A DNA stretch of 53,138 nt from Clostridia bacterium (lineage in GTDB: Bacteria; Bacillota; Clostridia; Christensenellales; UBA1242): positions 1 through 53,138 of the forward strand of contig JAGASX010000010.1 in NCBI GenBank assembly GCA_017621525.1, in the 5' to 3' direction. This document shows positions 1-53,138 of this stretch, one piece after another. Positions within the stretch are counted from its first letter, which is position 1; every line of letters begins with the position of its first letter. The translations under genes and the position numbers were made by a program. The notes beneath the pieces were generated by a model. It searched no databases. It was not told where the DNA came from and saw nothing but the letters and a program-made list of their open reading frames with translations.

Positions 1-32
1 AAAATACATTGAGAATTTTCTCAATGTATTTT
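1..32. terminator. Intrinsic terminator hairpin downstream of the 42..2567 gene
   Basis: Inverted repeat aaaatacattgagaa/ttctcaatgtatttt with A/T tails. Confidence 0.75.
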
Positions 33-41
33 TGTTTTGGG

Positions 42-2567
42 TTATGTTGCGTTTCCGCCCGTTCCACCATTTCCACCGTTGTTTGTTGGAGGTGGATTGT
101 TGTTTTGTGCAGAAATTGCCGAGAAGATTTTGCCCAAAGATTTTGTTTGCGCTTCTGACGCTTTGACAAAATCGCCCATGCTTTTTGCCATTGCGTTGAG
201 TGTAGCCTGTTGAGCATCCATCTTCTGACCTTGTTGCTGTGCAATTTCCTTTTGAAGAGCATCGCCCTCTTTCTTGGATTTGCCTTCGCCAAACATCTTG
301 CCTTGAACGCCTTTTGTTTGCCACATTTCTTTACCCATTTTGATACCGCCACCGATAAGTTTATCAATACCGATACCTTCGGCAAGGTCATTCTTTATGG
401 CCTTAATGAAACCGTCTGCAATTGACTTACCAGCATCGCCAAGGTTGCCCAGAACACCGCCTTTGCGTTTTCCGTCTTCACCTTTCTTGCCGGCAAAGGT
501 ATTTGCAAGTCCATCTCCCCATGATTTCCAGAAGCCCGTTGTGCTGACCATTTTACCATCAGCGCCCTTTGCAAGTTTGTATTTTTCAACCATTTTGGTT
601 TCGTCGTATGCCTCAAGTTCTTTGCTTTTCTTGCTTGCACTGGTTTTGGCATTCTTCTCTGCCTTTTCGGCTTTCTCGTATTCTTTCAGTTTGCCAGATT
701 GCTTAAGAAGTCCTTTAAGCAGAACTGCATCTCTTGCCTTTTCAGCATCTGCTACCGAACCGCCCTTTTTGATAACGCTGTTGTAGGCGTCATCACCTGC
801 CTTTTTCAATTTAGCATCAGCAGTTTTTCCTTTTACGCTTGCTTGCAAGTCTGCCATTTTCTTAGCCGCGGCTTCTTGCGCCCTTATAAATCCTTCGTAA
901 GCATTGGTTGTTTTATCAAAATTCTTTGCAGTTTTAGTACCTGCTTGGTTCTTCTCATTAACACGTTTTGCTGCCGCTGACGCTTTGCCTTTCTTTATTG
1001 CTGCGCCAATAGGTTTACCTGTGATAGACCATGCTGTTTTTGCAACCGCTTTCCCGGCGTGGTATCCGGTTTTTGCAACTGCAGCACCTGCTTTACCAGC
1101 GATACCGAAACCACGCTTAAATCCGCCTGCGATATTACCCTTTAAGCCGTCCCCGCTACCAGCAGCGTCTGCACCGCCTACAAAGCCTGCGACCATTGAA
1201 ATAAAGTCTTTTGTCATCATAAGGCCAGCAATTAAGATGATTGTGTTTACTATTGCATCAAGTAGGCCATTATTGAAGAATGAAATTGATTGCAAGTATG
1301 GCAAAATTAACATCAATATGTTTATACCAACAATTGCACCAAATGCCATCATAATTTGTTGCATGAATGTTGTTCCCCAGCCCTTAAATGCCTTAAAGTT
1401 GTCAAGTGGAGCAATACCCAAAAGTGATGGGTAGATAAGGAACATTGCCGCGCCTTTTATAAGCCTTGTCATCATACCAACGATGATTGAAATCATAATT
1501 CCGAATACTGTTACACCGCCACCAAAAGCAACGATGAAGTTAAATTGCCACAGGTCATAGAAAAGCCAAACTGCTGAAACGTCATATTTTGAGAAACTAT
1601 ATATTGTTGACTTTGCACCAAAACCGCCGGTTACATCACTTATACCCAAATATGGGACAGTGCTTTCAACCGCACTTATTGTTGCCGAATAACTTAAGCC
1701 TGTGTTAAGTTGAAGGTTGTTTTGGAACGCATAGTCAATTTGCATACCCACATACTCTCGTTTTTCTTGATTAGTTTGAAGTGAGCCATATTCTGGACAG
1801 TTGCTTGCATCGCCAAAAATTTGTTTACCATTTACTGTGATATTTTGATAACTTGAAACGCTTGTTTGACCAGACCTTGCACGGTTTGCGCCATAAGCAC
1901 TTGCTTTGAACATAAGTCCGCCAAAGGTTGCAGTGCTTGTTGGGTCGCCGACGCCAAAGTAGTCATAATGGGCGTAAACTTTGTTATCTGTGCCCCGCAG
2001 TGTTTCACCGCGGAAAATTTCTGTTGCTTGTGTGCCGTATATACCTTTTATTGCGCTTTCGTTTGTTGTGCCGGCAGTTATATTATCCAGCGTGCGAAGA
2101 ACAAAAGTTGAAAGTTGCATACCAATTACAACAACAATAGGCATAACTGCAAAGGTAAGAATTGATTTGATTGCTGTGTAGATATATTTTGATGGGCTTG
2201 TCCCCTCGGAGTCTTCGTTATAGTGAGATTTTACAATTGCAACAATTGTGGAAACAACCAATACGATAAGACCGAAAATTGCAAGCGACCAGAAAACTGT
2301 ATTAAGCCCTTTATATACGCTTGCAGAATCACCTATGCCTAAAATTCCATAAATAAATTCTGTGAGAGGGTCTTTCTGTGTCATTATTTCGCCCGTTGAG
2401 GTTTGATAGTATGTATCAAGTCCTGCAAGTTTGCGCACAAGTGCCTGCATGGCATCAATACCAGACGCAAATGCGGCAAACAAAAAGTATACAATCTTTG
2501 GGATTATATCAAAAAACGTTGCTATTTTTTGTAAAAAATTTACATTAACCAAGGAACCGTAATTCAA
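42..2567 (-). CDS. Polytopic membrane protein, VirB6/TrbL-like (resembles Mbov_0396-type ICE membrane proteins), with a long basic Ala/Lys/Gly-rich C-terminal tail
   Basis: 841 aa; TTG start preceded by GGAGG; several TM helices at each end of a large loop; 'RLIKGAAMFLIYPSLLGIAPLDNFKAFKGWGTTFMQQIMMAFG' resembles the VirB6-like core. Confidence 0.6.
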   Translation of the reverse strand: MNYGSLVNVNFLQKIATFFDIIPKIVYFLFAAFASGIDAMQALVRKLAGLDTYYQTSTGEIMTQKDPLTEFIYGILGIGDSASVYKGLNTVFWSLAIFGLIVLVVSTIVAIVKSHYNEDSEGTSPSKYIYTAIKSILTFAVMPIVVVIGMQLSTFVLRTLDNITAGTTNESAIKGIYGTQATEIFRGETLRGTDNKVYAHYDYFGVGDPTSTATFGGLMFKASAYGANRARSGQTSVSSYQNITVNGKQIFGDASNCPEYGSLQTNQEKREYVGMQIDYAFQNNLQLNTGLSYSATISAVESTVPYLGISDVTGGFGAKSTIYSFSKYDVSAVWLFYDLWQFNFIVAFGGGVTVFGIMISIIVGMMTRLIKGAAMFLIYPSLLGIAPLDNFKAFKGWGTTFMQQIMMAFGAIVGINILMLILPYLQSISFFNNGLLDAIVNTIILIAGLMMTKDFISMVAGFVGGADAAGSGDGLKGNIAGGFKRGFGIAGKAGAAVAKTGYHAGKAVAKTAWSITGKPIGAAIKKGKASAAAKRVNEKNQAGTKTAKNFDKTTNAYEGFIRAQEAAAKKMADLQASVKGKTADAKLKKAGDDAYNSVIKKGGSVADAEKARDAVLLKGLLKQSGKLKEYEKAEKAEKNAKTSASKKSKELEAYDETKMVEKYKLAKGADGKMVSTTGFWKSWGDGLANTFAGKKGEDGKRKGGVLGNLGDAGKSIADGFIKAIKNDLAEGIGIDKLIGGGIKMGKEMWQTKGVQGKMFGEGKSKKEGDALQKEIAQQQGQKMDAQQATLNAMAKSMGDFVKASEAQTKSLGKIFSAISAQNNNPPPTNNGGNGGTGGNAT

Positions 2568-2637
2568 AATCTTTTCCTCCGCATATTTTAATTATCTTCA
2601 TTATAACAAATAAAAATTCAAATTACAACAAAAACCT

Positions 2638-3423
2638 TTAAAAACAATCAATTATTTTTAAATATATTTTTAAAAGGTGGTTGAAATTTAACATTTCTGC
2701 CCTCATTGAAAGTGTTTTTTCATCAATAAGAGTTAAATTTTCTTTGGAAATAAGTGTGCTTAAATTATTTTTTAAAGTTTTTCTTCTCATTGAAAAAACA
2801 CATTGGATAAATTTGTAAAATTTATTTTTGTCAATTTGAGGATATTTCTGTCTATCAATTTTTATTGTAACAACAGCAGAATCCACATTTGGCTGTGGAT
2901 GAAAATTGGTACGCGACACAATGCGATTTATTTTTGCACTTCCAAAAAAGTTTATCATAACCGAAAGCACGCCATAGTCTTTTCCGCCATGCCCGGCAAC
3001 CATACGCTCGGCAACCTCTTTTTGCACCATAATGGTAAGGCTTTTAAGTTTTTCACTGCCATTTAAAAATTTAAAAATAATTGGGGTTGTGATATAGTAT
3101 GGCAGGTTTGCAATCATTTTATATTCGCCGGCAAAATCTTCTTCAATTTTTGTGATTTCATAATCCATAATATCGCCAAAAATAAATTTTGCGTTGGTAA
3201 GGTTTAAGTTTAACAAATGTTCTTGCAAATCTTTATCAATTTCATAACTTACAACTTTTTGGCACTTTTCTGCGATTTGAGTTGTAAGGGTGCCTGCACC
3301 AGCACCAATTTCCAAAACCTCATCATTTTTGCAAATTTCCGCATCATCACAAATTGCAGAAAGCAGGTTTTTATCAAATATAAAATTCTGCCCAAACTTT
3401 TTCTTAAAATTGTGGTCTATCAT
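2638..3423 (-). CDS. rsmA: 16S rRNA (adenine1518/1519-N6) dimethyltransferase
   Basis: KKFGQNF, VLEIGAGAG, ANLPYYIT, MVQKEVAER, FHPQPNVDSAVV motifs. Confidence 0.97.
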   Translation of the reverse strand: MIDHNFKKKFGQNFIFDKNLLSAICDDAEICKNDEVLEIGAGAGTLTTQIAEKCQKVVSYEIDKDLQEHLLNLNLTNAKFIFGDIMDYEITKIEEDFAGEYKMIANLPYYITTPIIFKFLNGSEKLKSLTIMVQKEVAERMVAGHGGKDYGVLSVMINFFGSAKINRIVSRTNFHPQPNVDSAVVTIKIDRQKYPQIDKNKFYKFIQCVFSMRRKTLKNNLSTLISKENLTLIDEKTLSMRAEMLNFNHLLKIYLKIIDCF

Positions 3424-4184
3424 ATTTTAAACAGCCTCCTTACATTTTCTTGTGTGATTTTTTCTACTTCTTCCGGCGAGATGCCTTTAAGTTCTGCCAA
3501 ATGCTTTGCAATAATTTCGCTCATAATTGGCTGATTGCGTTTCCCCCTATATGGGTGAGGTGAAAGATATGGGCAATCGGTTTCAAGCAAAATTTTTTCA
3601 ATTGGAATATTTTTTATGGTTTGTTGAAGTTTTGTTGCGTTTTTGAATGTAGACACTCCACCAACAGAAATATACAGCCCAAGTTTAATACCCTCTTTTG
3701 CAATTTCCTCACTTCCACAAAAACAATGAAATGTTCCGCCAAAAGATAACAAGTGTTTGTTATTCTTTAAAATTTCAATCATATCACCATATGCATCACG
3801 GCAATGAATAACCACCGGAAGTTGAAGTTCTTGGGCAAGTTTAAGTTGTTTTATAAAGGTGTTTTTTTGAATTTCTTTGTCGGGCATATTATCGGTATAT
3901 TGCAAACCAATTTCGCCAATTGCAACAACTTTTTTGTTTTTTGCAAGGTTTTTAAGGGTTTTTAATGCATTTTCATTGCAATTTTCTGCAAATTCAGGAT
4001 AAATTCCTATTGACGCAAAAATATTTTCATATTTTTCTGCAAGGGCGATTGCCTGCTGTGAAGATGCAATATCGTATCCTGATGTTATCACTTTCATTCC
4101 CTTTTGTTGGCAAGCAAAAACAACCTCTTCAAGGTCTGTTGAAAAGGCGGGGTCTGTTAAGTGTGCGTGAGTATCAATAAGCAT
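3420..4184 (-). CDS. tatD: TatD family deoxyribonuclease
   Basis: IDTHAH, AIGEIGL, VIHCRDA, LLETDCPYL motifs; overlaps the rsmA start. Confidence 0.95.
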   Translation of the reverse strand: MLIDTHAHLTDPAFSTDLEEVVFACQQKGMKVITSGYDIASSQQAIALAEKYENIFASIGIYPEFAENCNENALKTLKNLAKNKKVVAIGEIGLQYTDNMPDKEIQKNTFIKQLKLAQELQLPVVIHCRDAYGDMIEILKNNKHLLSFGGTFHCFCGSEEIAKEGIKLGLYISVGGVSTFKNATKLQQTIKNIPIEKILLETDCPYLSPHPYRGKRNQPIMSEIIAKHLAELKGISPEEVEKITQENVRRLFKI

Positions 4185-4283
4185 GGTTTAATCCTTTCTA
4201 TCATTTTAATAAATAATTGGCAAAATGTCAAATTGTTGGCGGGTTGAATAACTAAAACAGGCAGGTATGGAATATATTACAAC

Positions 4284-4865
4284 ATGAATAGAATTTGGTT
4301 TTTAATGGTTGTAGGCTCTTTAATTGCACTTTTATGCACCACGCCAGAAAATGCACTTTCAAGCATGCTTAACGCCTCAGCCGAGGCGCTTACTTTAAGT
4401 ATTGAACTTTGTGGGGTTTACGCGGTGTGGCTTGGCGTTTTGGAACTTGTTGAAGAAAGCGGGCTGGCACAAAAACTTGCACGGCTTTTGCGACCATTTA
4501 TAAAAAAGGTTTTTAAAATTGATGATGTTGAGGCAGAGAAATATATTGCACTTAATATGTCGGCAAACATGTTGGGGCTTGGTAATGCTTCCACCCCACT
4601 TGGCATTAAAGCCATGAAAAGGCTTGATGACGGAAGTGGAGTTGCAAACTATGCAGTCATTATGCTTATTGTGATAAATGCAACTTCAATTCAACTTTTG
4701 CCGTCAACGATTATAGGGCTTCGTGCAAATGCCGGTTCTCTTTCGCCTGCTGATATAGTACTTCCAACCCTTATTTCAACATTCTGCACTTTTGCTTTGG
4801 GAATTATGCTTGTAAAACTATTTGGCAAGTTGCACAAAAAATGGCGACAAAGGGGTAAAAAATGA
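4284..4865 (+). CDS. spmA: Spore maturation protein A
   Basis: NMSANMLGLGNASTPLGIKAM motif; hydrophobic; coupled to spmB. Confidence 0.93.
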   Translation: MNRIWFLMVVGSLIALLCTTPENALSSMLNASAEALTLSIELCGVYAVWLGVLELVEESGLAQKLARLLRPFIKKVFKIDDVEAEKYIALNMSANMLGLGNASTPLGIKAMKRLDDGSGVANYAVIMLIVINATSIQLLPSTIIGLRANAGSLSPADIVLPTLISTFCTFALGIMLVKLFGKLHKKWRQRGKK

Positions 4866-5368
4866 GTGGTTATATTATTCCTGCAATTTTTATTGCAATT
4901 TTTTGCTATGCAAAATTTAAAAAGGTAAACCCCTATGACACATTTGTGAAAGGTGCAAAAAAGGCGATACCGCTTGCTGTTGATATTTTTCCTTTTATTG
5001 CAACAATTATGATTGCTGTTGCATTATTGCGAGAAAGCGGGCTGACCGCCATGCTTGCAAATGCGGTTTCTCCAATTTTTAATCTTTTGGGAATTCCAAC
5101 CCAACTTGTTGAACTTGTGCTTTTACGTCCCTTTACAGGTTCTGGCAGTTATGCACTTTTAAATGACGTTTTGTTGCAATATGGTGCAGACAGTTATATT
5201 TCTCGTTGTGCCTGCGTGATTTTAGGTTGCAGTGAAACAATTTTTTATGTAACCGCAGTTTATACCTCAGGCACAAAAATTAAAAAATTGTTGTATGCAA
5301 TTCCTGTTGCTTTAATTTGTGCAGTTGTTGGTGCAATTATAGCCTGTTTATTATGCAAAATTATTTAA
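4862..5368 (+). CDS. spmB: Spore maturation protein B
   Basis: YDTFVKGAK, LLRPFTGSGS, GCSETIFYVTAVY motifs; ATGA overlap with spmA. Confidence 0.93.
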   Translation: MSGYIIPAIFIAIFCYAKFKKVNPYDTFVKGAKKAIPLAVDIFPFIATIMIAVALLRESGLTAMLANAVSPIFNLLGIPTQLVELVLLRPFTGSGSYALLNDVLLQYGADSYISRCACVILGCSETIFYVTAVYTSGTKIKKLLYAIPVALICAVVGAIIACLLCKII

Positions 5369-5402
5369 TAAAAAAATCCTTTATTTATTTTTAAAGGATT
5401 TT
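5369..5402. terminator. Bidirectional terminator between convergent genes
   Basis: aaaaaatccttta...taaaggattttt inverted repeat. Confidence 0.6.
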
Positions 5403-5427
5403 ATTATACCGATATAAATTTTTATTG

Positions 5428-5625
5428 TTATTTTTTAATAACTTCTTTATTTTTTCTATGCAAGCCCTCACTTTCAATAATTCCTAAATTTGAAGAAATT
5501 GTTGAAAAAAAGCATCTTAATTTTCTTAAATCTTCTTTTTCATAATTTTTTGCAATGCAAATTGCAAGGCTTCCGGCAAGAGCAATAAGTTCTGACCCGC
5601 AAATATCCAAATGTTTTTTATCCAT
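5428..5625 (-). CDS. Small conserved protein, DUF6774-like
   Basis: 65 aa; ELIALAGSLAICIA...FFSTISSNLGII pattern typical of this clostridial small-protein family. Confidence 0.6.
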   Translation of the reverse strand: MDKKHLDICGSELIALAGSLAICIAKNYEKEDLRKLRCFFSTISSNLGIIESEGLHRKNKEVIKK

Positions 5626-5664
5626 GTTTATTTATATTATTAAAAAGGGTTTGGGGTGCAATAA

Positions 5665-5751
5665 AAAAAGCGTCGATTGCGGAAACTCCCCCAGTCGGCT
5701 TCGCCGACAGCCCCCTCTATGAGGGGGCTTGTTGTCGCAATCGGTGCTTTT
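5665..5751. repeat. REP-like double hairpin nested in the gltX terminator stem
   Basis: Outer stem aaaagcgtcgattgcg/cgcaatcggtgctttt encloses gtcggc-ttc-gccgac and gccccctc-tat-gagggggc. Confidence 0.7.
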
Positions 5752-5759
5752 AGTATTTA

Positions 5760-7397
5760 TTAAAATTGTTTTGCAAGGCGGGCTTTTGTTTCTTCCTCAC
5801 CTAAAATTGACATAATTGTAAAAAGTGTTGGTGAGTTTTTTGTGCCTGTTATTGCAAGGCGTATAAATTCGCAGGCCTTTGCGGTGTTACCCTTATAGGC
5901 GTCTGGGTTTGCCTTATAAAGTTTATTATCTGCTGCATAACCCAATTTTTCTGCAATTTCTTTCACGCCAGCAAACCAATCTTCATTTGATGCTGGCATT
6001 TTGAATGTTTTTGAATATTCCTTTAAAAATTCATTTGCATTTTCTTTATCTTCGCTGTTAAGTTGATATTCGGTAGGTCTTTCAAAAAGATAGGCAAAAT
6101 TTTCTTTCATCATTTTATAGTTATAAATATCTTTTCTTGGTTTTACCGCCCCATCTCTATCCATTTGGCAGGCTTTAACAAATTTTTCTTCTTCGCCCTT
6201 TAATCTTTCTGCCAAAGGCGCGTCATATTCTTCAGCCCAAGTAAGCCAATTTTGATAAAGGGTTTTGCCCTCCATTTTTGAAATGATATTTTTTGAAATA
6301 TCATTAAGTTTTACAAGGTCAAAAATTGGGGCAACGGTTGTGATTTCATTGGCGTTAAATTTAAACTGCCTCCAATCTGTATCTGGATTATTTTTACGCC
6401 AAATTTCAAAGCCAGAGTTTATCATGTTAAGCAGATATTCGCAAAGAGCGTCGGTTGGATAGCCATTTTCAAAAAAGTACATCATATTTGCTTCTGGGTC
6501 ATATCTTTTTGAAATTTTACGGCGATTGCCCTGTTCATTAAGTTTATAAATCAATGGGTTATGGCAATATTGAATTTGTTTAAAGCCAAGTGCCTCAAAA
6601 AGTTCTACATGGGCTGGGGTTGAAGAAATATATTCCTCACCGCGGACAACAATGGTTGTGCCCATAAGTGTATCATCAACAGCGTGGGCAAATGGATAAG
6701 GTGGTGTGCCGTCGCTTTTTAAAATTATAAAATCTTTGGCGTTGGCTTTCGCTTCAAGGTCGCCCTTGATAAGGTCATTAAATTTAACCCTTTCGGTTCC
6801 CTCATTTTTAGTTTTCAATCTTATTGCAAAAGGGTCTCCATTTTTGATATGTTTTTTAACTTCTTCATAAGAAAGGTTGCGACAAGGGTCATATTCGCGT
6901 TCATCATTCTCTGCAAACTTATTTTCGCGAAGTTTTAAAACATCTTCTTTTCCCTCTGTTTTTTTGCAAAAACATGGAAATGCCCTGCCCTCGCTTACAA
7001 GTTTATGTGCAAAAACATGGTAAAGGTGATTTCTTTCACTTTGAACATATGGGCCATAGTTTCCAACATCTTGTCCGTCAAGTGTTTGATATTCATCAAA
7101 TTCAATACCCATACGATTTAAAACATTATATAAAACCTTTTTGGCGTCTGCCACTTCGCGCTTTTTATCTGTATCTTCTATTCTTAAAAAGAAAACGCCG
7201 TTTGAATTTTTTGCAAGGTTGTAACTTATAAAAGCCTGAAAAAAGTTGCCGATATGCATATAGCCTGTTGGGCTTGGTGCAAAGCGTGTAACAATTTGGC
7301 TTTTATCCAAATTTCTTTGTGGATATTTTGCAAAAACCTCGCCCTCGGTAAGGGCAAGGTTTGGGAATAACAAATCGGCTATGTCGCGATTATTCAT
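5760..7397 (-). CDS. gltX: Glutamate--tRNA ligase
   Basis: TRFAPSPTGYMHIGN (HIGH), LRIEDTD, VRGEEY, KISKR (KMSKS) motifs. Confidence 0.95.
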   Translation of the reverse strand: MNNRDIADLLFPNLALTEGEVFAKYPQRNLDKSQIVTRFAPSPTGYMHIGNFFQAFISYNLAKNSNGVFFLRIEDTDKKREVADAKKVLYNVLNRMGIEFDEYQTLDGQDVGNYGPYVQSERNHLYHVFAHKLVSEGRAFPCFCKKTEGKEDVLKLRENKFAENDEREYDPCRNLSYEEVKKHIKNGDPFAIRLKTKNEGTERVKFNDLIKGDLEAKANAKDFIILKSDGTPPYPFAHAVDDTLMGTTIVVRGEEYISSTPAHVELFEALGFKQIQYCHNPLIYKLNEQGNRRKISKRYDPEANMMYFFENGYPTDALCEYLLNMINSGFEIWRKNNPDTDWRQFKFNANEITTVAPIFDLVKLNDISKNIISKMEGKTLYQNWLTWAEEYDAPLAERLKGEEEKFVKACQMDRDGAVKPRKDIYNYKMMKENFAYLFERPTEYQLNSEDKENANEFLKEYSKTFKMPASNEDWFAGVKEIAEKLGYAADNKLYKANPDAYKGNTAKACEFIRLAITGTKNSPTLFTIMSILGEEETKARLAKQF

Positions 7398-7418
7398 AAT
7401 TTCTCCTTAAATTTGTTA

Positions 7419-8402
7419 TTAAACAAGCAAAAATGTGAAAAATTTGCTTAAAATTCCATTGTTACCAAAATATGATTGAACATTATTGTGATAAATTGAT
7501 GCATCGTTGTTGCTTTTTTCGTAAGCAATAAGCGAGCCCTCATAAGTAAGGTAGTATTCGTAAAGTGAAAATTCTTTAAGTGATTTATTTGCGTTTGCTC
7601 TGTCGCCATTTACAGCATTTACAACGCTTACAAAACCTTGATATTCATCAGCATTTATTTCTTTTGTTTTTGCAAGAACAAATGCTTGGCAATATTTTTC
7701 ATAAATGCTTTCTGCGGTGTTGTACAGGTCTTTATCAAAATCTCTACCTTGCGCGCTACCGAAGAAGAAGTTTTTAAAATCTGCGTTGATAAGAAGTTCT
7801 TGATAGCCAAGGTCGTAGGTTATCACGGCAGAAGTTGCCCCAGCATTGATAATGTTTTCTTTAACAAACAGCAGGTCGCCCAAAGTTATTGCAACGTCAT
7901 ACACATTTTCAGCAAATTCTCTTGCAGAAAGGGCATATCTTGCAAAATAACCATTGTAAATATTATAGTTTGCACTGCTTTCCACTTGTGAAAGATTAAA
8001 GTGTTCTGTTTTCAAATCTTTGAAAGCCTTATCCATTTCATTGATTTTTTTGTTGAGTTTGCCAAAATCATATTTTACGTCAAGTCCATTAAGGTAAGTT
8101 GAATATTTTTCAATAAAGTTAAGTCCATTTGCAACAATTGCGATTGATTTTTCATCTTGTGGTGCAAAATCACCAGTTGACTGTTTTTCTTGAAAATCAT
8201 TTAAGAAAAAGTTTGTTGTTGCGCCATACACTGCGCCTGCTTTAAAAGTTGTGTCTTCCTTATATTCTTCAAGGCTTTGGTTGATAAGTGTAAGTGTATC
8301 TCCGCTTGTTGCGCCCTTTCCGCAGGCGATAAGAAGTGTTGATGAAAGAATAAGCATAACTGCAAGTGCAAGAGTTGAAACTATCTTTTTAAACTTTGTC
8401 AT
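7419..8402 (-). CDS. Hypothetical lipoprotein
   Basis: 327 aa; signal peptide with LIAC lipobox; start overlaps the upstream stop. Confidence 0.75.
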   Translation of the reverse strand: MTKFKKIVSTLALAVMLILSSTLLIACGKGATSGDTLTLINQSLEEYKEDTTFKAGAVYGATTNFFLNDFQEKQSTGDFAPQDEKSIAIVANGLNFIEKYSTYLNGLDVKYDFGKLNKKINEMDKAFKDLKTEHFNLSQVESSANYNIYNGYFARYALSAREFAENVYDVAITLGDLLFVKENIINAGATSAVITYDLGYQELLINADFKNFFFGSAQGRDFDKDLYNTAESIYEKYCQAFVLAKTKEINADEYQGFVSVVNAVNGDRANANKSLKEFSLYEYYLTYEGSLIAYEKSNNDASIYHNNVQSYFGNNGILSKFFTFLLV

Positions 8403-9382
8403 TACACACCCCCTATCAAAAATACTCTAATTTGTGTATAAACGTTGTTTGCGTCTTCAATGCCCTCATAAGTAAGCGTAACAACCGGATTGTCGCTTAT
8501 AAGTTCAATTGAAGAAATTGCATTTTTCATATCTTCTTGGCTGTAAAGTGAGAAATATTGATTGATTTTTTGATATTTCCCTTGAATTACGCTTGAAAAA
8601 TAGTAGTTTTCAATTTCGTCAGCGTTTTTAAGGTTTTGTTCTACAAATAGTTGGAATGCCATAATTTTACCATCGCTTTCATATGTGTAAGTGTTGGCAT
8701 TTGGGTTTTGCTTGTCATATTCAACAAGACCTGCAAAATCGTTGTAAATAACTTGGGTAAAGTCGCTTACAGTGTTTAAAATTGTTGTTGAGGCAAGGTT
8801 GTTGGTTGTAACGTCGCCCATACTTCCCTCATACGCCTTTGCAAGTGCAGAAATTGCTTTGTTGTAGCCATTCAGCCAATTTGCATATTCTACGCGAAAA
8901 TCTATCCATGCACTTTGAAGGTAAGTTGCAGATTGACTGCCCAATTTATTTACTTCTTCAAGCATTTTGTTAAGTTGTTTTTGGCTGTCAATTGCTCCGT
9001 TTAAACCATTTTTGATTGATTTGTAGTTTTTATTGAAATTTTTGTTGCTTTGTGCAAAGGTGAGATAGTCATTATAGTAATCAAGCACGCCGGCAAGTGT
9101 GATTGAAAGGGTTTCTACGTCTTTCATCTCTTGGGACATGGTGATTAAATAGTTGTTGACTTTGTTGGCGTCCACCTTTGTTTGAAATTTGTCATATTCG
9201 GTTTTTTCTGTTTGGCTCATTAAAAATGAGTTTGTATAGGCTTTATTTAAAAGCGTTAATGCCGAGTTTGTGCTTGGTGGAATTGATATTACAATTACAA
9301 CAATGATGATTGCAATAACCGCCAATACGCCAAGTCCAACCATAAACTTTTTGCCTTTACCAGATTTTTTTTGTTCTGCCAT
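8402..9382 (-). CDS. Hypothetical protein with N-terminal membrane anchor and helical extracellular domain
   Basis: 326 aa; basic N-terminus plus one TM; AGGAGG RBS. Confidence 0.75.
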   Translation of the reverse strand: MAEQKKSGKGKKFMVGLGVLAVIAIIIVVIVISIPPSTNSALTLLNKAYTNSFLMSQTEKTEYDKFQTKVDANKVNNYLITMSQEMKDVETLSITLAGVLDYYNDYLTFAQSNKNFNKNYKSIKNGLNGAIDSQKQLNKMLEEVNKLGSQSATYLQSAWIDFRVEYANWLNGYNKAISALAKAYEGSMGDVTTNNLASTTILNTVSDFTQVIYNDFAGLVEYDKQNPNANTYTYESDGKIMAFQLFVEQNLKNADEIENYYFSSVIQGKYQKINQYFSLYSQEDMKNAISSIELISDNPVVTLTYEGIEDANNVYTQIRVFLIGGV

Positions 9383-9396
9383 GATTGCCTCCTTTT

Positions 9397-10833
9397 TTAA
9401 TCATCAAAAACATCAACGCTATCGATGTTTTCAATTGCTGTTTCTTTTATATCTTTCACGTCAATAGCCTCGCGTTTTTGCACGTTATGGCTTTTGTCGC
9501 CAAGATTGACAAATGTAGTATATTCGCCAATCCAGCGAAGTTTAACGGTGCCGGTGCTACCATTTCTGTGTTTTGCAATGATAAGTTCAATTGTGCCCGG
9601 CTCGTCAGGTTGTGGTGCGTCATTGTATTTTTCTGGGTTGTAAAGGAAAAGTACAATATCGGCGTCCTGTTCAATCGCACCCGAATCACGCAGGTCGGAA
9701 AGCATTGGTCTATGGTCTTGTCTGCTTTCAACGCCACGGGAAAGTTGGGAAAGAACAATGATTGGCACGTTAAGTTCTTTTGCAACTATTTTAAGGTTTC
9801 TTGAAATTTCACTTACTTCGTTTTGACGGTTTTGGTCTTTCTTGTTGCTACCAGATGACATAAGTTGAATATAGTCAATCATGATAAGGTCGATGTTGTC
9901 TTTTGCCTTTAATCTGCGACATTTTGAAAGCACATCGGCTGGCGTTGTAAGTGAAGAATCGTCAACATAAAGTCCACTTGCTTCAAGTTTTTTTGTTGCC
10001 TGCCAAATGCGTTTCCACTCTTCGGCGTCCATAGTGCCGTTAAGTGCTTTTGCCATGCTTACTTTTGCAAGTGAGCAAATTGCCCTTTGCATAAGTTGGT
10101 CGCGACTCATTTCAAGCGAGAAGATTGCACACTTTTTGCCATGCTCTACCGCCGCATTTACAAGAATGTTCATAGAAAATGAGGTTTTACCTACGCCGGG
10201 ACGGGCTGCAAGAAGAATAAGGTCGCTGTTTTGAAGTCCATTGGTGATTTTATCAAAGTCATGATAGCCGGTTGGAATACCTTTAAGCGAAGTAGGGTCT
10301 TTTGCAATTTGGTCAAACTTATCAATCACCCTTTTGATTGCACCTTGTGGTTTGCCCACGTGTTCAAGTGCAGAGCGTCCTTGCTTTTCGGCTATATCAA
10401 AAATTTCTTTTTCTGCAAATTGCAGACTTTTTTCTTTATCTTCGCTTTCATAGGCGTCTTGAATGATGCGTTGACCAGAGCCGATAAGTTTTCTTTTTAT
10501 GCTGTCTGATTTTACAATTTCGCAGTAATAAGCAAAGTTTACCGCAGATGGCACAACGTTTGTAAGTGTGGTTATGTAGCCAAGCCCGCCAACCTTATCA
10601 AGAATTTTTGATTTATCAAGTTGGTCGGAAAGTGTAACAAAATCCACAGGCATAGATTTTTGATATAACTTACACATGGTGTCAAAAATGCTTTGGTGTG
10701 CTTCCGAATAAAAATCTTCGGTTTTCATTTCACCCAAAATATCTGCTTGCAAATGGGTATCTATTAAAATACAGCCAAGTACAGCCTGTTCTGCCTCTAA
10801 GTTATGGGGCATAATTTTGTATTCTTGTGCCAC
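9397..10833 (-). CDS. dnaB: Replicative DNA helicase (DnaB family; called DnaC in Bacillus)
   Basis: PHNLEAEQAVLG, AARPGVGKT, FSLEMS, IDYIQLM, SDLRDSGAIEQDAD, AKHRNG; GTG start with GGAGG RBS. Confidence 0.97.
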   Translation of the reverse strand: MAQEYKIMPHNLEAEQAVLGCILIDTHLQADILGEMKTEDFYSEAHQSIFDTMCKLYQKSMPVDFVTLSDQLDKSKILDKVGGLGYITTLTNVVPSAVNFAYYCEIVKSDSIKRKLIGSGQRIIQDAYESEDKEKSLQFAEKEIFDIAEKQGRSALEHVGKPQGAIKRVIDKFDQIAKDPTSLKGIPTGYHDFDKITNGLQNSDLILLAARPGVGKTSFSMNILVNAAVEHGKKCAIFSLEMSRDQLMQRAICSLAKVSMAKALNGTMDAEEWKRIWQATKKLEASGLYVDDSSLTTPADVLSKCRRLKAKDNIDLIMIDYIQLMSSGSNKKDQNRQNEVSEISRNLKIVAKELNVPIIVLSQLSRGVESRQDHRPMLSDLRDSGAIEQDADIVLFLYNPEKYNDAPQPDEPGTIELIIAKHRNGSTGTVKLRWIGEYTTFVNLGDKSHNVQKREAIDVKDIKETAIENIDSVDVFDD

Positions 10834-10842
10834 AAACGCCTC

Positions 10843-11109
10843 CTATTTTTTTGTGAAAGGGTCTTGCTTGCCCTCTTTTTCAATTTTTTCTTTCTTTCTT
10901 TTATCAATTTTAGCACATATCAGTAGAAAAATCAAATATAAAAGTGTAGTCCAAACTATGATGATAAAAGCGCAAAGCACCTCGCTTACGCTGGTGTATT
11001 CATAAAGCAGAAATGCAAGAAAGGCATCAATTACAAGTGCAATCACAAGAAAAATGCACAATCTTTTGTATGTTTTTTTAAGGTCCCGACTTTCCTTTGG
11101 TTGCAACAT
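10843..11109 (-). CDS. Small two-TM membrane protein
   Basis: 88 aa, two hydrophobic helices, AGGAGG RBS, lies between typA and dnaB. Confidence 0.7.
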   Translation of the reverse strand: MLQPKESRDLKKTYKRLCIFLVIALVIDAFLAFLLYEYTSVSEVLCAFIIIVWTTLLYLIFLLICAKIDKRKKEKIEKEGKQDPFTKK

Positions 11110-11124
11110 GATTTGCCCCTCCTT

Positions 11125-12957
11125 TTAAATTTCTCCGCGAAGAATTTTACCGCGTTCTCTGTTTCTCATGTTATGGTCAAGTATGATTTTGCGAATACGC
11201 AGGCTTTTTGGTGTAACTTCCAAAATTTCATCGTCTGCCAAAAATTCTATATCATCTTCAAGGCTCATTTTGCGAGGTGGTGTAAGACGAAGTGCATCGT
11301 CAGAGCCAGACGCTCGGCAGTTTGACAGGTGTTTTTTCTTGCAAACGTTTACAACAATGTCGTCGCCTTTTGGGTTGGAGCCAACAACCATGCCCGCATA
11401 AACAGGCACGCCGGCGCCAATGAAAAGGTCGCCACGCTCTTGAGCATTGAAAAGTCCGTAAACAATCGCCTCGCCATTTTCATGTGCGATAAGTGAGCCA
11501 TAATCTCTGCGTTTAATTTCCCCTTTCCAAGGCTCATATCCATAGAAAAGCGAATTGATTACGCCCTCACCTTTGGTATCGGTAAGAAGTTCACTTTTAA
11601 AACCAAAAAGTCCGCGAGATGGAATAAGAAATTCCATTTTCATACGACTGCCATGTGGTGTCATTTGCACAAGTTCACCCTTACGAACACCCATTTTTTG
11701 CATAACCACGCCGGTACAATCTTCTGGTACGTCAAGGATAAGCCTATCAATAGGTTCACATTTTACGCCGTCAATTTCTTTAAGAAGAACTTTTGGCATT
11801 GAAACTTGAAATTCATAGCCATCACGACGCATATTTTCAATTAAAATTGAAAGGTGCATTTCACCGCGTCCGCTTACCTTAAATTTTTCGGCGGTGTCGC
11901 CGTCTTCCACTTTAAGGGAAAGGTCTTTGACTGCCTCTTTGTAAAGTCTGTCGCGAATATGGCGAGAGGTAACAAATTTGCCCTCTTTGCCGGCAAATGG
12001 GCTGTCATTTACCATAAATGTCATTTCAACACTTGGCTCTGCAATTTTTACAAATTCAACAGGTTCTGGGCTGATACTATCGCAAATGGTATCGCCAATT
12101 TGCACGCCTTCAAGCCCTGCAACGCAAACAATTTCACCAATTGATGCACGCTCTACCGGCACTTTTTTAAGTCCCTCAAAAACAAACAAACTTACAACCT
12201 TTGACCTTACAACCTTTGATGCATCATGGAAGTTGCAAAGGGTTACGCTTTGCCCAACGGCAAGAGAGCCTCTGCTGATTTTACCAACGGCAAGTTTGCC
12301 AACGTATTCATTATGTTCGGCAGAAGATACAAGCATTTGGCAAGGCTTATCCTCTTCGCCCTCTGGTGCTGGGATATATTCTACAATCTTTTTGAAAAGT
12401 GGCACCATGTCTGTACCTTTTGTGTCTTTATCTTCGCTTGCAATACCCGCGCGGGCAGATGCAAAAATGAATGGAGAGTTAAGTTGCTCTTCATTTGCGT
12501 CAAGGTCAAGGAAAAGTTCAAGCACTTCATCAATAACTTCGCCAACGCGGGCGTCTGGTCTGTCAATTTTGTTGACAACAACAATCACTTTAAGTTCAAG
12601 TGCAAGTGCCCTTTCAAGAACAAATCTTGTTTGAGGCATTGGCCCTTCATAAGCGTCAACAACAAGAAGAACGCCGTCAACCATTTTAAGTACGCGTTCC
12701 ACCTCGCCACCGAAATCGGCGTGCCCTGGCGTATCAATGATGTTGATTTTTGTATCTTCAAACATACAAGAGCAGTTTTTTGACAAAATTGTGATACCTC
12801 TTTCCCTTTCAAGGGCGTTGGAGTCCATCACTCTGTCTTCAACAACTTGGTTGTCCCTAAAAACACTGCCTTGTTTAAGCAGTTCATTTACAAGTGAAGT
12901 TTTGCCATGGTCTACATGGGCGATGATTGCAATATTTCTTATTTTCTCGTTTTTCAT
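11125..12957 (-). CDS. typA: Translational GTPase TypA/BipA
   Basis: IAHVDHGKT, ERERGITILSK, DTPGHADFGGEVERVL, NKID, GRGEMHLSILIE, EVTPKSLRIRK. Confidence 0.97.
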   Translation of the reverse strand: MKNEKIRNIAIIAHVDHGKTSLVNELLKQGSVFRDNQVVEDRVMDSNALERERGITILSKNCSCMFEDTKINIIDTPGHADFGGEVERVLKMVDGVLLVVDAYEGPMPQTRFVLERALALELKVIVVVNKIDRPDARVGEVIDEVLELFLDLDANEEQLNSPFIFASARAGIASEDKDTKGTDMVPLFKKIVEYIPAPEGEEDKPCQMLVSSAEHNEYVGKLAVGKISRGSLAVGQSVTLCNFHDASKVVRSKVVSLFVFEGLKKVPVERASIGEIVCVAGLEGVQIGDTICDSISPEPVEFVKIAEPSVEMTFMVNDSPFAGKEGKFVTSRHIRDRLYKEAVKDLSLKVEDGDTAEKFKVSGRGEMHLSILIENMRRDGYEFQVSMPKVLLKEIDGVKCEPIDRLILDVPEDCTGVVMQKMGVRKGELVQMTPHGSRMKMEFLIPSRGLFGFKSELLTDTKGEGVINSLFYGYEPWKGEIKRRDYGSLIAHENGEAIVYGLFNAQERGDLFIGAGVPVYAGMVVGSNPKGDDIVVNVCKKKHLSNCRASGSDDALRLTPPRKMSLEDDIEFLADDEILEVTPKSLRIRKIILDHNMRNRERGKILRGEI

Positions 12958-13128
12958 AATAACCTCTTTATTTTATTAGCGTAATAATAGTACCACAAAA
13001 GGCGACAAATTTCAAGGATAACAAGTAAAAAATATTGCCATTATATAAATTTATTAAATATATTTTTAAGAATAAGGCCTTAAAAACAATTTATATCAAA
13101 AAAAACAGTAGGCAACCCCACTGAATTT

Positions 13129-13446
13129 TTATTTCAATTTTTTCATTAAATCTATGATTGTTTGTTTTGCATCTGCCGACAAACTATTATATAAATCTAA
13201 AACATTTTTATCTTCTTTATTATATTGGTCGCCCATATAAAAGAAATCTTGTGGGGTAACATCTACAATGTCTAAAAAATCAAGCAATGTACTAACTTTC
13301 AATTCGACACTTTTATTTTCTATTCTTTTCATAAATTGTTCACTATAACCAAGTCTTAAACTTGTTTCCCTTGCCGATAAATTTGCCTTTGTTCTAAAAT
13401 ATCCAATTCTGTGGATAATTTCGTTATAATCAATTTTCTTTTCCAT
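13129..13446 (-). CDS. XRE family HTH transcriptional regulator
   Basis: RIGYFRTKANLSARETSLRLGYSEQFMKRIENK helix-turn-helix; GGAG RBS. Confidence 0.85.
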   Translation of the reverse strand: MEKKIDYNEIIHRIGYFRTKANLSARETSLRLGYSEQFMKRIENKSVELKVSTLLDFLDIVDVTPQDFFYMGDQYNKEDKNVLDLYNSLSADAKQTIIDLMKKLK

Positions 13447-13557
13447 ATTTTATTCTCCAATACTTGATATTTATATTTTATCTAATATTGGAATTTATAA
13501 TCTTGCAGACAATGACCCCAAGATTACAAAAAATACTCAAAGTCCGACACTGTATGT

Positions 13558-13586
13558 TTGACAAATGACCAAATTTATCATATAAT
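13558..13586 (+). promoter_or_regulatory. Consensus sigma-A promoter for the 13624 gene
   Basis: TTGACA-17 nt-TATAAT. Confidence 0.8.
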
Positions 13587-13623
13587 GGTTGAAAATCAAT
13601 CATAGAGTGGAGGTTATCACGCA

Positions 13624-14184
13624 TTGTCAGACATTAAGTGTTCATTCTTCGGTCATAGAAAAATTGAGGTTACCGAAGAACTTAAAAATAGGGTAACTGA
13701 AATTGTTGAAAATTTGATTGTACAACACAATGTGCAAACTTTTTTGTTTGGAAGTCGCAGTAATTTTGATACCCTTTGCCATTTGGTGGTAACTGAATTG
13801 AAAGAAAAATATGTTGATATAAAAAGGGTGTGTTACACCTGCCGTCATGAAACCTGCGTTTTGGAAAGTGAGCGGGTTGAATGTGAGCGAATTTACGGGA
13901 GCATTTACAAGCGAGAGGTGCATTTATTGGGCGTTGAAGAAGAGCGAGAGCATAAAACAAAATACACCTCAGCCAAGGCAAGTTATGTAGAGCGAAACCA
14001 AGCAATGATTTGCGACAGCGATTTTTGCGTTTTTTATTATGATGAAAATTATCAGCCGGAAATGAGGCGATATTGCAAAAGAAGTGTTTTTTATCAGCCC
14101 AAAAGTGGCACGGCGCTTGCATATAAATTTGCAATGGGCAAAAGAAAGGTTGTGATAAATTTGTTTGAAACAAAAAAGAGTTGA
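13624..14184 (+). CDS. SLOG-superfamily protein (DUF1273/YspA-like)
   Basis: CSFFGHR, FLFGSRSNFD, YVERNQAMICDSDFCVFYY, SGTALAYKFA; TTG start with GGAGG RBS. Confidence 0.75.
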   Translation: MSDIKCSFFGHRKIEVTEELKNRVTEIVENLIVQHNVQTFLFGSRSNFDTLCHLVVTELKEKYVDIKRVCYTCRHETCVLESERVECERIYGSIYKREVHLLGVEEEREHKTKYTSAKASYVERNQAMICDSDFCVFYYDENYQPEMRRYCKRSVFYQPKSGTALAYKFAMGKRKVVINLFETKKS

Positions 14185-14200
14185 TTTTTCAACTCTTTTT
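14172..14200. terminator. Bidirectional terminator
   Basis: aaaaagagttga-tttt-tcaactctttt-type inverted repeat between convergent genes. Confidence 0.75.
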
Positions 14201-15113
14201 AAATTTCTTCAACTTGTTTTGTTTTGCTTTTGTTGACTTTATCTTTAATTTTGATAACTGCAATTGCCACGCCCATTCCCACAAGTGGAAGTCCTATACC
14301 AAACGCATACCAAACGCCTCTGTTTGGTTGCAAAAGCGACCTTGTGGTAACAAATGAAGGGTTTATGCTTGCAAAGCGTTCTCCCCACGCATGGTGATAT
14401 AAGCCAACTGCGTCGGTATACTGAATTTCTGCGTTTGTTTTTATCTTTTTTGAAGGGGTTGCATAATCGAAAATAAATTCTGGGTCATAATTTTGCATTT
14501 TATCTGCAATTGAAAGTCCACTGCAAGCGGTGATATACAAATTAAGATAGTACCTTGCAAGGTTCATCTCGCCCAATGGCGTTTGCATAACTTCAGCAAA
14601 TGGAAAAACCGTGCTTACAATTTGTTGCTGATAAAAAATGTTTTTATCTGCCTTACGCTGGTCGGTTTCTTTTGCATTGTAGAAGTTGTAAACTTCTGCA
14701 TTTTTGAAGAAGAATTTAAAATTTACGCAGTCGGCTTTTTGGTCATAAATTGGTGTTGTAAGGGTGATATTGTCGGCAGGCTTAAACTGTTCTGTTGGGT
14801 TTAAGGCATATATATTTTCAATTTCTTCGCGTTTTTCTTGATAAACCTTTTGAAGCATTGTTTGAATTTGCACGCGATACAAAGCCTTTTCATTTTCATC
14901 TGCCAAGTTACGTTTTTGGGTGTTTAAGCCAAATTCAAGTGCCCAAGCAACCTTGCCGTCCGCTTGATTTTCAACAGATATAAGAATATAATCACCGCGA
15001 TATGCACTTGCTGCCTCTGCCTTTGTTTTTGCAGGTGCACAAAACGGCAAAACAACAAGCAACAGCATAACCGCAATTATAGAAAATATTGTAAATTTTT
15101 TGCTAACTTTCAT
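14199..15113 (-). CDS. Hypothetical exported protein with C-terminal TM anchor (paralog of 15186..16052)
   Basis: Signal peptide and C-terminal TM; shares Y.P.F..DY....KK...NA, YHH.W and N.GVW.AF...LPL.GMG motifs with its neighbour. Confidence 0.75.
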   Translation of the reverse strand: MKVSKKFTIFSIIAVMLLLVVLPFCAPAKTKAEAASAYRGDYILISVENQADGKVAWALEFGLNTQKRNLADENEKALYRVQIQTMLQKVYQEKREEIENIYALNPTEQFKPADNITLTTPIYDQKADCVNFKFFFKNAEVYNFYNAKETDQRKADKNIFYQQQIVSTVFPFAEVMQTPLGEMNLARYYLNLYITACSGLSIADKMQNYDPEFIFDYATPSKKIKTNAEIQYTDAVGLYHHAWGERFASINPSFVTTRSLLQPNRGVWYAFGIGLPLVGMGVAIAVIKIKDKVNKSKTKQVEEI

Positions 15114-15185
15114 TTTTCCTCTTTTTATATGTGTGATTTTATCAAATTATCTCCCTTTTTGCAAGCAAATATCGTTTGGTTAGCC

Positions 15186-16052
15186 TTATTTCTTTAATTT
15201 AATTTCTTTATATTTTATAACTGCAATTGTTATCCCCATGCCCAAAAGTGGCAGGGCTGTTGCAAAGGCAATCCAAACGCCCTTGTTTATGTTGTAGTAG
15301 TATAGGCAAATTTTTCCCGCCTTTTGGCAGTCGGTTTCCGCCCAAACATGGTGATAATGGTGGTTTTTGTCGGCAAACTTTGCGTTGGCATTGGAGCGAA
15401 GTTTTTTATTAAAAGAAGAATAGTCATAAACAAAAGTTGGGTTGTATTCTGCCATTATTGTTTTTTCAAAAGAAAGTCCAACCGCCGAGGAAAGGTACAT
15501 TTGTTTGTATCTTTCCCCCGCCGTGATTGTTTGGCTTTCCCCCACTTTAACCTCTGCCGAAAAAGGAAAAAGTCCCTCGCTTGCAATTTTGTTAAGAAAA
15601 ATGTTGCGTTTATTCTTTGCTGTCTGTCCGCCTTTTGTTTGATGATAGTAATTCCATGCACCCGCACTTGTGAATATTATTTGAAAGCCTATCATATCCA
15701 AATCGTTATTTACTGCAACCGGCGACAGCACAACCCCTTGATTTATTTTATATTCTCCAATTGGGTTTTGAAGATAGGCATGGGCAAAAGAGAAAAGAAA
15801 TTCATTTCTTATCGTTTCAACCTGCTTTTTTAAGTTGTTTTTAAAATTTATCTCTTCTTTTATTGATGAAGATATATTGTTTATTCTTTTTGAATTTATT
15901 GAAAAGTATACCCCTTGCGTTGTGCGTCCGTTTGATGAGGTGTCAAGGGAAAGAATTATAAAATCATCGGTGCTTTTAAGTGGCTTTGGTGCAAAGCCAA
16001 ACAAAAAAGAAAGAGAGAATATTGCCATTGCCAATATGAAAAATCTTTTCAT
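15186..16052 (-). CDS. Hypothetical exported protein with C-terminal TM anchor (paralog of 14199..15113)
   Basis: Same architecture and shared motifs as its neighbour. Confidence 0.75.
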   Translation of the reverse strand: MKRFFILAMAIFSLSFLFGFAPKPLKSTDDFIILSLDTSSNGRTTQGVYFSINSKRINNISSSIKEEINFKNNLKKQVETIRNEFLFSFAHAYLQNPIGEYKINQGVVLSPVAVNNDLDMIGFQIIFTSAGAWNYYHQTKGGQTAKNKRNIFLNKIASEGLFPFSAEVKVGESQTITAGERYKQMYLSSAVGLSFEKTIMAEYNPTFVYDYSSFNKKLRSNANAKFADKNHHYHHVWAETDCQKAGKICLYYYNINKGVWIAFATALPLLGMGITIAVIKYKEIKLKK

Positions 16053-16087
16053 ATCAGTAGGATATTCTCTCCCCTTTTTAAGTATGC

Positions 16088-19000
16088 TTACGCTTTTGCA
16101 ATTGACGCCTTAAAGCCTTCGCCAGATGTTGCAATTTTAAGCACATAGCTGTTAGGGCAATTTATTGACTGCGCTGAAAGAGCAAGTGTTGTAATCAGCG
16201 AGTGTGTGCCCGATGAGGCTGTTGCATAGTTGCTTCCCAAACTTGTAGGTTTGCTTGTGCAAGATTTTGCAATTGGCTGTCCTGCAACCGTTTCAACAAG
16301 GGTGTTGATTGTGCCACCGCTTATAACATAAGCGATACCACCAAAGTTGAGTGTGCCATAACTTGAAGCGTTTTCAATGGTGCCGTTGTTGTAAAGGTAT
16401 TCAAGCACGCCATTGTTGCTTGCAACAGTTATTCCCGCATAGTAGCCGGTGAATGTTGTAACACCTGCACCGCGAGCATTAAGTTTTAAGTTGCCGTCAT
16501 TGCCCGAAGTTGAAATTTTACCAGCGTTTGAAATGGTTATACCTGCAAGGTAAACAAGGTTGTTGTTTACGCTTACGGTAACTTGTTTTTCACCCTGACA
16601 GAAGCAGTTTGAAATTACGCCATAAGCACTTGTAATGTTGCCGTTGTAAGCACAAATTCCACCGAAACCAAAGTTGAGTGAAAGTTGTTGTGCCATAGAG
16701 TAAGCAAATGTTGCCGAGTTTGTACAGCCTGTTATATTGCCATAGTTTACGCCAACAATTCCGCCCACAAACACGTTGTTTTCACCCTTTCCACCAAGGT
16801 TTTTAACTGTAAACTCTGTTACGTTTACATTTGAAATTTCACCAAAGTTGTACATTGCAATTGGGCTGAACATTATGAATGAGTCAAACATATTGTTATA
16901 AGCAATTGTATAGTCAATATACATATTCTTAATTTCCGCCACCGCTGAAAGTGAATGGAAGATTGAAGAGTATTGGGTGAAATTTAAACTGCTTATGCCA
17001 ACAAGTGCACCCTCAAAAGGTGTATCGAGGTTGGCAACAATTGATGAGGTGATAGTAAGTTTGTATCCACTTCCGTCAAGAGAGCCATAGAACTCTTTGA
17101 TGATTGGTTTAAGCGTGCCGTCAACAGTTGTGTAAAGGTTTGCAAGGTTGATTGTAACATTATCACCAAGTGCGAAATAGAATTTTTTATCTATTGTGTT
17201 GCGTTTTTCAATGTTGATGAAGTCTGTTTCATTTAAGATAAGATATGGGTTTGCCTTTGTTCCATTACCGCCAGAGTAAAGCAGATATGAAATTTCTTCG
17301 CCCTCATAAACCAATCTATCACTGAATGAATACATTTGGTTTGTGCCTTGTGATTTAACCCTTGCACGAATTTCAAAGCCACCGCTTGAAATAAGTCCGC
17401 GATTGTGAGGCATATAGTAGTTTGTTGATACAATTTCTGTTTCTTGTTTGCCAGACACGTAAAGGCTTACGTAGTATTCATATTCCTCTGTGCGTCCGTC
17501 TGCCCAACTCCATTCAAATCGCATTGCTTGTGAGTTCCAACTTACCTGCAAGCCATCTATGCTTGTTTGGTTAAGGGCAAGGATTGTTGTGTCGCTGTAA
17601 AGCAATTTTTTAGGGTTAAGCGTTGTGCCGTCTTGGGCATCTTGCGCCTGAATTGAAAGTATGGTAAGTGTGCTGTAAAGTTCAAAACGCTTGATTGGTG
17701 ATGATGATGTAAGTTCTTCTGTGTAAACTGCATCATCGCCGGCAAGCATATATTGAATGGTTACTTTATAGCAACTGAAATCGTTTGCGATTGAAATTCT
17801 TTCAAAGTATTTTGTGAAGTTAAGGTACGTTCTTTCGCCAACCAATTCAACATCATAATATTCTTCTGTAACTTGTGGCAATTTGTATACATCATTTATC
17901 ACAAGTGGAACAGAAGTTATCTGCGAGCGTCCATAAATTGTGATATAGAATGAAATGGTATCCATTGCCATACTGAACAGGCCCTCGCTTGGTACAACAG
18001 AGCAGTAAACATAATTTTCCTGTCCAAGTTCGGTTGAAGTTGAGAATGTGATTGTACCATACACCTGTTCTGTGATTGTACCGCCACCATAGCCATATTT
18101 TGCAGTAATTGAAATTCTGCTTGCGGTATGCTGTGCAATTTTGTTGCTTTCATCTTCTTCGCCCTCATCACCGCAGATAAGTGGGCCTCTCATTCTTCCG
18201 CCAATGCTATCTTCATAATAGAAAAGTGATTTATCTATTACAAACTGCAATGCGCCATTCATAACGCCGTTGCTTTCGCTTGCAAGGAATGGGGCTTTTG
18301 TTCTTGTCATAATTGGGCTTGTTACGGTAAGGCTTCGTAGAGCGTGCTGTCCGTAATCGGCAGATGGGTACTCGCTGTTTGGCCCAAAGTATACAGAGTC
18401 TGCCAAAAGAAGATATGTGCCTTCAAGTGTTTGAATTGCATTTGCTGTGTCTTTATCGGCACGAAGTGCACCCAAAACTGTTACGCTGATTGTGAAGTAT
18501 TCATAATCGGCAGAGATAAATTGTGAACCTACAATTTGTGCAAAACTTTGAACTTCGCTTGCGTACATTCTTTCGCTGTAAAGAGTTTCTTCATGAAGTT
18601 CCATAAGTGTGTTGCCGTTTTCATCTAAGTTGTCAAATCCGTAATAGCGGACAAGAATTTCATAAACGATATTGCCTGAAAGGTGATTGAAGTCTTTGTC
18701 GGTTACCATATCTATACCCACGCATCTATCGTCAAGGTAGAAGTCGCCACCATACAAGCCGATTGAGTTGATTGATGGAAGCATTTTTGCCTCTATCACC
18801 GATACTGACGAAGAAAGTACTGGGCGAGTTTCGCTGAACACAAGCAAAATGTCGCCTTGGCTTACAGCCTCGTCGCTTACAGTGAATGTTCCGCTGTTTC
18901 CTGAAAGGTATGCATAGAATTCTTCAGCCATAAGTTCTGATGGGTAAATTACCTCATCATATCCGTTTACAGAGCCTACAATATAAGGCACTACGCTGTC

Positions 19001-22000
19001 AACAGAGGTAAGTTCACTTTGATAGTAATATCCGCTGTCGCTTCCTGTATAAACGCCCTTTAAACTTATATCGTTTGCAAGGTTGAATTTAAGGGTGCTC
19101 ATATAGCGTATATCATTTGGATTGTAAGAAATGTTTATTTGGTTGTTTCTTGTTGTAAGGCTTGGCGCGTTTAGTTTATATAAGCCCTTTATAACGTAAG
19201 AATCACTTTCCACATTCATTGTTGAAGGTGAAATAGAGCCGTTAAGTGAAAGAACAATATATTCATAAACTCCGCTTTTATCAAGTTGCAGTTTAACCAT
19301 TCCGTTTTCAAAGTTTTGACGGATTGAAGTTTCTGCCTGTGATGTGATTTTGTATCTTGCCAAAATTTCATAAGTTTGGTCAAGGGTTGCATTGATTGTA
19401 AATTGTCCGTTTACAAATGTTATGCCGTCAGTTTGCAGGTCAAGGTACCTTAAATTAAACTTGGCACTTTTGCCGTTTACAACATATCCGTCATCACATT
19501 GGTATGTGAAAATGTTGGCGGTGATAAGAGTGTTCACCTGTATTTTTTCGCCATAACCAAGCACTTCCAATGCATCTTTAAGTTTATTCATATTCAACTT
19601 AAATGACGGAATAGCAAGGTTTGATGCAACATTTGTAATCACGCCGTCAACCGCGCTGTTTAAATCTTGTCCGCCAATTGAAATATGCCAACTTGTGCCG
19701 TCATAACCAATGATGAAGTTTATGATTTCATCAAGCATATAAAGGCCGTCTTTTGGTGCATAGCGAAGTTGCATTTTGTAAACCTGACCAAGTTGTTTTG
19801 TGTATCCACTGCCTGTATTTACCATATTCATTGTTGGTTTTACAATTGCAGTATAGTATGTTTCACCGTCGCCTTCTTCTGTCTGCAAAGTAAGTTCAGG
19901 CGATGCAGAAATATAAATTTTTACCGCCTGTGAGTAATTTGATTCAATAAAGTTTGATTGCCCTACTTGGCAAATTGAGAACAGGTATTCACCTTCCGGC
20001 AGAATTCTTGCAAAGTCGTCAATTAAAACCACATTATCGCCAATTCCATGGTTGGAACGTGAAATTGATGTGATAAGTGCATCGGTGTTTTGCGCCTCAA
20101 TAGTGTCAAGGTTTTGAAGCATAAGTTGTTGGTAAATGCGAAGAAGTGTGATGTAACTATCTGTCATTGTGTTTTGATTTTCAACCGTCGCATAATCTCT
20201 TGAAGCAAAGGAAATGTCTACATCAGGCATAAGTACAGATGCGTTTATTGTGCCTGTATATGACAAGTTGGTTGCACCGCCACCGCTTACAGAGGTTATT
20301 CTCATTTGAAGCAACGCCTCATCGAATGTTGGAACGGTAAATGCAAATGGCGACTTATAAACTTCAAGACCTATTTGACTATGGAGCGACTGTGCAGGTG
20401 TTGTCTGTCCAAAATATTCGATTATATCTTGCATAAAGTCGCTTGCCAAAAATGCATCATGTTTGTAAACAATTTGTCCGTCAACAACATCAACCGCGAT
20501 AGGTGTTGGGTAAAGCATTGTGTTGGTTTTTTCAGACTCTCTGCTTGCGACCACATTTTTGTTGAAGTTAAGGGCAATGATGCTTACATTGTATGCATTG
20601 TTTTCTTTAAGTCCAACTGTACGCATATCAATGGCATTTGCTGTGGTAAGAATTTTCTTGGAAGTGCCCAAAATCATATTTTCAAGCACAACATAGTATG
20701 AGGTTGGGGTAGGCTCTCCGCCCGCCTTGTTCTCCCATGTCCAACGCAAATAGTTGTTTTCAATGGTAAGAATGTTTGCCTCATCGGCACCGTCGTTTAC
20801 GCAGTTGAGTTTATATAAGTCATACACATTTGTATTGTATTGATAGTAAGTTGTATCAGTTTTGCCCACGCGTGCAATCTTTATTGACACATCGCCATAG
20901 GCAATTGTAGAAAGCAGGTCGCGTATGCTTACCGCATAGCACTTGGTGTAAATAAGGTTTGCCTCTGTGCCCTTTTCTTGGGTGAAATAACCATTTTTAC
21001 CTTCAAGGTCGGTTACCCAATAGCCTAAAACATCGCTTGGGTAGAAGTAGAAATTGCGTGTGTCTTCTGTGTAGTCATAGCGAAGTTCGCTTTCTTCTGG
21101 CGGTGGAGTTTCTTCGCCACCTTCGCCCTCTTCGCCCGTTCCGTCGCCGGTATCTTCGCCGTCGCCGGTGTTTGTATCATCTTCAATAATTTCATCCATA
21201 AACAAGCCGGTAAGGCGAATTGAAAATGCTGTGGTTGAAATGCCTTCATTGTCAGCATCAAAAATTAAATAATCCTTTTCCAAATCTCGTCCACGCACAA
21301 GGCTTGGGTCGTCGCCGGTGCGATAGCCTATTGTAAGTGGCGACCACGCACTGCGGATAAAGCCAAATCGTCTTACAGAAAATTCTATCTCATATTCTGT
21401 ATTTGTAAGTTGAATTTCGCTTGCAAACAGGTCGAATATTTCCGCCATTGTAACAAAGAATTGAGTTTCACTTCCCTCTACCGTTTGGGCAGTGAAGTCC
21501 TTTTCAATATAGGCATCTTCACCTGTTTTCATTCTTGCGGTAAACACAAGGTCATCATAATGATGAAGGACTAATGTGAAGTTAATATTCCCCTTGTCGT
21601 CAACTGAAATATCTTGTAAGTTGTCAATCCTATATCCATAATGGTCTTGATATTGATAACTTGGCAAAATTGCCCCTGTTGCATCAAAGGTTATATAATC
21701 AATGTCATAATATCCACCAAATGGCACAGCACCGAAGAAGTCATCAGCCATAAGGTCAAATTGAGGGTTTTCTTTAATTTCTTCGGGGTGTATAATCTTT
21801 ACAACTTCTTGGTCGCCAAGGCGAAGTCGAAGTGCATATGACGCCCCCTCAACAGGCTCATCAATTGTCATTATGCCATCATTATCAATTAAAACCGCCG
21901 GTTCACTTTCAAAACGAACAACATCAAAAGTTTGAGTTGTAGAGCAAATTGCATCATTGCTGTAAACATTTAAGTTTATTTGGTTTGGCACATTGTTGCC

Positions 22001-25000
22001 TGTGAAGAAAAGTGTACACAGTGAGACATCTCCATGGCTCCATGATGGAACTTGAATATGGAAATATCCGTCAATAAGTTGAATGTTTCCGCTGTTTGCT
22101 CCGTCAATCCTTGAACGCGACCAGCAAGTTGTAATTTCTGATTCGTGGTCTCTCAAACAACCTGCCGTATATGCCTTCCAAGTTAATGCAAAGGTAAGGT
22201 CGCTGTCGGCATGGTTTGTCCAAACGTCTTTTACAATAAATTCAAAACCAGAAAGGCGGATATTTTCAAACTCGCTTTCATATTTATCTGACGGCTTAGC
22301 CCTCATAACAACTTCTGTTGGATTGTCAATTTTTGTTGTTGTAAAAATTTGAGAATCTACGCTTCCAATAAAGCCCTTTGCACCTGCCCCGCGAAGAACA
22401 TAGTCATATTGCATTTGGGCTGTAAGCCAAACTTGCACCTCTCCGGCAAGAAGTGTTGCATTTAAGTAATTTTCTATTTCATCATAGTAAACAAATCTTT
22501 CATTTTCTACAATGTATTGGTATACATTCTCTCCGCTATCTTTTGCGTTGACAACATATACAATAGGTTGTGTTTCTGTGCCGGTAAGTGTTTTTAATTC
22601 ATTTGACCAACGCAAAACACCCTCATTGCAATCTTTAAAAATTTCTTCATATGTAGTGTGTGTTACATCAAATGTTTTGTTTGCAAGGTTTTCAACTGTA
22701 ACTGCGAATGGTTTAGAGTTGAAATAATAGTGGGTTGTATCGCTGTTTTGTGCTTTAAGCATAATTTCAAATTTTGTAGTGTCTGCAAAATCTGCAAAAT
22801 TAAATGTTGCAATGTTTGCTCCAATTGTGTAGTTTACATTTGAAGAAGAGCCGTTTACAAGCACCTGTCCAACATAAGATTGGTCATAAAGAATTGCTAT
22901 TGTGCCAAAATAGCCGTCTGCTGTTTTTGATATTGCAAGTGCGTCGTCAAGTTGCAACTGCTCTATATAAATTGGGTCTGAAAGTTGGCTGTCAAGATAT
23001 GTTTTATTAAATGCTTGCACCTGAATTTTCTTTGCAATTAAAAAGTCATAAGTGCCAAGGTCTGACAGTGTGATTTGTGATGAGGTATAGCCCTCAATCG
23101 CAAGAATTTCATCAACATAAATGTCATAAGTTGAGTTTTCCGCCTCTTCCGTCCAAGAAATTATGCAATTTTCATCATCAAATGAAAGTTGTGGTTTTTT
23201 CAGTGTGTATATATCAAGGTGAGTTTCGCCGGAAGTTGTAACCGCGTTTGGTGATGGCAGGCGGTAAACTTCACCCTGAACGCCGTCGCAGAATGAGTAC
23301 ATTTCAACTTGCAAATACTCTGCCTGTCTGTATGCAGAATTAAGTGTTGGGTCGGTTGATGTCAACAAGTCAACAAGTGATTGCAAGTCATAGGTGCTTT
23401 CAGTGTTTTCAATTTGGAATGAGTGATAATAGTTTGCCGATTTGCTGTTGATAAGCCCTAAAACACCCTCAAATCTTAATACAGGAATGGTGTTAAGGTC
23501 TGTCCATGAAATATATCCGTCATAATATGTGAATGTGCTTGGAGATATTGCACGATTGAATGTTGTTTGGTTTGCAACGCTTGCAACATAGTATTGATTG
23601 CCGTTGTTCTCTGCCGGCAAATATCTTGTTTGTAAGGTGAACGAACTGCCAAATTTTGTATAGTCGAAAAGGTCAAGCGTAAAGCCCTCTTGGCTGATAA
23701 CCTGTCCGTTCATAACAACTTCAACCGCCGTAGCGTTGGAAATTACCACATAATTTTGATATTCATTTGTGCGTTTGCCAAAAATATCTTTTGCATATTC
23801 CATTTCAAAGGTAACCTCGGCAAGTCTTTCAACACCCAAGATTTGTGGATTGCTGTCAAGGTACAAAACAGGGTCATATTTAAGTCCGCTTTTTGCAATT
23901 ATTTGAACATCATAATTTTTTGCATCTGCAAGTGGATTTTGAAGAATGTATGCATATTCTTCCCTTTCTTCACCTACTACAATTGTTCCGTCAAGGTTGC
24001 CGTCAACATAGATGTCATATTGCCCGCCAAATTCAACCGCTGTTATGGTAAGCGTAAGCGCGCCATTATCATCTTCAAATTCAACTTCTGGGGTTTCAAT
24101 TGTGTATGTTGCAATAAAGTTTTGGGTAAAGAATGAATTTTCATCAACAAAATTGCAGTCGAGATTAAAGTTTGTATCTGTTGTTTTTGAATAAATTTTT
24201 ATTGTGTAATAACTGCCAAGTGGAAGAATTGGGTTTGTTGTAAGGTCGGTTGTAGTGCCCGTTAAAACAGGTGTATTATCGGTTACGTTGTACTCTTTAT
24301 CAGTTTTGTAAACTTCATAGTAATATTCAACTTCACCTTCAACGCCATTCCAAGCAAAATAGCCATTGGTTTGGCTGTCCGCCTCGCTTACAACCTCCAA
24401 AATGGAAATCGTCCTTTCTTTTTGCACTTGCAATGCGTGTTCTACGCCGTCTTCAATGGTTGTAGCAACAATTGTGAATGTATAATCTCTGCCGTTTGGT
24501 GAAATCTGGCCAAGGTTTTCAAAAGAAATTTGCACTTTGCCGTTTTCTACCACCCTTTGCACATCTGTCATAAGGTTGCCATTGATGAAAAGCGTATATG
24601 TATTTGCGTTTTCCACTTCATCAAAAGTGATTGTAGAAGTTGTGCCGTTAAGTGCGTGCGTAAAGTCTGCAATTTCTTCAAGAACGAAGAAATTGAAAAT
24701 GTATTCGCTGGAATTTACAACACTTTCGCTTGACGCATCGCCAAAATATTTTTCTTGAGCGCCCGATGATGAAGTTTCATCTGCGTTTGGCAGTGCGGTA
24801 ACCTTTATTGAATGTTGCCCAACAGGAAGAACTGAAAGGTCTATGGTTGCGGTAAGCCCACTTTGAATGTTGTAAGCAATACTTCTTCCGCCAAATGAAA
24901 TTTTATAATTTTTTGAATAGTGATTTTCATTAAAAGTAACTTGGGCAGTTTTGCCTACAAATTCAACAGAAACTTCTGGAACTTCAAGTTTTGCATAAGT

Positions 25001-26131
25001 TTTTACAGTTGAGGTGTTGCTGTTAAGGAAAAATCCGTTTGCAGTGGTTTGTCCCAAAGCCATAATTTGAACATTGTAAAGGCCACCTTCAAATCCGTCA
25101 AGAAATTCCTTTATTTCAGCCCCACTTACAACGCCATGCACTTCGCTGTCGCCGGCAAAATTTGTTGCAGAAAGCAAATAACTGTTTGCGTTTGCCTCGC
25201 CAGCCCATGCAATTGCGCCGTCGGTGCCGTCATAGTTGTAGTTCAGGATTGGGGTTTGAAGTTTTGTAAGTGTAAACTTTGAAGTTGTTGAAAGTTTTGT
25301 GCCTACCATGTCGTTTGCAACAACCAAAAGTTCCAACTCACTTCCGCCCGCATATCTTGTAAAGTCAAATTGGAAAAAGTTTTCGCTTATGCCGGAAGCA
25401 AGTTTAAAGCCTTCCAGCCAAACATCGTAAGTTGCCTCCTCTTTGGCTGTCCAAGAGAATTTTGCAATTTGGTTGCCAATTGTTTGCTCTACCTGCAAGT
25501 TTGCCCCTTCAACCAAACCCATAACACCGTTGTTTATATCTTTTGTTATGGTTTTTGAGTTGTCAATTTCTTCTTCATCGCCCAAAGCGGTGATTGAAAT
25601 GTTGTACGCCCCTTTATTTGGGAATGTGAATGAATTTTCTGTAACAGACAATTCGCTTAATGCACCAAGTGTGCCGGTTGCATCATATTCAGCATATTTA
25701 ATCTTATATTCTTGGGCATAAATTGTTTTACCATTTTTTACAATAAATGATTTATCCCAAATTAAAGTGTAATCGTCGCCAATTTGAAGATTTTTTGGGG
25801 AAGAAAATTTATACTTAACATTCACCTTTGCCTTTGCAATGGTTTTGTTGTCGCTTTTTGCAAATATGTAAGTTTCACCAGAGTTTATCGCCTTGTATTG
25901 CCCTTTTGCCTCTTTCTGCAAAATTCCTTCATTTGAAAGGTCAAAAATAACACCCTCTGCGTCTATGCCTTGTAAGGTGATTTCATCTAAAAAATTGATT
26001 GTTTCTTCCAATGATAAATTATATTCATTTTGTGCAAATTGCCCACTGATATTTGATGGGCTGTTGCAGGCAGTTAAACAGCCACTCACCAAAAAGGCAA
26101 ACATAAAAAGCGTAAAGATTTTTTTCTTCAT
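16088..26131 (-). CDS. Giant (~3347 aa) surface lipoprotein with many beta-sandwich (Fn3/Ig-like) repeats and a C-terminal GLUG-like region
   Basis: Uninterrupted ORF; likely start MKKKIF at 26131 (GAGGT RBS); LTAC lipobox; recurring KL..P...W....A..Y modules; GGNGTKANPYLI and VGGIVGVNYGNITGC near the C-terminus. Confidence 0.8.
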   Translation of the reverse strand: MKKKIFTLFMFAFLVSGCLTACNSPSNISGQFAQNEYNLSLEETINFLDEITLQGIDAEGVIFDLSNEGILQKEAKGQYKAINSGETYIFAKSDNKTIAKAKVNVKYKFSSPKNLQIGDDYTLIWDKSFIVKNGKTIYAQEYKIKYAEYDATGTLGALSELSVTENSFTFPNKGAYNISITALGDEEEIDNSKTITKDINNGVMGLVEGANLQVEQTIGNQIAKFSWTAKEEATYDVWLEGFKLASGISENFFQFDFTRYAGGSELELLVVANDMVGTKLSTTSKFTLTKLQTPILNYNYDGTDGAIAWAGEANANSYLLSATNFAGDSEVHGVVSGAEIKEFLDGFEGGLYNVQIMALGQTTANGFFLNSNTSTVKTYAKLEVPEVSVEFVGKTAQVTFNENHYSKNYKISFGGRSIAYNIQSGLTATIDLSVLPVGQHSIKVTALPNADETSSSGAQEKYFGDASSESVVNSSEYIFNFFVLEEIADFTHALNGTTSTITFDEVENANTYTLFINGNLMTDVQRVVENGKVQISFENLGQISPNGRDYTFTIVATTIEDGVEHALQVQKERTISILEVVSEADSQTNGYFAWNGVEGEVEYYYEVYKTDKEYNVTDNTPVLTGTTTDLTTNPILPLGSYYTIKIYSKTTDTNFNLDCNFVDENSFFTQNFIATYTIETPEVEFEDDNGALTLTITAVEFGGQYDIYVDGNLDGTIVVGEEREEYAYILQNPLADAKNYDVQIIAKSGLKYDPVLYLDSNPQILGVERLAEVTFEMEYAKDIFGKRTNEYQNYVVISNATAVEVVMNGQVISQEGFTLDLFDYTKFGSSFTLQTRYLPAENNGNQYYVASVANQTTFNRAISPSTFTYYDGYISWTDLNTIPVLRFEGVLGLINSKSANYYHSFQIENTESTYDLQSLVDLLTSTDPTLNSAYRQAEYLQVEMYSFCDGVQGEVYRLPSPNAVTTSGETHLDIYTLKKPQLSFDDENCIISWTEEAENSTYDIYVDEILAIEGYTSSQITLSDLGTYDFLIAKKIQVQAFNKTYLDSQLSDPIYIEQLQLDDALAISKTADGYFGTIAILYDQSYVGQVLVNGSSSNVNYTIGANIATFNFADFADTTKFEIMLKAQNSDTTHYYFNSKPFAVTVENLANKTFDVTHTTYEEIFKDCNEGVLRWSNELKTLTGTETQPIVYVVNAKDSGENVYQYIVENERFVYYDEIENYLNATLLAGEVQVWLTAQMQYDYVLRGAGAKGFIGSVDSQIFTTTKIDNPTEVVMRAKPSDKYESEFENIRLSGFEFIVKDVWTNHADSDLTFALTWKAYTAGCLRDHESEITTCWSRSRIDGANSGNIQLIDGYFHIQVPSWSHGDVSLCTLFFTGNNVPNQINLNVYSNDAICSTTQTFDVVRFESEPAVLIDNDGIMTIDEPVEGASYALRLRLGDQEVVKIIHPEEIKENPQFDLMADDFFGAVPFGGYYDIDYITFDATGAILPSYQYQDHYGYRIDNLQDISVDDKGNINFTLVLHHYDDLVFTARMKTGEDAYIEKDFTAQTVEGSETQFFVTMAEIFDLFASEIQLTNTEYEIEFSVRRFGFIRSAWSPLTIGYRTGDDPSLVRGRDLEKDYLIFDADNEGISTTAFSIRLTGLFMDEIIEDDTNTGDGEDTGDGTGEEGEGGEETPPPEESELRYDYTEDTRNFYFYPSDVLGYWVTDLEGKNGYFTQEKGTEANLIYTKCYAVSIRDLLSTIAYGDVSIKIARVGKTDTTYYQYNTNVYDLYKLNCVNDGADEANILTIENNYLRWTWENKAGGEPTPTSYYVVLENMILGTSKKILTTANAIDMRTVGLKENNAYNVSIIALNFNKNVVASRESEKTNTMLYPTPIAVDVVDGQIVYKHDAFLASDFMQDIIEYFGQTTPAQSLHSQIGLEVYKSPFAFTVPTFDEALLQMRITSVSGGGATNLSYTGTINASVLMPDVDISFASRDYATVENQNTMTDSYITLLRIYQQLMLQNLDTIEAQNTDALITSISRSNHGIGDNVVLIDDFARILPEGEYLFSICQVGQSNFIESNYSQAVKIYISASPELTLQTEEGDGETYYTAIVKPTMNMVNTGSGYTKQLGQVYKMQLRYAPKDGLYMLDEIINFIIGYDGTSWHISIGGQDLNSAVDGVITNVASNLAIPSFKLNMNKLKDALEVLGYGEKIQVNTLITANIFTYQCDDGYVVNGKSAKFNLRYLDLQTDGITFVNGQFTINATLDQTYEILARYKITSQAETSIRQNFENGMVKLQLDKSGVYEYIVLSLNGSISPSTMNVESDSYVIKGLYKLNAPSLTTRNNQINISYNPNDIRYMSTLKFNLANDISLKGVYTGSDSGYYYQSELTSVDSVVPYIVGSVNGYDEVIYPSELMAEEFYAYLSGNSGTFTVSDEAVSQGDILLVFSETRPVLSSSVSVIEAKMLPSINSIGLYGGDFYLDDRCVGIDMVTDKDFNHLSGNIVYEILVRYYGFDNLDENGNTLMELHEETLYSERMYASEVQSFAQIVGSQFISADYEYFTISVTVLGALRADKDTANAIQTLEGTYLLLADSVYFGPNSEYPSADYGQHALRSLTVTSPIMTRTKAPFLASESNGVMNGALQFVIDKSLFYYEDSIGGRMRGPLICGDEGEEDESNKIAQHTASRISITAKYGYGGGTITEQVYGTITFSTSTELGQENYVYCSVVPSEGLFSMAMDTISFYITIYGRSQITSVPLVINDVYKLPQVTEEYYDVELVGERTYLNFTKYFERISIANDFSCYKVTIQYMLAGDDAVYTEELTSSSPIKRFELYSTLTILSIQAQDAQDGTTLNPKKLLYSDTTILALNQTSIDGLQVSWNSQAMRFEWSWADGRTEEYEYYVSLYVSGKQETEIVSTNYYMPHNRGLISSGGFEIRARVKSQGTNQMYSFSDRLVYEGEEISYLLYSGGNGTKANPYLILNETDFINIEKRNTIDKKFYFALGDNVTINLANLYTTVDGTLKPIIKEFYGSLDGSGYKLTITSSIVANLDTPFEGALVGISSLNFTQYSSIFHSLSAVAEIKNMYIDYTIAYNNMFDSFIMFSPIAMYNFGEISNVNVTEFTVKNLGGKGENNVFVGGIVGVNYGNITGCTNSATFAYSMAQQLSLNFGFGGICAYNGNITSAYGVISNCFCQGEKQVTVSVNNNLVYLAGITISNAGKISTSGNDGNLKLNARGAGVTTFTGYYAGITVASNNGVLEYLYNNGTIENASSYGTLNFGGIAYVISGGTINTLVETVAGQPIAKSCTSKPTSLGSNYATASSGTHSLITTLALSAQSINCPNSYVLKIATSGEGFKASIAKA

Positions 26132-26388
26132 AGCGACCTCTTCCTTTATTATTTTCATATTAACACTTTTTAAGCCATTTAGGCAAATGTTTTAACAAAT
26201 TTTGCCTAAATAAATATCTAAAAGATATTTTATATTATTAAATAAAAATTTTTTTTAAAAATATTTAAAAATAAAAAATAATGAAAAATATCACAAAAAA
26301 TCATTAAAAATTAAAAAAAATAATAAAAAATAATGAGAAAATTAAAATAAAAATAAAAAATGCCTATAAAAATAGACATTTTTGTTTT

Positions 26389-27870
26389 TTATGAAAGATA
26401 TGTTCCGTCGTCCTCAATTTCTTTATTTTCATAGTTTTGATAAACAGATTCTGCAATTGCAACAAGGTCTTCTTTGTCGCAAACCAAAACTTCTTCAAGG
26501 TCGTCGGCTTTAATATCATACTGTGCCTCTTTAAGTGCAATTGCATCGGCAACGGTAAAATTGCCAGCCCTTCTCATTCTTCTATCCTCGCGTTTAAAAG
26601 CACGCAGTTTTGCCTTGCCTTGGGCGTTAAGGTCATAAAATTTAATTATTCCGTCAATATTTGCAGTATACCAGCCATGGACAAGGGAATTTCTTATTTT
26701 TTCAAGTGTTTCACCCGCGTTTACTCCCACCATTGCGGTAACATTTTCATCATCATCAAAATTTGCGTCTTTATTGTAAAATTGTGATGTAAGAACAAAT
26801 TTTGCATAGCCAATTGCGTCATGGCAAAGCAAAACTTCTGGGCTGTTTGCACATTTCCATGCAAGGTATCCGCTTTCATCACCCATCATAGTTTGCAGGC
26901 GTTCATTTAAAATTTTGTTTACGCCAAAATAATCTTTTGCAGGCTCTTCACACATAATTTCATTAAAAGCAAAATTTAGGTCATTTGCAATTGCGTTTGC
27001 ACTGCGTTTTGGACGATAATATAACGCCATAAAAATTTCATTTTTTCTCTTGAAAAATTTTGCCAAACCTGTTCTGTTTAAATAAACCTTTTTGCCCTCT
27101 GGGTGTTCTTTTAAAAATTGTGCATTTTTAAATTTTAAATAGCCATTGGATATGCTTGCAATTCTTCTTGCGTTATTCTCTTTTATAATCGCGCCGTCAA
27201 CAAAGCGATTTACCTGCCCTAAATACTCTTTCAAAAGCGTTAATGGTGCGTTTACTGCATCATTCTCTCTGCCGTTTAAATAAAGGGATACAACCACTTC
27301 GCCACCTTCGCTTGAAAGGTCATAATTATTATGCGCAATGGTGTTGCGAATTCTTGTGCAAAGCAGGTCCTCTTTCATCTCTAAAAATTGGTCATGCCCT
27401 GCAAAAAGTTGTCTTTTAAGGCGAAGATATGAAATGTTATGCCCTGCACGCTCCCAATCAACGTAACTATAAAAAATCTCTTTAAATTGAATTAAATTGC
27501 CCAAAATGTTAGACACATTTAAGTATGCAATATTGTTTAAATCGTCGCGTGAAATACCATATTTTTCGGCCTCTACAAATATTTTTGCAAGAGGTGCATT
27601 TTCCCCAACCATAATCTCTTTTGTTTTGATAAGTGAAAGCCAAATCCTTCGCATAAATTCAAGCGAATCATTTTGATAATCTCTGTTATATTGCCCCGCT
27701 TTAAAATGCAAAAATTGCATAAGACATGAAGGCTCTTGCTTGTTTTTATCATTCTCTGTCAAGCCATTTACAAACTTAAAATTATTATAGAAAAAAGATA
27801 TTGGCGACCTTACAAGTTCCAACGGACCTCTTCCCTCTTCATTTTTGTAAAAACCTTTATTTTCTTCCAT
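26389..27870 (-). CDS. Hypothetical protein with two HEPN-like RNase motifs (RNTIAH and RNSLVH)
   Basis: Open 493-501 aa frame; motifs at nt 27331-27348 and 26677-26694; probable start MEENKG at 27870, just downstream of a promoter. Confidence 0.7.
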   Translation of the reverse strand: MEENKGFYKNEEGRGPLELVRSPISFFYNNFKFVNGLTENDKNKQEPSCLMQFLHFKAGQYNRDYQNDSLEFMRRIWLSLIKTKEIMVGENAPLAKIFVEAEKYGISRDDLNNIAYLNVSNILGNLIQFKEIFYSYVDWERAGHNISYLRLKRQLFAGHDQFLEMKEDLLCTRIRNTIAHNNYDLSSEGGEVVVSLYLNGRENDAVNAPLTLLKEYLGQVNRFVDGAIIKENNARRIASISNGYLKFKNAQFLKEHPEGKKVYLNRTGLAKFFKRKNEIFMALYYRPKRSANAIANDLNFAFNEIMCEEPAKDYFGVNKILNERLQTMMGDESGYLAWKCANSPEVLLCHDAIGYAKFVLTSQFYNKDANFDDDENVTAMVGVNAGETLEKIRNSLVHGWYTANIDGIIKFYDLNAQGKAKLRAFKREDRRMRRAGNFTVADAIALKEAQYDIKADDLEEVLVCDKEDLVAIAESVYQNYENKEIEDDGTYLS

Positions 27871-27876
27871 ACTTAT

Positions 27877-27904
27877 ATTGTATAACATAATCACATTTTG
27901 TCAA
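27877..27904 (-). promoter_or_regulatory. Sigma-A promoter of the dual-HEPN gene, probably giving a leaderless mRNA
   Basis: TTGACA-16 nt-TACAAT; ATG follows after 6 nt; no SD sequence. Confidence 0.55.
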
Positions 27905-27937
27905 GACCCAAAGTTGATTTTGGGGCGGAAATTTCTT

Positions 27938-28187
27938 TCAATCAAGCCAAACGTACACCCTTGCCTTGTTATCTATAATACCCACCCAAAATGATAATTT
28001 ATTGTATATTTTTTTATAAATATAATTGCCTATATTGTAAAGTTTCTTTATCATTCCTTTCCCATGAGTGTTAGTTAAAAGTTTTGCAATATGGCTCATA
28101 AAATCATCACATAATTTTTCAACATATTTTAAAGATTCTTTGTTACATTTTTTACAATATTTTATGTGTGTATTTTTTCTTTTTCAT
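27938..28187 (-). pseudogene. Frameshifted small ORF (~82 codons) with a CxxC
   Basis: ATG at 28187 (MKKKKY...) stops after 11 codons; the adjacent frame is open 28183-27938 (…IKYCKKCNKESLKYVEKLCDDFMSH…VYVWLD); alternatively a 53-aa ORF from ATG 28099. Confidence 0.4.
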
Positions 28188-28242
28188 AACCCCATTATAT
28201 CATGAAATAACAAATATAATAAAGTTTTAAATAAAAAATATT

Positions 28243-28313
28243 AAAAAATTCAACCCCGCGTGGCGTTACCGCCGATTTCCAATAAACAAAGTATTGGCAT
28301 TGGTTGAATTCAT
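28243..28313 (-). ncRNA. Putative structured small RNA, cassette B
   Basis: TTGACT-17-TATAAT promoter (28346-28318); closing stem AAUUCAACC/GGUUGAAUU plus U-run; internal hairpins CCAAUA/UAUUGG and GGCG-GUAA-CGCC. Confidence 0.65.
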
Positions 28314-28350
28314 GATTATTATACTTCAAAAAAACAGAAAAGTCAACTAC

Positions 28351-28404
28351 AAAAAAAAGATGGGATTATCGATGCCATACCGCTTCGCCTCTATCCCTAT
28401 CTTT
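28351..28404 (-). ncRNA. Putative structured small RNA, cassette A
   Basis: TTGACA-17-TATATT promoter with TG extension (28439-28411); closing stem AAAGAU(A)GGGAU/AUCCCAUCUUU ending in a U8 run. Confidence 0.6.
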
Positions 28405-28430
28405 AATAATAATATATCAAAATATTTACA

Positions 28431-29852
28431 GTGTGTCAATAAAAAATTTTAACATAACTTTCAAACGAGTAGATGGACAACCAGTATGGAACAAAGGTTT
28501 TAGACTTATCTGAAATAACATAACTCTCAAACATGCAAGCGTCGGAGCAACAAAAGACGAAGGTTTTAGACTTATCTGAAATAACATAACTCTCAAACCA
28601 GTTTAAAAGTCTTGAAATGTGGAATAGTGTTTTAGACTTATCTGAAATAACATAACTCTCAAACGATGTTGAAACCTATGGAGATGGTGTTGATGTTTTA
28701 GACTTATCTGAAATAACATAACTCTCAAACTTAAAGAACTCACTCCATTTTTTGTAATCTGTTTTAGACTTATCTGAAATAACATAACTCTCAAACCTCA
28801 TCATTTACTTGCTGAACAAACTCGTTGTTTTAGACTTATCTGAAATAACATAACTCTCAAACGTTGTTATAGTGCTTTTGGGCATATAACCAGTTTTAGA
28901 CTTATCTGAAATAACATAACTCTCAAACACCCAGACGCAACTATTGCGACAAAATTTGGTTTTAGACTTATCTGAAATAACATAACTCTCAAACACTAAA
29001 GCACAAAACAAGTCAATCAAAAATGTTTTAGACTTATCTGAAATAACATAACTCTCAAACATTACCAGTCTTTTTAGCTTTAATAAAAGCGTTTTAGACT
29101 TATCTGAAATAACATAACTCTCAAACTATCTTGAACCATTTGTCTTTCAAGTTTAAGTTTTAGACTTATCTGAAATAACATAACTCTCAAACTTGGCGAA
29201 GTTTCAACGCTTCTTGTCTAAGGTTTTAGACTTATCTGAAATAACATAACTCTCAAACCTTGAGCAACTCGTGAAAGAACGTGGGCTGGTTTTAGACTTA
29301 TCTGAAATAACATAACTCTCAAACGATTCATACATGCTGTAAGCAAAACAATCAGTTTTAGACTTATCTGAAATAACATAACTCTCAAACCAAATATGAC
29401 TGCTGAAACTGATTTTATTAGTTTTAGACTTATCTGAAATAACATAACTCTCAAACACATAAAAGCGTTTGAAATACTATATAATAGTTTTAGACTTATC
29501 TGAAATAACATAACTCTCAAACTTAGACCATGTTTCCCAATGGTCGTTGCGGGTTTTAGACTTATCTGAAATAACATAACTCTCAAACATACTTTGGGCT
29601 TAGAAGATTGTTTTCTCTGTTTTAGACTTATCTGAAATAACATAACTCTCAAACCCCTTGCATTTGTTCTTGTATACTTGCGAGGTTTTAGACTTATCTG
29701 AAATAACATAACTCTCAAACATAGAATTTATGTCCCTGACAACTATATTAGTTTTAGACTTATCTGAAATAACATAACTCTCAAACGCATTAAGTATTAT
29801 AATGTGGATAAACAAAGTTTTAGACTTATCTGAAATAACATAACTCTCAAAC
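28431..29852 (-). CRISPR. Type II-A CRISPR array: 21 identical 36-nt repeats (GTTTGAGAGTTATGTTATTTCAGATAAGTCTAAAAC on the minus strand), one degenerate trailer repeat and 21 spacers of 30 nt
   Basis: Exact 66-nt periodicity from 28497 to 29852; degenerate copy at 28431-28466 keeps aacataactttcaaac; orientation set by leader, tracrRNA complementarity and the degenerate end. Confidence 0.99.
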
Positions 29853-29970
29853 CTCAAATTTTGAAAAGTTATTTTTCGCTTACGGCGGTTATTTTTTTAT
29901 CGATAAGTCTTTTTTGAGTTGATAAGTCTATTTTTTTTATTATTTTAACCTATTTTTGACAATTTTTCAA
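29853..29970 (-). promoter_or_regulatory. CRISPR leader with promoter and leader-anchoring sequence
   Basis: ATTTGAG immediately before the first repeat (known type II-A leader end); TTGAAA-17-TAAAAT at 29970-29942. Confidence 0.8.
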
Positions 29971-30636
29971 TCAAATTACGCATAAATCTTTATCAATTAT
30001 AATTTTTTCAAAGATTTCAGAGCCTGCATAATCACTGCTTGCAATGTTTAAAACGCCAACCTGCCAATATTTTAATTGTTTTAAAAGAGTAGCCATTTTA
30101 TCTGCGTCGAGAACAGACTGCAAATTAACAAAAACAAAAATTTTTGTATTTTTAAGTTTAATATTCACATCAACCCAAGTTGCAATTTTGTCTACAAGTT
30201 TTTCCTCTTCTAAAATTTTGAATGATAAAAGTTTGCATATAGTTTGATAAGTGATTTCTTCACTGCTTTCAAGAGGAAGGTCTATGTTGTCAGAAATTTT
30301 TTCACCTAATGAATGAATTTCCGAAGCAATTTCTTGCACTTCTTGAAAATAGTCGCCCTCCTTAAACACATTTAAAACTTTTGCATTTATCCCATTCTCA
30401 ATTTTCTTGTTAGAAAGCGCAAGTGAGAAAAAATCATAAATTACAGAAACAATGTTTTCAATTTGAAGAATTTTGCCATTTTCAGAAAGTACCCACTCTC
30501 CATATTCTCCGTCAATTTGGGAAATAAGTTGTTTTGTAAGAGAATAGAACTCTTGCGGATTTTCTATAATTAAAGTTTGGAATAGATTTTCATCAAAATT
30601 TATCTGCCTATCAAAATTTTTATGAACAAGTTTCAT
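29971..30636 (-). CDS. csn2: Type II-A CRISPR-associated protein Csn2
   Basis: 221 aa after cas2; LIIENP, FVFVNL, IIIDKDLCVI motifs. Confidence 0.93.
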   Translation of the reverse strand: MKLVHKNFDRQINFDENLFQTLIIENPQEFYSLTKQLISQIDGEYGEWVLSENGKILQIENIVSVIYDFFSLALSNKKIENGINAKVLNVFKEGDYFQEVQEIASEIHSLGEKISDNIDLPLESSEEITYQTICKLLSFKILEEEKLVDKIATWVDVNIKLKNTKIFVFVNLQSVLDADKMATLLKQLKYWQVGVLNIASSDYAGSEIFEKIIIDKDLCVI

Positions 30637-30953
30637 AATTCCACCACCCTTTTTGTAGAGTCTATAACCTTTGTTTGGGCACTTCCCACATAATATTCAA
30701 TACTTGCAAATTGTTTTTCTGTAACTTCCAAAAGTTCTACAAGGCCAGCAGGAGGAATGTTTTTAAGCAACTGATTTTTTAATAGTTTTGATGAATTATT
30801 GTTTAAAACAAGTCTGGAATAAACCGATTCTTGCATCATAATAAATCCGTTTTTTAACAAAAACTTACGAAATTTTCGATACTCTGCCAAATCTTTGTTT
30901 GTAACAGTTGGCAGGTCAAAAAACACTAACAATCTCATAATCCTTCTACTCAT
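30633..30953 (-). CDS. cas2: CRISPR-associated endoribonuclease Cas2
   Basis: MRLLVFFDLP, YRKFRKFLLKNGFIMMQESVY, VTEKQF. Confidence 0.97.
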   Translation of the reverse strand: MSRRIMRLLVFFDLPTVTNKDLAEYRKFRKFLLKNGFIMMQESVYSRLVLNNNSSKLLKNQLLKNIPPAGLVELLEVTEKQFASIEYYVGSAQTKVIDSTKRVVEL

Positions 30954-31803
30954 AATTACAAATTAGTCTTGCGTCCCCCTCTTCAAGAGCCTCAAAAATG
31001 CGTTGACAATATATTGAAATAGCATTTTCAAAATATTGTAGTTTATCGCAAATTTTTAATTGTTTTTCAAAAATTTGCAACATTTTTGCTTTAAAATCAT
31101 CATTTTCTTGCAAATTTAGTGCGATTTCATCAATCAGCGGGCGAAAAGGTTCCATTAAATCACAGCCTAAATTAAAATCATTAAATTCATTTTTATGCCA
31201 AATCCCAAGTTGAGTTATATAACCACACTTTACAATTTCGCGATTGAAGCATGAAAGTAAAATTGTATATCCGTAATTTAAGGCAGAATTTGTTTTTGTA
31301 AATTCTCCCCGCGAAAAATCCATACCAAAAAGTGCATTGAAATATACTTTCGCAGAATGTCCCTCGCGGTTTGTTGCATCGTTTAATTCAATTTCTTCAA
31401 CATATTTATCAAGCAATTGTCCCTCATTAAAATGACCATATTTTTTAAGAAGCCTGCTTTGATTTTTAATTTTCATTTCAACAATTTTCGCCCAAACCCG
31501 AGCCTTAACATCATCTTTCCATGCAATTTGCATTTTTATTTTCTTTGAGGTGTTATGACTGCCATAAAGTGGAAGAAGTTCACTTTCAGGCGAATGTTTT
31601 TCATCACAAAAAATTATTTTTACCTTATTTTTTACAAGTTCGCTTATCAGCGCGGTTGTAATTGAAATCGCTGTGGACTCTAAAATTAAATATGAAATTT
31701 CCGGAATAAAAACCTTTGTTTCTTGTTCACATCGGCAAACAAGATAATTCATTTTAAGGTCAAGTTTACAGCGATTTTTTACAACAATTGTGCGAAAGCC
31801 CAT
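30946..31803 (-). CDS. cas1: Type II CRISPR-associated endonuclease Cas1
   Basis: IIFCDEKHSP, DATNREGHSAKVYFNALFG, NSALNYGY, FNLGCDLMEPFRP. Confidence 0.97.
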   Translation of the reverse strand: MGFRTIVVKNRCKLDLKMNYLVCRCEQETKVFIPEISYLILESTAISITTALISELVKNKVKIIFCDEKHSPESELLPLYGSHNTSKKIKMQIAWKDDVKARVWAKIVEMKIKNQSRLLKKYGHFNEGQLLDKYVEEIELNDATNREGHSAKVYFNALFGMDFSRGEFTKTNSALNYGYTILLSCFNREIVKCGYITQLGIWHKNEFNDFNLGCDLMEPFRPLIDEIALNLQENDDFKAKMLQIFEKQLKICDKLQYFENAISIYCQRIFEALEEGDARLICNYE

Positions 31804-31805
31804 TT

Positions 31806-34800
31806 TTACAATTTTACCACCTTTTCAAAAATGCCCGTTTGAGAACGCATAACAAGTGAAATGTTTTTATCGGTAATGTTTTTGTTAAGGGTAACAATAC
31901 CTATATTTTTTGAATCTTTCAGTTTTACAAATTTAATACCCTTAGAATTAACTGATAGACCTTTTGCGATTGCAAGCACTTCTGGAACCTGTTCTTTAAT
32001 GGATAAATTTATAAAATTATCCCTTTCTTTTTGAAGAACTTCTGCCAAACCATAAAGTTGCGTTTCTTTATAACAATTTTTTGTAAACTGCTTTGTTATT
32101 TCATCATAAAGTGCAAGATTTTTCTCTTTTGTGATAAGTCTTTCTTGATTTAATGTTTTATCGGAAGGTGAAAGGGCTATTTCATTATCAGAAACTTGAA
32201 CACCGCTGTTTTCCGTCCTTTTCATTCTTTCAAGGTCGGTAAATTTTTCAAGATTTTTAATAATCTGAACACACCATCGAGGAGCATGCCATTGATTAGC
32301 ATTTTTCAATTGAAAACAATCTCCACTTTTTGCGGACAGCCAATATTCTCCGCCACCTATTTTTAATGTTGAAACCAAGTTTATTTTAGGAATAAGAATT
32401 TTGGCATTTTCAAGGTTGTATCTTTTGGCAAGATATTCAAAAATCTTTTGGTCGCAATTTTTATCTTTCTGATATTTTTTATAAATCATAACAGGTACGC
32501 TTTCTATGGTTTTAATTTTCTTGCCCTTGTTCTCGCTTTCAATAAGCATGTAGTAAGCAATTGTTTCGCTGTTATATCCACCATACAATCCAATATCAGC
32601 AATTGGGCTGTTTTCACCTTTAAGACTTATTTTCGCCTTGCTATGTTCACCGATAAATTTGCTGTTTTTCTCATTTTTATAAATAGTAGCATCATAAAAT
32701 GCACCATTTTTCTTTGCATAGTTCATGCGACTGACAAGGCAATCATTTTTTTCGCAAATTTCTTTTACCCTTAAAATATCCTCTTTGCCATTCCATATAA
32801 CCTCTCCCGATTTTGGAGAATAAATGGTATGTTCAAAAATTTTACCGATATTTTTTGTGGTTTTGCTGTTTTTATTATTTACTTTATAGAAATTTCTTGG
32901 GTCATCAGTGAAACGGCTGTACAAAACATTACCTGCAACAATGTTAAGATATGCGTCCTTTGCGTGATGCAAATCATTAACAGAACGGCATTTTATAATA
33001 TCTGCACACGACTTAAATTCATTTGCCATACTTGCTTTTGAATAAACAATCTTTCGCGGGTCGTCTACCATGTTTTTAAGAAGTTCAATAACAGCCTTTG
33101 CCGTTTGATGAGTTTCTACCATTTGGCGAGCGATAAAACCACCAAGTTCTTCCTCTGTTATTGGGGTTTTGCGGGTAAGGTTTGCGTATTTTTTGTCAGA
33201 CATAAGTCCGCATTTATGTAAAATTGACCAAAAATATTGTTGGCTTTCAACCCAATCTGGGTGTTTATTAAAAATTGGATAATCATCTTCTTTTTCTCTG
33301 TTGTATTGACTGAGAACAAGCACCTTGTTGTCTATGCTGTCATCTTTTATCATTGCTTGAGGAATGATATGGTCAACATCGCAAACACGCTGGTTGAATA
33401 CTTCGTCAATTGAAAGAGGCTGTCCGGTGTATGCACATTTGCCAAGTTGAAGGAAATATAAATATAGTTTTTCACTTTTAATTTTGCTTGCGGTGTCATC
33501 ATGATTAAGCTCATTAAGAAGTTCTTGCAAATCCAAGGTTAAACCTTTTACACAATCTTTAAATTCTTGTGAAGTATATATTTCCTGCAGTTTTTTCTGA
33601 CGAGAAAGTTTTTCGCCCATATCAGGACGCTTTTCTCTTGCAACTTCTACAAAAATTTTATCTGGCATTTTGCCGAGTGCAAGTTTTACCTCATCAATTA
33701 TTTTTATAGTCTGCCATACAGAGCGTTTTACAGCCGGCGAGCAATACAAAGCATCAACATCTTGGTATGTTATTGTATCAAACTTTGCCTTTCTAAATTT
33801 TCTTAATTCTTCTTGCAAAGACAGGTTTGAATCGTTGACTATTTCCATAAGATTTTGATTTGTATTCCAAAGTCTTTCAATAACGGTTATCGCTTCGCCA
33901 TTTTCATCAGCAAACAAAAGCCCATGCAAGAATTTTTTTGAAAGTCTGCCCCAGCCCGAGCAGGTGATTGATTTAAGTTCTTTAATTTGTCCATCGTTTA
34001 GCCTATTGCCAAACTTCTTTCTTATACAACTTTCAAGTCGGGTTTTATCTGCAATTATAGTTTTAAGTTTGATAATCTCCTCAAACATATCCAAATTGTC
34101 ATCAACAAATTGTTTGCCAAAAAGAGGGCTTGTTGATAATTTTGCATAAATGCCAAAATTGTTTTTAAATTCTTTGTTTATTCCTTCAATAACAATATCT
34201 TCGCCAAGTTCTGCCTTTAAAAACTCTTTCAGTTTTTTGATTGTAACTTTATTTTCCCTTTCAAAAAGTCCTTCAAAAATTTTTTGTTTCAATTCAACTG
34301 AAATATTTTCACCATTCAGTCGTAATTTATTCAGTTCATCAAGTACCATAAATTTAGAATACAAAATTGATTGTTTTGGCAAAACATCTTCGGTTGGAAG
34401 TTGACTGCACTTACCCGTCATGCGAGAGATAAAACTTTCTTCCGCCTTATCAAAATCCACAATTTTGTTCAGTGTCCAAGGACGAAGTGGGATATTGCTT
34501 TCCTTCACCGACCAAGCAAATTTTCTTTCCTCTTCATCTTTTCCGCCAATTGGCCCTACAAAATATGGCACGCGATATTCAATTATTTTTATTATTTTTT
34601 CTGCATTTGTCAGCCCGCTTTCATCTTTTTCATTAAGGAATGGATATTTTGTGGCGTTTACTTCAAGTATTCTTTTTGCCTCGTTGACATAAAGTTGGTT
34701 TGGAAATGTTGCATTTACTTTTGTTCTTTGTTTGTTTAAAAAGTCGCCATTTTCCATGGCAAGGTAAATTTTATTTTTAATTTTTTTGAAGTTTTCATCG

Positions 34801-35987
34801 CCATCTTTTTTCTTGTCAAGAACTGATTTTACATACTTATAAAAATCTTCCCTTGTTGCGCTTTTTGTTCCACCAAATCGAACAACTTGTTTTTGTCCGT
34901 CAAAAATACTTCCATTTACATAAACAGCATAGTTTACATTTTTAAAATCTTTGCCCTGTCCAAGGCGGAACATATTTGAATATTCTTCCGGGTAATATGT
35001 TTTTATAAACTTCTTAAATTCTTTAAGTTGTTCTTTGTGTATACCAAAAAGTTGAGTATGAGCTTGACAAATATAATCATTGTTGCCTAAAAATTTCTTT
35101 AAAATTATGATTGAATAAAGATTTTTAAGTTTTTCAAGCATTTGCAACTGCTCATCTTGCAAAAATGATAACGATGCAATTGTTGTGTCTATTTCATCAT
35201 CAGAGAAATTTAATTTTGTTTCATTCTCTTCCTCAATTTCAAAAACATCTTTCAGGGTTATTTTTCCGTCTACAATGGCGCAAACAACCGCCTTTTCAGC
35301 CTTGGTTTTTGCACCAAAAAGGTCGCACAATTGTTTTTTCTTATCCCTTATTCCATTATTATTTTTAACAATCTCTAAAATTGCGTTTTCTTCGGGCGAA
35401 TATATTGATGAAATTTCTTCTATGCTTTTAAATTGTTCTATAAATTCATCAACCACCCTTTGCAAACTTTGATTTTTGCCAATATCGCACTCTAAAAGAA
35501 AGTGCCCGCGACGCTTTACGATGTTATGAAGTGCAAGATACAGAAATCGTATATCTTTCGCTGGGGTTTGGGTAAGTTCTTCGCGAAGATGATAAATGGT
35601 TGGATAATTGTTATAAAAATCTTTATCTGTATACTTTTTTCCATCAATTTCATCGGCAAAAAGAGAATTTTTTGATTTTAAATTTTTCTTTAATTTATCA
35701 TCAATGTAAAGACTGCTTGCTTTAAGTCTATCAAAAAAGCGAGGGTCTTGCTTATCAACTTCCCTTTCAAAAACTTCGCGAAGCCACGCAAGTTTAAGTT
35801 TTCTTCTTTCAAGTCTGCGTCTGCCTGTTCTAAACGCACGTCGTTCCTCTGCCGACATTGCCTCATCAAAAAGGCGTACTCCCCAAAGTTTTTTGCGCTT
35901 TGCCCTAACAATTTCATACTTGTCATTTGTAACCGCCCAACCACAACTGTTTGTGCCGGCATCAATTCCTAAATAAATTTCTTCCAT
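31806..35987 (-). CDS. cas9: Type II-A Cas9 (1393 aa from the likely ATG at 35987)
   Basis: RuvC-I YLGIDAGTNSCGWAV, Arg-rich bridge helix, RuvC-II IFVEVARE, HNH DVDHIIPQ...DNKVL, RuvC-III HHAKDAYL; AAGGAG RBS before MEEIYL. Confidence 0.98.
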   Translation of the reverse strand: MEEIYLGIDAGTNSCGWAVTNDKYEIVRAKRKKLWGVRLFDEAMSAEERRAFRTGRRRLERRKLKLAWLREVFEREVDKQDPRFFDRLKASSLYIDDKLKKNLKSKNSLFADEIDGKKYTDKDFYNNYPTIYHLREELTQTPAKDIRFLYLALHNIVKRRGHFLLECDIGKNQSLQRVVDEFIEQFKSIEEISSIYSPEENAILEIVKNNNGIRDKKKQLCDLFGAKTKAEKAVVCAIVDGKITLKDVFEIEEENETKLNFSDDEIDTTIASLSFLQDEQLQMLEKLKNLYSIIILKKFLGNNDYICQAHTQLFGIHKEQLKEFKKFIKTYYPEEYSNMFRLGQGKDFKNVNYAVYVNGSIFDGQKQVVRFGGTKSATREDFYKYVKSVLDKKKDGDENFKKIKNKIYLAMENGDFLNKQRTKVNATFPNQLYVNEAKRILEVNATKYPFLNEKDESGLTNAEKIIKIIEYRVPYFVGPIGGKDEEERKFAWSVKESNIPLRPWTLNKIVDFDKAEESFISRMTGKCSQLPTEDVLPKQSILYSKFMVLDELNKLRLNGENISVELKQKIFEGLFERENKVTIKKLKEFLKAELGEDIVIEGINKEFKNNFGIYAKLSTSPLFGKQFVDDNLDMFEEIIKLKTIIADKTRLESCIRKKFGNRLNDGQIKELKSITCSGWGRLSKKFLHGLLFADENGEAITVIERLWNTNQNLMEIVNDSNLSLQEELRKFRKAKFDTITYQDVDALYCSPAVKRSVWQTIKIIDEVKLALGKMPDKIFVEVAREKRPDMGEKLSRQKKLQEIYTSQEFKDCVKGLTLDLQELLNELNHDDTASKIKSEKLYLYFLQLGKCAYTGQPLSIDEVFNQRVCDVDHIIPQAMIKDDSIDNKVLVLSQYNREKEDDYPIFNKHPDWVESQQYFWSILHKCGLMSDKKYANLTRKTPITEEELGGFIARQMVETHQTAKAVIELLKNMVDDPRKIVYSKASMANEFKSCADIIKCRSVNDLHHAKDAYLNIVAGNVLYSRFTDDPRNFYKVNNKNSKTTKNIGKIFEHTIYSPKSGEVIWNGKEDILRVKEICEKNDCLVSRMNYAKKNGAFYDATIYKNEKNSKFIGEHSKAKISLKGENSPIADIGLYGGYNSETIAYYMLIESENKGKKIKTIESVPVMIYKKYQKDKNCDQKIFEYLAKRYNLENAKILIPKINLVSTLKIGGGEYWLSAKSGDCFQLKNANQWHAPRWCVQIIKNLEKFTDLERMKRTENSGVQVSDNEIALSPSDKTLNQERLITKEKNLALYDEITKQFTKNCYKETQLYGLAEVLQKERDNFINLSIKEQVPEVLAIAKGLSVNSKGIKFVKLKDSKNIGIVTLNKNITDKNISLVMRSQTGIFEKVVKL

Positions 35988-35991
35988 TTGC

Positions 35992-36020
35992 TTGACTCCT
36001 TTGTAAAAATGTTGTATATT
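35992..36020 (+). promoter_or_regulatory. tracrRNA promoter
   Basis: TTGACT-17-TATATT directly upstream of the anti-repeat; its -35 overlaps the cas9 RBS on the other strand. Confidence 0.7.
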
Positions 36021-36026
36021 AATGGT

Positions 36027-36107
36027 GAATAACATAACGAGTTCAAATACATTTATTCAAAACATATCGCAGAGTGGCGAGCAAGATGAGGGTTTCCCTC
36101 ATTTTTT
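36027..36107 (+). ncRNA. tracrRNA
   Basis: Anti-repeat AATAACATAAC-GAG-TTCAAAT pairs with repeat GTTTGAGA-GTTATGTTATT with the usual bulge; ends in hairpin atgaggg-ttt-ccctcat plus a T-run. Confidence 0.9.
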
Positions 36108-36135
36108 GTTTGCCTTTCACCTTTAATATAGAAAA

Positions 36136-36163
36136 ATTATACCATAATAATTTTCTTTTACAA
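36136..36163 (-). promoter_or_regulatory. Probable cas operon promoter
   Basis: TTGTAA-16-TATAAT with TG extension, upstream of cas9 beyond the tracrRNA. Confidence 0.5.
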
Positions 36164-36224
36164 AGGCTTTTAAATGGCAATATGAAACCTTACAAAATAA
36201 GCATAATTTCGACAAAAGGCAATT

Positions 36225-36257
36225 AAAAAAGCGTTGACTTTTTTCAACGCATTTTTT
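36225..36257. terminator. Terminator downstream of 36259..38370
   Basis: gcgttga-ctttt-tcaacgc hairpin with A/T tails. Confidence 0.7.
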
Positions 36258-36258
36258 A

Positions 36259-38370
36259 TTAAATTGAATAAATGGAATATTCGGCGGTTGAGGTTGTTTG
36301 GGTAACCAAAAATGTATTGGCGCCAAAACGCAACACTTTGGCGAATGGCACTTGTATGACATAAAGTGGGCGGGTAAAGTCTGCTGAATTAAATACGCAA
36401 AGATATTTGATGTCGGCAGAAATGCTATAATATGTTAAAATATTGTCGCCGATTATCGCCTTGATTTGTTGGCTACTTCCATAAACAGACTTTTCACCAG
36501 CAACAAAAGTTGAAAAATCAAATTGATTTTTGTTTGCATCATAAAATTTCCAATCGTCAACGGTGCAATGATAGTCGCCAAAATGCAGGGTTGGTTTAGG
36601 TTGGGTGTATAAAGAAAACTTTTCAACGATTTCTCCATTTTTAAGCATAAGATAGTTTTCGCCCTCGCAAGCAATAAACACATAGCCGTCATGCTCGGAA
36701 ATAACATTGTTTAAATCATACCCATTAAAGTAAATTGTTGTGTTTGCGTCATTAAAATACCATGTGTTTGTGGTGTAAGAGGTTGTTGTGTAATAGATAT
36801 TTCCTTGCGTGTCTACAAATTGCACATATTTTACGCTAAGTTTTTTATATTCCGCCCAATTTTCAAGGTCAAAAACATAGTCATATTTAGTTGAATTGCA
36901 AGAATAATATCCCTCATCTGCAATCCAATATGCGTATTTACCATTATACTTCACACGTCCGCAGGAATAAAAATTATAACTGATAGATTTTGTTTCTTTT
37001 GTATCCATGTTATATCGAACAAAATAATCATAGTAGTCGGGAGATGTGGAAAAATCCCAATAATAAATGTATCCATTGCGTAAGCAAACATCACTTAATG
37101 TGTCGTTTAAGGTTATCGTTTCTTTAACTGATAAGTCTTGGTTGTAAAGAGTAACTGTGTTGCCGTCAACTGAATAGATATAGCCGTTTTCAATCACATA
37201 GTCGCCTATCTCCTCCCTTGTTGGTGAAATGTTGTAGGTTTTTGTTGAATAGGTAAGAGAAGAAGTGTTGATATATTGAATTTCATCGGCAGTGATAAAA
37301 CAACATTCTCCGTTTTGGTTTTGATAAACATCATTGTTAAGCAAGTTCCATGCAAAGTCTTGCGTTGTCATGGTTTTGCGGGCGGTTTGTCCGCTTGCCT
37401 TGGACATAAAGTCCGCAATGTCCATATCGTTTAACTGAATTTTCCATTCCTTTAAATGAATATCGCGATGATTTATCTCTGGCTTTTCATCTTTAAAAAT
37501 CATAACCGTTTGAATGGTAAAATGCTCGTTTCTTGGTTTGTCTTTGTATTTTATTGTAATTTGCATTGAAGAAAAACTGCCATTTTCAATTTTTACATCA
37601 CCCTTGATTTTGTCTGTAAGGCGATAGTTTTTCTTTTGAGTGTTGGACAATGTGTTATAGAAAAAGTTTGAAGAAAATTCCAAATAATATCCGCCACCAA
37701 CTTTGCGGATATATTTAAGGTCATCAAGGCTGACCTCCTCCGCTTTTCCAGACCCCTGCAATTGACTTGCAAAAAGGTCTTGCAGTGTGTTTATATTTTC
37801 AGGCTTTTGATAATCCCATTTTAAGACAGCATTGCTTTCAATTCCGTCTTTTATTGTTGTTCCTTTATTTATATCATAATAGCAAAACTGCCCTTGTTCA
37901 TTTTGATACCCTCGAAAAGTTTTTGTGGTTTCTTTTTCGCCGTCAAGGTAACCGGCAACTTCTACATTGTAAAAACCGCGATTGAGGGAATTTTCAATTG
38001 TGCGTTCTATATGGCTTACATATTTGTCATAATTCACCGCCGGAACAATTGAATATGCGGTGATAAGTGAAAAGCAAATTAAAAATACAAGCCCGAAAAA
38101 GCCCATCATTGAATAAACAATTTTATTTTCGGTTTGCCTATCTAATTGCAATTTTTTTCTTTTCTTTTTCTCGCTCACCATTTCACTTAAAGATAGGTCA
38201 AGCACCTCGCAAAGTGCCGAAAGATATTCAAGTGATGGCAGGCTTTCACCTGTTTCCCACTTGCTGATAAGTTGGCTTGAAATATGCATACGGCTGGCAA
38301 GGCCTTTTTGTGTAAGCCCCAATTCCGCCCTGCGTGATTTTATTTTGCGTCCAATGTTTTCTGTATCCAT
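36259..38370 (-). CDS. XRE-HTH / single TM / large extracellular-domain protein (membrane-tethered one-component regulator)
   Basis: GLTQKGLASRMHISSQLISKWETGESLPS HTH, one TM, then a Tyr-rich beta-strand region; likely start MDTENIG at 38370 with GAGG RBS. Confidence 0.8.
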   Translation of the reverse strand: MDTENIGRKIKSRRAELGLTQKGLASRMHISSQLISKWETGESLPSLEYLSALCEVLDLSLSEMVSEKKKRKKLQLDRQTENKIVYSMMGFFGLVFLICFSLITAYSIVPAVNYDKYVSHIERTIENSLNRGFYNVEVAGYLDGEKETTKTFRGYQNEQGQFCYYDINKGTTIKDGIESNAVLKWDYQKPENINTLQDLFASQLQGSGKAEEVSLDDLKYIRKVGGGYYLEFSSNFFYNTLSNTQKKNYRLTDKIKGDVKIENGSFSSMQITIKYKDKPRNEHFTIQTVMIFKDEKPEINHRDIHLKEWKIQLNDMDIADFMSKASGQTARKTMTTQDFAWNLLNNDVYQNQNGECCFITADEIQYINTSSLTYSTKTYNISPTREEIGDYVIENGYIYSVDGNTVTLYNQDLSVKETITLNDTLSDVCLRNGYIYYWDFSTSPDYYDYFVRYNMDTKETKSISYNFYSCGRVKYNGKYAYWIADEGYYSCNSTKYDYVFDLENWAEYKKLSVKYVQFVDTQGNIYYTTTSYTTNTWYFNDANTTIYFNGYDLNNVISEHDGYVFIACEGENYLMLKNGEIVEKFSLYTQPKPTLHFGDYHCTVDDWKFYDANKNQFDFSTFVAGEKSVYGSSQQIKAIIGDNILTYYSISADIKYLCVFNSADFTRPLYVIQVPFAKVLRFGANTFLVTQTTSTAEYSIYSI

Positions 38371-38466
38371 TTTTTCCTCTCCGCTTACGTCCACATTATA
38401 TCACACATTATGTGGAATTTGCATAAAAACCACTCCACAAATAGTGGAAATTTTATATAAAATAAA

Positions 38467-38492
38467 GAAAAAGCCTTATAAAAAGGCTTTTT
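38467..38492. terminator. Terminator
   Basis: aaaaagcctt-ataa-aaaggctttttt-type hairpin. Confidence 0.65.
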
Positions 38493-38507
38493 TGTTTGTT
38501 TTTTTGT

Positions 38508-39005
38508 TTAATCTAATTTTTCACCACACTTTTCGCAAAATTGATTTTTGCCATTGTTTGTATATCCACATTTTGCACATTGCTTTTTAAGGGCACTGCC
38601 ACATTGGGAACAAAACATTTCACCCTCTGCAATTTCATCTCCACAATTTGGGCAATTGTTGCCAATGGTTGTATCAACAAGTTTTGTTGTGTAGCCGGCA
38701 ACTGCAATTTTAAATCCAAGTGAGGCAATCATACTGCCAAAACCGCCCATAACCGCACATGGAATGATTAAAACAAATGGCACTATCACCCTTGCAGTAA
38801 AACCTCCACCTTCGGCATCAAATGCGCTCATGCCAGCCGTGGCAAAAAGCACAAAGCATACAAATACGCCAACAAAACCAATTATTGCAATTGGAAGGCC
38901 AATAGAAAGCAGTTTTTTTCTTAATTTTATCGCTTTTTCACTGTTTGCAACATCATTTGCACCACTATTTAACTTTACTATTTCATCTCTTAAATTTTTA
39001 AACAT
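38508..39005 (-). CDS. Two-TM protein with C-terminal double zinc ribbon
   Basis: CPNCG...FCSQCG...CAKCG...FCEKCG. Confidence 0.85.
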   Translation of the reverse strand: MFKNLRDEIVKLNSGANDVANSEKAIKLRKKLLSIGLPIAIIGFVGVFVCFVLFATAGMSAFDAEGGGFTARVIVPFVLIIPCAVMGGFGSMIASLGFKIAVAGYTTKLVDTTIGNNCPNCGDEIAEGEMFCSQCGSALKKQCAKCGYTNNGKNQFCEKCGEKLD

Positions 39006-39073
39006 ATTAAATCCTTTTTATGATTTTAACATAAAAATGTGTATATTGCAACAATATTTGAAATATTTTAGCG

Positions 39074-39688
39074 TTATTTATTTTTGGTTGTCTTTTTATT
39101 CCAACTTCTATGTTTACATTTTGGACACTTCATATATCTTGTTCTGCCCATATGCATAGACCACATAATTTGATTAAATGTGGGAATATATAAATGCCCG
39201 CATCGACCGCATTTATAAAAACCCACTTTTGCCTCGATAAAAAAGCAAACACATAGGGCGATGATAAGGTTGGTTGCTCCAAAAATGATAATTAAAATTT
39301 TTAAGACTATGGCGATATTGAAAACATTTGGAAGAATTACGCATGACAAAAAAATCACCATTGCAAACCAAACTATAAGCCACTCAACCGCCAAAAGGCG
39401 TTTGGCGTTTCTGTCCTGTCCGCCCTTTAATATAATTAAATTTTCTTCTGCGTTTTGTTTATATTCGCTTTCATTTGGCAAACGCTTTCCGCAAAGTAAT
39501 TCATTGGCGGAAATTTCAAGTGCCTGACATAGTGGCAACATAAGGCTGGCGTCCGGAAAGCCTCTTCCACACTCCCACTTGGATATTGTTTTCTCGCTTA
39601 CCATAATTTGCTGGGCAAGTTGCAACTGAGTAATCCCTTTTGCCTTTCGACATTCCCTTATAAATCCGCCGATTTTTGATAGGTCCAT
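39074..39688 (-). CDS. XRE-HTH regulator with two TM helices and a C-terminal zinc finger
   Basis: Start MDLSKIGG at 39688 with GGAGG RBS; ITQLQLAQQIMVSEKTISKWECGRGFPD; CGRCGH...CPKCKH. Confidence 0.85.
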   Translation of the reverse strand: MDLSKIGGFIRECRKAKGITQLQLAQQIMVSEKTISKWECGRGFPDASLMLPLCQALEISANELLCGKRLPNESEYKQNAEENLIILKGGQDRNAKRLLAVEWLIVWFAMVIFLSCVILPNVFNIAIVLKILIIIFGATNLIIALCVCFFIEAKVGFYKCGRCGHLYIPTFNQIMWSMHMGRTRYMKCPKCKHRSWNKKTTKNK

Positions 39689-39788
39689 TTCCCCTCCTGC
39701 ATTTATTATAGCAAACATTTGGGCAAAATCACCCCCACAATTCGTAGAGTTAATTAAAAAATCCAACCACAAAAGGTTGGATTTTAAG

Positions 39789-40121
39789 TTATCTATAAAT
39801 CTCCGATTGAAAATATTGCTCTTGAAATTCGGTAAGTGCACGGATTTGGTCATCGGTGTAATTTCTACCGTCCTGCATAACCACAAGTTTGTCGTCGTTA
39901 TCATTTGTTCTATGTATGATTGCAACAACTTTTCCTGTAAACTCATCAAGTGGCTTATGTTCACCCAGCACATATGCATCAAGTTCTTCGCCGTCGCCTG
40001 AAATGGTGTTTGGAATATATCCATAATTTACAGGATATACAAAGCCATGTTTTGGGTGTTTGCTACCCAATGGTCTATCCATTTTTACAGTTACAATTGT
40101 GTTTAAATATTTTTTATTCAT
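39789..40121 (-). CDS. Short family I-like inorganic pyrophosphatase
   Basis: YPVNYGYIPNT, DGEELDAYVLG, DNDDKLVV; GGAGG RBS. Confidence 0.85.
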   Translation of the reverse strand: MNKKYLNTIVTVKMDRPLGSKHPKHGFVYPVNYGYIPNTISGDGEELDAYVLGEHKPLDEFTGKVVAIIHRTNDNDDKLVVMQDGRNYTDDQIRALTEFQEQYFQSEIYR

Positions 40122-40291
40122 ATTTTACCTCCTTTTTATATGGGGAATTTATTATATATAAATAAAATTATTTTGCAAGTATTTTTTATTTTATTTTTAA
40201 AAAACATTTATAAAATATATTCAAAAATTAAATTGTGTGGTATAATTAAATTATAAATAAAAATGCTATAATTCTTTTATAGGAGGAAAAA

Positions 40292-40891
40292 ATGTTTAAA
40301 GATGAAAATTTAAAAGAAGACAAGTTGTGTGAAGCGTTAAACCTTTTTAAAAAAGCAAGACTATCGGATAAACAAAAATGTGTGCAAGAAATGATTAAAA
40401 TTATTGATGAAAAGAAAGGCTATACTTTTATTCAGCCTGAAAAGGTTGGAGAATTTATCAAGTTTGGATATTACAAATATAATGAAAAATTATACGACAT
40501 TATGGAGATAATTCAACCTGACTATGAATATCTTAAAAACTTTAAGAAAATTAAAGATAAAGATATTGCATCTCTTACATTAAAAGAACTTGAAACATAC
40601 CTTACAAGAATTTTTAGAGGTGAAAAATTTTCTGACGGCGTCATTGCAAGCTGCATTGATGACGGAACACTTAAAAAACTTTTAGAAAGATTTTTGGAAA
40701 TTTATAGGGAAAATGAATTTGAAGAATTAAAAAAAGAAAGTGCAATTTTAAGAAAAACAATATTAGATAAAAATGGCAATGAGTATGAAATAGAAGAAAA
40801 ACTTGAAAATATAAATTGCCCAGATGACATAAATTCTTTAAAAAATGCTTTAAACAAATCTTGTGATAGCAAAAAAGATAACTTAAAATAG
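40292..40891 (+). CDS. Hypothetical protein, DUF6508-like
   Basis: LTRIFRGEKFSDGVIASCIDDGTLKKLLERF motif; AGGAGG RBS; TGGTATAAT upstream. Confidence 0.65.
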   Translation: MFKDENLKEDKLCEALNLFKKARLSDKQKCVQEMIKIIDEKKGYTFIQPEKVGEFIKFGYYKYNEKLYDIMEIIQPDYEYLKNFKKIKDKDIASLTLKELETYLTRIFRGEKFSDGVIASCIDDGTLKKLLERFLEIYRENEFEELKKESAILRKTILDKNGNEYEIEEKLENINCPDDINSLKNALNKSCDSKKDNLK

Positions 40892-40936
40892 TTATCTTTT
40901 TTCAAGATTTATATTTGTTTGAAAATTTGATATTTA

Positions 40937-41491
40937 TTAAATCATGCTTTTTATTTTTTCAAAAATTGGCAGGTTATCTTTATATCCTTTGGGGTTTAAT
41001 GGGCTTGGGTGATAAATTGGAATGAGTGTATAGTTTTTTCCGCCCAAAGTTATGGCAAATTCTCTGCCCACATAGTCTGCAAACCTTTCAATTTTCTCCC
41101 CCAAAAGTGCCTGCGTTGGGTGCATCCCCATTGTTAATATAATTTCGCATGGCAATAAGTTTAATTGTCGCGTCAAAATTGGCATACAATTTTTAGAACA
41201 TTTTGCAAGGTTTTTCCGCTGTTCAATAATGCATTTGCAACATTCGGTAAAATATATGTCCGCAATGGATAGACCTATGCCATTTAAAAGTTTTTCTAAA
41301 ATTCGCCCACTTCCCTGCAATTTGCCAGCCGTGTTGTAAAACGCCCTTCCGCTTTCAATCCAGCCGTCTTTTGCCGGGCTTTCACCAATTACGATAAATT
41401 TAGTTTTCCCAACCTGTACCGAGTTGTCAATAAGTTTGGGCAACTGCCCGCACAATTTGCAACCTGCAATTTCATCTTGAATATTTTGCAT
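40937..41491 (-). CDS. Uracil-DNA glycosylase superfamily protein (family 4/5-like, Cys-containing)
   Basis: CKLC, IVIGESP, YFTECCKC, PIYHPSP motifs. Confidence 0.85.
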   Translation of the reverse strand: MQNIQDEIAGCKLCGQLPKLIDNSVQVGKTKFIVIGESPAKDGWIESGRAFYNTAGKLQGSGRILEKLLNGIGLSIADIYFTECCKCIIEQRKNLAKCSKNCMPILTRQLNLLPCEIILTMGMHPTQALLGEKIERFADYVGREFAITLGGKNYTLIPIYHPSPLNPKGYKDNLPIFEKIKSMI

Positions 41492-41557
41492 ATCTTTCCT
41501 TTTTTTGTAACTTCATAAATATTATTTAACTTGCATTTTTTATAATCAATGTTTTTC

Positions 41558-41689
41558 TTATAAACAATCGGAAATAATTTTCAAAACAATTTCTTCTAAA
41601 TTATTTTGGTAAGTTATACCAAGTTTATTTGCCAAAAACAAACTTTTTCTTTTTATATTTCCATAATTAAAAATTGAACTTGCTATCAT
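41558..41689 (-). pseudogene. Short frameshifted ORF remnant
   Basis: AGGAG RBS + ATG at 41689 (MIASSIFNYGNIKEK) stops early; a second frame continues (KLFLANKLGITYQNNLEEIVLKIISDCL). Confidence 0.3.
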
Positions 41690-41786
41690 ATCGTTCTCCT
41701 TAACTTTTCAAAAATCCAAACAAAAAATTTTGAATTAAATATGTATTTAATGTACTCTGTACTATTTTAGCACAAGGTTTTTCAAT

Positions 41787-42341
41787 TTACAACTCGATGT
41801 TATATTCTTTTGCGAGTTGTTTCACCATCATTCGATACAGCCCTGCAAGTGTTGCGGTGTTTAAATAAGACTGACCAAAATGCACGCTGGCTTGTTGAAA
41901 CAAACTTTTTAAAGAATTTTCAATTTTATTTGCAATTTCATCTTTATGTTTAATGGAAGCCAAATCTGAAATTCGATTTAAATCTGAAGACAAACTGGTT
42001 TTATAAATTCTTTTATATTCTTCTTGGGCCTGAATAGACCAAAAAGTACCATAAAATGGTACTTTATACGCTTTAATCCAATCCCACATTATGTCTGGGT
42101 CTGCAACATTTGGCCCATCTGCATGACATCGACTGCAAAGTAAAACAATATTGGATGGCTTATCTTCGCCTCCCAAAGAATGAGGAACTATATGGCACCT
42201 TTGCAAGTTTCTTTCACATCCACATCGCCAACAATGAGAATGGGTTTCGCTCCAATCTACGCTTAAAAAACATTCATCTACACGTTCCGACCAAAACTCA
42301 ATGGCTTGCATAATTGTTGTCTTAATTGCACTTCTTTTCAT
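41787..42341 (-). CDS. HNH endonuclease
   Basis: CWRCG...RCHIVPHSLGGEDKPSNIVLLCSRCH. Confidence 0.85.
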   Translation of the reverse strand: MKRSAIKTTIMQAIEFWSERVDECFLSVDWSETHSHCWRCGCERNLQRCHIVPHSLGGEDKPSNIVLLCSRCHADGPNVADPDIMWDWIKAYKVPFYGTFWSIQAQEEYKRIYKTSLSSDLNRISDLASIKHKDEIANKIENSLKSLFQQASVHFGQSYLNTATLAGLYRMMVKQLAKEYNIEL

Positions 42342-42433
42342 AAATATTTCCTCTTATGCCTGTACTTTATCTTTGCATTTAACCAACATAAGAATAAAAT
42401 AATATAGTTGTGGCTAAGCAAATGTTAATTTCT

Positions 42434-42700
42434 TTATTTCAATCTCCACTTTTTGGTAATATTATCTCTTTCAATTTTATCTTCTTCTTCCAATTCCCTT
42501 AAAATAGCAACAACCCAATATTGTTGATTTGAAGAAGTGCAATTGGTTTTTTCACCCCAATCCATACCACAATCACGAAAAATATCGGCTTGTCGCATTC
42601 CTGAGCTATATCTTGAACAATCTTCTTTATTAGACATATATTCTAATACTAAATTTTTAAATTCCATTCTTAAATTTTCGCCTCTACTTTTAAAATTCAT
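42434..42700 (-). CDS. Small hypothetical protein, possible winged-helix DNA-binding protein
   Basis: 88 aa; AGGAGG RBS; GMRQADIFRDCG...ILRELEEEDKIERD...WRL pattern. Confidence 0.6.
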   Translation of the reverse strand: MNFKSRGENLRMEFKNLVLEYMSNKEDCSRYSSGMRQADIFRDCGMDWGEKTNCTSSNQQYWVVAILRELEEEDKIERDNITKKWRLK

Positions 42701-42783
42701 AAAACCTCCTTAATTTTACTTTATTATATCACAATTGTTATAAAAAACAAACCCAAACCGAGATTATCGATTTAGGTTTTTAC

Positions 42784-42802
42784 TGGCGGAAAGGTGGTGA
42801 TT
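42784..42802 (-). repeat. Degenerate tRNA-Ser 3'-end remnant (att-like)
   Basis: tggcggaaaggtggtgatt matches the tRNA end tggcggagagatagggatt at 15/19; hairpin lies just downstream. Confidence 0.55.
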
Positions 42803-42899
42803 ACATTCTAATAAATTTTACAATTTTGTTTATTTAATACCTTATTTAAAAACTATGTGCTATAATTAAAATGAAAATTTATGTAAGGAGGATTTTGAT

Positions 42900-43535
42900 A
42901 TGATAACAAAAGAACAAGTATGGAAGGGGTTAAAGTTAGAACTGCCAGATGATGAATTATGCAAAATATTCCAAGATGATGAATACGAAAAAGATGATTA
43001 CTATGATTATGATTTACTTATGGGAACTTTATATAAGGCAATCAATAAAGAGATTGATTTTGAATATTTTATTGATTGGTGCATTTTAGTTGCTAATTGC
43101 TATAATTATACAAAGGAGGGATATAAAACTAAATTAGGTAAATTATACCATGATGTAGGATATTTTTTTGATGGAATATCTTTCATGGACGGATACGACA
43201 AAAAAGATTTTATGGAATCTGTTGCAATGTTAAAACATTATGATTATTTAATTAAAAAAGCAAAGAAAGAAATAAGTGGACCTTTTGAAACAAACGGAGT
43301 AGAAAGAATTCTTATTTTTGACCATTGTAATCGAACTAACAACTCAAGTGTTTATAGGGTTTTTATTAGGGACTACAACAAAAAAGAGTGGGAACTAACA
43401 TACATTGATGATAATGATTTTGAATATGATGAAAACATCAATTATTCATTTGAAGATGAAAAGCATTTTTATAAATATTTTTATGAATTTTATGATAATG
43501 AAGAATGGAAAGAAGTTCACAATATGAAGTTCTAA
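42900..43535 (+). CDS. Acidic hypothetical protein
   Basis: 211 aa; AGGAGG RBS; TGCTATAAT upstream; very AT-rich coding sequence. Confidence 0.75.
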   Translation: MITKEQVWKGLKLELPDDELCKIFQDDEYEKDDYYDYDLLMGTLYKAINKEIDFEYFIDWCILVANCYNYTKEGYKTKLGKLYHDVGYFFDGISFMDGYDKKDFMESVAMLKHYDYLIKKAKKEISGPFETNGVERILIFDHCNRTNNSSVYRVFIRDYNKKEWELTYIDDNDFEYDENINYSFEDEKHFYKYFYEFYDNEEWKEVHNMKF

Positions 43536-43744
43536 ATAATTAAATATAAAAAGTTGGGATAATTATTCTCGGCTTTTTTTATACACTAATTAAATAATTA
43601 AGTTCTTGGCTTTATCCCTCTTTAGGTTTAAGTAATAAGTTTAAGTATATTAAAATTTTTGAGTGTAAACAATAAATCTTTGAACTCCTTAAATTTAGAA
43701 ATAAAAAAATCGCGCTCCAACAATACTGTTAGAACGCGATTATA

Positions 43745-43756
43745 ATTGGCGGAGAG
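43745..43756 (-). repeat. tRNA-Ser 3'-end direct repeat (att-like)
   Basis: attggcggagag is identical to 44329-44340; terminator-like hairpin aatcgcg...cgcgatt adjacent. Confidence 0.65.
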
Positions 43757-43761
43757 TGAGC

Positions 43762-44193
43762 CTATTTATTTGAAACATTATATCTTTCCCAGCCCCACCA
43801 ATCTGGTATCATATCAACTAATTTAATTGTTTTTCTTTTATTATAGTCAAGTAAAATTTCCATATCTTTATTTTTGTCAGAAAGCTGTAAAAAGAATTCT
43901 CTGCATGCACCACATGGTGTCCAACCACCAGTCCCATCAGGAACTCCATCTATATAACAAGTTAAACGTTTAACAACCTTTTGTCCAGACTGAATATACA
44001 TATTAAGAGCAGCTACTCTTTCTGCACAAAGAGCTATAACCCCACTTGCTCCTTCTATGCAAAAACCTCCATAAATTGTTCCATCTTCAGCTTCCAATGC
44101 ACATGCTACATGATGTGCTGTAATAAATGGAGATATCTCCTCTGGACAATATTGTCTTTTGGCTTCTTCAATAAGTTTTTCCCAAATATCCAT
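43762..44193 (-). CDS. Cytidine deaminase family protein
   Basis: Zinc motifs LCAERVA and TPCGACRE. Confidence 0.85.
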   Translation of the reverse strand: MDIWEKLIEEAKRQYCPEEISPFITAHHVACALEAEDGTIYGGFCIEGASGVIALCAERVAALNMYIQSGQKVVKRLTCYIDGVPDGTGGWTPCGACREFFLQLSDKNKDMEILLDYNKRKTIKLVDMIPDWWGWERYNVSNK

Positions 44194-44284
44194 ATATATA
44201 TCACCTCATAATATAATTTATCATATCATAAAATATGATTTTTGACAATTAGATTCATACAAATTCCAAAACAGTCATGTAAAA

Positions 44285-44324
44285 AGAAATACGAGAAATT
44301 TATCACTAAATGTTTCGTATTTCT
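44285..44324 (-). terminator. Terminator after tRNA-Ser
   Basis: agaaatacga...tcgtatttct inverted repeat with adjacent A-run. Confidence 0.65.
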
Positions 44325-44330
44325 CTCTAT

Positions 44331-44418
44331 TGGCGGAGAGATAGGGATTCGAACCCCAGGACCCTTTCAGGTCAACGGTTTTCAAGACCGCCGCTTTCGA
44401 CCGCTCAGCCATCTCTCC
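44331..44418 (-). tRNA. tRNA-Ser (anticodon TGA)
   Basis: GGAGAGA/TCTCTCC acceptor stem + GCCA; anticodon loop CTTGAAA; long variable arm; GGTTCGAATCC T-arm. Confidence 0.97.
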
Positions 44419-44454
44419 ATATTAAATTGTTGCTTTTCAACGTTTACAAGGTTT

Positions 44455-44483
44455 ATTATACACATATTGGGCAGATTTTTCAA
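44455..44483 (-). promoter_or_regulatory. tRNA-Ser promoter
   Basis: TTGAAA-17-TATAAT. Confidence 0.7.
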
Positions 44484-44571
44484 CTGTTTTACACAGATTT
44501 TCTAAAAATTTTTAAATTTTTTTGGTATAGTGGCTGTTTTTTTGCGAATAATCAATGGAAAGGAGAAAATT

Positions 44572-45171
44572 ATGAAACTTAAAGACAGCAAAACATATGA
44601 AAATCTTGCACGTGCCTATGCGGCAGAATGTCAAGCACGCACACGATATGAGTTTGTGGAATATGGGCTTCGTTATAACGGTTTTGAGGCGCTTGCACAA
44701 ATTGTGGACACCATTGCCTACCAAGAATTCAACCACGCCCGTATGCTTTACACACAAATTCAAGGTGCAGACCAAAAGCAAATTGACAACATTGATATTT
44801 CAGCCGGGTTCCCTTTTAAAGAAAAGTGGGACATGGAAAAGAACTTAAAACTGCTTGCAGAAGATGAGTTTTTAGAGGCAGAGGCATACAAAGAGTTTGT
44901 TGCGGTTGCAGAGAAAGAGGGTTTTAGCGACATTGCCACGCTGTTTAAGCAAATTGGCGAGGTGGAAATAAGGCATCAAAAACTTTTTCTTAACTTGTAT
45001 GAGCAGTTTAAAAATGGCACCCTTTACAAGAAGAAAAATGAAGAGGCATGGATTTGCCCTAACTGCGGATATATTGAATTTGGCAAAGAGGCGTGGGAGA
45101 AATGCCCACTTTGCGAGGCCGAGCAAGGCGTATGCCAAGTGGTTGTACCCGAAGAGTTGCGTTGTTGGTAA
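44572..45171 (+). CDS. rbr: Rubrerythrin
   Basis: KTYENLARAYAAECQARTRY, EFNHA, VEIRH, WICPNCGY...CPLC; AGGAG RBS before ATG 44572. Confidence 0.9.
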   Translation: MKLKDSKTYENLARAYAAECQARTRYEFVEYGLRYNGFEALAQIVDTIAYQEFNHARMLYTQIQGADQKQIDNIDISAGFPFKEKWDMEKNLKLLAEDEFLEAEAYKEFVAVAEKEGFSDIATLFKQIGEVEIRHQKLFLNLYEQFKNGTLYKKKNEEAWICPNCGYIEFGKEAWEKCPLCEAEQGVCQVVVPEELRCW

Positions 45172-45199
45172 AAAAAGACCGAATAAACGGTCTTTTTTT
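45170..45199. terminator. Bidirectional terminator (rbr/rpoZ)
   Basis: aaaaaagaccg-aataaa-cggtctttttt. Confidence 0.8.
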
Positions 45200-45202
45200 A
45201 AT

Positions 45203-45397
45203 TTATTTACTTGGCTTAACGTTGCCTTTTGCTATTTCTTCGCAAGCGATACTGATTGCCTTTTTGTCTTGGTCGGCAAGTTCCAATCTGCGTACGCTTT
45301 CAATTTCCTTTGCACGTTTTGAGATTATGTTGCAAAGAACATATCTGTTGCCATTTGTTTGAGCCAAAAGTTTGTCGATTGATGGTTGAATCATCAT
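45203..45397 (-). CDS. rpoZ: RNA polymerase omega subunit
   Basis: PSIDKLL...NRYVLCNIISKRAKEI...KAISIACEEI. Confidence 0.9.
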   Translation of the reverse strand: MMIQPSIDKLLAQTNGNRYVLCNIISKRAKEIESVRRLELADQDKKAISIACEEIAKGNVKPSK

Positions 45398-45625
45398 AAT
45401 TTATCACCTCACGCCTATAATTTCTTTGTTATTATAGCACACAAAAACCATTTTGTAAAGAATTCTTTTGCCTGCTTTTATGAAAAATTGCGTTTTTTGC
45501 TGTTTTTTTATTAAATTTTAACAAATTTTCAAAGAAAAAACCTTTACAAAACTCCGAAGAAAATTCTTCGGAGTTATATAAGTTTTGTTTTCTTTTCTTT
45601 AAAAGAAAAGTAGATACTCTATTTA

Positions 45626-48247
45626 CTATCTTGGGAATTTGATGTTTGCTTGTGCAGCTGCAAGGCGTGCAATTGGCACACGGAATGGTGAGCAAGAAAC
45701 ATAGGTAAGGCCTGCTTTGTGGCAGAATTCTACGCTTGATGGGTCGCCACCATGTTCTCCGCAAATACCAAGTTTTATATCAGGGCGGGTTGATTTACCA
45801 AGTTCAGCAGCCATTTTTACAAGTTTGCCAACGCCATTTTGGTCAAGTCTTGCGAATGGGTCGCTTTCAAATATTTTCTTTGAATAGTATGCATCAAGGA
45901 ATTTACCTGCGTCATCACGGCTGAAACCATAAGTCATTTGAGTAAGGTCGTTTGTACCAAATGAGAAGAATTCTGCATATTTTGCAACTTCGTCAGCGGT
46001 GAGGGCTGCACGAGGAATTTCAATCATAGTACCAATTTTGTAAGAAAGTTTTACGCCAGCGTTTGCAATTACTTCGTCGGCTTTCTCGGCAACAATGTCG
46101 CGAACGTACTTAAATTCTTTCCAATCGCAGGTAAGTGGAATCATAATTTCTGGAACAATTTCATATCCCATTTCTTTGTTTACTGCAATTGCCGCTTCAA
46201 TAACTGCCTGTGTTTGCATTTCTGCAATTTCTGGGTAAGTTACTGCAAGGCGAAGTCCGCGATGTCCCATCATAGGGTTGAATTCATGAAGAGATTCAAC
46301 GGTTTCTTTAAGTCTTTCAAAGGTAAGTCCCATTTCCTTTGCAAGAGCCTTGATTTCTTCATCTTCATGAGGCAAAAATTCATGAAGTGGTGGGTCAAGG
46401 AAACGGATTGTAACAGGGTGTCCTTCCATTGCCTTGTAAATGCCAATAAAGTCCCCTCTTTGCATTGGAAGAAGTTTTGCAAGTGCTTTTTTGCGTTCTT
46501 CAACAGAAGTTGAAACAATCATTTCGCGTACGGCTGGAATTCTGTCCGCCTCGAAGAACATATGTTCTGTACGGCAAAGGCCTACGCCCTCTGCGCCAAA
46601 GTTAAAGGCATTTTTAGCGTCTTTTGGATTGTCGGCATTGGTGCGAACTTTAAGTGCGCGTGCTTTATCTGCCCATTCCATAATAGTTGCAAATTCACCA
46701 GAAATTTTTGCTGGCTCTGTTTTAACTTCTCCGTCATAAACCTTACCGGTTGAGCCGTCAAAAGAGATAATATCTCCCTCTTTGAATGTTTTTCCGTTAA
46801 GGGTGAAAGATTGTTCATCATCTGCGAATTTGATTGCAGAGCAACCAGCAACGCAGGCAGTACCCATACCGCGTGCAACAACGGCAGCGTGAGATGTCAT
46901 ACCACCACGAGCGGTAAGCACGCCTTGGCTTACAGCCATACCTTCAATATCCTCTGGTGAAGTTTCAAGTCTTACAAATACAACTTTTGCGTTTGCGCTA
47001 CGCTCTTTTGCCTTTTCAGCAGTAAAGCAAATTTCGCCACAAGCAGCACCCGGAGATGCTGGGAGAGCCTCTGCGATTGGAGTTGCGCCTTTAAGTGCCT
47101 TATCTTCAAATTGTGGGTGAAGAAGTGCGTCAAGTTGTTTAGGGTCAATCATCATAAGTGCCTCTTTTTCACTTATCATGCCCTCTTTAACAAGGTCTAC
47201 GGCAATTTTTAATGCAGCCTTTGCTGTACGTTTGCCGTTTCTGGTTTGAAGCATATAAAGTTTGCCGTTTTCAATAGTAAACTCCATATCTTGCATATCT
47301 TTATTATGCTCCTCAAGTTTCTTTGCAATGTCTGCAAATTGTTTGTAAACTTCAGGATTTTGTTCTGCAAGGGTTGAAATTGGCAGTGGTGTGCGGATGC
47401 CGGCAACCACGTCCTCGCCTTGTGCATTCATAAGATATTCACCATAAAGCACATTTTCGCCTGTTGCAGGGTTACGAGAGAACGCAACACCTGTACCAGA
47501 TGTTTCACCCATGTTACCGAATACCATTGATTGAACATTCACGGCAGTACCCCATTCATATGGAATGTCATGCATTCTGCGGTAAACGTTTGCGCGGTCG
47601 TTATCCCAAGAGCGGAAAACCGCCTTTACAGCCTCGATAAGTTGAACTTTAGGCTCTTGTGGGAATTCCTCACCCTGTGATTTTTTGTAAAGGTCTTTAA
47701 AAAGTGCAACAATTTCTTTAAGGTCCTCTGCTGTAAGGTCTTTATCATATTGAACGCCCTTTTCTTCCTTAACTTTATCAAGAATTCTTTCATATCTTGA
47801 TTTTTCTTGTTGCATAACAACATCGCTGAACATTTGAATAAATCTGCGGTATGAATCGTATGCAAAACGAGGGTTGTTTGTAAGAGATGCAAGTCCCTCT
47901 ACAACTTCGTCATTTAAGCCAAGGTTTAAGATTGTGTCCATCATACCCGGCATAGATACGCGGGCACCAGAGCGAACTGATACAAGAAGTGGATTGTTTT
48001 TGTCGCCAAGTTTTTTGCCTGTCATGGCTTCAAGTTGGGCGAGTTTTTCCTCAATTTGTGCCATAATGTCATCATTGATTTTTCTTCCGTCTACATAGTA
48101 TTGAGTACAAGCCTCGGTTGTAACGGTAAAGCCTTGTGGAACAGGCATACCAAGATTTGTCATTTCAGCAAGGTTTGCACCCTTTCCACCAAAAAGTGCT
48201 TTGTTTTTGCCGTCTGACTCTTTAAAAAGATAAACAAATTGTTTCAT
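45626..48247 (-). CDS. ppdK: Pyruvate, phosphate dikinase
   Basis: GGKGANLAEM, SVRSGARVSMPGMMDT, GGMTSHAAVVARG, SFGTNDLTQ, GICGEHGGDP. Confidence 0.98.
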   Translation of the reverse strand: MKQFVYLFKESDGKNKALFGGKGANLAEMTNLGMPVPQGFTVTTEACTQYYVDGRKINDDIMAQIEEKLAQLEAMTGKKLGDKNNPLLVSVRSGARVSMPGMMDTILNLGLNDEVVEGLASLTNNPRFAYDSYRRFIQMFSDVVMQQEKSRYERILDKVKEEKGVQYDKDLTAEDLKEIVALFKDLYKKSQGEEFPQEPKVQLIEAVKAVFRSWDNDRANVYRRMHDIPYEWGTAVNVQSMVFGNMGETSGTGVAFSRNPATGENVLYGEYLMNAQGEDVVAGIRTPLPISTLAEQNPEVYKQFADIAKKLEEHNKDMQDMEFTIENGKLYMLQTRNGKRTAKAALKIAVDLVKEGMISEKEALMMIDPKQLDALLHPQFEDKALKGATPIAEALPASPGAACGEICFTAEKAKERSANAKVVFVRLETSPEDIEGMAVSQGVLTARGGMTSHAAVVARGMGTACVAGCSAIKFADDEQSFTLNGKTFKEGDIISFDGSTGKVYDGEVKTEPAKISGEFATIMEWADKARALKVRTNADNPKDAKNAFNFGAEGVGLCRTEHMFFEADRIPAVREMIVSTSVEERKKALAKLLPMQRGDFIGIYKAMEGHPVTIRFLDPPLHEFLPHEDEEIKALAKEMGLTFERLKETVESLHEFNPMMGHRGLRLAVTYPEIAEMQTQAVIEAAIAVNKEMGYEIVPEIMIPLTCDWKEFKYVRDIVAEKADEVIANAGVKLSYKIGTMIEIPRAALTADEVAKYAEFFSFGTNDLTQMTYGFSRDDAGKFLDAYYSKKIFESDPFARLDQNGVGKLVKMAAELGKSTRPDIKLGICGEHGGDPSSVEFCHKAGLTYVSCSPFRVPIARLAAAQANIKFPR

Positions 48248-48351
48248 TGCAATATTCTCCTTTTACTTTTGCAAGCATAATTATACCCAAAAAGGGCAAT
48301 TTTACCAAACAAAATACCCCTGTTTTTGAAAAAAGTTGAAAAATTTGCAAA

Positions 48352-48381
48352 TAAAAAAGCCCTTTGCAAAAAAGGGCTTTT
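48352..48381. terminator. Terminator
   Basis: aaaaaagcccttt-gcaa-aaagggcttttt. Confidence 0.75.
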
Positions 48382-48386
48382 GAGGG

Positions 48387-48953
48387 TTAGTAATTTGTGC
48401 GGATTTCGCTGATTACAACGTTTTCTTTGTTGATGCCAAGGCGGATTGCGTAAACGGCAAATTCAACAATTGTGTTGTATAGGTCATGGTCGGCAATGTA
48501 TCGCATAATTTTTGAAATGCCGGGTATATTCCAAAGTTTGTCGTCCTCCATAGAGGTATGCAGGTTGTACTCTGGTTTTTCATAAATATTGCGGTGGGTG
48601 GCCTCTTCGTCTGTGCGGGCGGTAAGGTCTACGCTTTCACTGCCAAATTTACGATGAACAACAATGTCGCCCACCAAAATTATATCTTCCTTAAATTCGT
48701 TGTAAGAAACGCAGATTGTAACGTCTTCTTCAAAGCGGTGCAGGTTCTTTTTGGCCTCTTCAAAGTTTGTTACAAAGCAGAAGTCGCCTTTTGCCTTATT
48801 TGCCGAGCGCATAACATATTCTTTTGCAGGATAGGTTTTGAAAAAGTTTTCAATTCCGTTTAAGTCATTTACTGCAAAAACGTCGAGAGGGAAATAGTTA
48901 AGCCCAAGTTCTTTCATTTTTGCAACGCTGTCTTTTTTGTCTTTTATAATCAT
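48387..48953 (-). CDS. Hypothetical protein
   Basis: 188-aa ORF with GAGGT RBS; no family recognised with confidence. Confidence 0.7.
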   Translation of the reverse strand: MIIKDKKDSVAKMKELGLNYFPLDVFAVNDLNGIENFFKTYPAKEYVMRSANKAKGDFCFVTNFEEAKKNLHRFEEDVTICVSYNEFKEDIILVGDIVVHRKFGSESVDLTARTDEEATHRNIYEKPEYNLHTSMEDDKLWNIPGISKIMRYIADHDLYNTIVEFAVYAIRLGINKENVVISEIRTNY

Positions 48954-48972
48954 TATAACCTCGTTTTTGTGG

Positions 48973-49021
48973 TGAGCCTCTTCCGGCTCTTCGAGCCACC
49001 TTCCCCGGTCTCGGGGAAGGC
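48973..49021 (+). repeat. REP-like palindromic element
   Basis: tgagcctcttcc-ggctc-ttc-gagcc-accttcccc-ggtctc-ggggaaggc; same family as 51158, 51326, 51481, 53061. Confidence 0.85.
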
Positions 49022-49035
49022 TTTATATGGTTTTT

Positions 49036-51072
49036 TTAATCCTCAAAAGGAGATTTTGGCATAAAAACAATTGAATTTCGTTTATCTATGTCATAGAAAA
49101 TGCTTTGCACGTCAAGTGGGCGAGAAATTGAAATTGGCTCTTTCGCCGAAGATTTTTTCATGCAAGGTGTATCGAAGAAAGGCGTCATAACATCTTTCAT
49201 AATTGCCTTACGGAAAATTTTTGCAACAACAGTCCACCTTTCAAGTTGGCGAAGTTGTTGTTTGTCGATAAGTGGTTTTCTTGTACGTTGAACAGATTTT
49301 GAAATATTTTCCCCTTGCGATGAGTCTTTGGTGTTGCGAGAAACATTTTCTTCGTCGTGGAAGACGGTGATTTCACCGCAGGCATCGGAGAACGCTTGAA
49401 TGGTTGAAGGGTCCTCAGAGCCAAGGAATACCTCCATTTGGAAGTTTCCGCGAATGTTTTGTGCCTCGTCTGGGCCATATTTGATGTCAAGTTGTTTGTA
49501 AGATTGCAAAATGATTTCAAAGAAAATTCTTCTTGAACGAGAAACGGTAACCATTGTACCAAAGTTTGGCACGGCTGGCATATTGCCAAATTCATCAAGA
49601 ATGAAGTAAACAGGGCGTTTAAGAGTGCCGGTTTTGCCGTTTTTAGGGTTTACCGTTTTGTTTGCAACGTCAACAAGCACCTTATACAATTGGCTTATGC
49701 AAAGCACTCCCAATGGGTGTCTTTCAGTTTTATGGTCTGGAATACGAATGAAGAAAACTGTTGGTTTTTCTGGAATTTGTGTAAAGTCAATGTCTGTACC
49801 GCTTGTAAGATACAAAATACCGTCATCACCAAGAGTTTTGCCAATTGATGAACTTAATGTTGAAAGGAATGACTTTTGTGTAACACCGCTTGCGCCTGTT
49901 ACGCCAGACATAAGTTGTTTTACGTTGCCATGAATTTCATCACGGCCGTCTGCATATTTTGCAAGTGTTTTAAGTGCACTTTCGCGTTCCCCGGCTGGGT
50001 CGCGACGCATTGCAATTTTGTAAAGGTTGAAGAAGTTGAATTTGTCGAGAGTCATGCCAAGGCGTTCATCACGCGAATCTTCAAGCATGGCGTACATAAT
50101 GCCGGTGATAAGGTCGCGACAACCATTTGCCCAAGTTGGGTCTTTGCTGTTTGGGTCATCTGGAATAAGTGAAAGGGCAATGTTGCGCAGGTCGCTTTTT
50201 GCCTCATCTTCAAGTTGAATTTTTTTGGATTCAAGTTCCATTTTCAAAAGTTCTTTGGTTGGAAATGCCTTGCCCTCAAAGCCATACCAAACATCGCCAT
50301 AGGTTGCCCCGCGAAGAACAGAGGCGTCAAACTTGCGATACCCCATGTTTTCTGGTGTGCAGTTGGTAAATTTTTTAACCTCTTTAATAAGGTTGCCTGC
50401 ACGCTGATATACCTTGTAGGCAATTTCCATTGGGTTCCACATTGATGATGCGTATGGGTCATTAAGGTTTAACACCACAATTTCATAACCCTCTTCACGC
50501 AAAACATCGGCATTGTCGGCATACAACTCACCTTTTGGGTCTGTTACAACCATACTTGGCTTTTCGCCAGAGTGTGCCAAAATTCTTATGGTTGGGTTGG
50601 CAAGAAGTTGTGTTTTACCTACACCTGTTGTACCCAAAACAAGCGAGTGGGTTTCTGGCTTCATGTTGATTTCATATTTTCCGCCAATTTGCTTGTTGCG
50701 GAAGATGAAACCTGTTTTATCCACACTTGGCAGGTCTTTCCAAGTGCAATAAACAAGTTCTTTATCTGTTTTCATTTCATCTGGTGTGATAAACTTGCTG
50801 TCAAAGGCAATGTCAGTTTCTTCACCTGTGGTTGTGCGACCGGTGTTGGAACCACCACTATCCTTTTTCTTGCTTTTTGTGGTTACGCCCAGCAAGAAAC
50901 CAGCAACCACACCCACAGCCATAACTGCAAGTGGAATAGGCTTTGTAAGCATACTTACAATACTGCCACCGTCTTTATTAAAAGCAAAATAGCATACAGC
51001 CACACCAATGCCGTAGCCCAAAATGCCAAACAAAAGCATAAAAATAAGTGCAAATTTAAGTTTTCTCTTCAT
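49036..51072 (-). CDS. VirD4/TraG-family type IV coupling protein
   Basis: Two N-terminal TMs; Walker A GTTGVGKT; VVTDPKGELY; WNP; Walker B FILDEFGN; ILQSYKQL..KYG. Confidence 0.9.
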   Translation of the reverse strand: MKRKLKFALIFMLLFGILGYGIGVAVCYFAFNKDGGSIVSMLTKPIPLAVMAVGVVAGFLLGVTTKSKKKDSGGSNTGRTTTGEETDIAFDSKFITPDEMKTDKELVYCTWKDLPSVDKTGFIFRNKQIGGKYEINMKPETHSLVLGTTGVGKTQLLANPTIRILAHSGEKPSMVVTDPKGELYADNADVLREEGYEIVVLNLNDPYASSMWNPMEIAYKVYQRAGNLIKEVKKFTNCTPENMGYRKFDASVLRGATYGDVWYGFEGKAFPTKELLKMELESKKIQLEDEAKSDLRNIALSLIPDDPNSKDPTWANGCRDLITGIMYAMLEDSRDERLGMTLDKFNFFNLYKIAMRRDPAGERESALKTLAKYADGRDEIHGNVKQLMSGVTGASGVTQKSFLSTLSSSIGKTLGDDGILYLTSGTDIDFTQIPEKPTVFFIRIPDHKTERHPLGVLCISQLYKVLVDVANKTVNPKNGKTGTLKRPVYFILDEFGNMPAVPNFGTMVTVSRSRRIFFEIILQSYKQLDIKYGPDEAQNIRGNFQMEVFLGSEDPSTIQAFSDACGEITVFHDEENVSRNTKDSSQGENISKSVQRTRKPLIDKQQLRQLERWTVVAKIFRKAIMKDVMTPFFDTPCMKKSSAKEPISISRPLDVQSIFYDIDKRNSIVFMPKSPFED

Positions 51073-51157
51073 AAACTCTCCCCTTATACCAAAAGAATAC
51101 CACTTTTAAAATCAAGTGTCAAATGTTCTTGCAAATTATTGGGTAAATGAAAACAAT

Positions 51158-51721
51158 TGAGCCTCTTCCGCCCTTCGGGCACCTTCCCCGGTCTCGGGGA
51201 AGGCGAGAGAAAGTTAGGACTTTAGATAATAAAGCCTCTATCGCAGGGTGAGGGCATTATACCCCTTTTATTATCACTCTATATTATTAAATGTATTTAA
51301 ATCTTAGACTTTATCTATTCCGCTGTGAGCCTCTTCCGGCACTCGTTTCACTCGTGCCACCTTCCCCGGTTTCGGGGAAGGCAAGATTAAGTTAAGGTTT
51401 TTGATAATAAGCTTTCCCCGAGCCCGGGGAAAGTGGCAAGGGCTTGTCCCTTGACGATAGAGGTTCATTTATATGTTTTTTGAGCCTCTTCCGCCCTTCG
51501 GGCACCTTCCCCGGTCTCGGGGAAGGCTTATACGGAGTGATTAAAAACTTGTTTGGGACTTGCTTTACCCCTTGGGGGAAGGCAAGATTAAGTTAAGGTT
51601 TTTGATAATAAGCCGTCCCTTATTTATAAGGGAAGGTGCCTTAAGCATAAGCGAAAGGCGGAAGGGATTTTGATGACACCTCTCGGCACTTCGTGCCACT
51701 CCCCGCGGACTCGCGGGAAGC
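51158..51721. repeat. Cluster of REP-like elements in both orientations (BIME-like)
   Basis: Forward copies at 51158-51204, 51326-51382, 51481-51527; reverse copy 51411-51467; variants ~51612-51666 and 51677-51721; linker ggggaaggcaagattaagttaaggtttttgataataagc is duplicated. Confidence 0.85.
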
Positions 51722-51750
51722 AAAAAAAGTGAGTTTAAAACTCACTTTTT
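51722..51750. terminator. Terminator of the 51754..53037 gene
   Basis: aaaaaagtgagttt-a-aaactcactttttt. Confidence 0.8.
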
Positions 51751-51753
51751 CAA

Positions 51754-53037
51754 TTAAAACTCAAGATTGAAAGCGGGGCGCACGGCGCGGGTAAGGGCAA
51801 CACCGTGGCCGCCCCAAGCGCCATTGTTGCGGACACTGAACGCATAGAAGGAATTGCCAGGGTAAGGAGAGCGAAGCCAATAATATACACCATACTCATC
51901 TGTCGAATTTCGTCGCCAAATAAGGTTATCATAGTATGCTGACCAGTCGTAAGGAATTGTTCCGTTGGCACCAAGAGCACCTCCGCCTACAAGTGTGTAG
52001 ATTTCTTTTACACTCATAAGCCAAAGTTTGTCGGCTCCTGTTGCTCCTTCTACTGATGTATTATATGTTGCATTTGGTTTTGTTCCTGTTGGTGGAGCAT
52101 ATGCATCATCTCCTCCCTCATTTGGCACGGTTGTTCCATCTGAACTATACGCCCAACCGATGTCTGTGTGTAAGTCTGTAATCTCTCTTGCTGTGATTGC
52201 ATTGTAGGTTGCGTCATTTGCAAGGTTAAGGGCGGTTATATAATCTCCGTTAAGGTATGTTCTTATGTCGCTTGTTGCGTAGTTATTCCCCTCTGAAGCG
52301 TTAAAAGATTGAGTTATACCTGTGTTGGTTTCAAGTATGAACGTTCCAACAGAGCCTGCACTTGGCGCGGTAGAGCCGGTAAACTTAGTTGTTTCGCTTG
52401 CTCCGCTCTCTTTTACTCCCACCAATCTCCATTTAACAGGATTGCTTTGGTAAGTGCCCATTTCTACATAAAAGCCTTTTGAATCTCTTTTTAATAAAGG
52501 TTCCGGTGCTGTTGCATCCCTTAAATCAAAGATAAAATTGTATTCCACACTTGCACTTGCGTTAGTATCGGTTACCTTAATTTCCATTGTGTATACTTTT
52601 GTTGTTTTGGCTGGAATTGTTTGTTCTCCGTTAGCAGAGCCGTTATCAAATGTCAATGTTTTGGTTGCATTGGTAAGTGATGAAATGTTGTCGGTAAGGG
52701 TTACGTAAAGTGCACGTTCACTTTTGTTTTGTATAGTAACCGTCCATTTGATTGTTGGTATGGTTGCATCTGCAAAGGTTAAGTTCTGTTTCCAAGTGTT
52801 AATTTCTGTTGTGCTTGGGGTTGATTTTGCAGAATAGTTTAGTGGTGATAAAGTTGGGGTTGTTGTTGCACCTGATATACTGCCTGTTATGGTTGCGTAT
52901 ATATTAGTTGCGTTAAATGATATAGTTCCACCTATATTAACGTTTGCACTGCTTACCGCCCATACTCCTGTGATAAGCAAGGCAACTACTAAAAAGAACA
53001 TACTTATTGTTGTAACCAATCTTGTTTTTAAAGTCAT
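51754..53037 (-). CDS. Exported/membrane-anchored protein with C-terminal DUF6273-like (CLec-type) domain; candidate DGR target
   Basis: Start MTLKTRL at 53037 (GGAGG RBS); N-terminal hydrophobic helix; NNYATSDIRTYLN, DKLWLMS..E, YWLRSP...VRPAF motifs. Confidence 0.75.
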   Translation of the reverse strand: MTLKTRLVTTISMFFLVVALLITGVWAVSSANVNIGGTISFNATNIYATITGSISGATTTPTLSPLNYSAKSTPSTTEINTWKQNLTFADATIPTIKWTVTIQNKSERALYVTLTDNISSLTNATKTLTFDNGSANGEQTIPAKTTKVYTMEIKVTDTNASASVEYNFIFDLRDATAPEPLLKRDSKGFYVEMGTYQSNPVKWRLVGVKESGASETTKFTGSTAPSAGSVGTFILETNTGITQSFNASEGNNYATSDIRTYLNGDYITALNLANDATYNAITAREITDLHTDIGWAYSSDGTTVPNEGGDDAYAPPTGTKPNATYNTSVEGATGADKLWLMSVKEIYTLVGGGALGANGTIPYDWSAYYDNLIWRRNSTDEYGVYYWLRSPYPGNSFYAFSVRNNGAWGGHGVALTRAVRPAFNLEF

Positions 53038-53060
53038 ATTTTTATTCCTCCTATATCTTA

Positions 53061-53107
53061 TGAGCCTCTTCCGCCCTGCGGGCACCTTCCCCGGGCTCGG
53101 GGAAGGC
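53061..53107 (+). repeat. REP-like palindromic element
   Basis: tgagcctcttccgccc-tgc-gggcaccttcccc-gggctc-ggggaaggc. Confidence 0.85.
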
Positions 53108-53138
53108 TTAACTTTTCACTCTTCACTTTTATTTCTTC

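Follow-up and report, generated by a model that had tools for sequence, protein, structure and literature searches.

Does a predicted RNase gene that lies just behind a Cas9 array in a Clostridia bacterium belong to a new CRISPR-linked system, or is it an independent gene that happens to sit there? The gene is found in a 53,138-nt stretch of contig JAGASX010000010.1 (hereafter the window), and an initial annotation had read it as a possible compact dual-HEPN RNase controlled by two small-RNA cassettes attached to the trailer of a type II-A array. We compared this locus with those of the protein's relatives and conclude that the 493-aa product is probably a self-contained RNase of the defence or toxin kind, and not a component of a new CRISPR-linked system. 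The features discussed below are collected in Table 1.

Table 1. Features of the tandem-HEPN locus and its surroundings, in window coordinates
Feature	Position	Strand	Basis or remarks
Giant predicted surface-lipoprotein gene, 3356 aa, directly downstream of the tandem-HEPN gene	16088..26158	-	
Tandem-HEPN protein gene, 493 aa, including stop codon	26389..27870	-	ORF; homologues; likely start ATG 27870
HEPN motif 2, RNSLVH, residues 393-398	26677..26694	-	In register with motif 1 in half-versus-half comparison
HEPN motif 1, RNTIAH, residues 175-180	27331..27348	-	Aligns with RNSVAH of pEK499_p136
Promoter of the tandem-HEPN gene, TTGACA-16-TACAAT	27877..27904	-	11/12 matches
Orphan small ORF, frameshifted in an A-run	27938..28187	-	
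Cassette B: promoter 28346-28318, putative ~70-nt three-way-junction RNA, U6	28243..28346	-	
Cassette A: promoter 28439-28411, putative ~50-nt hairpin, U8	28350..28439	-	
Type II-A array, 21 full repeats and a degenerate terminal repeat	28431..29852	-	
cas9, cas1, cas2, csn2 (type II-A operon)	29971..36035	-	Pfam
Candidate tracrRNA gene	35992..36107	+	Promoter 35992-36020, anti-repeat from 36027, terminator 36083-36105

The program-made list of open reading frames gives the gene as 501 aa from a GTG. Homologues begin at the Met of the downstream ATG, and a strong promoter ends 6 nt before that codon, so we take the product to be 493 aa, the length that the initial annotation gave; this spacing implies a predicted leaderless mRNA. 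The same promoter and start geometry recurs in the homologues of two other genomes, G800 and G805. As the initial annotation had described, the protein carries two R-N-x3-H motifs, RNTIAH and RNSLVH, spaced 218 residues apart, and both fit the motif of the HEPN superfamily, a conserved R-x4-6-H with a polar residue after the R.

The protein belongs to a rare family. Searching 1.84 billion cluster representatives returned 16 family matches at E <= 1e-3, and a word-indexed search of 5.8 billion proteins returned three at the same threshold, including the window's own. Searches of the PDB by sequence and by profile, tblastn against phages and plasmids, and two scans of viral contigs gave no match, and a metagenome scan returned a single 3.9-kb contig. 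A 514-aa subfamily (the P0005 cluster) is more abundant and lies on contigs of up to 145 kb. Family members are 412–661 aa long and share ~20% identity across the aligned sequences. Among 15 aligned sequences (the short partial matches P0007, 166 aa, and P0016, 211 aa, were excluded from alignment A2), the invariant residues apart from the start Met are the N and H of motif 1 and the R and H of motif 2, and the R of motif 1 is nearly invariant.

To place the family, we compared profiles of its two halves with each other and with HEPN families using hhalign. The N and C halves align over 119 columns with their motifs in register (P 6.8e-5, score 36.7; reversed control, 10.9) and are, on this profile evidence, homologous to each other. 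The N half also aligns with 87 true PF18736 (pEK499_p136) proteins at a probability of 69% (P 4.5e-5, score 37.1, 139 columns), covering the whole domain, and thereby shows detectable homology to a HEPN family with a curated model; the controls scored 11.2 (reversed) and 9.3–17.3 (20 column shuffles), with P values of 0.05 or weaker. For comparison, pEK499_p136 and Abi_2, two bona fide HEPN families, score just 24.1 against each other. The C half matches PF18736 weakly by itself (P 0.007) and is tied to it through the N half. The Atlas points both halves to PF18736 clusters, as a lead only. Because a search of 300 class genomes gave no PF18736 match above the cut-off, we drew the true members from plasmid pEK499, whose identity its record annotation confirms. 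One of the 15 family members matches the PF18736 Pfam model itself, at E 0.93, below the gathering score. The compact single-chain HEPN protein of the initial annotation is therefore upheld as far as two conserved motifs, homologous halves and an N half that matches PF18736 carry it, with its RNase activity a prediction.

In the N half, the likeness to pEK499_p136 runs through the whole domain of ~150 residues and takes in both the R-N-x3-H motif and the conserved hydrophobic-x-K/P-E helix that precedes it. The pEK499_p136 members used here either consist of one domain, at ~160 aa, or are fused to Mrr-type nucleases, whereas the window family has two copies of the domain per chain. The named sources of the PF18736 homologues that we fetched are nearly all Proteobacteria, whereas the window family occurs in uncultured rumen and gut Clostridia. 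Anantharaman et al. (2013) list pEK499_p136 (PMC3710099), which is also predicted to be a nuclease with links to defence and occurs alongside R-M, Pgl and NamA genes.

These comparisons suggest how the protein may work. Each half would have diverged from a HEPN domain of the pEK499_p136 type, and the two R-N-x3-H motifs would meet within one chain and, as they do in Cas13 and Cas13an, build a single composite RNase site. The protein could then be a self-contained accessory RNase that works in defence, in abortive infection or as a toxin. The gene is an independent unit whose own strong promoter abuts the start codon; it lies behind a Cas9 array in the window genome alone, and neither the two cassettes nor the broken small ORF is a conserved part of it. 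We consider it rather likely that the product is a self-contained RNase from a rare, unnamed single-chain tandem-HEPN family and that its gene stands by itself, although its RNase activity, an active site built within one chain and a part in defence are each what we infer from the comparisons. Several points count against this reading. No curated model names the protein, and the match of the C half to PF18736 is weak. A constitutive RNase without a partner raises the question of what restrains it, and, with regard to defence, the family loci do not lie in recognisable defence islands. Nor does this reading explain cassettes A and B, which are probably real transcription units.

Conservation of the motifs could also reflect RNA binding, or a different non-nucleolytic role, in a protein that is not an active RNase. 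A whole-chain AF2 model (pTM 0.77) has no clear match to any HEPN structure when compared as a full chain. Pfam (at E <= 1), PADLOC and NCBIfam each contain no curated family that names the window protein, and in a distant relative from genome G377 the R of motif 1 is replaced by C. However, at ~20% identity the restriction of invariance to motif residues is the pattern expected of catalytic residues, and the profile homology to a HEPN family runs through the whole domain, which makes an inactive protein unlikely.

We then asked whether the array and the RNA cassettes next to the gene belong with it. The array itself is accounted for by a type II-A system. Its 21 full repeats, 36 nt each at a period of 66 nt, span 28497–29852, and the degenerate last repeat noted in the initial annotation is indeed present at 28431–28466, keeping 17 of its first 18 bases before it diverges. 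The cas9-cas1-cas2-csn2 operon lies upstream on the same strand. Cassettes A and B were considered as tracrRNA and rejected: a unit of promoter, anti-repeat and terminator sits upstream of cas9, and this candidate tracrRNA gene accounts for the array's partner RNA.

Following the degenerate repeat on the same strand are the two promoter/structured-RNA units that had been described there. Cassette A has the promoter TTGACA-17-TATATT with a TG (11/12 matches) and a hairpin with a predicted fold of -16.4 kcal/mol (z -2.7) followed by U8; cassette B has TTGACT-17-TATAAT (11/12 matches) and a predicted three-way junction of -19.2 kcal/mol (z -2.1) followed by U6. Promoter sites of at least 11/12 number 162 on both strands of the 925-kb genome, and with 0.05 expected, three on one strand within 566 bp are far above chance, so that both cassettes are probably real transcription units. 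A terminator scanner listed neither hairpin, as both fall outside its loop and stem rules, and the label 'terminator' for either therefore rests on the reading of a hairpin plus a U-run. The hairpin of cassette A may double as the terminator of the CRISPR transcript; read by eye, at least three of five other type II-A arrays of the genus (L026, L028, L029) also end in a degenerate repeat, behind which stands a hairpin with a T-run.

The cassettes have no copies elsewhere in the genome or in 60 other genus genomes, where matches are short (26 to about 74 nt) and mostly in AT-rich stretches. Rfam models, including RF03085, gave no match at E <= 1 in window positions 26000–36500, and known ncRNAs gave none at E <= 0.1 in five homologue loci. 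In a scan for RNA–RNA duplexes between the cassette RNAs and the window, self-complements alone stood out; one match antisense to a coding strand (z -4.9) was judged to be chance. Between cassette B and the gene lies the small ORF that had been called broken, and it is frameshifted: the frame from ATG 28187 stops after 11 codons, and the +1 frame is open for 81 codons (28183–27941). Its homologue search returned nothing besides itself. We rejected it as an antitoxin, as it is frameshifted, orphan and missing at the other family loci.

The distribution of relatives bears directly on the proposed linkage to CRISPR. Strong family matches occur patchily, in six of 61 genus genomes including that of the window; a sample of 399 class genomes contained no further carriers at E <= 1e-5, and an order sample gave weak matches alone, in three of 400 other genomes. 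None of eight other family loci has a CRISPR array, a match to the repeat, cassette A or B, or the small ORF, although the same array-finding script detected arrays at five of five type II-A control loci. The tandem-HEPN gene adjoins a II-A locus in one of the six carrier genomes, and Cas1 is matched in one of the five other family-bearing genomes and not in the remaining four. csn2 is present in eight of 61 genus genomes, two of which are carriers and close kin of each other. Conversely, a motif screen of ORFs of at least 100 aa found no HEPN-type gene after the arrays of five other II-A loci (L025–L029). The gene therefore does not keep company with cas9/csn2 loci in the recurrent way that would mark a II-A accessory. 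What does persist is the promoter, which stands directly at the gene in G800, G805, G807, G793 and G811. The closest homologue, in G800 (74% identity), has the same promoter and start and follows housekeeping genes, and the neighbours across family loci vary, comprising rpsF-ssb-rpsR, holB-ricT, tRNA genes and a giant surface-protein gene. The initial annotation had proposed that homologues be checked for co-occurrence with cas9 arrays and similar upstream RNAs, and in that comparison the proposed ties of the gene both to type II-A CRISPR and to the small-RNA cassettes find no support. Its fallback, coincidental clustering, fits best.

Could RNA A, RNA B or both nonetheless restrain the protein in the manner of a type III toxin-antitoxin pair such as AbiF/AbiFr, and serve the II-A locus as an abortive-infection or addiction module? 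Just upstream of the gene stand two strong promoters in the same orientation, each with a short structured RNA, no protein partner of the tandem-HEPN product is evident, and AbiF is described as neutralised by a cis-encoded ncRNA (PMC12737573). We nevertheless regard such a module as improbable. The cassettes are missing from other genus genomes and family loci, the gene in G800 keeps the same promoter without them, and in G805 the promoter follows the terminator of the upstream gene too closely to leave room for an RNA. The absence of an Rfam match to RF03085 or any other model in the window or homologue loci, and of any complementarity of A or B to other parts of the window that stood out, also argues against it. 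The protein does resemble AbiF/AbiD (Abi_2, PF07751; AbiFr, RF03085) in being encoded by a stand-alone gene and in its R-N-x3-H type of HEPN motif. Its N half aligns with 12 Abi_2 proteins over 65 columns with the motifs aligned (P 0.001), its C half gives P 0.17, and Pfam finds no Abi_2 domain in the 493-aa protein. AbiF chains, each with a single HEPN domain, form dimers and bind a cis ncRNA that is conserved (PMC12737573), whereas the window family has two domains per chain and a conserved cis ncRNA was not found at the homologue loci.

The protein might instead be a chromosomal RNase with a functional tie to the giant surface-lipoprotein gene, whose very long mRNA it could for instance control, and serve no defence function. 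No other neighbour recurs with the tandem-HEPN family. HEPN genes lie directly upstream of orthologous giant genes in the window genome (G000) and in G807, whose giant orthologue is 34% identical over 3390 aligned positions, and in G800 an orthologue follows the HEPN gene once two contigs are joined through a 15-nt end overlap. In G805 the HEPN gene is directly downstream of a different giant gene, and in G793 the distance from the HEPN gene to an RluA-like gene is 1.1 kb, an RluA-like gene being what abuts the giant gene in three other genomes. But G000 and G800 are closely related and amount to a single case, and the giant gene is present in 50 of 61 genus genomes against six with strong HEPN matches, so most giant genes do without the RNase. 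What lies upstream of the giant gene differs widely between genomes, as expected in a variable region. We consider a functional tie doubtful.

An RNA-guided RNase like Cas13an, borrowing the II-A crRNAs or using RNA A or B as a fixed guide, is very improbable. Cas13an proteins, compact ancestral type VI effectors of 429–577 aa, overlap the window protein in size and likewise carry two HEPN motifs per chain, so the initial annotation's 'far smaller than known Cas13s' is outdated (PMC12165695). The same source gives Cas13an arrays 36-nt repeats and 30-nt spacers and places type II cas1 and cas2 in trans in four of ten Cas13an genomes (PMC12165695); a 36/30 array lies on the same strand 560 bp from the tandem-HEPN gene. 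Both groups also escape ordinary HMM or Foldseek searches. The window's array, however, has a complete II-A operon and a matching tracrRNA candidate, unlike the orphan arrays with their own conserved repeats that Cas13an is described as adjoining, and the window family lacks an array at eight of nine loci and has none of its own with repeats conserved across the family. The family is also nearer to pEK499_p136 than to AbiD/F, with which Cas13an reportedly groups (PMC12165695). Yoon et al. reported intramolecular HEPN dimers besides Cas13an in 2024; the window protein is of the same single-chain tandem-HEPN kind, and its family may or may not be among the ten non-CRISPR clusters of their 12 (PMC12165695).

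Single-chain HEPN dimers are thought to be the starting material from which Cas13 arose. The tandem-HEPN family would add an independent example of this architecture, as well as a compact candidate RNase, and judging by profile similarity it appears to derive from the pEK499_p136 branch of HEPN proteins, unlike the AbiD/F branch linked to Cas13an. To our knowledge, few families of single-chain HEPN dimers have been described. What first set the locus apart, its place beside a Cas9 array and hairpins with promoters of their own, was not borne out once relatives were compared. It is a long shot that the RNase has been captured at the II-A array trailer and loaded with Cas9 crRNAs or the two structured RNAs in this genome alone; if so, the locus would be a natural snapshot of a stand-alone HEPN dimer on its way to RNA guidance, a transition proposed to lie between AbiF-like toxins and Cas13an, and RNA guidance would here have an independent origin from a pEK499_p136-type rather than an AbiD/F HEPN protein.

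Part of the stretch also occurs in public sequencing data. All 20 runs listed as containing part of it are gut, faecal or ruminant-associated metagenomes, mostly bovine or sheep, and one of them is an RNA run (share 0.19).

The protein encoded by the HEPN gene carries two R-N-x3-H motifs, RNTIAH at residues 175–180 and RNSLVH at residues 393–398. Its homologues start at the Met encoded by the ATG at 27870, which sets the product at 493 aa, and the length and motif spacing given in the initial annotation are borne out. No match to this protein was found in Pfam, PADLOC or NCBIfam or among PDB sequences, and the family to which it belongs is very rare: a word-indexed search (5.8 billion) returned three proteins including the query itself, and a full HMMER profile search found 16 matches among 1.84 billion representatives. 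The alignment comprised 15 sequences, with two short partial matches excluded, and identity to the query drops to 16–26% within it. Besides the start Met, the columns without any variation are N and H in motif 1 and R and H in motif 2; R of motif 1 is nearly invariant. Such a pattern typifies catalytic residues, here putative. Two distant proteins of the same genus, of 466 aa (L003, G287, 427–1827) and 543 aa (L005, G377, 1399–3030), also have two RN/CNxxxH motifs, the first in G377 with C instead of R, and hint at a superfamily wider than the 16 profile matches.

When aligned with hhalign, the N half matched the C half across 119 columns, motif on motif (P 6.8e-5, score 36.7 versus 10.9 for the reversed control); by this comparison the two halves of the protein are homologous to each other. 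In the Atlas, each half separately led to clusters carrying PF18736, the pEK499_p136 HEPN family, with all scores below the bars of the Atlas and taken as a lead only. We collected 118 homologues of the 'HEPN family nuclease' gene of plasmid pEK499, all but one with PF18736, and aligned the 87 of 148–185 aa. The N half matched this alignment over 139 columns, the whole domain, placing RNTIAH on RNSVAH (probability 69%, P 4.5e-5, score 37.1, against 11.2 for the reversed target and 9.3–17.3 for 20 column-shuffled controls). Two accepted HEPN families, pEK499_p136 and Abi_2 (AbiD/AbiF), scored only 24.1 against each other. The C half matched PF18736 with P 0.007, and the N half matched Abi_2 (12 proteins, drawn from 9 of 151 genomes) with P 0.001, around the motif only. 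An AF2 model built from the 15 sequences was fair (pLDDT 75.7, pTM 0.77), and structure searches with the whole chain gave nothing above noise; Yoon et al. report that Foldseek and HMMs are likewise blind to Cas13an, compact type VI effectors (PMC12165695). Three lines (half against half, PF18736 and Abi_2) agree in pointing to a HEPN identity, with structure silent. The protein part of the original interpretation, a compact single-chain protein with two HEPN-type motifs and putative RNase function, is supported by the motif conservation, the homology of the halves and the PF18736 match.

Strong family matches were found by profile search in 6 of 61 genomes of the genus (G000, the window's genome, and the carriers G800, G805, G807, G793 and G811) and weak ones in two more. 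Elsewhere, the order sample gave weak matches only, in 3 of 400 other genomes, and the class sample gave none in 398 other genomes at E <= 1e-5. G807 encodes two tandem paralogues; these are diverged proteins of 412 and 424 aa, each carrying two motifs, encoded 25 nt apart, and may represent a two-subunit version. A strong promoter lies directly at the HEPN gene in all five other carriers, and in G805 the terminator of the upstream gene nearly abuts its -35 box. The promoter is leaderless in G000, G800 and G805 and has a short Shine-Dalgarno leader in G807, G793 and G811; in the window it matches at 11 of 12 positions and ends 6 nt 5' of the ATG. In three family members (window 27877–27870; L002 4442–4462; L038/L006, upstream of the gene) 6 nt separate the end of the -10 box from the ATG and a Shine-Dalgarno is absent, predicting leaderless mRNAs. 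Of the genome's 515 long ORFs, just 25 have a TA[ACT]AAT box 5–7 nt before the ATG.

The initial annotation had tentatively joined the protein to upstream small RNAs and to the Cas9 array in one system, a proposal that comparison with relatives leaves unsupported. An array detector that found arrays in five of five II-A loci of the genus found none at eight other family loci (those of the five other carriers and two distant relatives), and a motif screen of ORFs >=100 aa found no HEPN-type gene behind the five II-A arrays. Only one of the five other carriers has a Cas1 match, and the four without are 72–94% complete. Nor do the homologues come with similar upstream RNAs: the cassette RNAs, small ORF and repeat gave only 10–15-nt matches in the HEPN-family loci, and Rfam gave nothing except tRNAs at five homologue loci (E <= 0.1) and no family in window 26000–36500 (E <= 1). 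Because the gene has its own promoter, the other loci have no arrays or cassettes and Cas1 is found in one of five carriers, we conclude that the family functions independently of these RNAs and of CRISPR. The HEPN gene most likely encodes a stand-alone tandem-HEPN RNase of defence or toxin kind.

Features of the window and HEPN loci of the other carriers
Feature	Position	Strand	Remarks
tracrRNA gene, candidate	35992-36107	+	divergent from cas9; promoter, anti-repeat and terminator just upstream of cas9
its promoter	35992-36020	+	TTGACT-17-TATATT
its terminator	36083-36105		10 bp
cas9	36035-31806	-	Pfam
cas9, cas1, cas2, csn2 operon	36035 to 29971	-	type II-A by Pfam
Degenerate 22nd repeat	28466-28431	-	17 of first 18 bases kept, then divergence
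Cassette A	28350-28439	-	promoter TTGACA-17-TATATT, with TG
Cassette B	28243-28346	-	promoter TTGACT-17-TATAAT
Small ORF	27938-28187	-	ATG frame stops after 11 codons
Third promoter	27904-27877	-	at HEPN gene
HEPN gene	26389-27870	-	two R-N-x3-H motifs
Giant gene	16088-26158	-	predicted lipoprotein, 3356 aa, no Pfam domain
G800 HEPN locus			74% identity to window protein; preceded by holB, ricT, methyltransferase, glycosyltransferase
G805 HEPN locus			between 3123-aa gene and rpsF-ssb-rpsR
G807 HEPN locus (L039, G807:C56)	3519-6105		between tRNA gene and giant gene
G793 and G811 HEPN loci			amid unrelated small genes

The operon, array, cassettes, small ORF and HEPN gene all lie on the minus strand. 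The array, 3' of the operon, has 21 full 36-nt repeats with a period of 66 nt; read on the minus strand, the repeat appears close to the classical II-A form. The anti-repeat of the candidate tracrRNA forms a bulged 19-bp duplex with nt 1–21 of the repeat. By energy alone this duplex is unremarkable (-16.7 kcal/mol, other windows reaching -22.7), and we credit the candidate because of its layout of promoter, anti-repeat and terminator. Together with the II-A operon it gives the array its own full machinery, which rules out cassettes A and B as tracrRNA. A Shine-Dalgarno near 36000 suggests that cas9 starts at about 35989 rather than at the first ATG, 36035. In the CRISPR leader (29876–29938) the ends of the repeat recur as a shortened inverted copy, TAGACTTATC...AACTCAAA (minus strand), and the plus strand has a terminator-like hairpin at 29876–29888.

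The last repeat is followed by cassette A, cassette B, the small ORF and the third promoter; the two promoter/structured-RNA units, broken ORF and two-motif protein described 3' of the degenerate repeat were all found in the sequence. Both cassette promoters match at 11 of 12 positions, a quality reached 162 times in the 925-kb genome. Three such promoters on one strand within 566 bp, with 0.05 expected, are therefore probably real. Cassette A RNA forms a hairpin (-16.4 kcal/mol) followed by U8 and cassette B RNA a three-way junction (-19.2 kcal/mol) followed by U6, with modest fold z-scores of -2.7 and -2.1. Promoters and hairpins thus stand as first described; 'terminator' is a reading of hairpin plus U-run, and a terminator scanner listed neither. 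Each cassette is single-copy in the window's genome. Searched as DNA against 60 genomes of the genus, the 566-bp region yielded nothing but short matches, 26 to about 74 nt long. Almost all of these lie on the AT-rich spacer or the A-rich beginning of the ORF; four weak matches (E 6e-4 to 1e-3) touch a cassette and none covers one. Among the five further II-A arrays from the genus, at least three (L026, L028, L029), read by eye, end in a degenerate repeat with a hairpin and T-run within ~30–70 nt of it. Hairpin A, ~60 nt past the last repeat, fits a pre-crRNA terminator, whatever its own promoter does. In the small ORF, for which no homologue was found, a one-base shift in an A-run separates the ATG from a +1 frame that is open for 81 codons and starts with a CxxC pair; this may reflect a sequencing error, pseudogenisation or a site prone to slippage. 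The ORF is preceded by TGaTATAAT-N6-ATG (28202–28185), the geometry of the leaderless HEPN promoters. Cassette B and the frameshifted ORF may be novel small genes or remnants of inserted DNA.

Compact single-chain HEPN dimers are an architecture already known, of which the window protein would be a further, putative-RNase case. Cas13an proteins have 429–577 aa, 10 of 13 lie beside orphan arrays, type II cas1 and cas2 are present in trans in 4 of 10 Cas13an genomes, and ten further non-CRISPR clusters are reported to have intramolecular HEPN dimers (PMC12165695). The window family may or may not be one of these ten. A preprint adds two Cas13an-like proteins from Proteobacteria (10.1101/2025.09.30.679098), AbiF has a single HEPN domain, forms dimers and is neutralised by its ncRNA (PMC12737573), and pEK499_p136 is a listed defence-linked HEPN family (PMC3710099). 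Our literature search found no description of a tandem pEK499_p136-type protein.

The HEPN gene could alternatively form a functional pair with the giant gene downstream. An orthologue of the latter lies directly 3' of the HEPN pair in G807 (34% identity, 3390 aligned positions). In G800, one contig ends 22 nt past the HEPN stop and another starts 269 nt upstream of the giant orthologue (70% identity); the two share 15 nt within a terminator hairpin, a short overlap that suggests the same gene order. Because 50 of the 61 genus genomes have the giant gene, with differing genes upstream of it, we read the adjacency as a variable spot rather than a functional pair. The orthologues have 3100–4000 aa, and in these small genomes (0.7–1.5 Mb) the gene takes up ~1% of the genome. 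Between the HEPN terminator and the giant-gene promoter, A/T runs with a 10-nt period (26263–26356, 7 copies) resemble intrinsically curved DNA in front of a promoter, and a similar T-run-rich stretch lies 5' of the G800 orthologue.

Follow-up and report, generated by a model that had tools for sequence, protein, structure and literature searches.

HEPN RNases normally need two chains, and Cas13 arose by the fusion of two HEPN chains. Among the described relatives of the locus reported here, the pEK499_p136 family is listed in PMC3710099, which, in the sections drawn on, links it to R-M and Pgl operons. Two compact CRISPR effectors are of similar build, namely Cas13an, which measures 429–577 aa and lies beside arrays with no other cas genes (PMC12165695, main descriptions), and Cas13e, which is treated in the review PMC12737573 (in the part used here) and is represented by the HMM NF049956 with a cut-off of 175 bits. 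As a class, single-chain HEPN pairs without a guide have been recorded before, though they are uncharacterised, since Table S2 of Yoon et al. (PMC12165695) lists 12 non-CRISPR intramolecular HEPN dimers, with the 509-aa Bacillus mobilis protein A0A1Y6ANL6, the 467-aa Clostridium sp. DL-VIII protein G7MBT4 and DUF4209 proteins as examples; the sections of that paper considered here also report ten non-CRISPR clusters. DARNA/PD-T7-3 is presented in its preprint, as far as the consulted text goes, as a single-gene HEPN abortive-infection RNase (10.64898/2026.02.22.705581), and the ParA preprint, in the portion consulted, describes a two-gene archaeal HEPN system. A tandem pEK499_p136 family was not described in the literature that we searched, which consisted mostly of papers outside subscription journals.

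A gene with two HEPN motifs

The gene studied here lies in a stretch of 53,138 nucleotides from a gut bacterium of the Bacillota (hereafter the window, meaning the whole of the DNA analysed), and its product very probably has a two-HEPN architecture in a single chain. Its features are as follows.

26389..27870, minus strand: tandem-HEPN gene, 493 aa from ATG 27870 with the stop at 26389, or 501 aa from the in-frame GTG 27894
27877..27904, minus strand: sigma-70-type promoter TTGACA-16-TACAAT, ending 7 nt before ATG 27870 (a consensus match only)
27193..27714, minus strand: HEPN1, residues 61-234, with helices, motif helix, beta-hairpin, third strand and closing helix (pLDDT 90 when modelled alone)
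27331..27348, minus strand: HEPN1 motif RNTIAH (R183-H188), with the His invariant and Cys in place of the Arg in 7 of 41 members
27010..27192, minus strand: variable linker, residues 235-295, of low model confidence
26410..27009, minus strand: HEPN2, residues 296-495, with the element order after the motif as in HEPN1
26677..26694, minus strand: HEPN2 motif RNSLVH (R401-H406), whose Arg and His are unchanged across all 41 members
26515..26625, minus strand: basic helical hairpin, an insert that separates the second HEPN2 strand from the third and is specific to a subfamily

Because the promoter ends 7 nt 5' of ATG 27870, a 493-aa product from a leaderless mRNA is the likelier form; the motif residues (R183-H188, R401-H406) are nonetheless numbered on the 501-aa form that starts at GTG 27894, while the 40-row alignment is numbered from the ATG. 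The initial annotation had described two motifs in parallel contexts and a basic patch, and all of these were found in the ORF as described, with TRIRNTIAHNNYDL followed by VVVSLY, EKIRNSLVHGWYTA followed by IIKFYD, and KAKLRAFKREDRRMRR after motif 2. RNTIAH and RNSLVH are separated by 218 residues of the 493-aa protein. When the 186 ORFs of 340–600 aa in the same genome (925 kb, 99% complete) were scanned, one relaxed motif was found in eight and two in the tandem-HEPN ORF only; the occurrence of two motifs in one ORF is more than chance. Another HEPN is possibly encoded at C9:55881-56612 (plus strand) of G000, where a 243-aa ORF has a single LRNAIVH motif.

Both copies of the Rx4-6H motif that typifies the HEPN superfamily are invariant or nearly so. 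Among 12 relatives, R183, N184, H188, P318, R401, H406 and a start Met did not vary, and in 40 aligned relatives (10–75% identity) H188, R401 and H406 were the only invariant residues, so that the conservation predicted for the motifs in homologs holds for three of the four motif Arg/His positions. Since both motif copies are conserved, one chain likely builds a site that usually needs two. The Cys-for-Arg members form a clade with CNxxxH at motif 1 and an intact motif 2 (L087, L092, L094, L095, L096, L099 and L107), and four of its members are placed between yebC and a SpoU methylase gene. The basic patch, a putative RNA-binding site according to the initial annotation, is not shared by the whole family, with 7–9 K/R per 23 residues in the close subfamily and 2–5 in most distant members, which are without the insert.

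Comparison with the closest homolog (75% identical) gave a dN/dS of 0.15 at a dS of 1.16, which is near saturation, and values over five pairs of family members ranged from 0.15 to 0.34, showing that the gene is under purifying selection. In three other DNA runs from the ruminant gut, strain contigs have the gene at ~97% identity, and no indel is listed within it; part of the gene is also covered by contigs from one RNA run, which is only a weak hint at transcription.

The AlphaFold model of the full-length protein (19 sequences) reached a pLDDT of 77.8 and a pTM of 0.78, with most of both halves at 80–97 and residues 235-282 of the linker at low confidence. The model is mainly helical, as is a HEPN fold; helices 175-187 and 393-406 each end in a motif, and after each motif come a hairpin, third strand and closing helix, with the basic helical hairpin of HEPN2 (residues 424-458) preceding the third strand. 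The pTM suggests a fixed relative position of the halves, which are predicted to pack in a defined arrangement. In fold searches of the kind put forward in the initial annotation, no solved HEPN was among the top 50 rows for either the full-length model or HEPN1 alone, and no match was found among viral structure models. A profile search returned Csm6 (5yjc) at E 0.13.

Kinship of the halves and reach of the family

The two halves of 41 members were compared with Pfam at E<=1. The N-halves matched pEK499_p136 (PF18736) in 16 cases, MAE_28990 in five and RiboL-PSP in four, and the C-halves matched pEK499_p136 in five, RiboL-PSP in four and LA2681 in two, the best E for PF18736 being 8.8e-5 for an N-half member and 7.1e-5 (23 bits) for a C-half member. 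Every Pfam family matched by more than one member, in either half, was a HEPN family, in all cases below the cut-off; the PF18736 gathering cut-off of 26.6 bits was reached by no tandem member, and the window protein itself had no match. Family profiles also retrieve single-domain proteins outside the family, three of five of which are above the pEK499_p136 cut-off. In the Atlas, the nearest named clusters of both the whole protein and the C-half are linked to pEK499_p136, all of them under the Atlas's own confidence bars, as are the top three structure rows for HEPN2 (TM 0.40–0.44 by query). The earlier proposal of a tandem HEPN of the pEK499_p136 type therefore gains support from the rank of PF18736 as top Pfam family in both halves and from the profile kinship with single-domain proteins. 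Atlas clusters of 477 aa and 435 aa that are partly labelled PF18736 may be other tandem forms.

The initial annotation had also suggested an internal duplication. In a profile-to-profile comparison the halves align only from the motif helix onward, over 56 columns that reach the closing helix (probability 96%, E 2.4e-9), and with the motif masked they keep the same register (E 0.007 and a score of 17.7, whereas none of 30 column shuffles scored above 8.3); a compact-member subset with the motif masked gave no half-to-half signal (probability 0.2). The shared Pfam families and the in-register alignment indicate that both halves are of the same HEPN subtype. BLASTP between the two halves, however, returned nothing, and a duplication, although plausible, would have to be ancient; the fusion of two related genes fits equally well.

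Direct searches found few close homologs, at 74% and 40% identity, and five more distant or partial ones, and word-based protein searches found only three proteins and no shorter close form of the tandem-HEPN protein. Scans of metagenome and viral contigs revealed no relatives. Profile searches of related genomes gave matches in 8 of 101 and then in 11 of 154; in all, profile matches occur in 21 of the 154 genomes of the genus, with none found in the other 133, and in 22 of 301 genomes of the family. At 43 homolog loci, 44 ORFs match the profile and 41 of them are full-length with both motifs; the three set aside, one cut by a contig end (L105) and two short (L114 and L120), are without a motif by the pattern used. 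Removal of L089, a near-duplicate of L088, and addition of the window protein left 41 sequences for analysis. Profile searches favour motif-bearing matches, yet this does not force the second motif that is present in nearly every match. Motif spacing across the family ranges from 146 to 361 aa. The tandem form was not found in samples of the phylum (n = 300) or of the order outside the family (n = 287), in which one and four matches, respectively, were single-motif frames of 105–230 aa. The family is thus patchy and, within the genomes searched, confined to one bacterial family. It includes paralogs inside single genomes and very long branches (on a tree built by a quick method only), and its insertion sites vary, the position being kept within some clades.

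Genomic context and the neighbouring Cas9 locus

The tandem-HEPN gene lies 600 bp from a CRISPR array, with cas9, cas1, cas2 and csn2 upstream and a tracrRNA-like anti-repeat before cas9 (36025-36105).

28450..29852, minus strand: CRISPR array of the type II-A cas9-cas1-cas2-csn2 locus, with 21 exact 36-nt repeats, 30-nt spacers and one degenerate terminal repeat

One strain contig keeps the array next to the HEPN gene, and strains of runs X6 and X8 have 683 extra bases between the two, at window 28133-28158. Under a strict and a relaxed test alike, none of the 43 homolog loci has an array, a count to be read with the facts that arrays often go unassembled and that several of the loci end at contig borders. 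Immediately upstream of the 75% identical homolog are housekeeping genes; downstream of it the contig ends. Of the 137 homolog neighbours listed, the 67 that were scanned are ribosomal proteins, YebC, UvrC, SecA, MscL and similar, often translation genes (rpsF, rplS, SpoU methylase, HisRS), and no cas or nucleotidyltransferase gene was found among the 67. The window likewise has no nucleotidyltransferase antitoxin gene, which sets the locus apart from HEPN-MNT systems of type II/VII.

A 3356-aa predicted lipoprotein without a Pfam match is encoded at window 16088-26158 (minus strand). In G435 a homolog of the tandem-HEPN gene precedes the same giant lipoprotein gene (32% over 500 aa), and in G025 two paralogs precede a giant lipoprotein gene whose N-terminus is alike by eye; on the quick tree the G435 and G025 proteins are not the nearest kin of the window protein. 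Since the fetched stretches of both keep this context without a CRISPR locus, the Cas9 locus is most likely a variable neighbour and not part of the HEPN system.

Several further elements of the window were recorded. At 28241-28346 (minus strand) a promoter matching 11 of 12 consensus positions precedes a ~70-nt RNA that has a closing stem and two inner hairpins as well as a U-tract. Copies of this unit that are ~70% identical and include the promoter occur in G473, G437, G456 and G404 (L124, L125, L128 and L133), not beside arrays in the fetched flanks; the DNA matches in the underlying search were mostly AT-rich noise, and the unit is a candidate unnamed small-RNA family of the genus. A second promoter-hairpin-U-tract unit (~55 nt) lies at 28351-28439 (minus strand), directly after the degenerate last CRISPR repeat, and has no copy in the homolog loci. 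Neither hairpin unit matched Rfam, and BLAST did not find them in the 43 homolog loci. The 21 spacers share at most a 10-nt exact run with 26100-28460, and spacer control of the tandem-HEPN gene was rejected on this ground; spacer 29523-29552 agrees at 25 of 26 nt with C7:16656-16681 of the same genome, which may be an integrated element. Low-GC small accessory genes (DUF6508, UDG-family, HNH, deaminase) at 40292-44193 lie before the tRNA of 44334-44418, and 49036-51072 encodes a VirD4-like coupling protein; these two stretches are likely a variable or mobile region.

Proposed function and comparison with known systems

On balance, we consider the protein somewhat more probable than otherwise to be a stand-alone single-chain HEPN pair that acts as an abortive-infection RNase, with a composite site formed without partner or guide. 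The observations beneath this reading are the conserved motifs, the repeated element order, the purifying selection, the promoter-like site and the solitary insertion among housekeeping genes; patchy presence, paralogs and varied insertion sites form a conflict-gene pattern and were therefore counted for defence. Two pEK499_p136-like HEPN units in one chain would pack together and jointly make up a single composite RNase active site, needing neither a partner subunit nor a guide RNA. Judging from HEPN biology, cleavage would be metal-independent, with the two Arg-x4-His motifs acting from either side of the domain interface, and tRNA would be the likeliest substrate, as the analogy to DARNA and Cas13 suggests. 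What holds the fused pair off may be its variable linker or its basic hairpin, and a phage product may switch it on, with the fast-changing parts as a putative sensor.

The same single-chain pair might instead be a cellular RNase for RNA processing, turnover or stress-induced dormancy, which we regard as unlikely. The housekeeping and often translation-related neighbours, the gene position kept within some clades and, weakly, the RNA-run contigs over part of the gene would suit such a role, but housekeeping RNases are usually conserved and universal within a lineage, and here 133 of the 154 genomes of the genus yielded no copy, and the family shows very long branches and paralogs. It is still less probable that the halves remain unpaired within the chain and that each HEPN instead joins the corresponding HEPN of a second chain, so that oligomers with active sites of two kinds would form. 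Dimerisation between subunits is typical of HEPN domains according to the consulted text of the DARNA preprint (10.64898/2026.02.22.705581), and the linker is long, variable (hence the 146–361 aa motif spacing) and modelled at low confidence; on the other side, the single-chain pTM would imply defined packing, all 41 full-length members retain the two motifs together, and no shorter close form was found.

We give very little credence to control by RNA, whether as a Cas13an/Cas13e-like effector on the adjacent array or as an AbiF-like toxin held by a small RNA. The 493 aa and two-motif layout do match Cas13an (429–577 aa in the descriptions of PMC12165695), the array is 600 bp off with adjacency kept in a strain contig, two promoter-hairpin-U-tract units lie between gene and array, 5 of 40 members touch the Cas13e HMM, and the protein has a basic hairpin. 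Yet those Cas13e scores, at 13–19 bits, fall short of the 175-bit cut-off and span a single motif region, the homolog loci yielded neither hairpin RNA, the spacers match the gene region over no more than 10 nt, and the 75% homolog has housekeeping genes directly upstream (its downstream side being a contig end). The reading as a CRISPR effector was rejected, as 0 of 43 homolog loci have an array and the array in the window has its own Cas9, adaptation genes and anti-repeat; because the relatives examined are not beside arrays, the protein is probably unguided and not a new Cas13. Marginally less probable again is that the motifs are structural or ligand-binding relics in a protein that is not a nuclease: no solved HEPN fold was matched and Cys replaces Arg in one clade, but Arg and His are conserved while all else diverged, as catalytic residues are. 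A bolder scenario, to which we assign a similarly slight probability, is a second independent origin of the Cas13 architecture, in which a doubled pEK499-derived gene, having radiated through one family of small-genome gut Bacillota, would have evolved asymmetric sites (Cys for Arg in HEPN1) and, in a subfamily, a basic hairpin that binds small RNA (the hairpin RNAs or crRNAs of the Cas9 array) to control cutting.

If the stand-alone abortive-infection RNase is the right reading, the family would be a large and fast-diverging set of fused guide-less pairs of a different HEPN subtype, meaning that fusion happened more than once, and it would pose the question of how a pre-assembled RNase is kept off without antitoxin or guide. 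Uncultured small-genome gut bacteria would also gain a candidate defence family of one gene, which current libraries miss, since the window protein has no Pfam, NCBIfam or PADLOC match.

Set beside Cas13an and Cas13e, the window protein is likewise a compact single chain with two HEPN motifs, its 493 aa lying within the ~430–580 aa expected of them. It differs in that 0 of 43 homolog loci have a recurring array of their own without other cas genes; the array in the window belongs to Cas9. For NF049956, 5 of 40 members score 13–19 bits (maximum 18.7) against 175, and the window protein not at all. The HEPNs of Cas13an group with AbiD/F in the analysis described in PMC12165695, whereas those of the window protein are pEK499-like. 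On the reading preferred here the tandem-HEPN protein is neither Cas13an nor Cas13e, and on present evidence it is not a CRISPR effector. DARNA/PD-T7-3, which served as the model for the mechanism, resembles it in being one gene (about 460 aa for DARNA) with a HEPN effector and no antitoxin, but in the preprint text consulted DARNA combines a single HEPN with a sensor domain, and its dimers form between chains. The dimers of Yoon et al. are guide-less two-HEPN chains of similar size, some in Bacillota and uncharacterised, as far as Table S2 describes them; none of the 12 is labelled there as pEK499_p136 or comes from the window lineage, a separation made by these descriptions only. The closest likeness is to HEPN pEK499_p136 (PF18736), which shares the hRNxhxH motif and the hairpin, strand and helix after it, leads the Pfam matches of both halves and marks the nearest named Atlas clusters by features and structure. 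Its single-domain relatives of 166–193 aa pass the PF18736 cut-off; the tandem family stays below it, has two copies per chain and is solitary rather than in R-M or Pgl operons.
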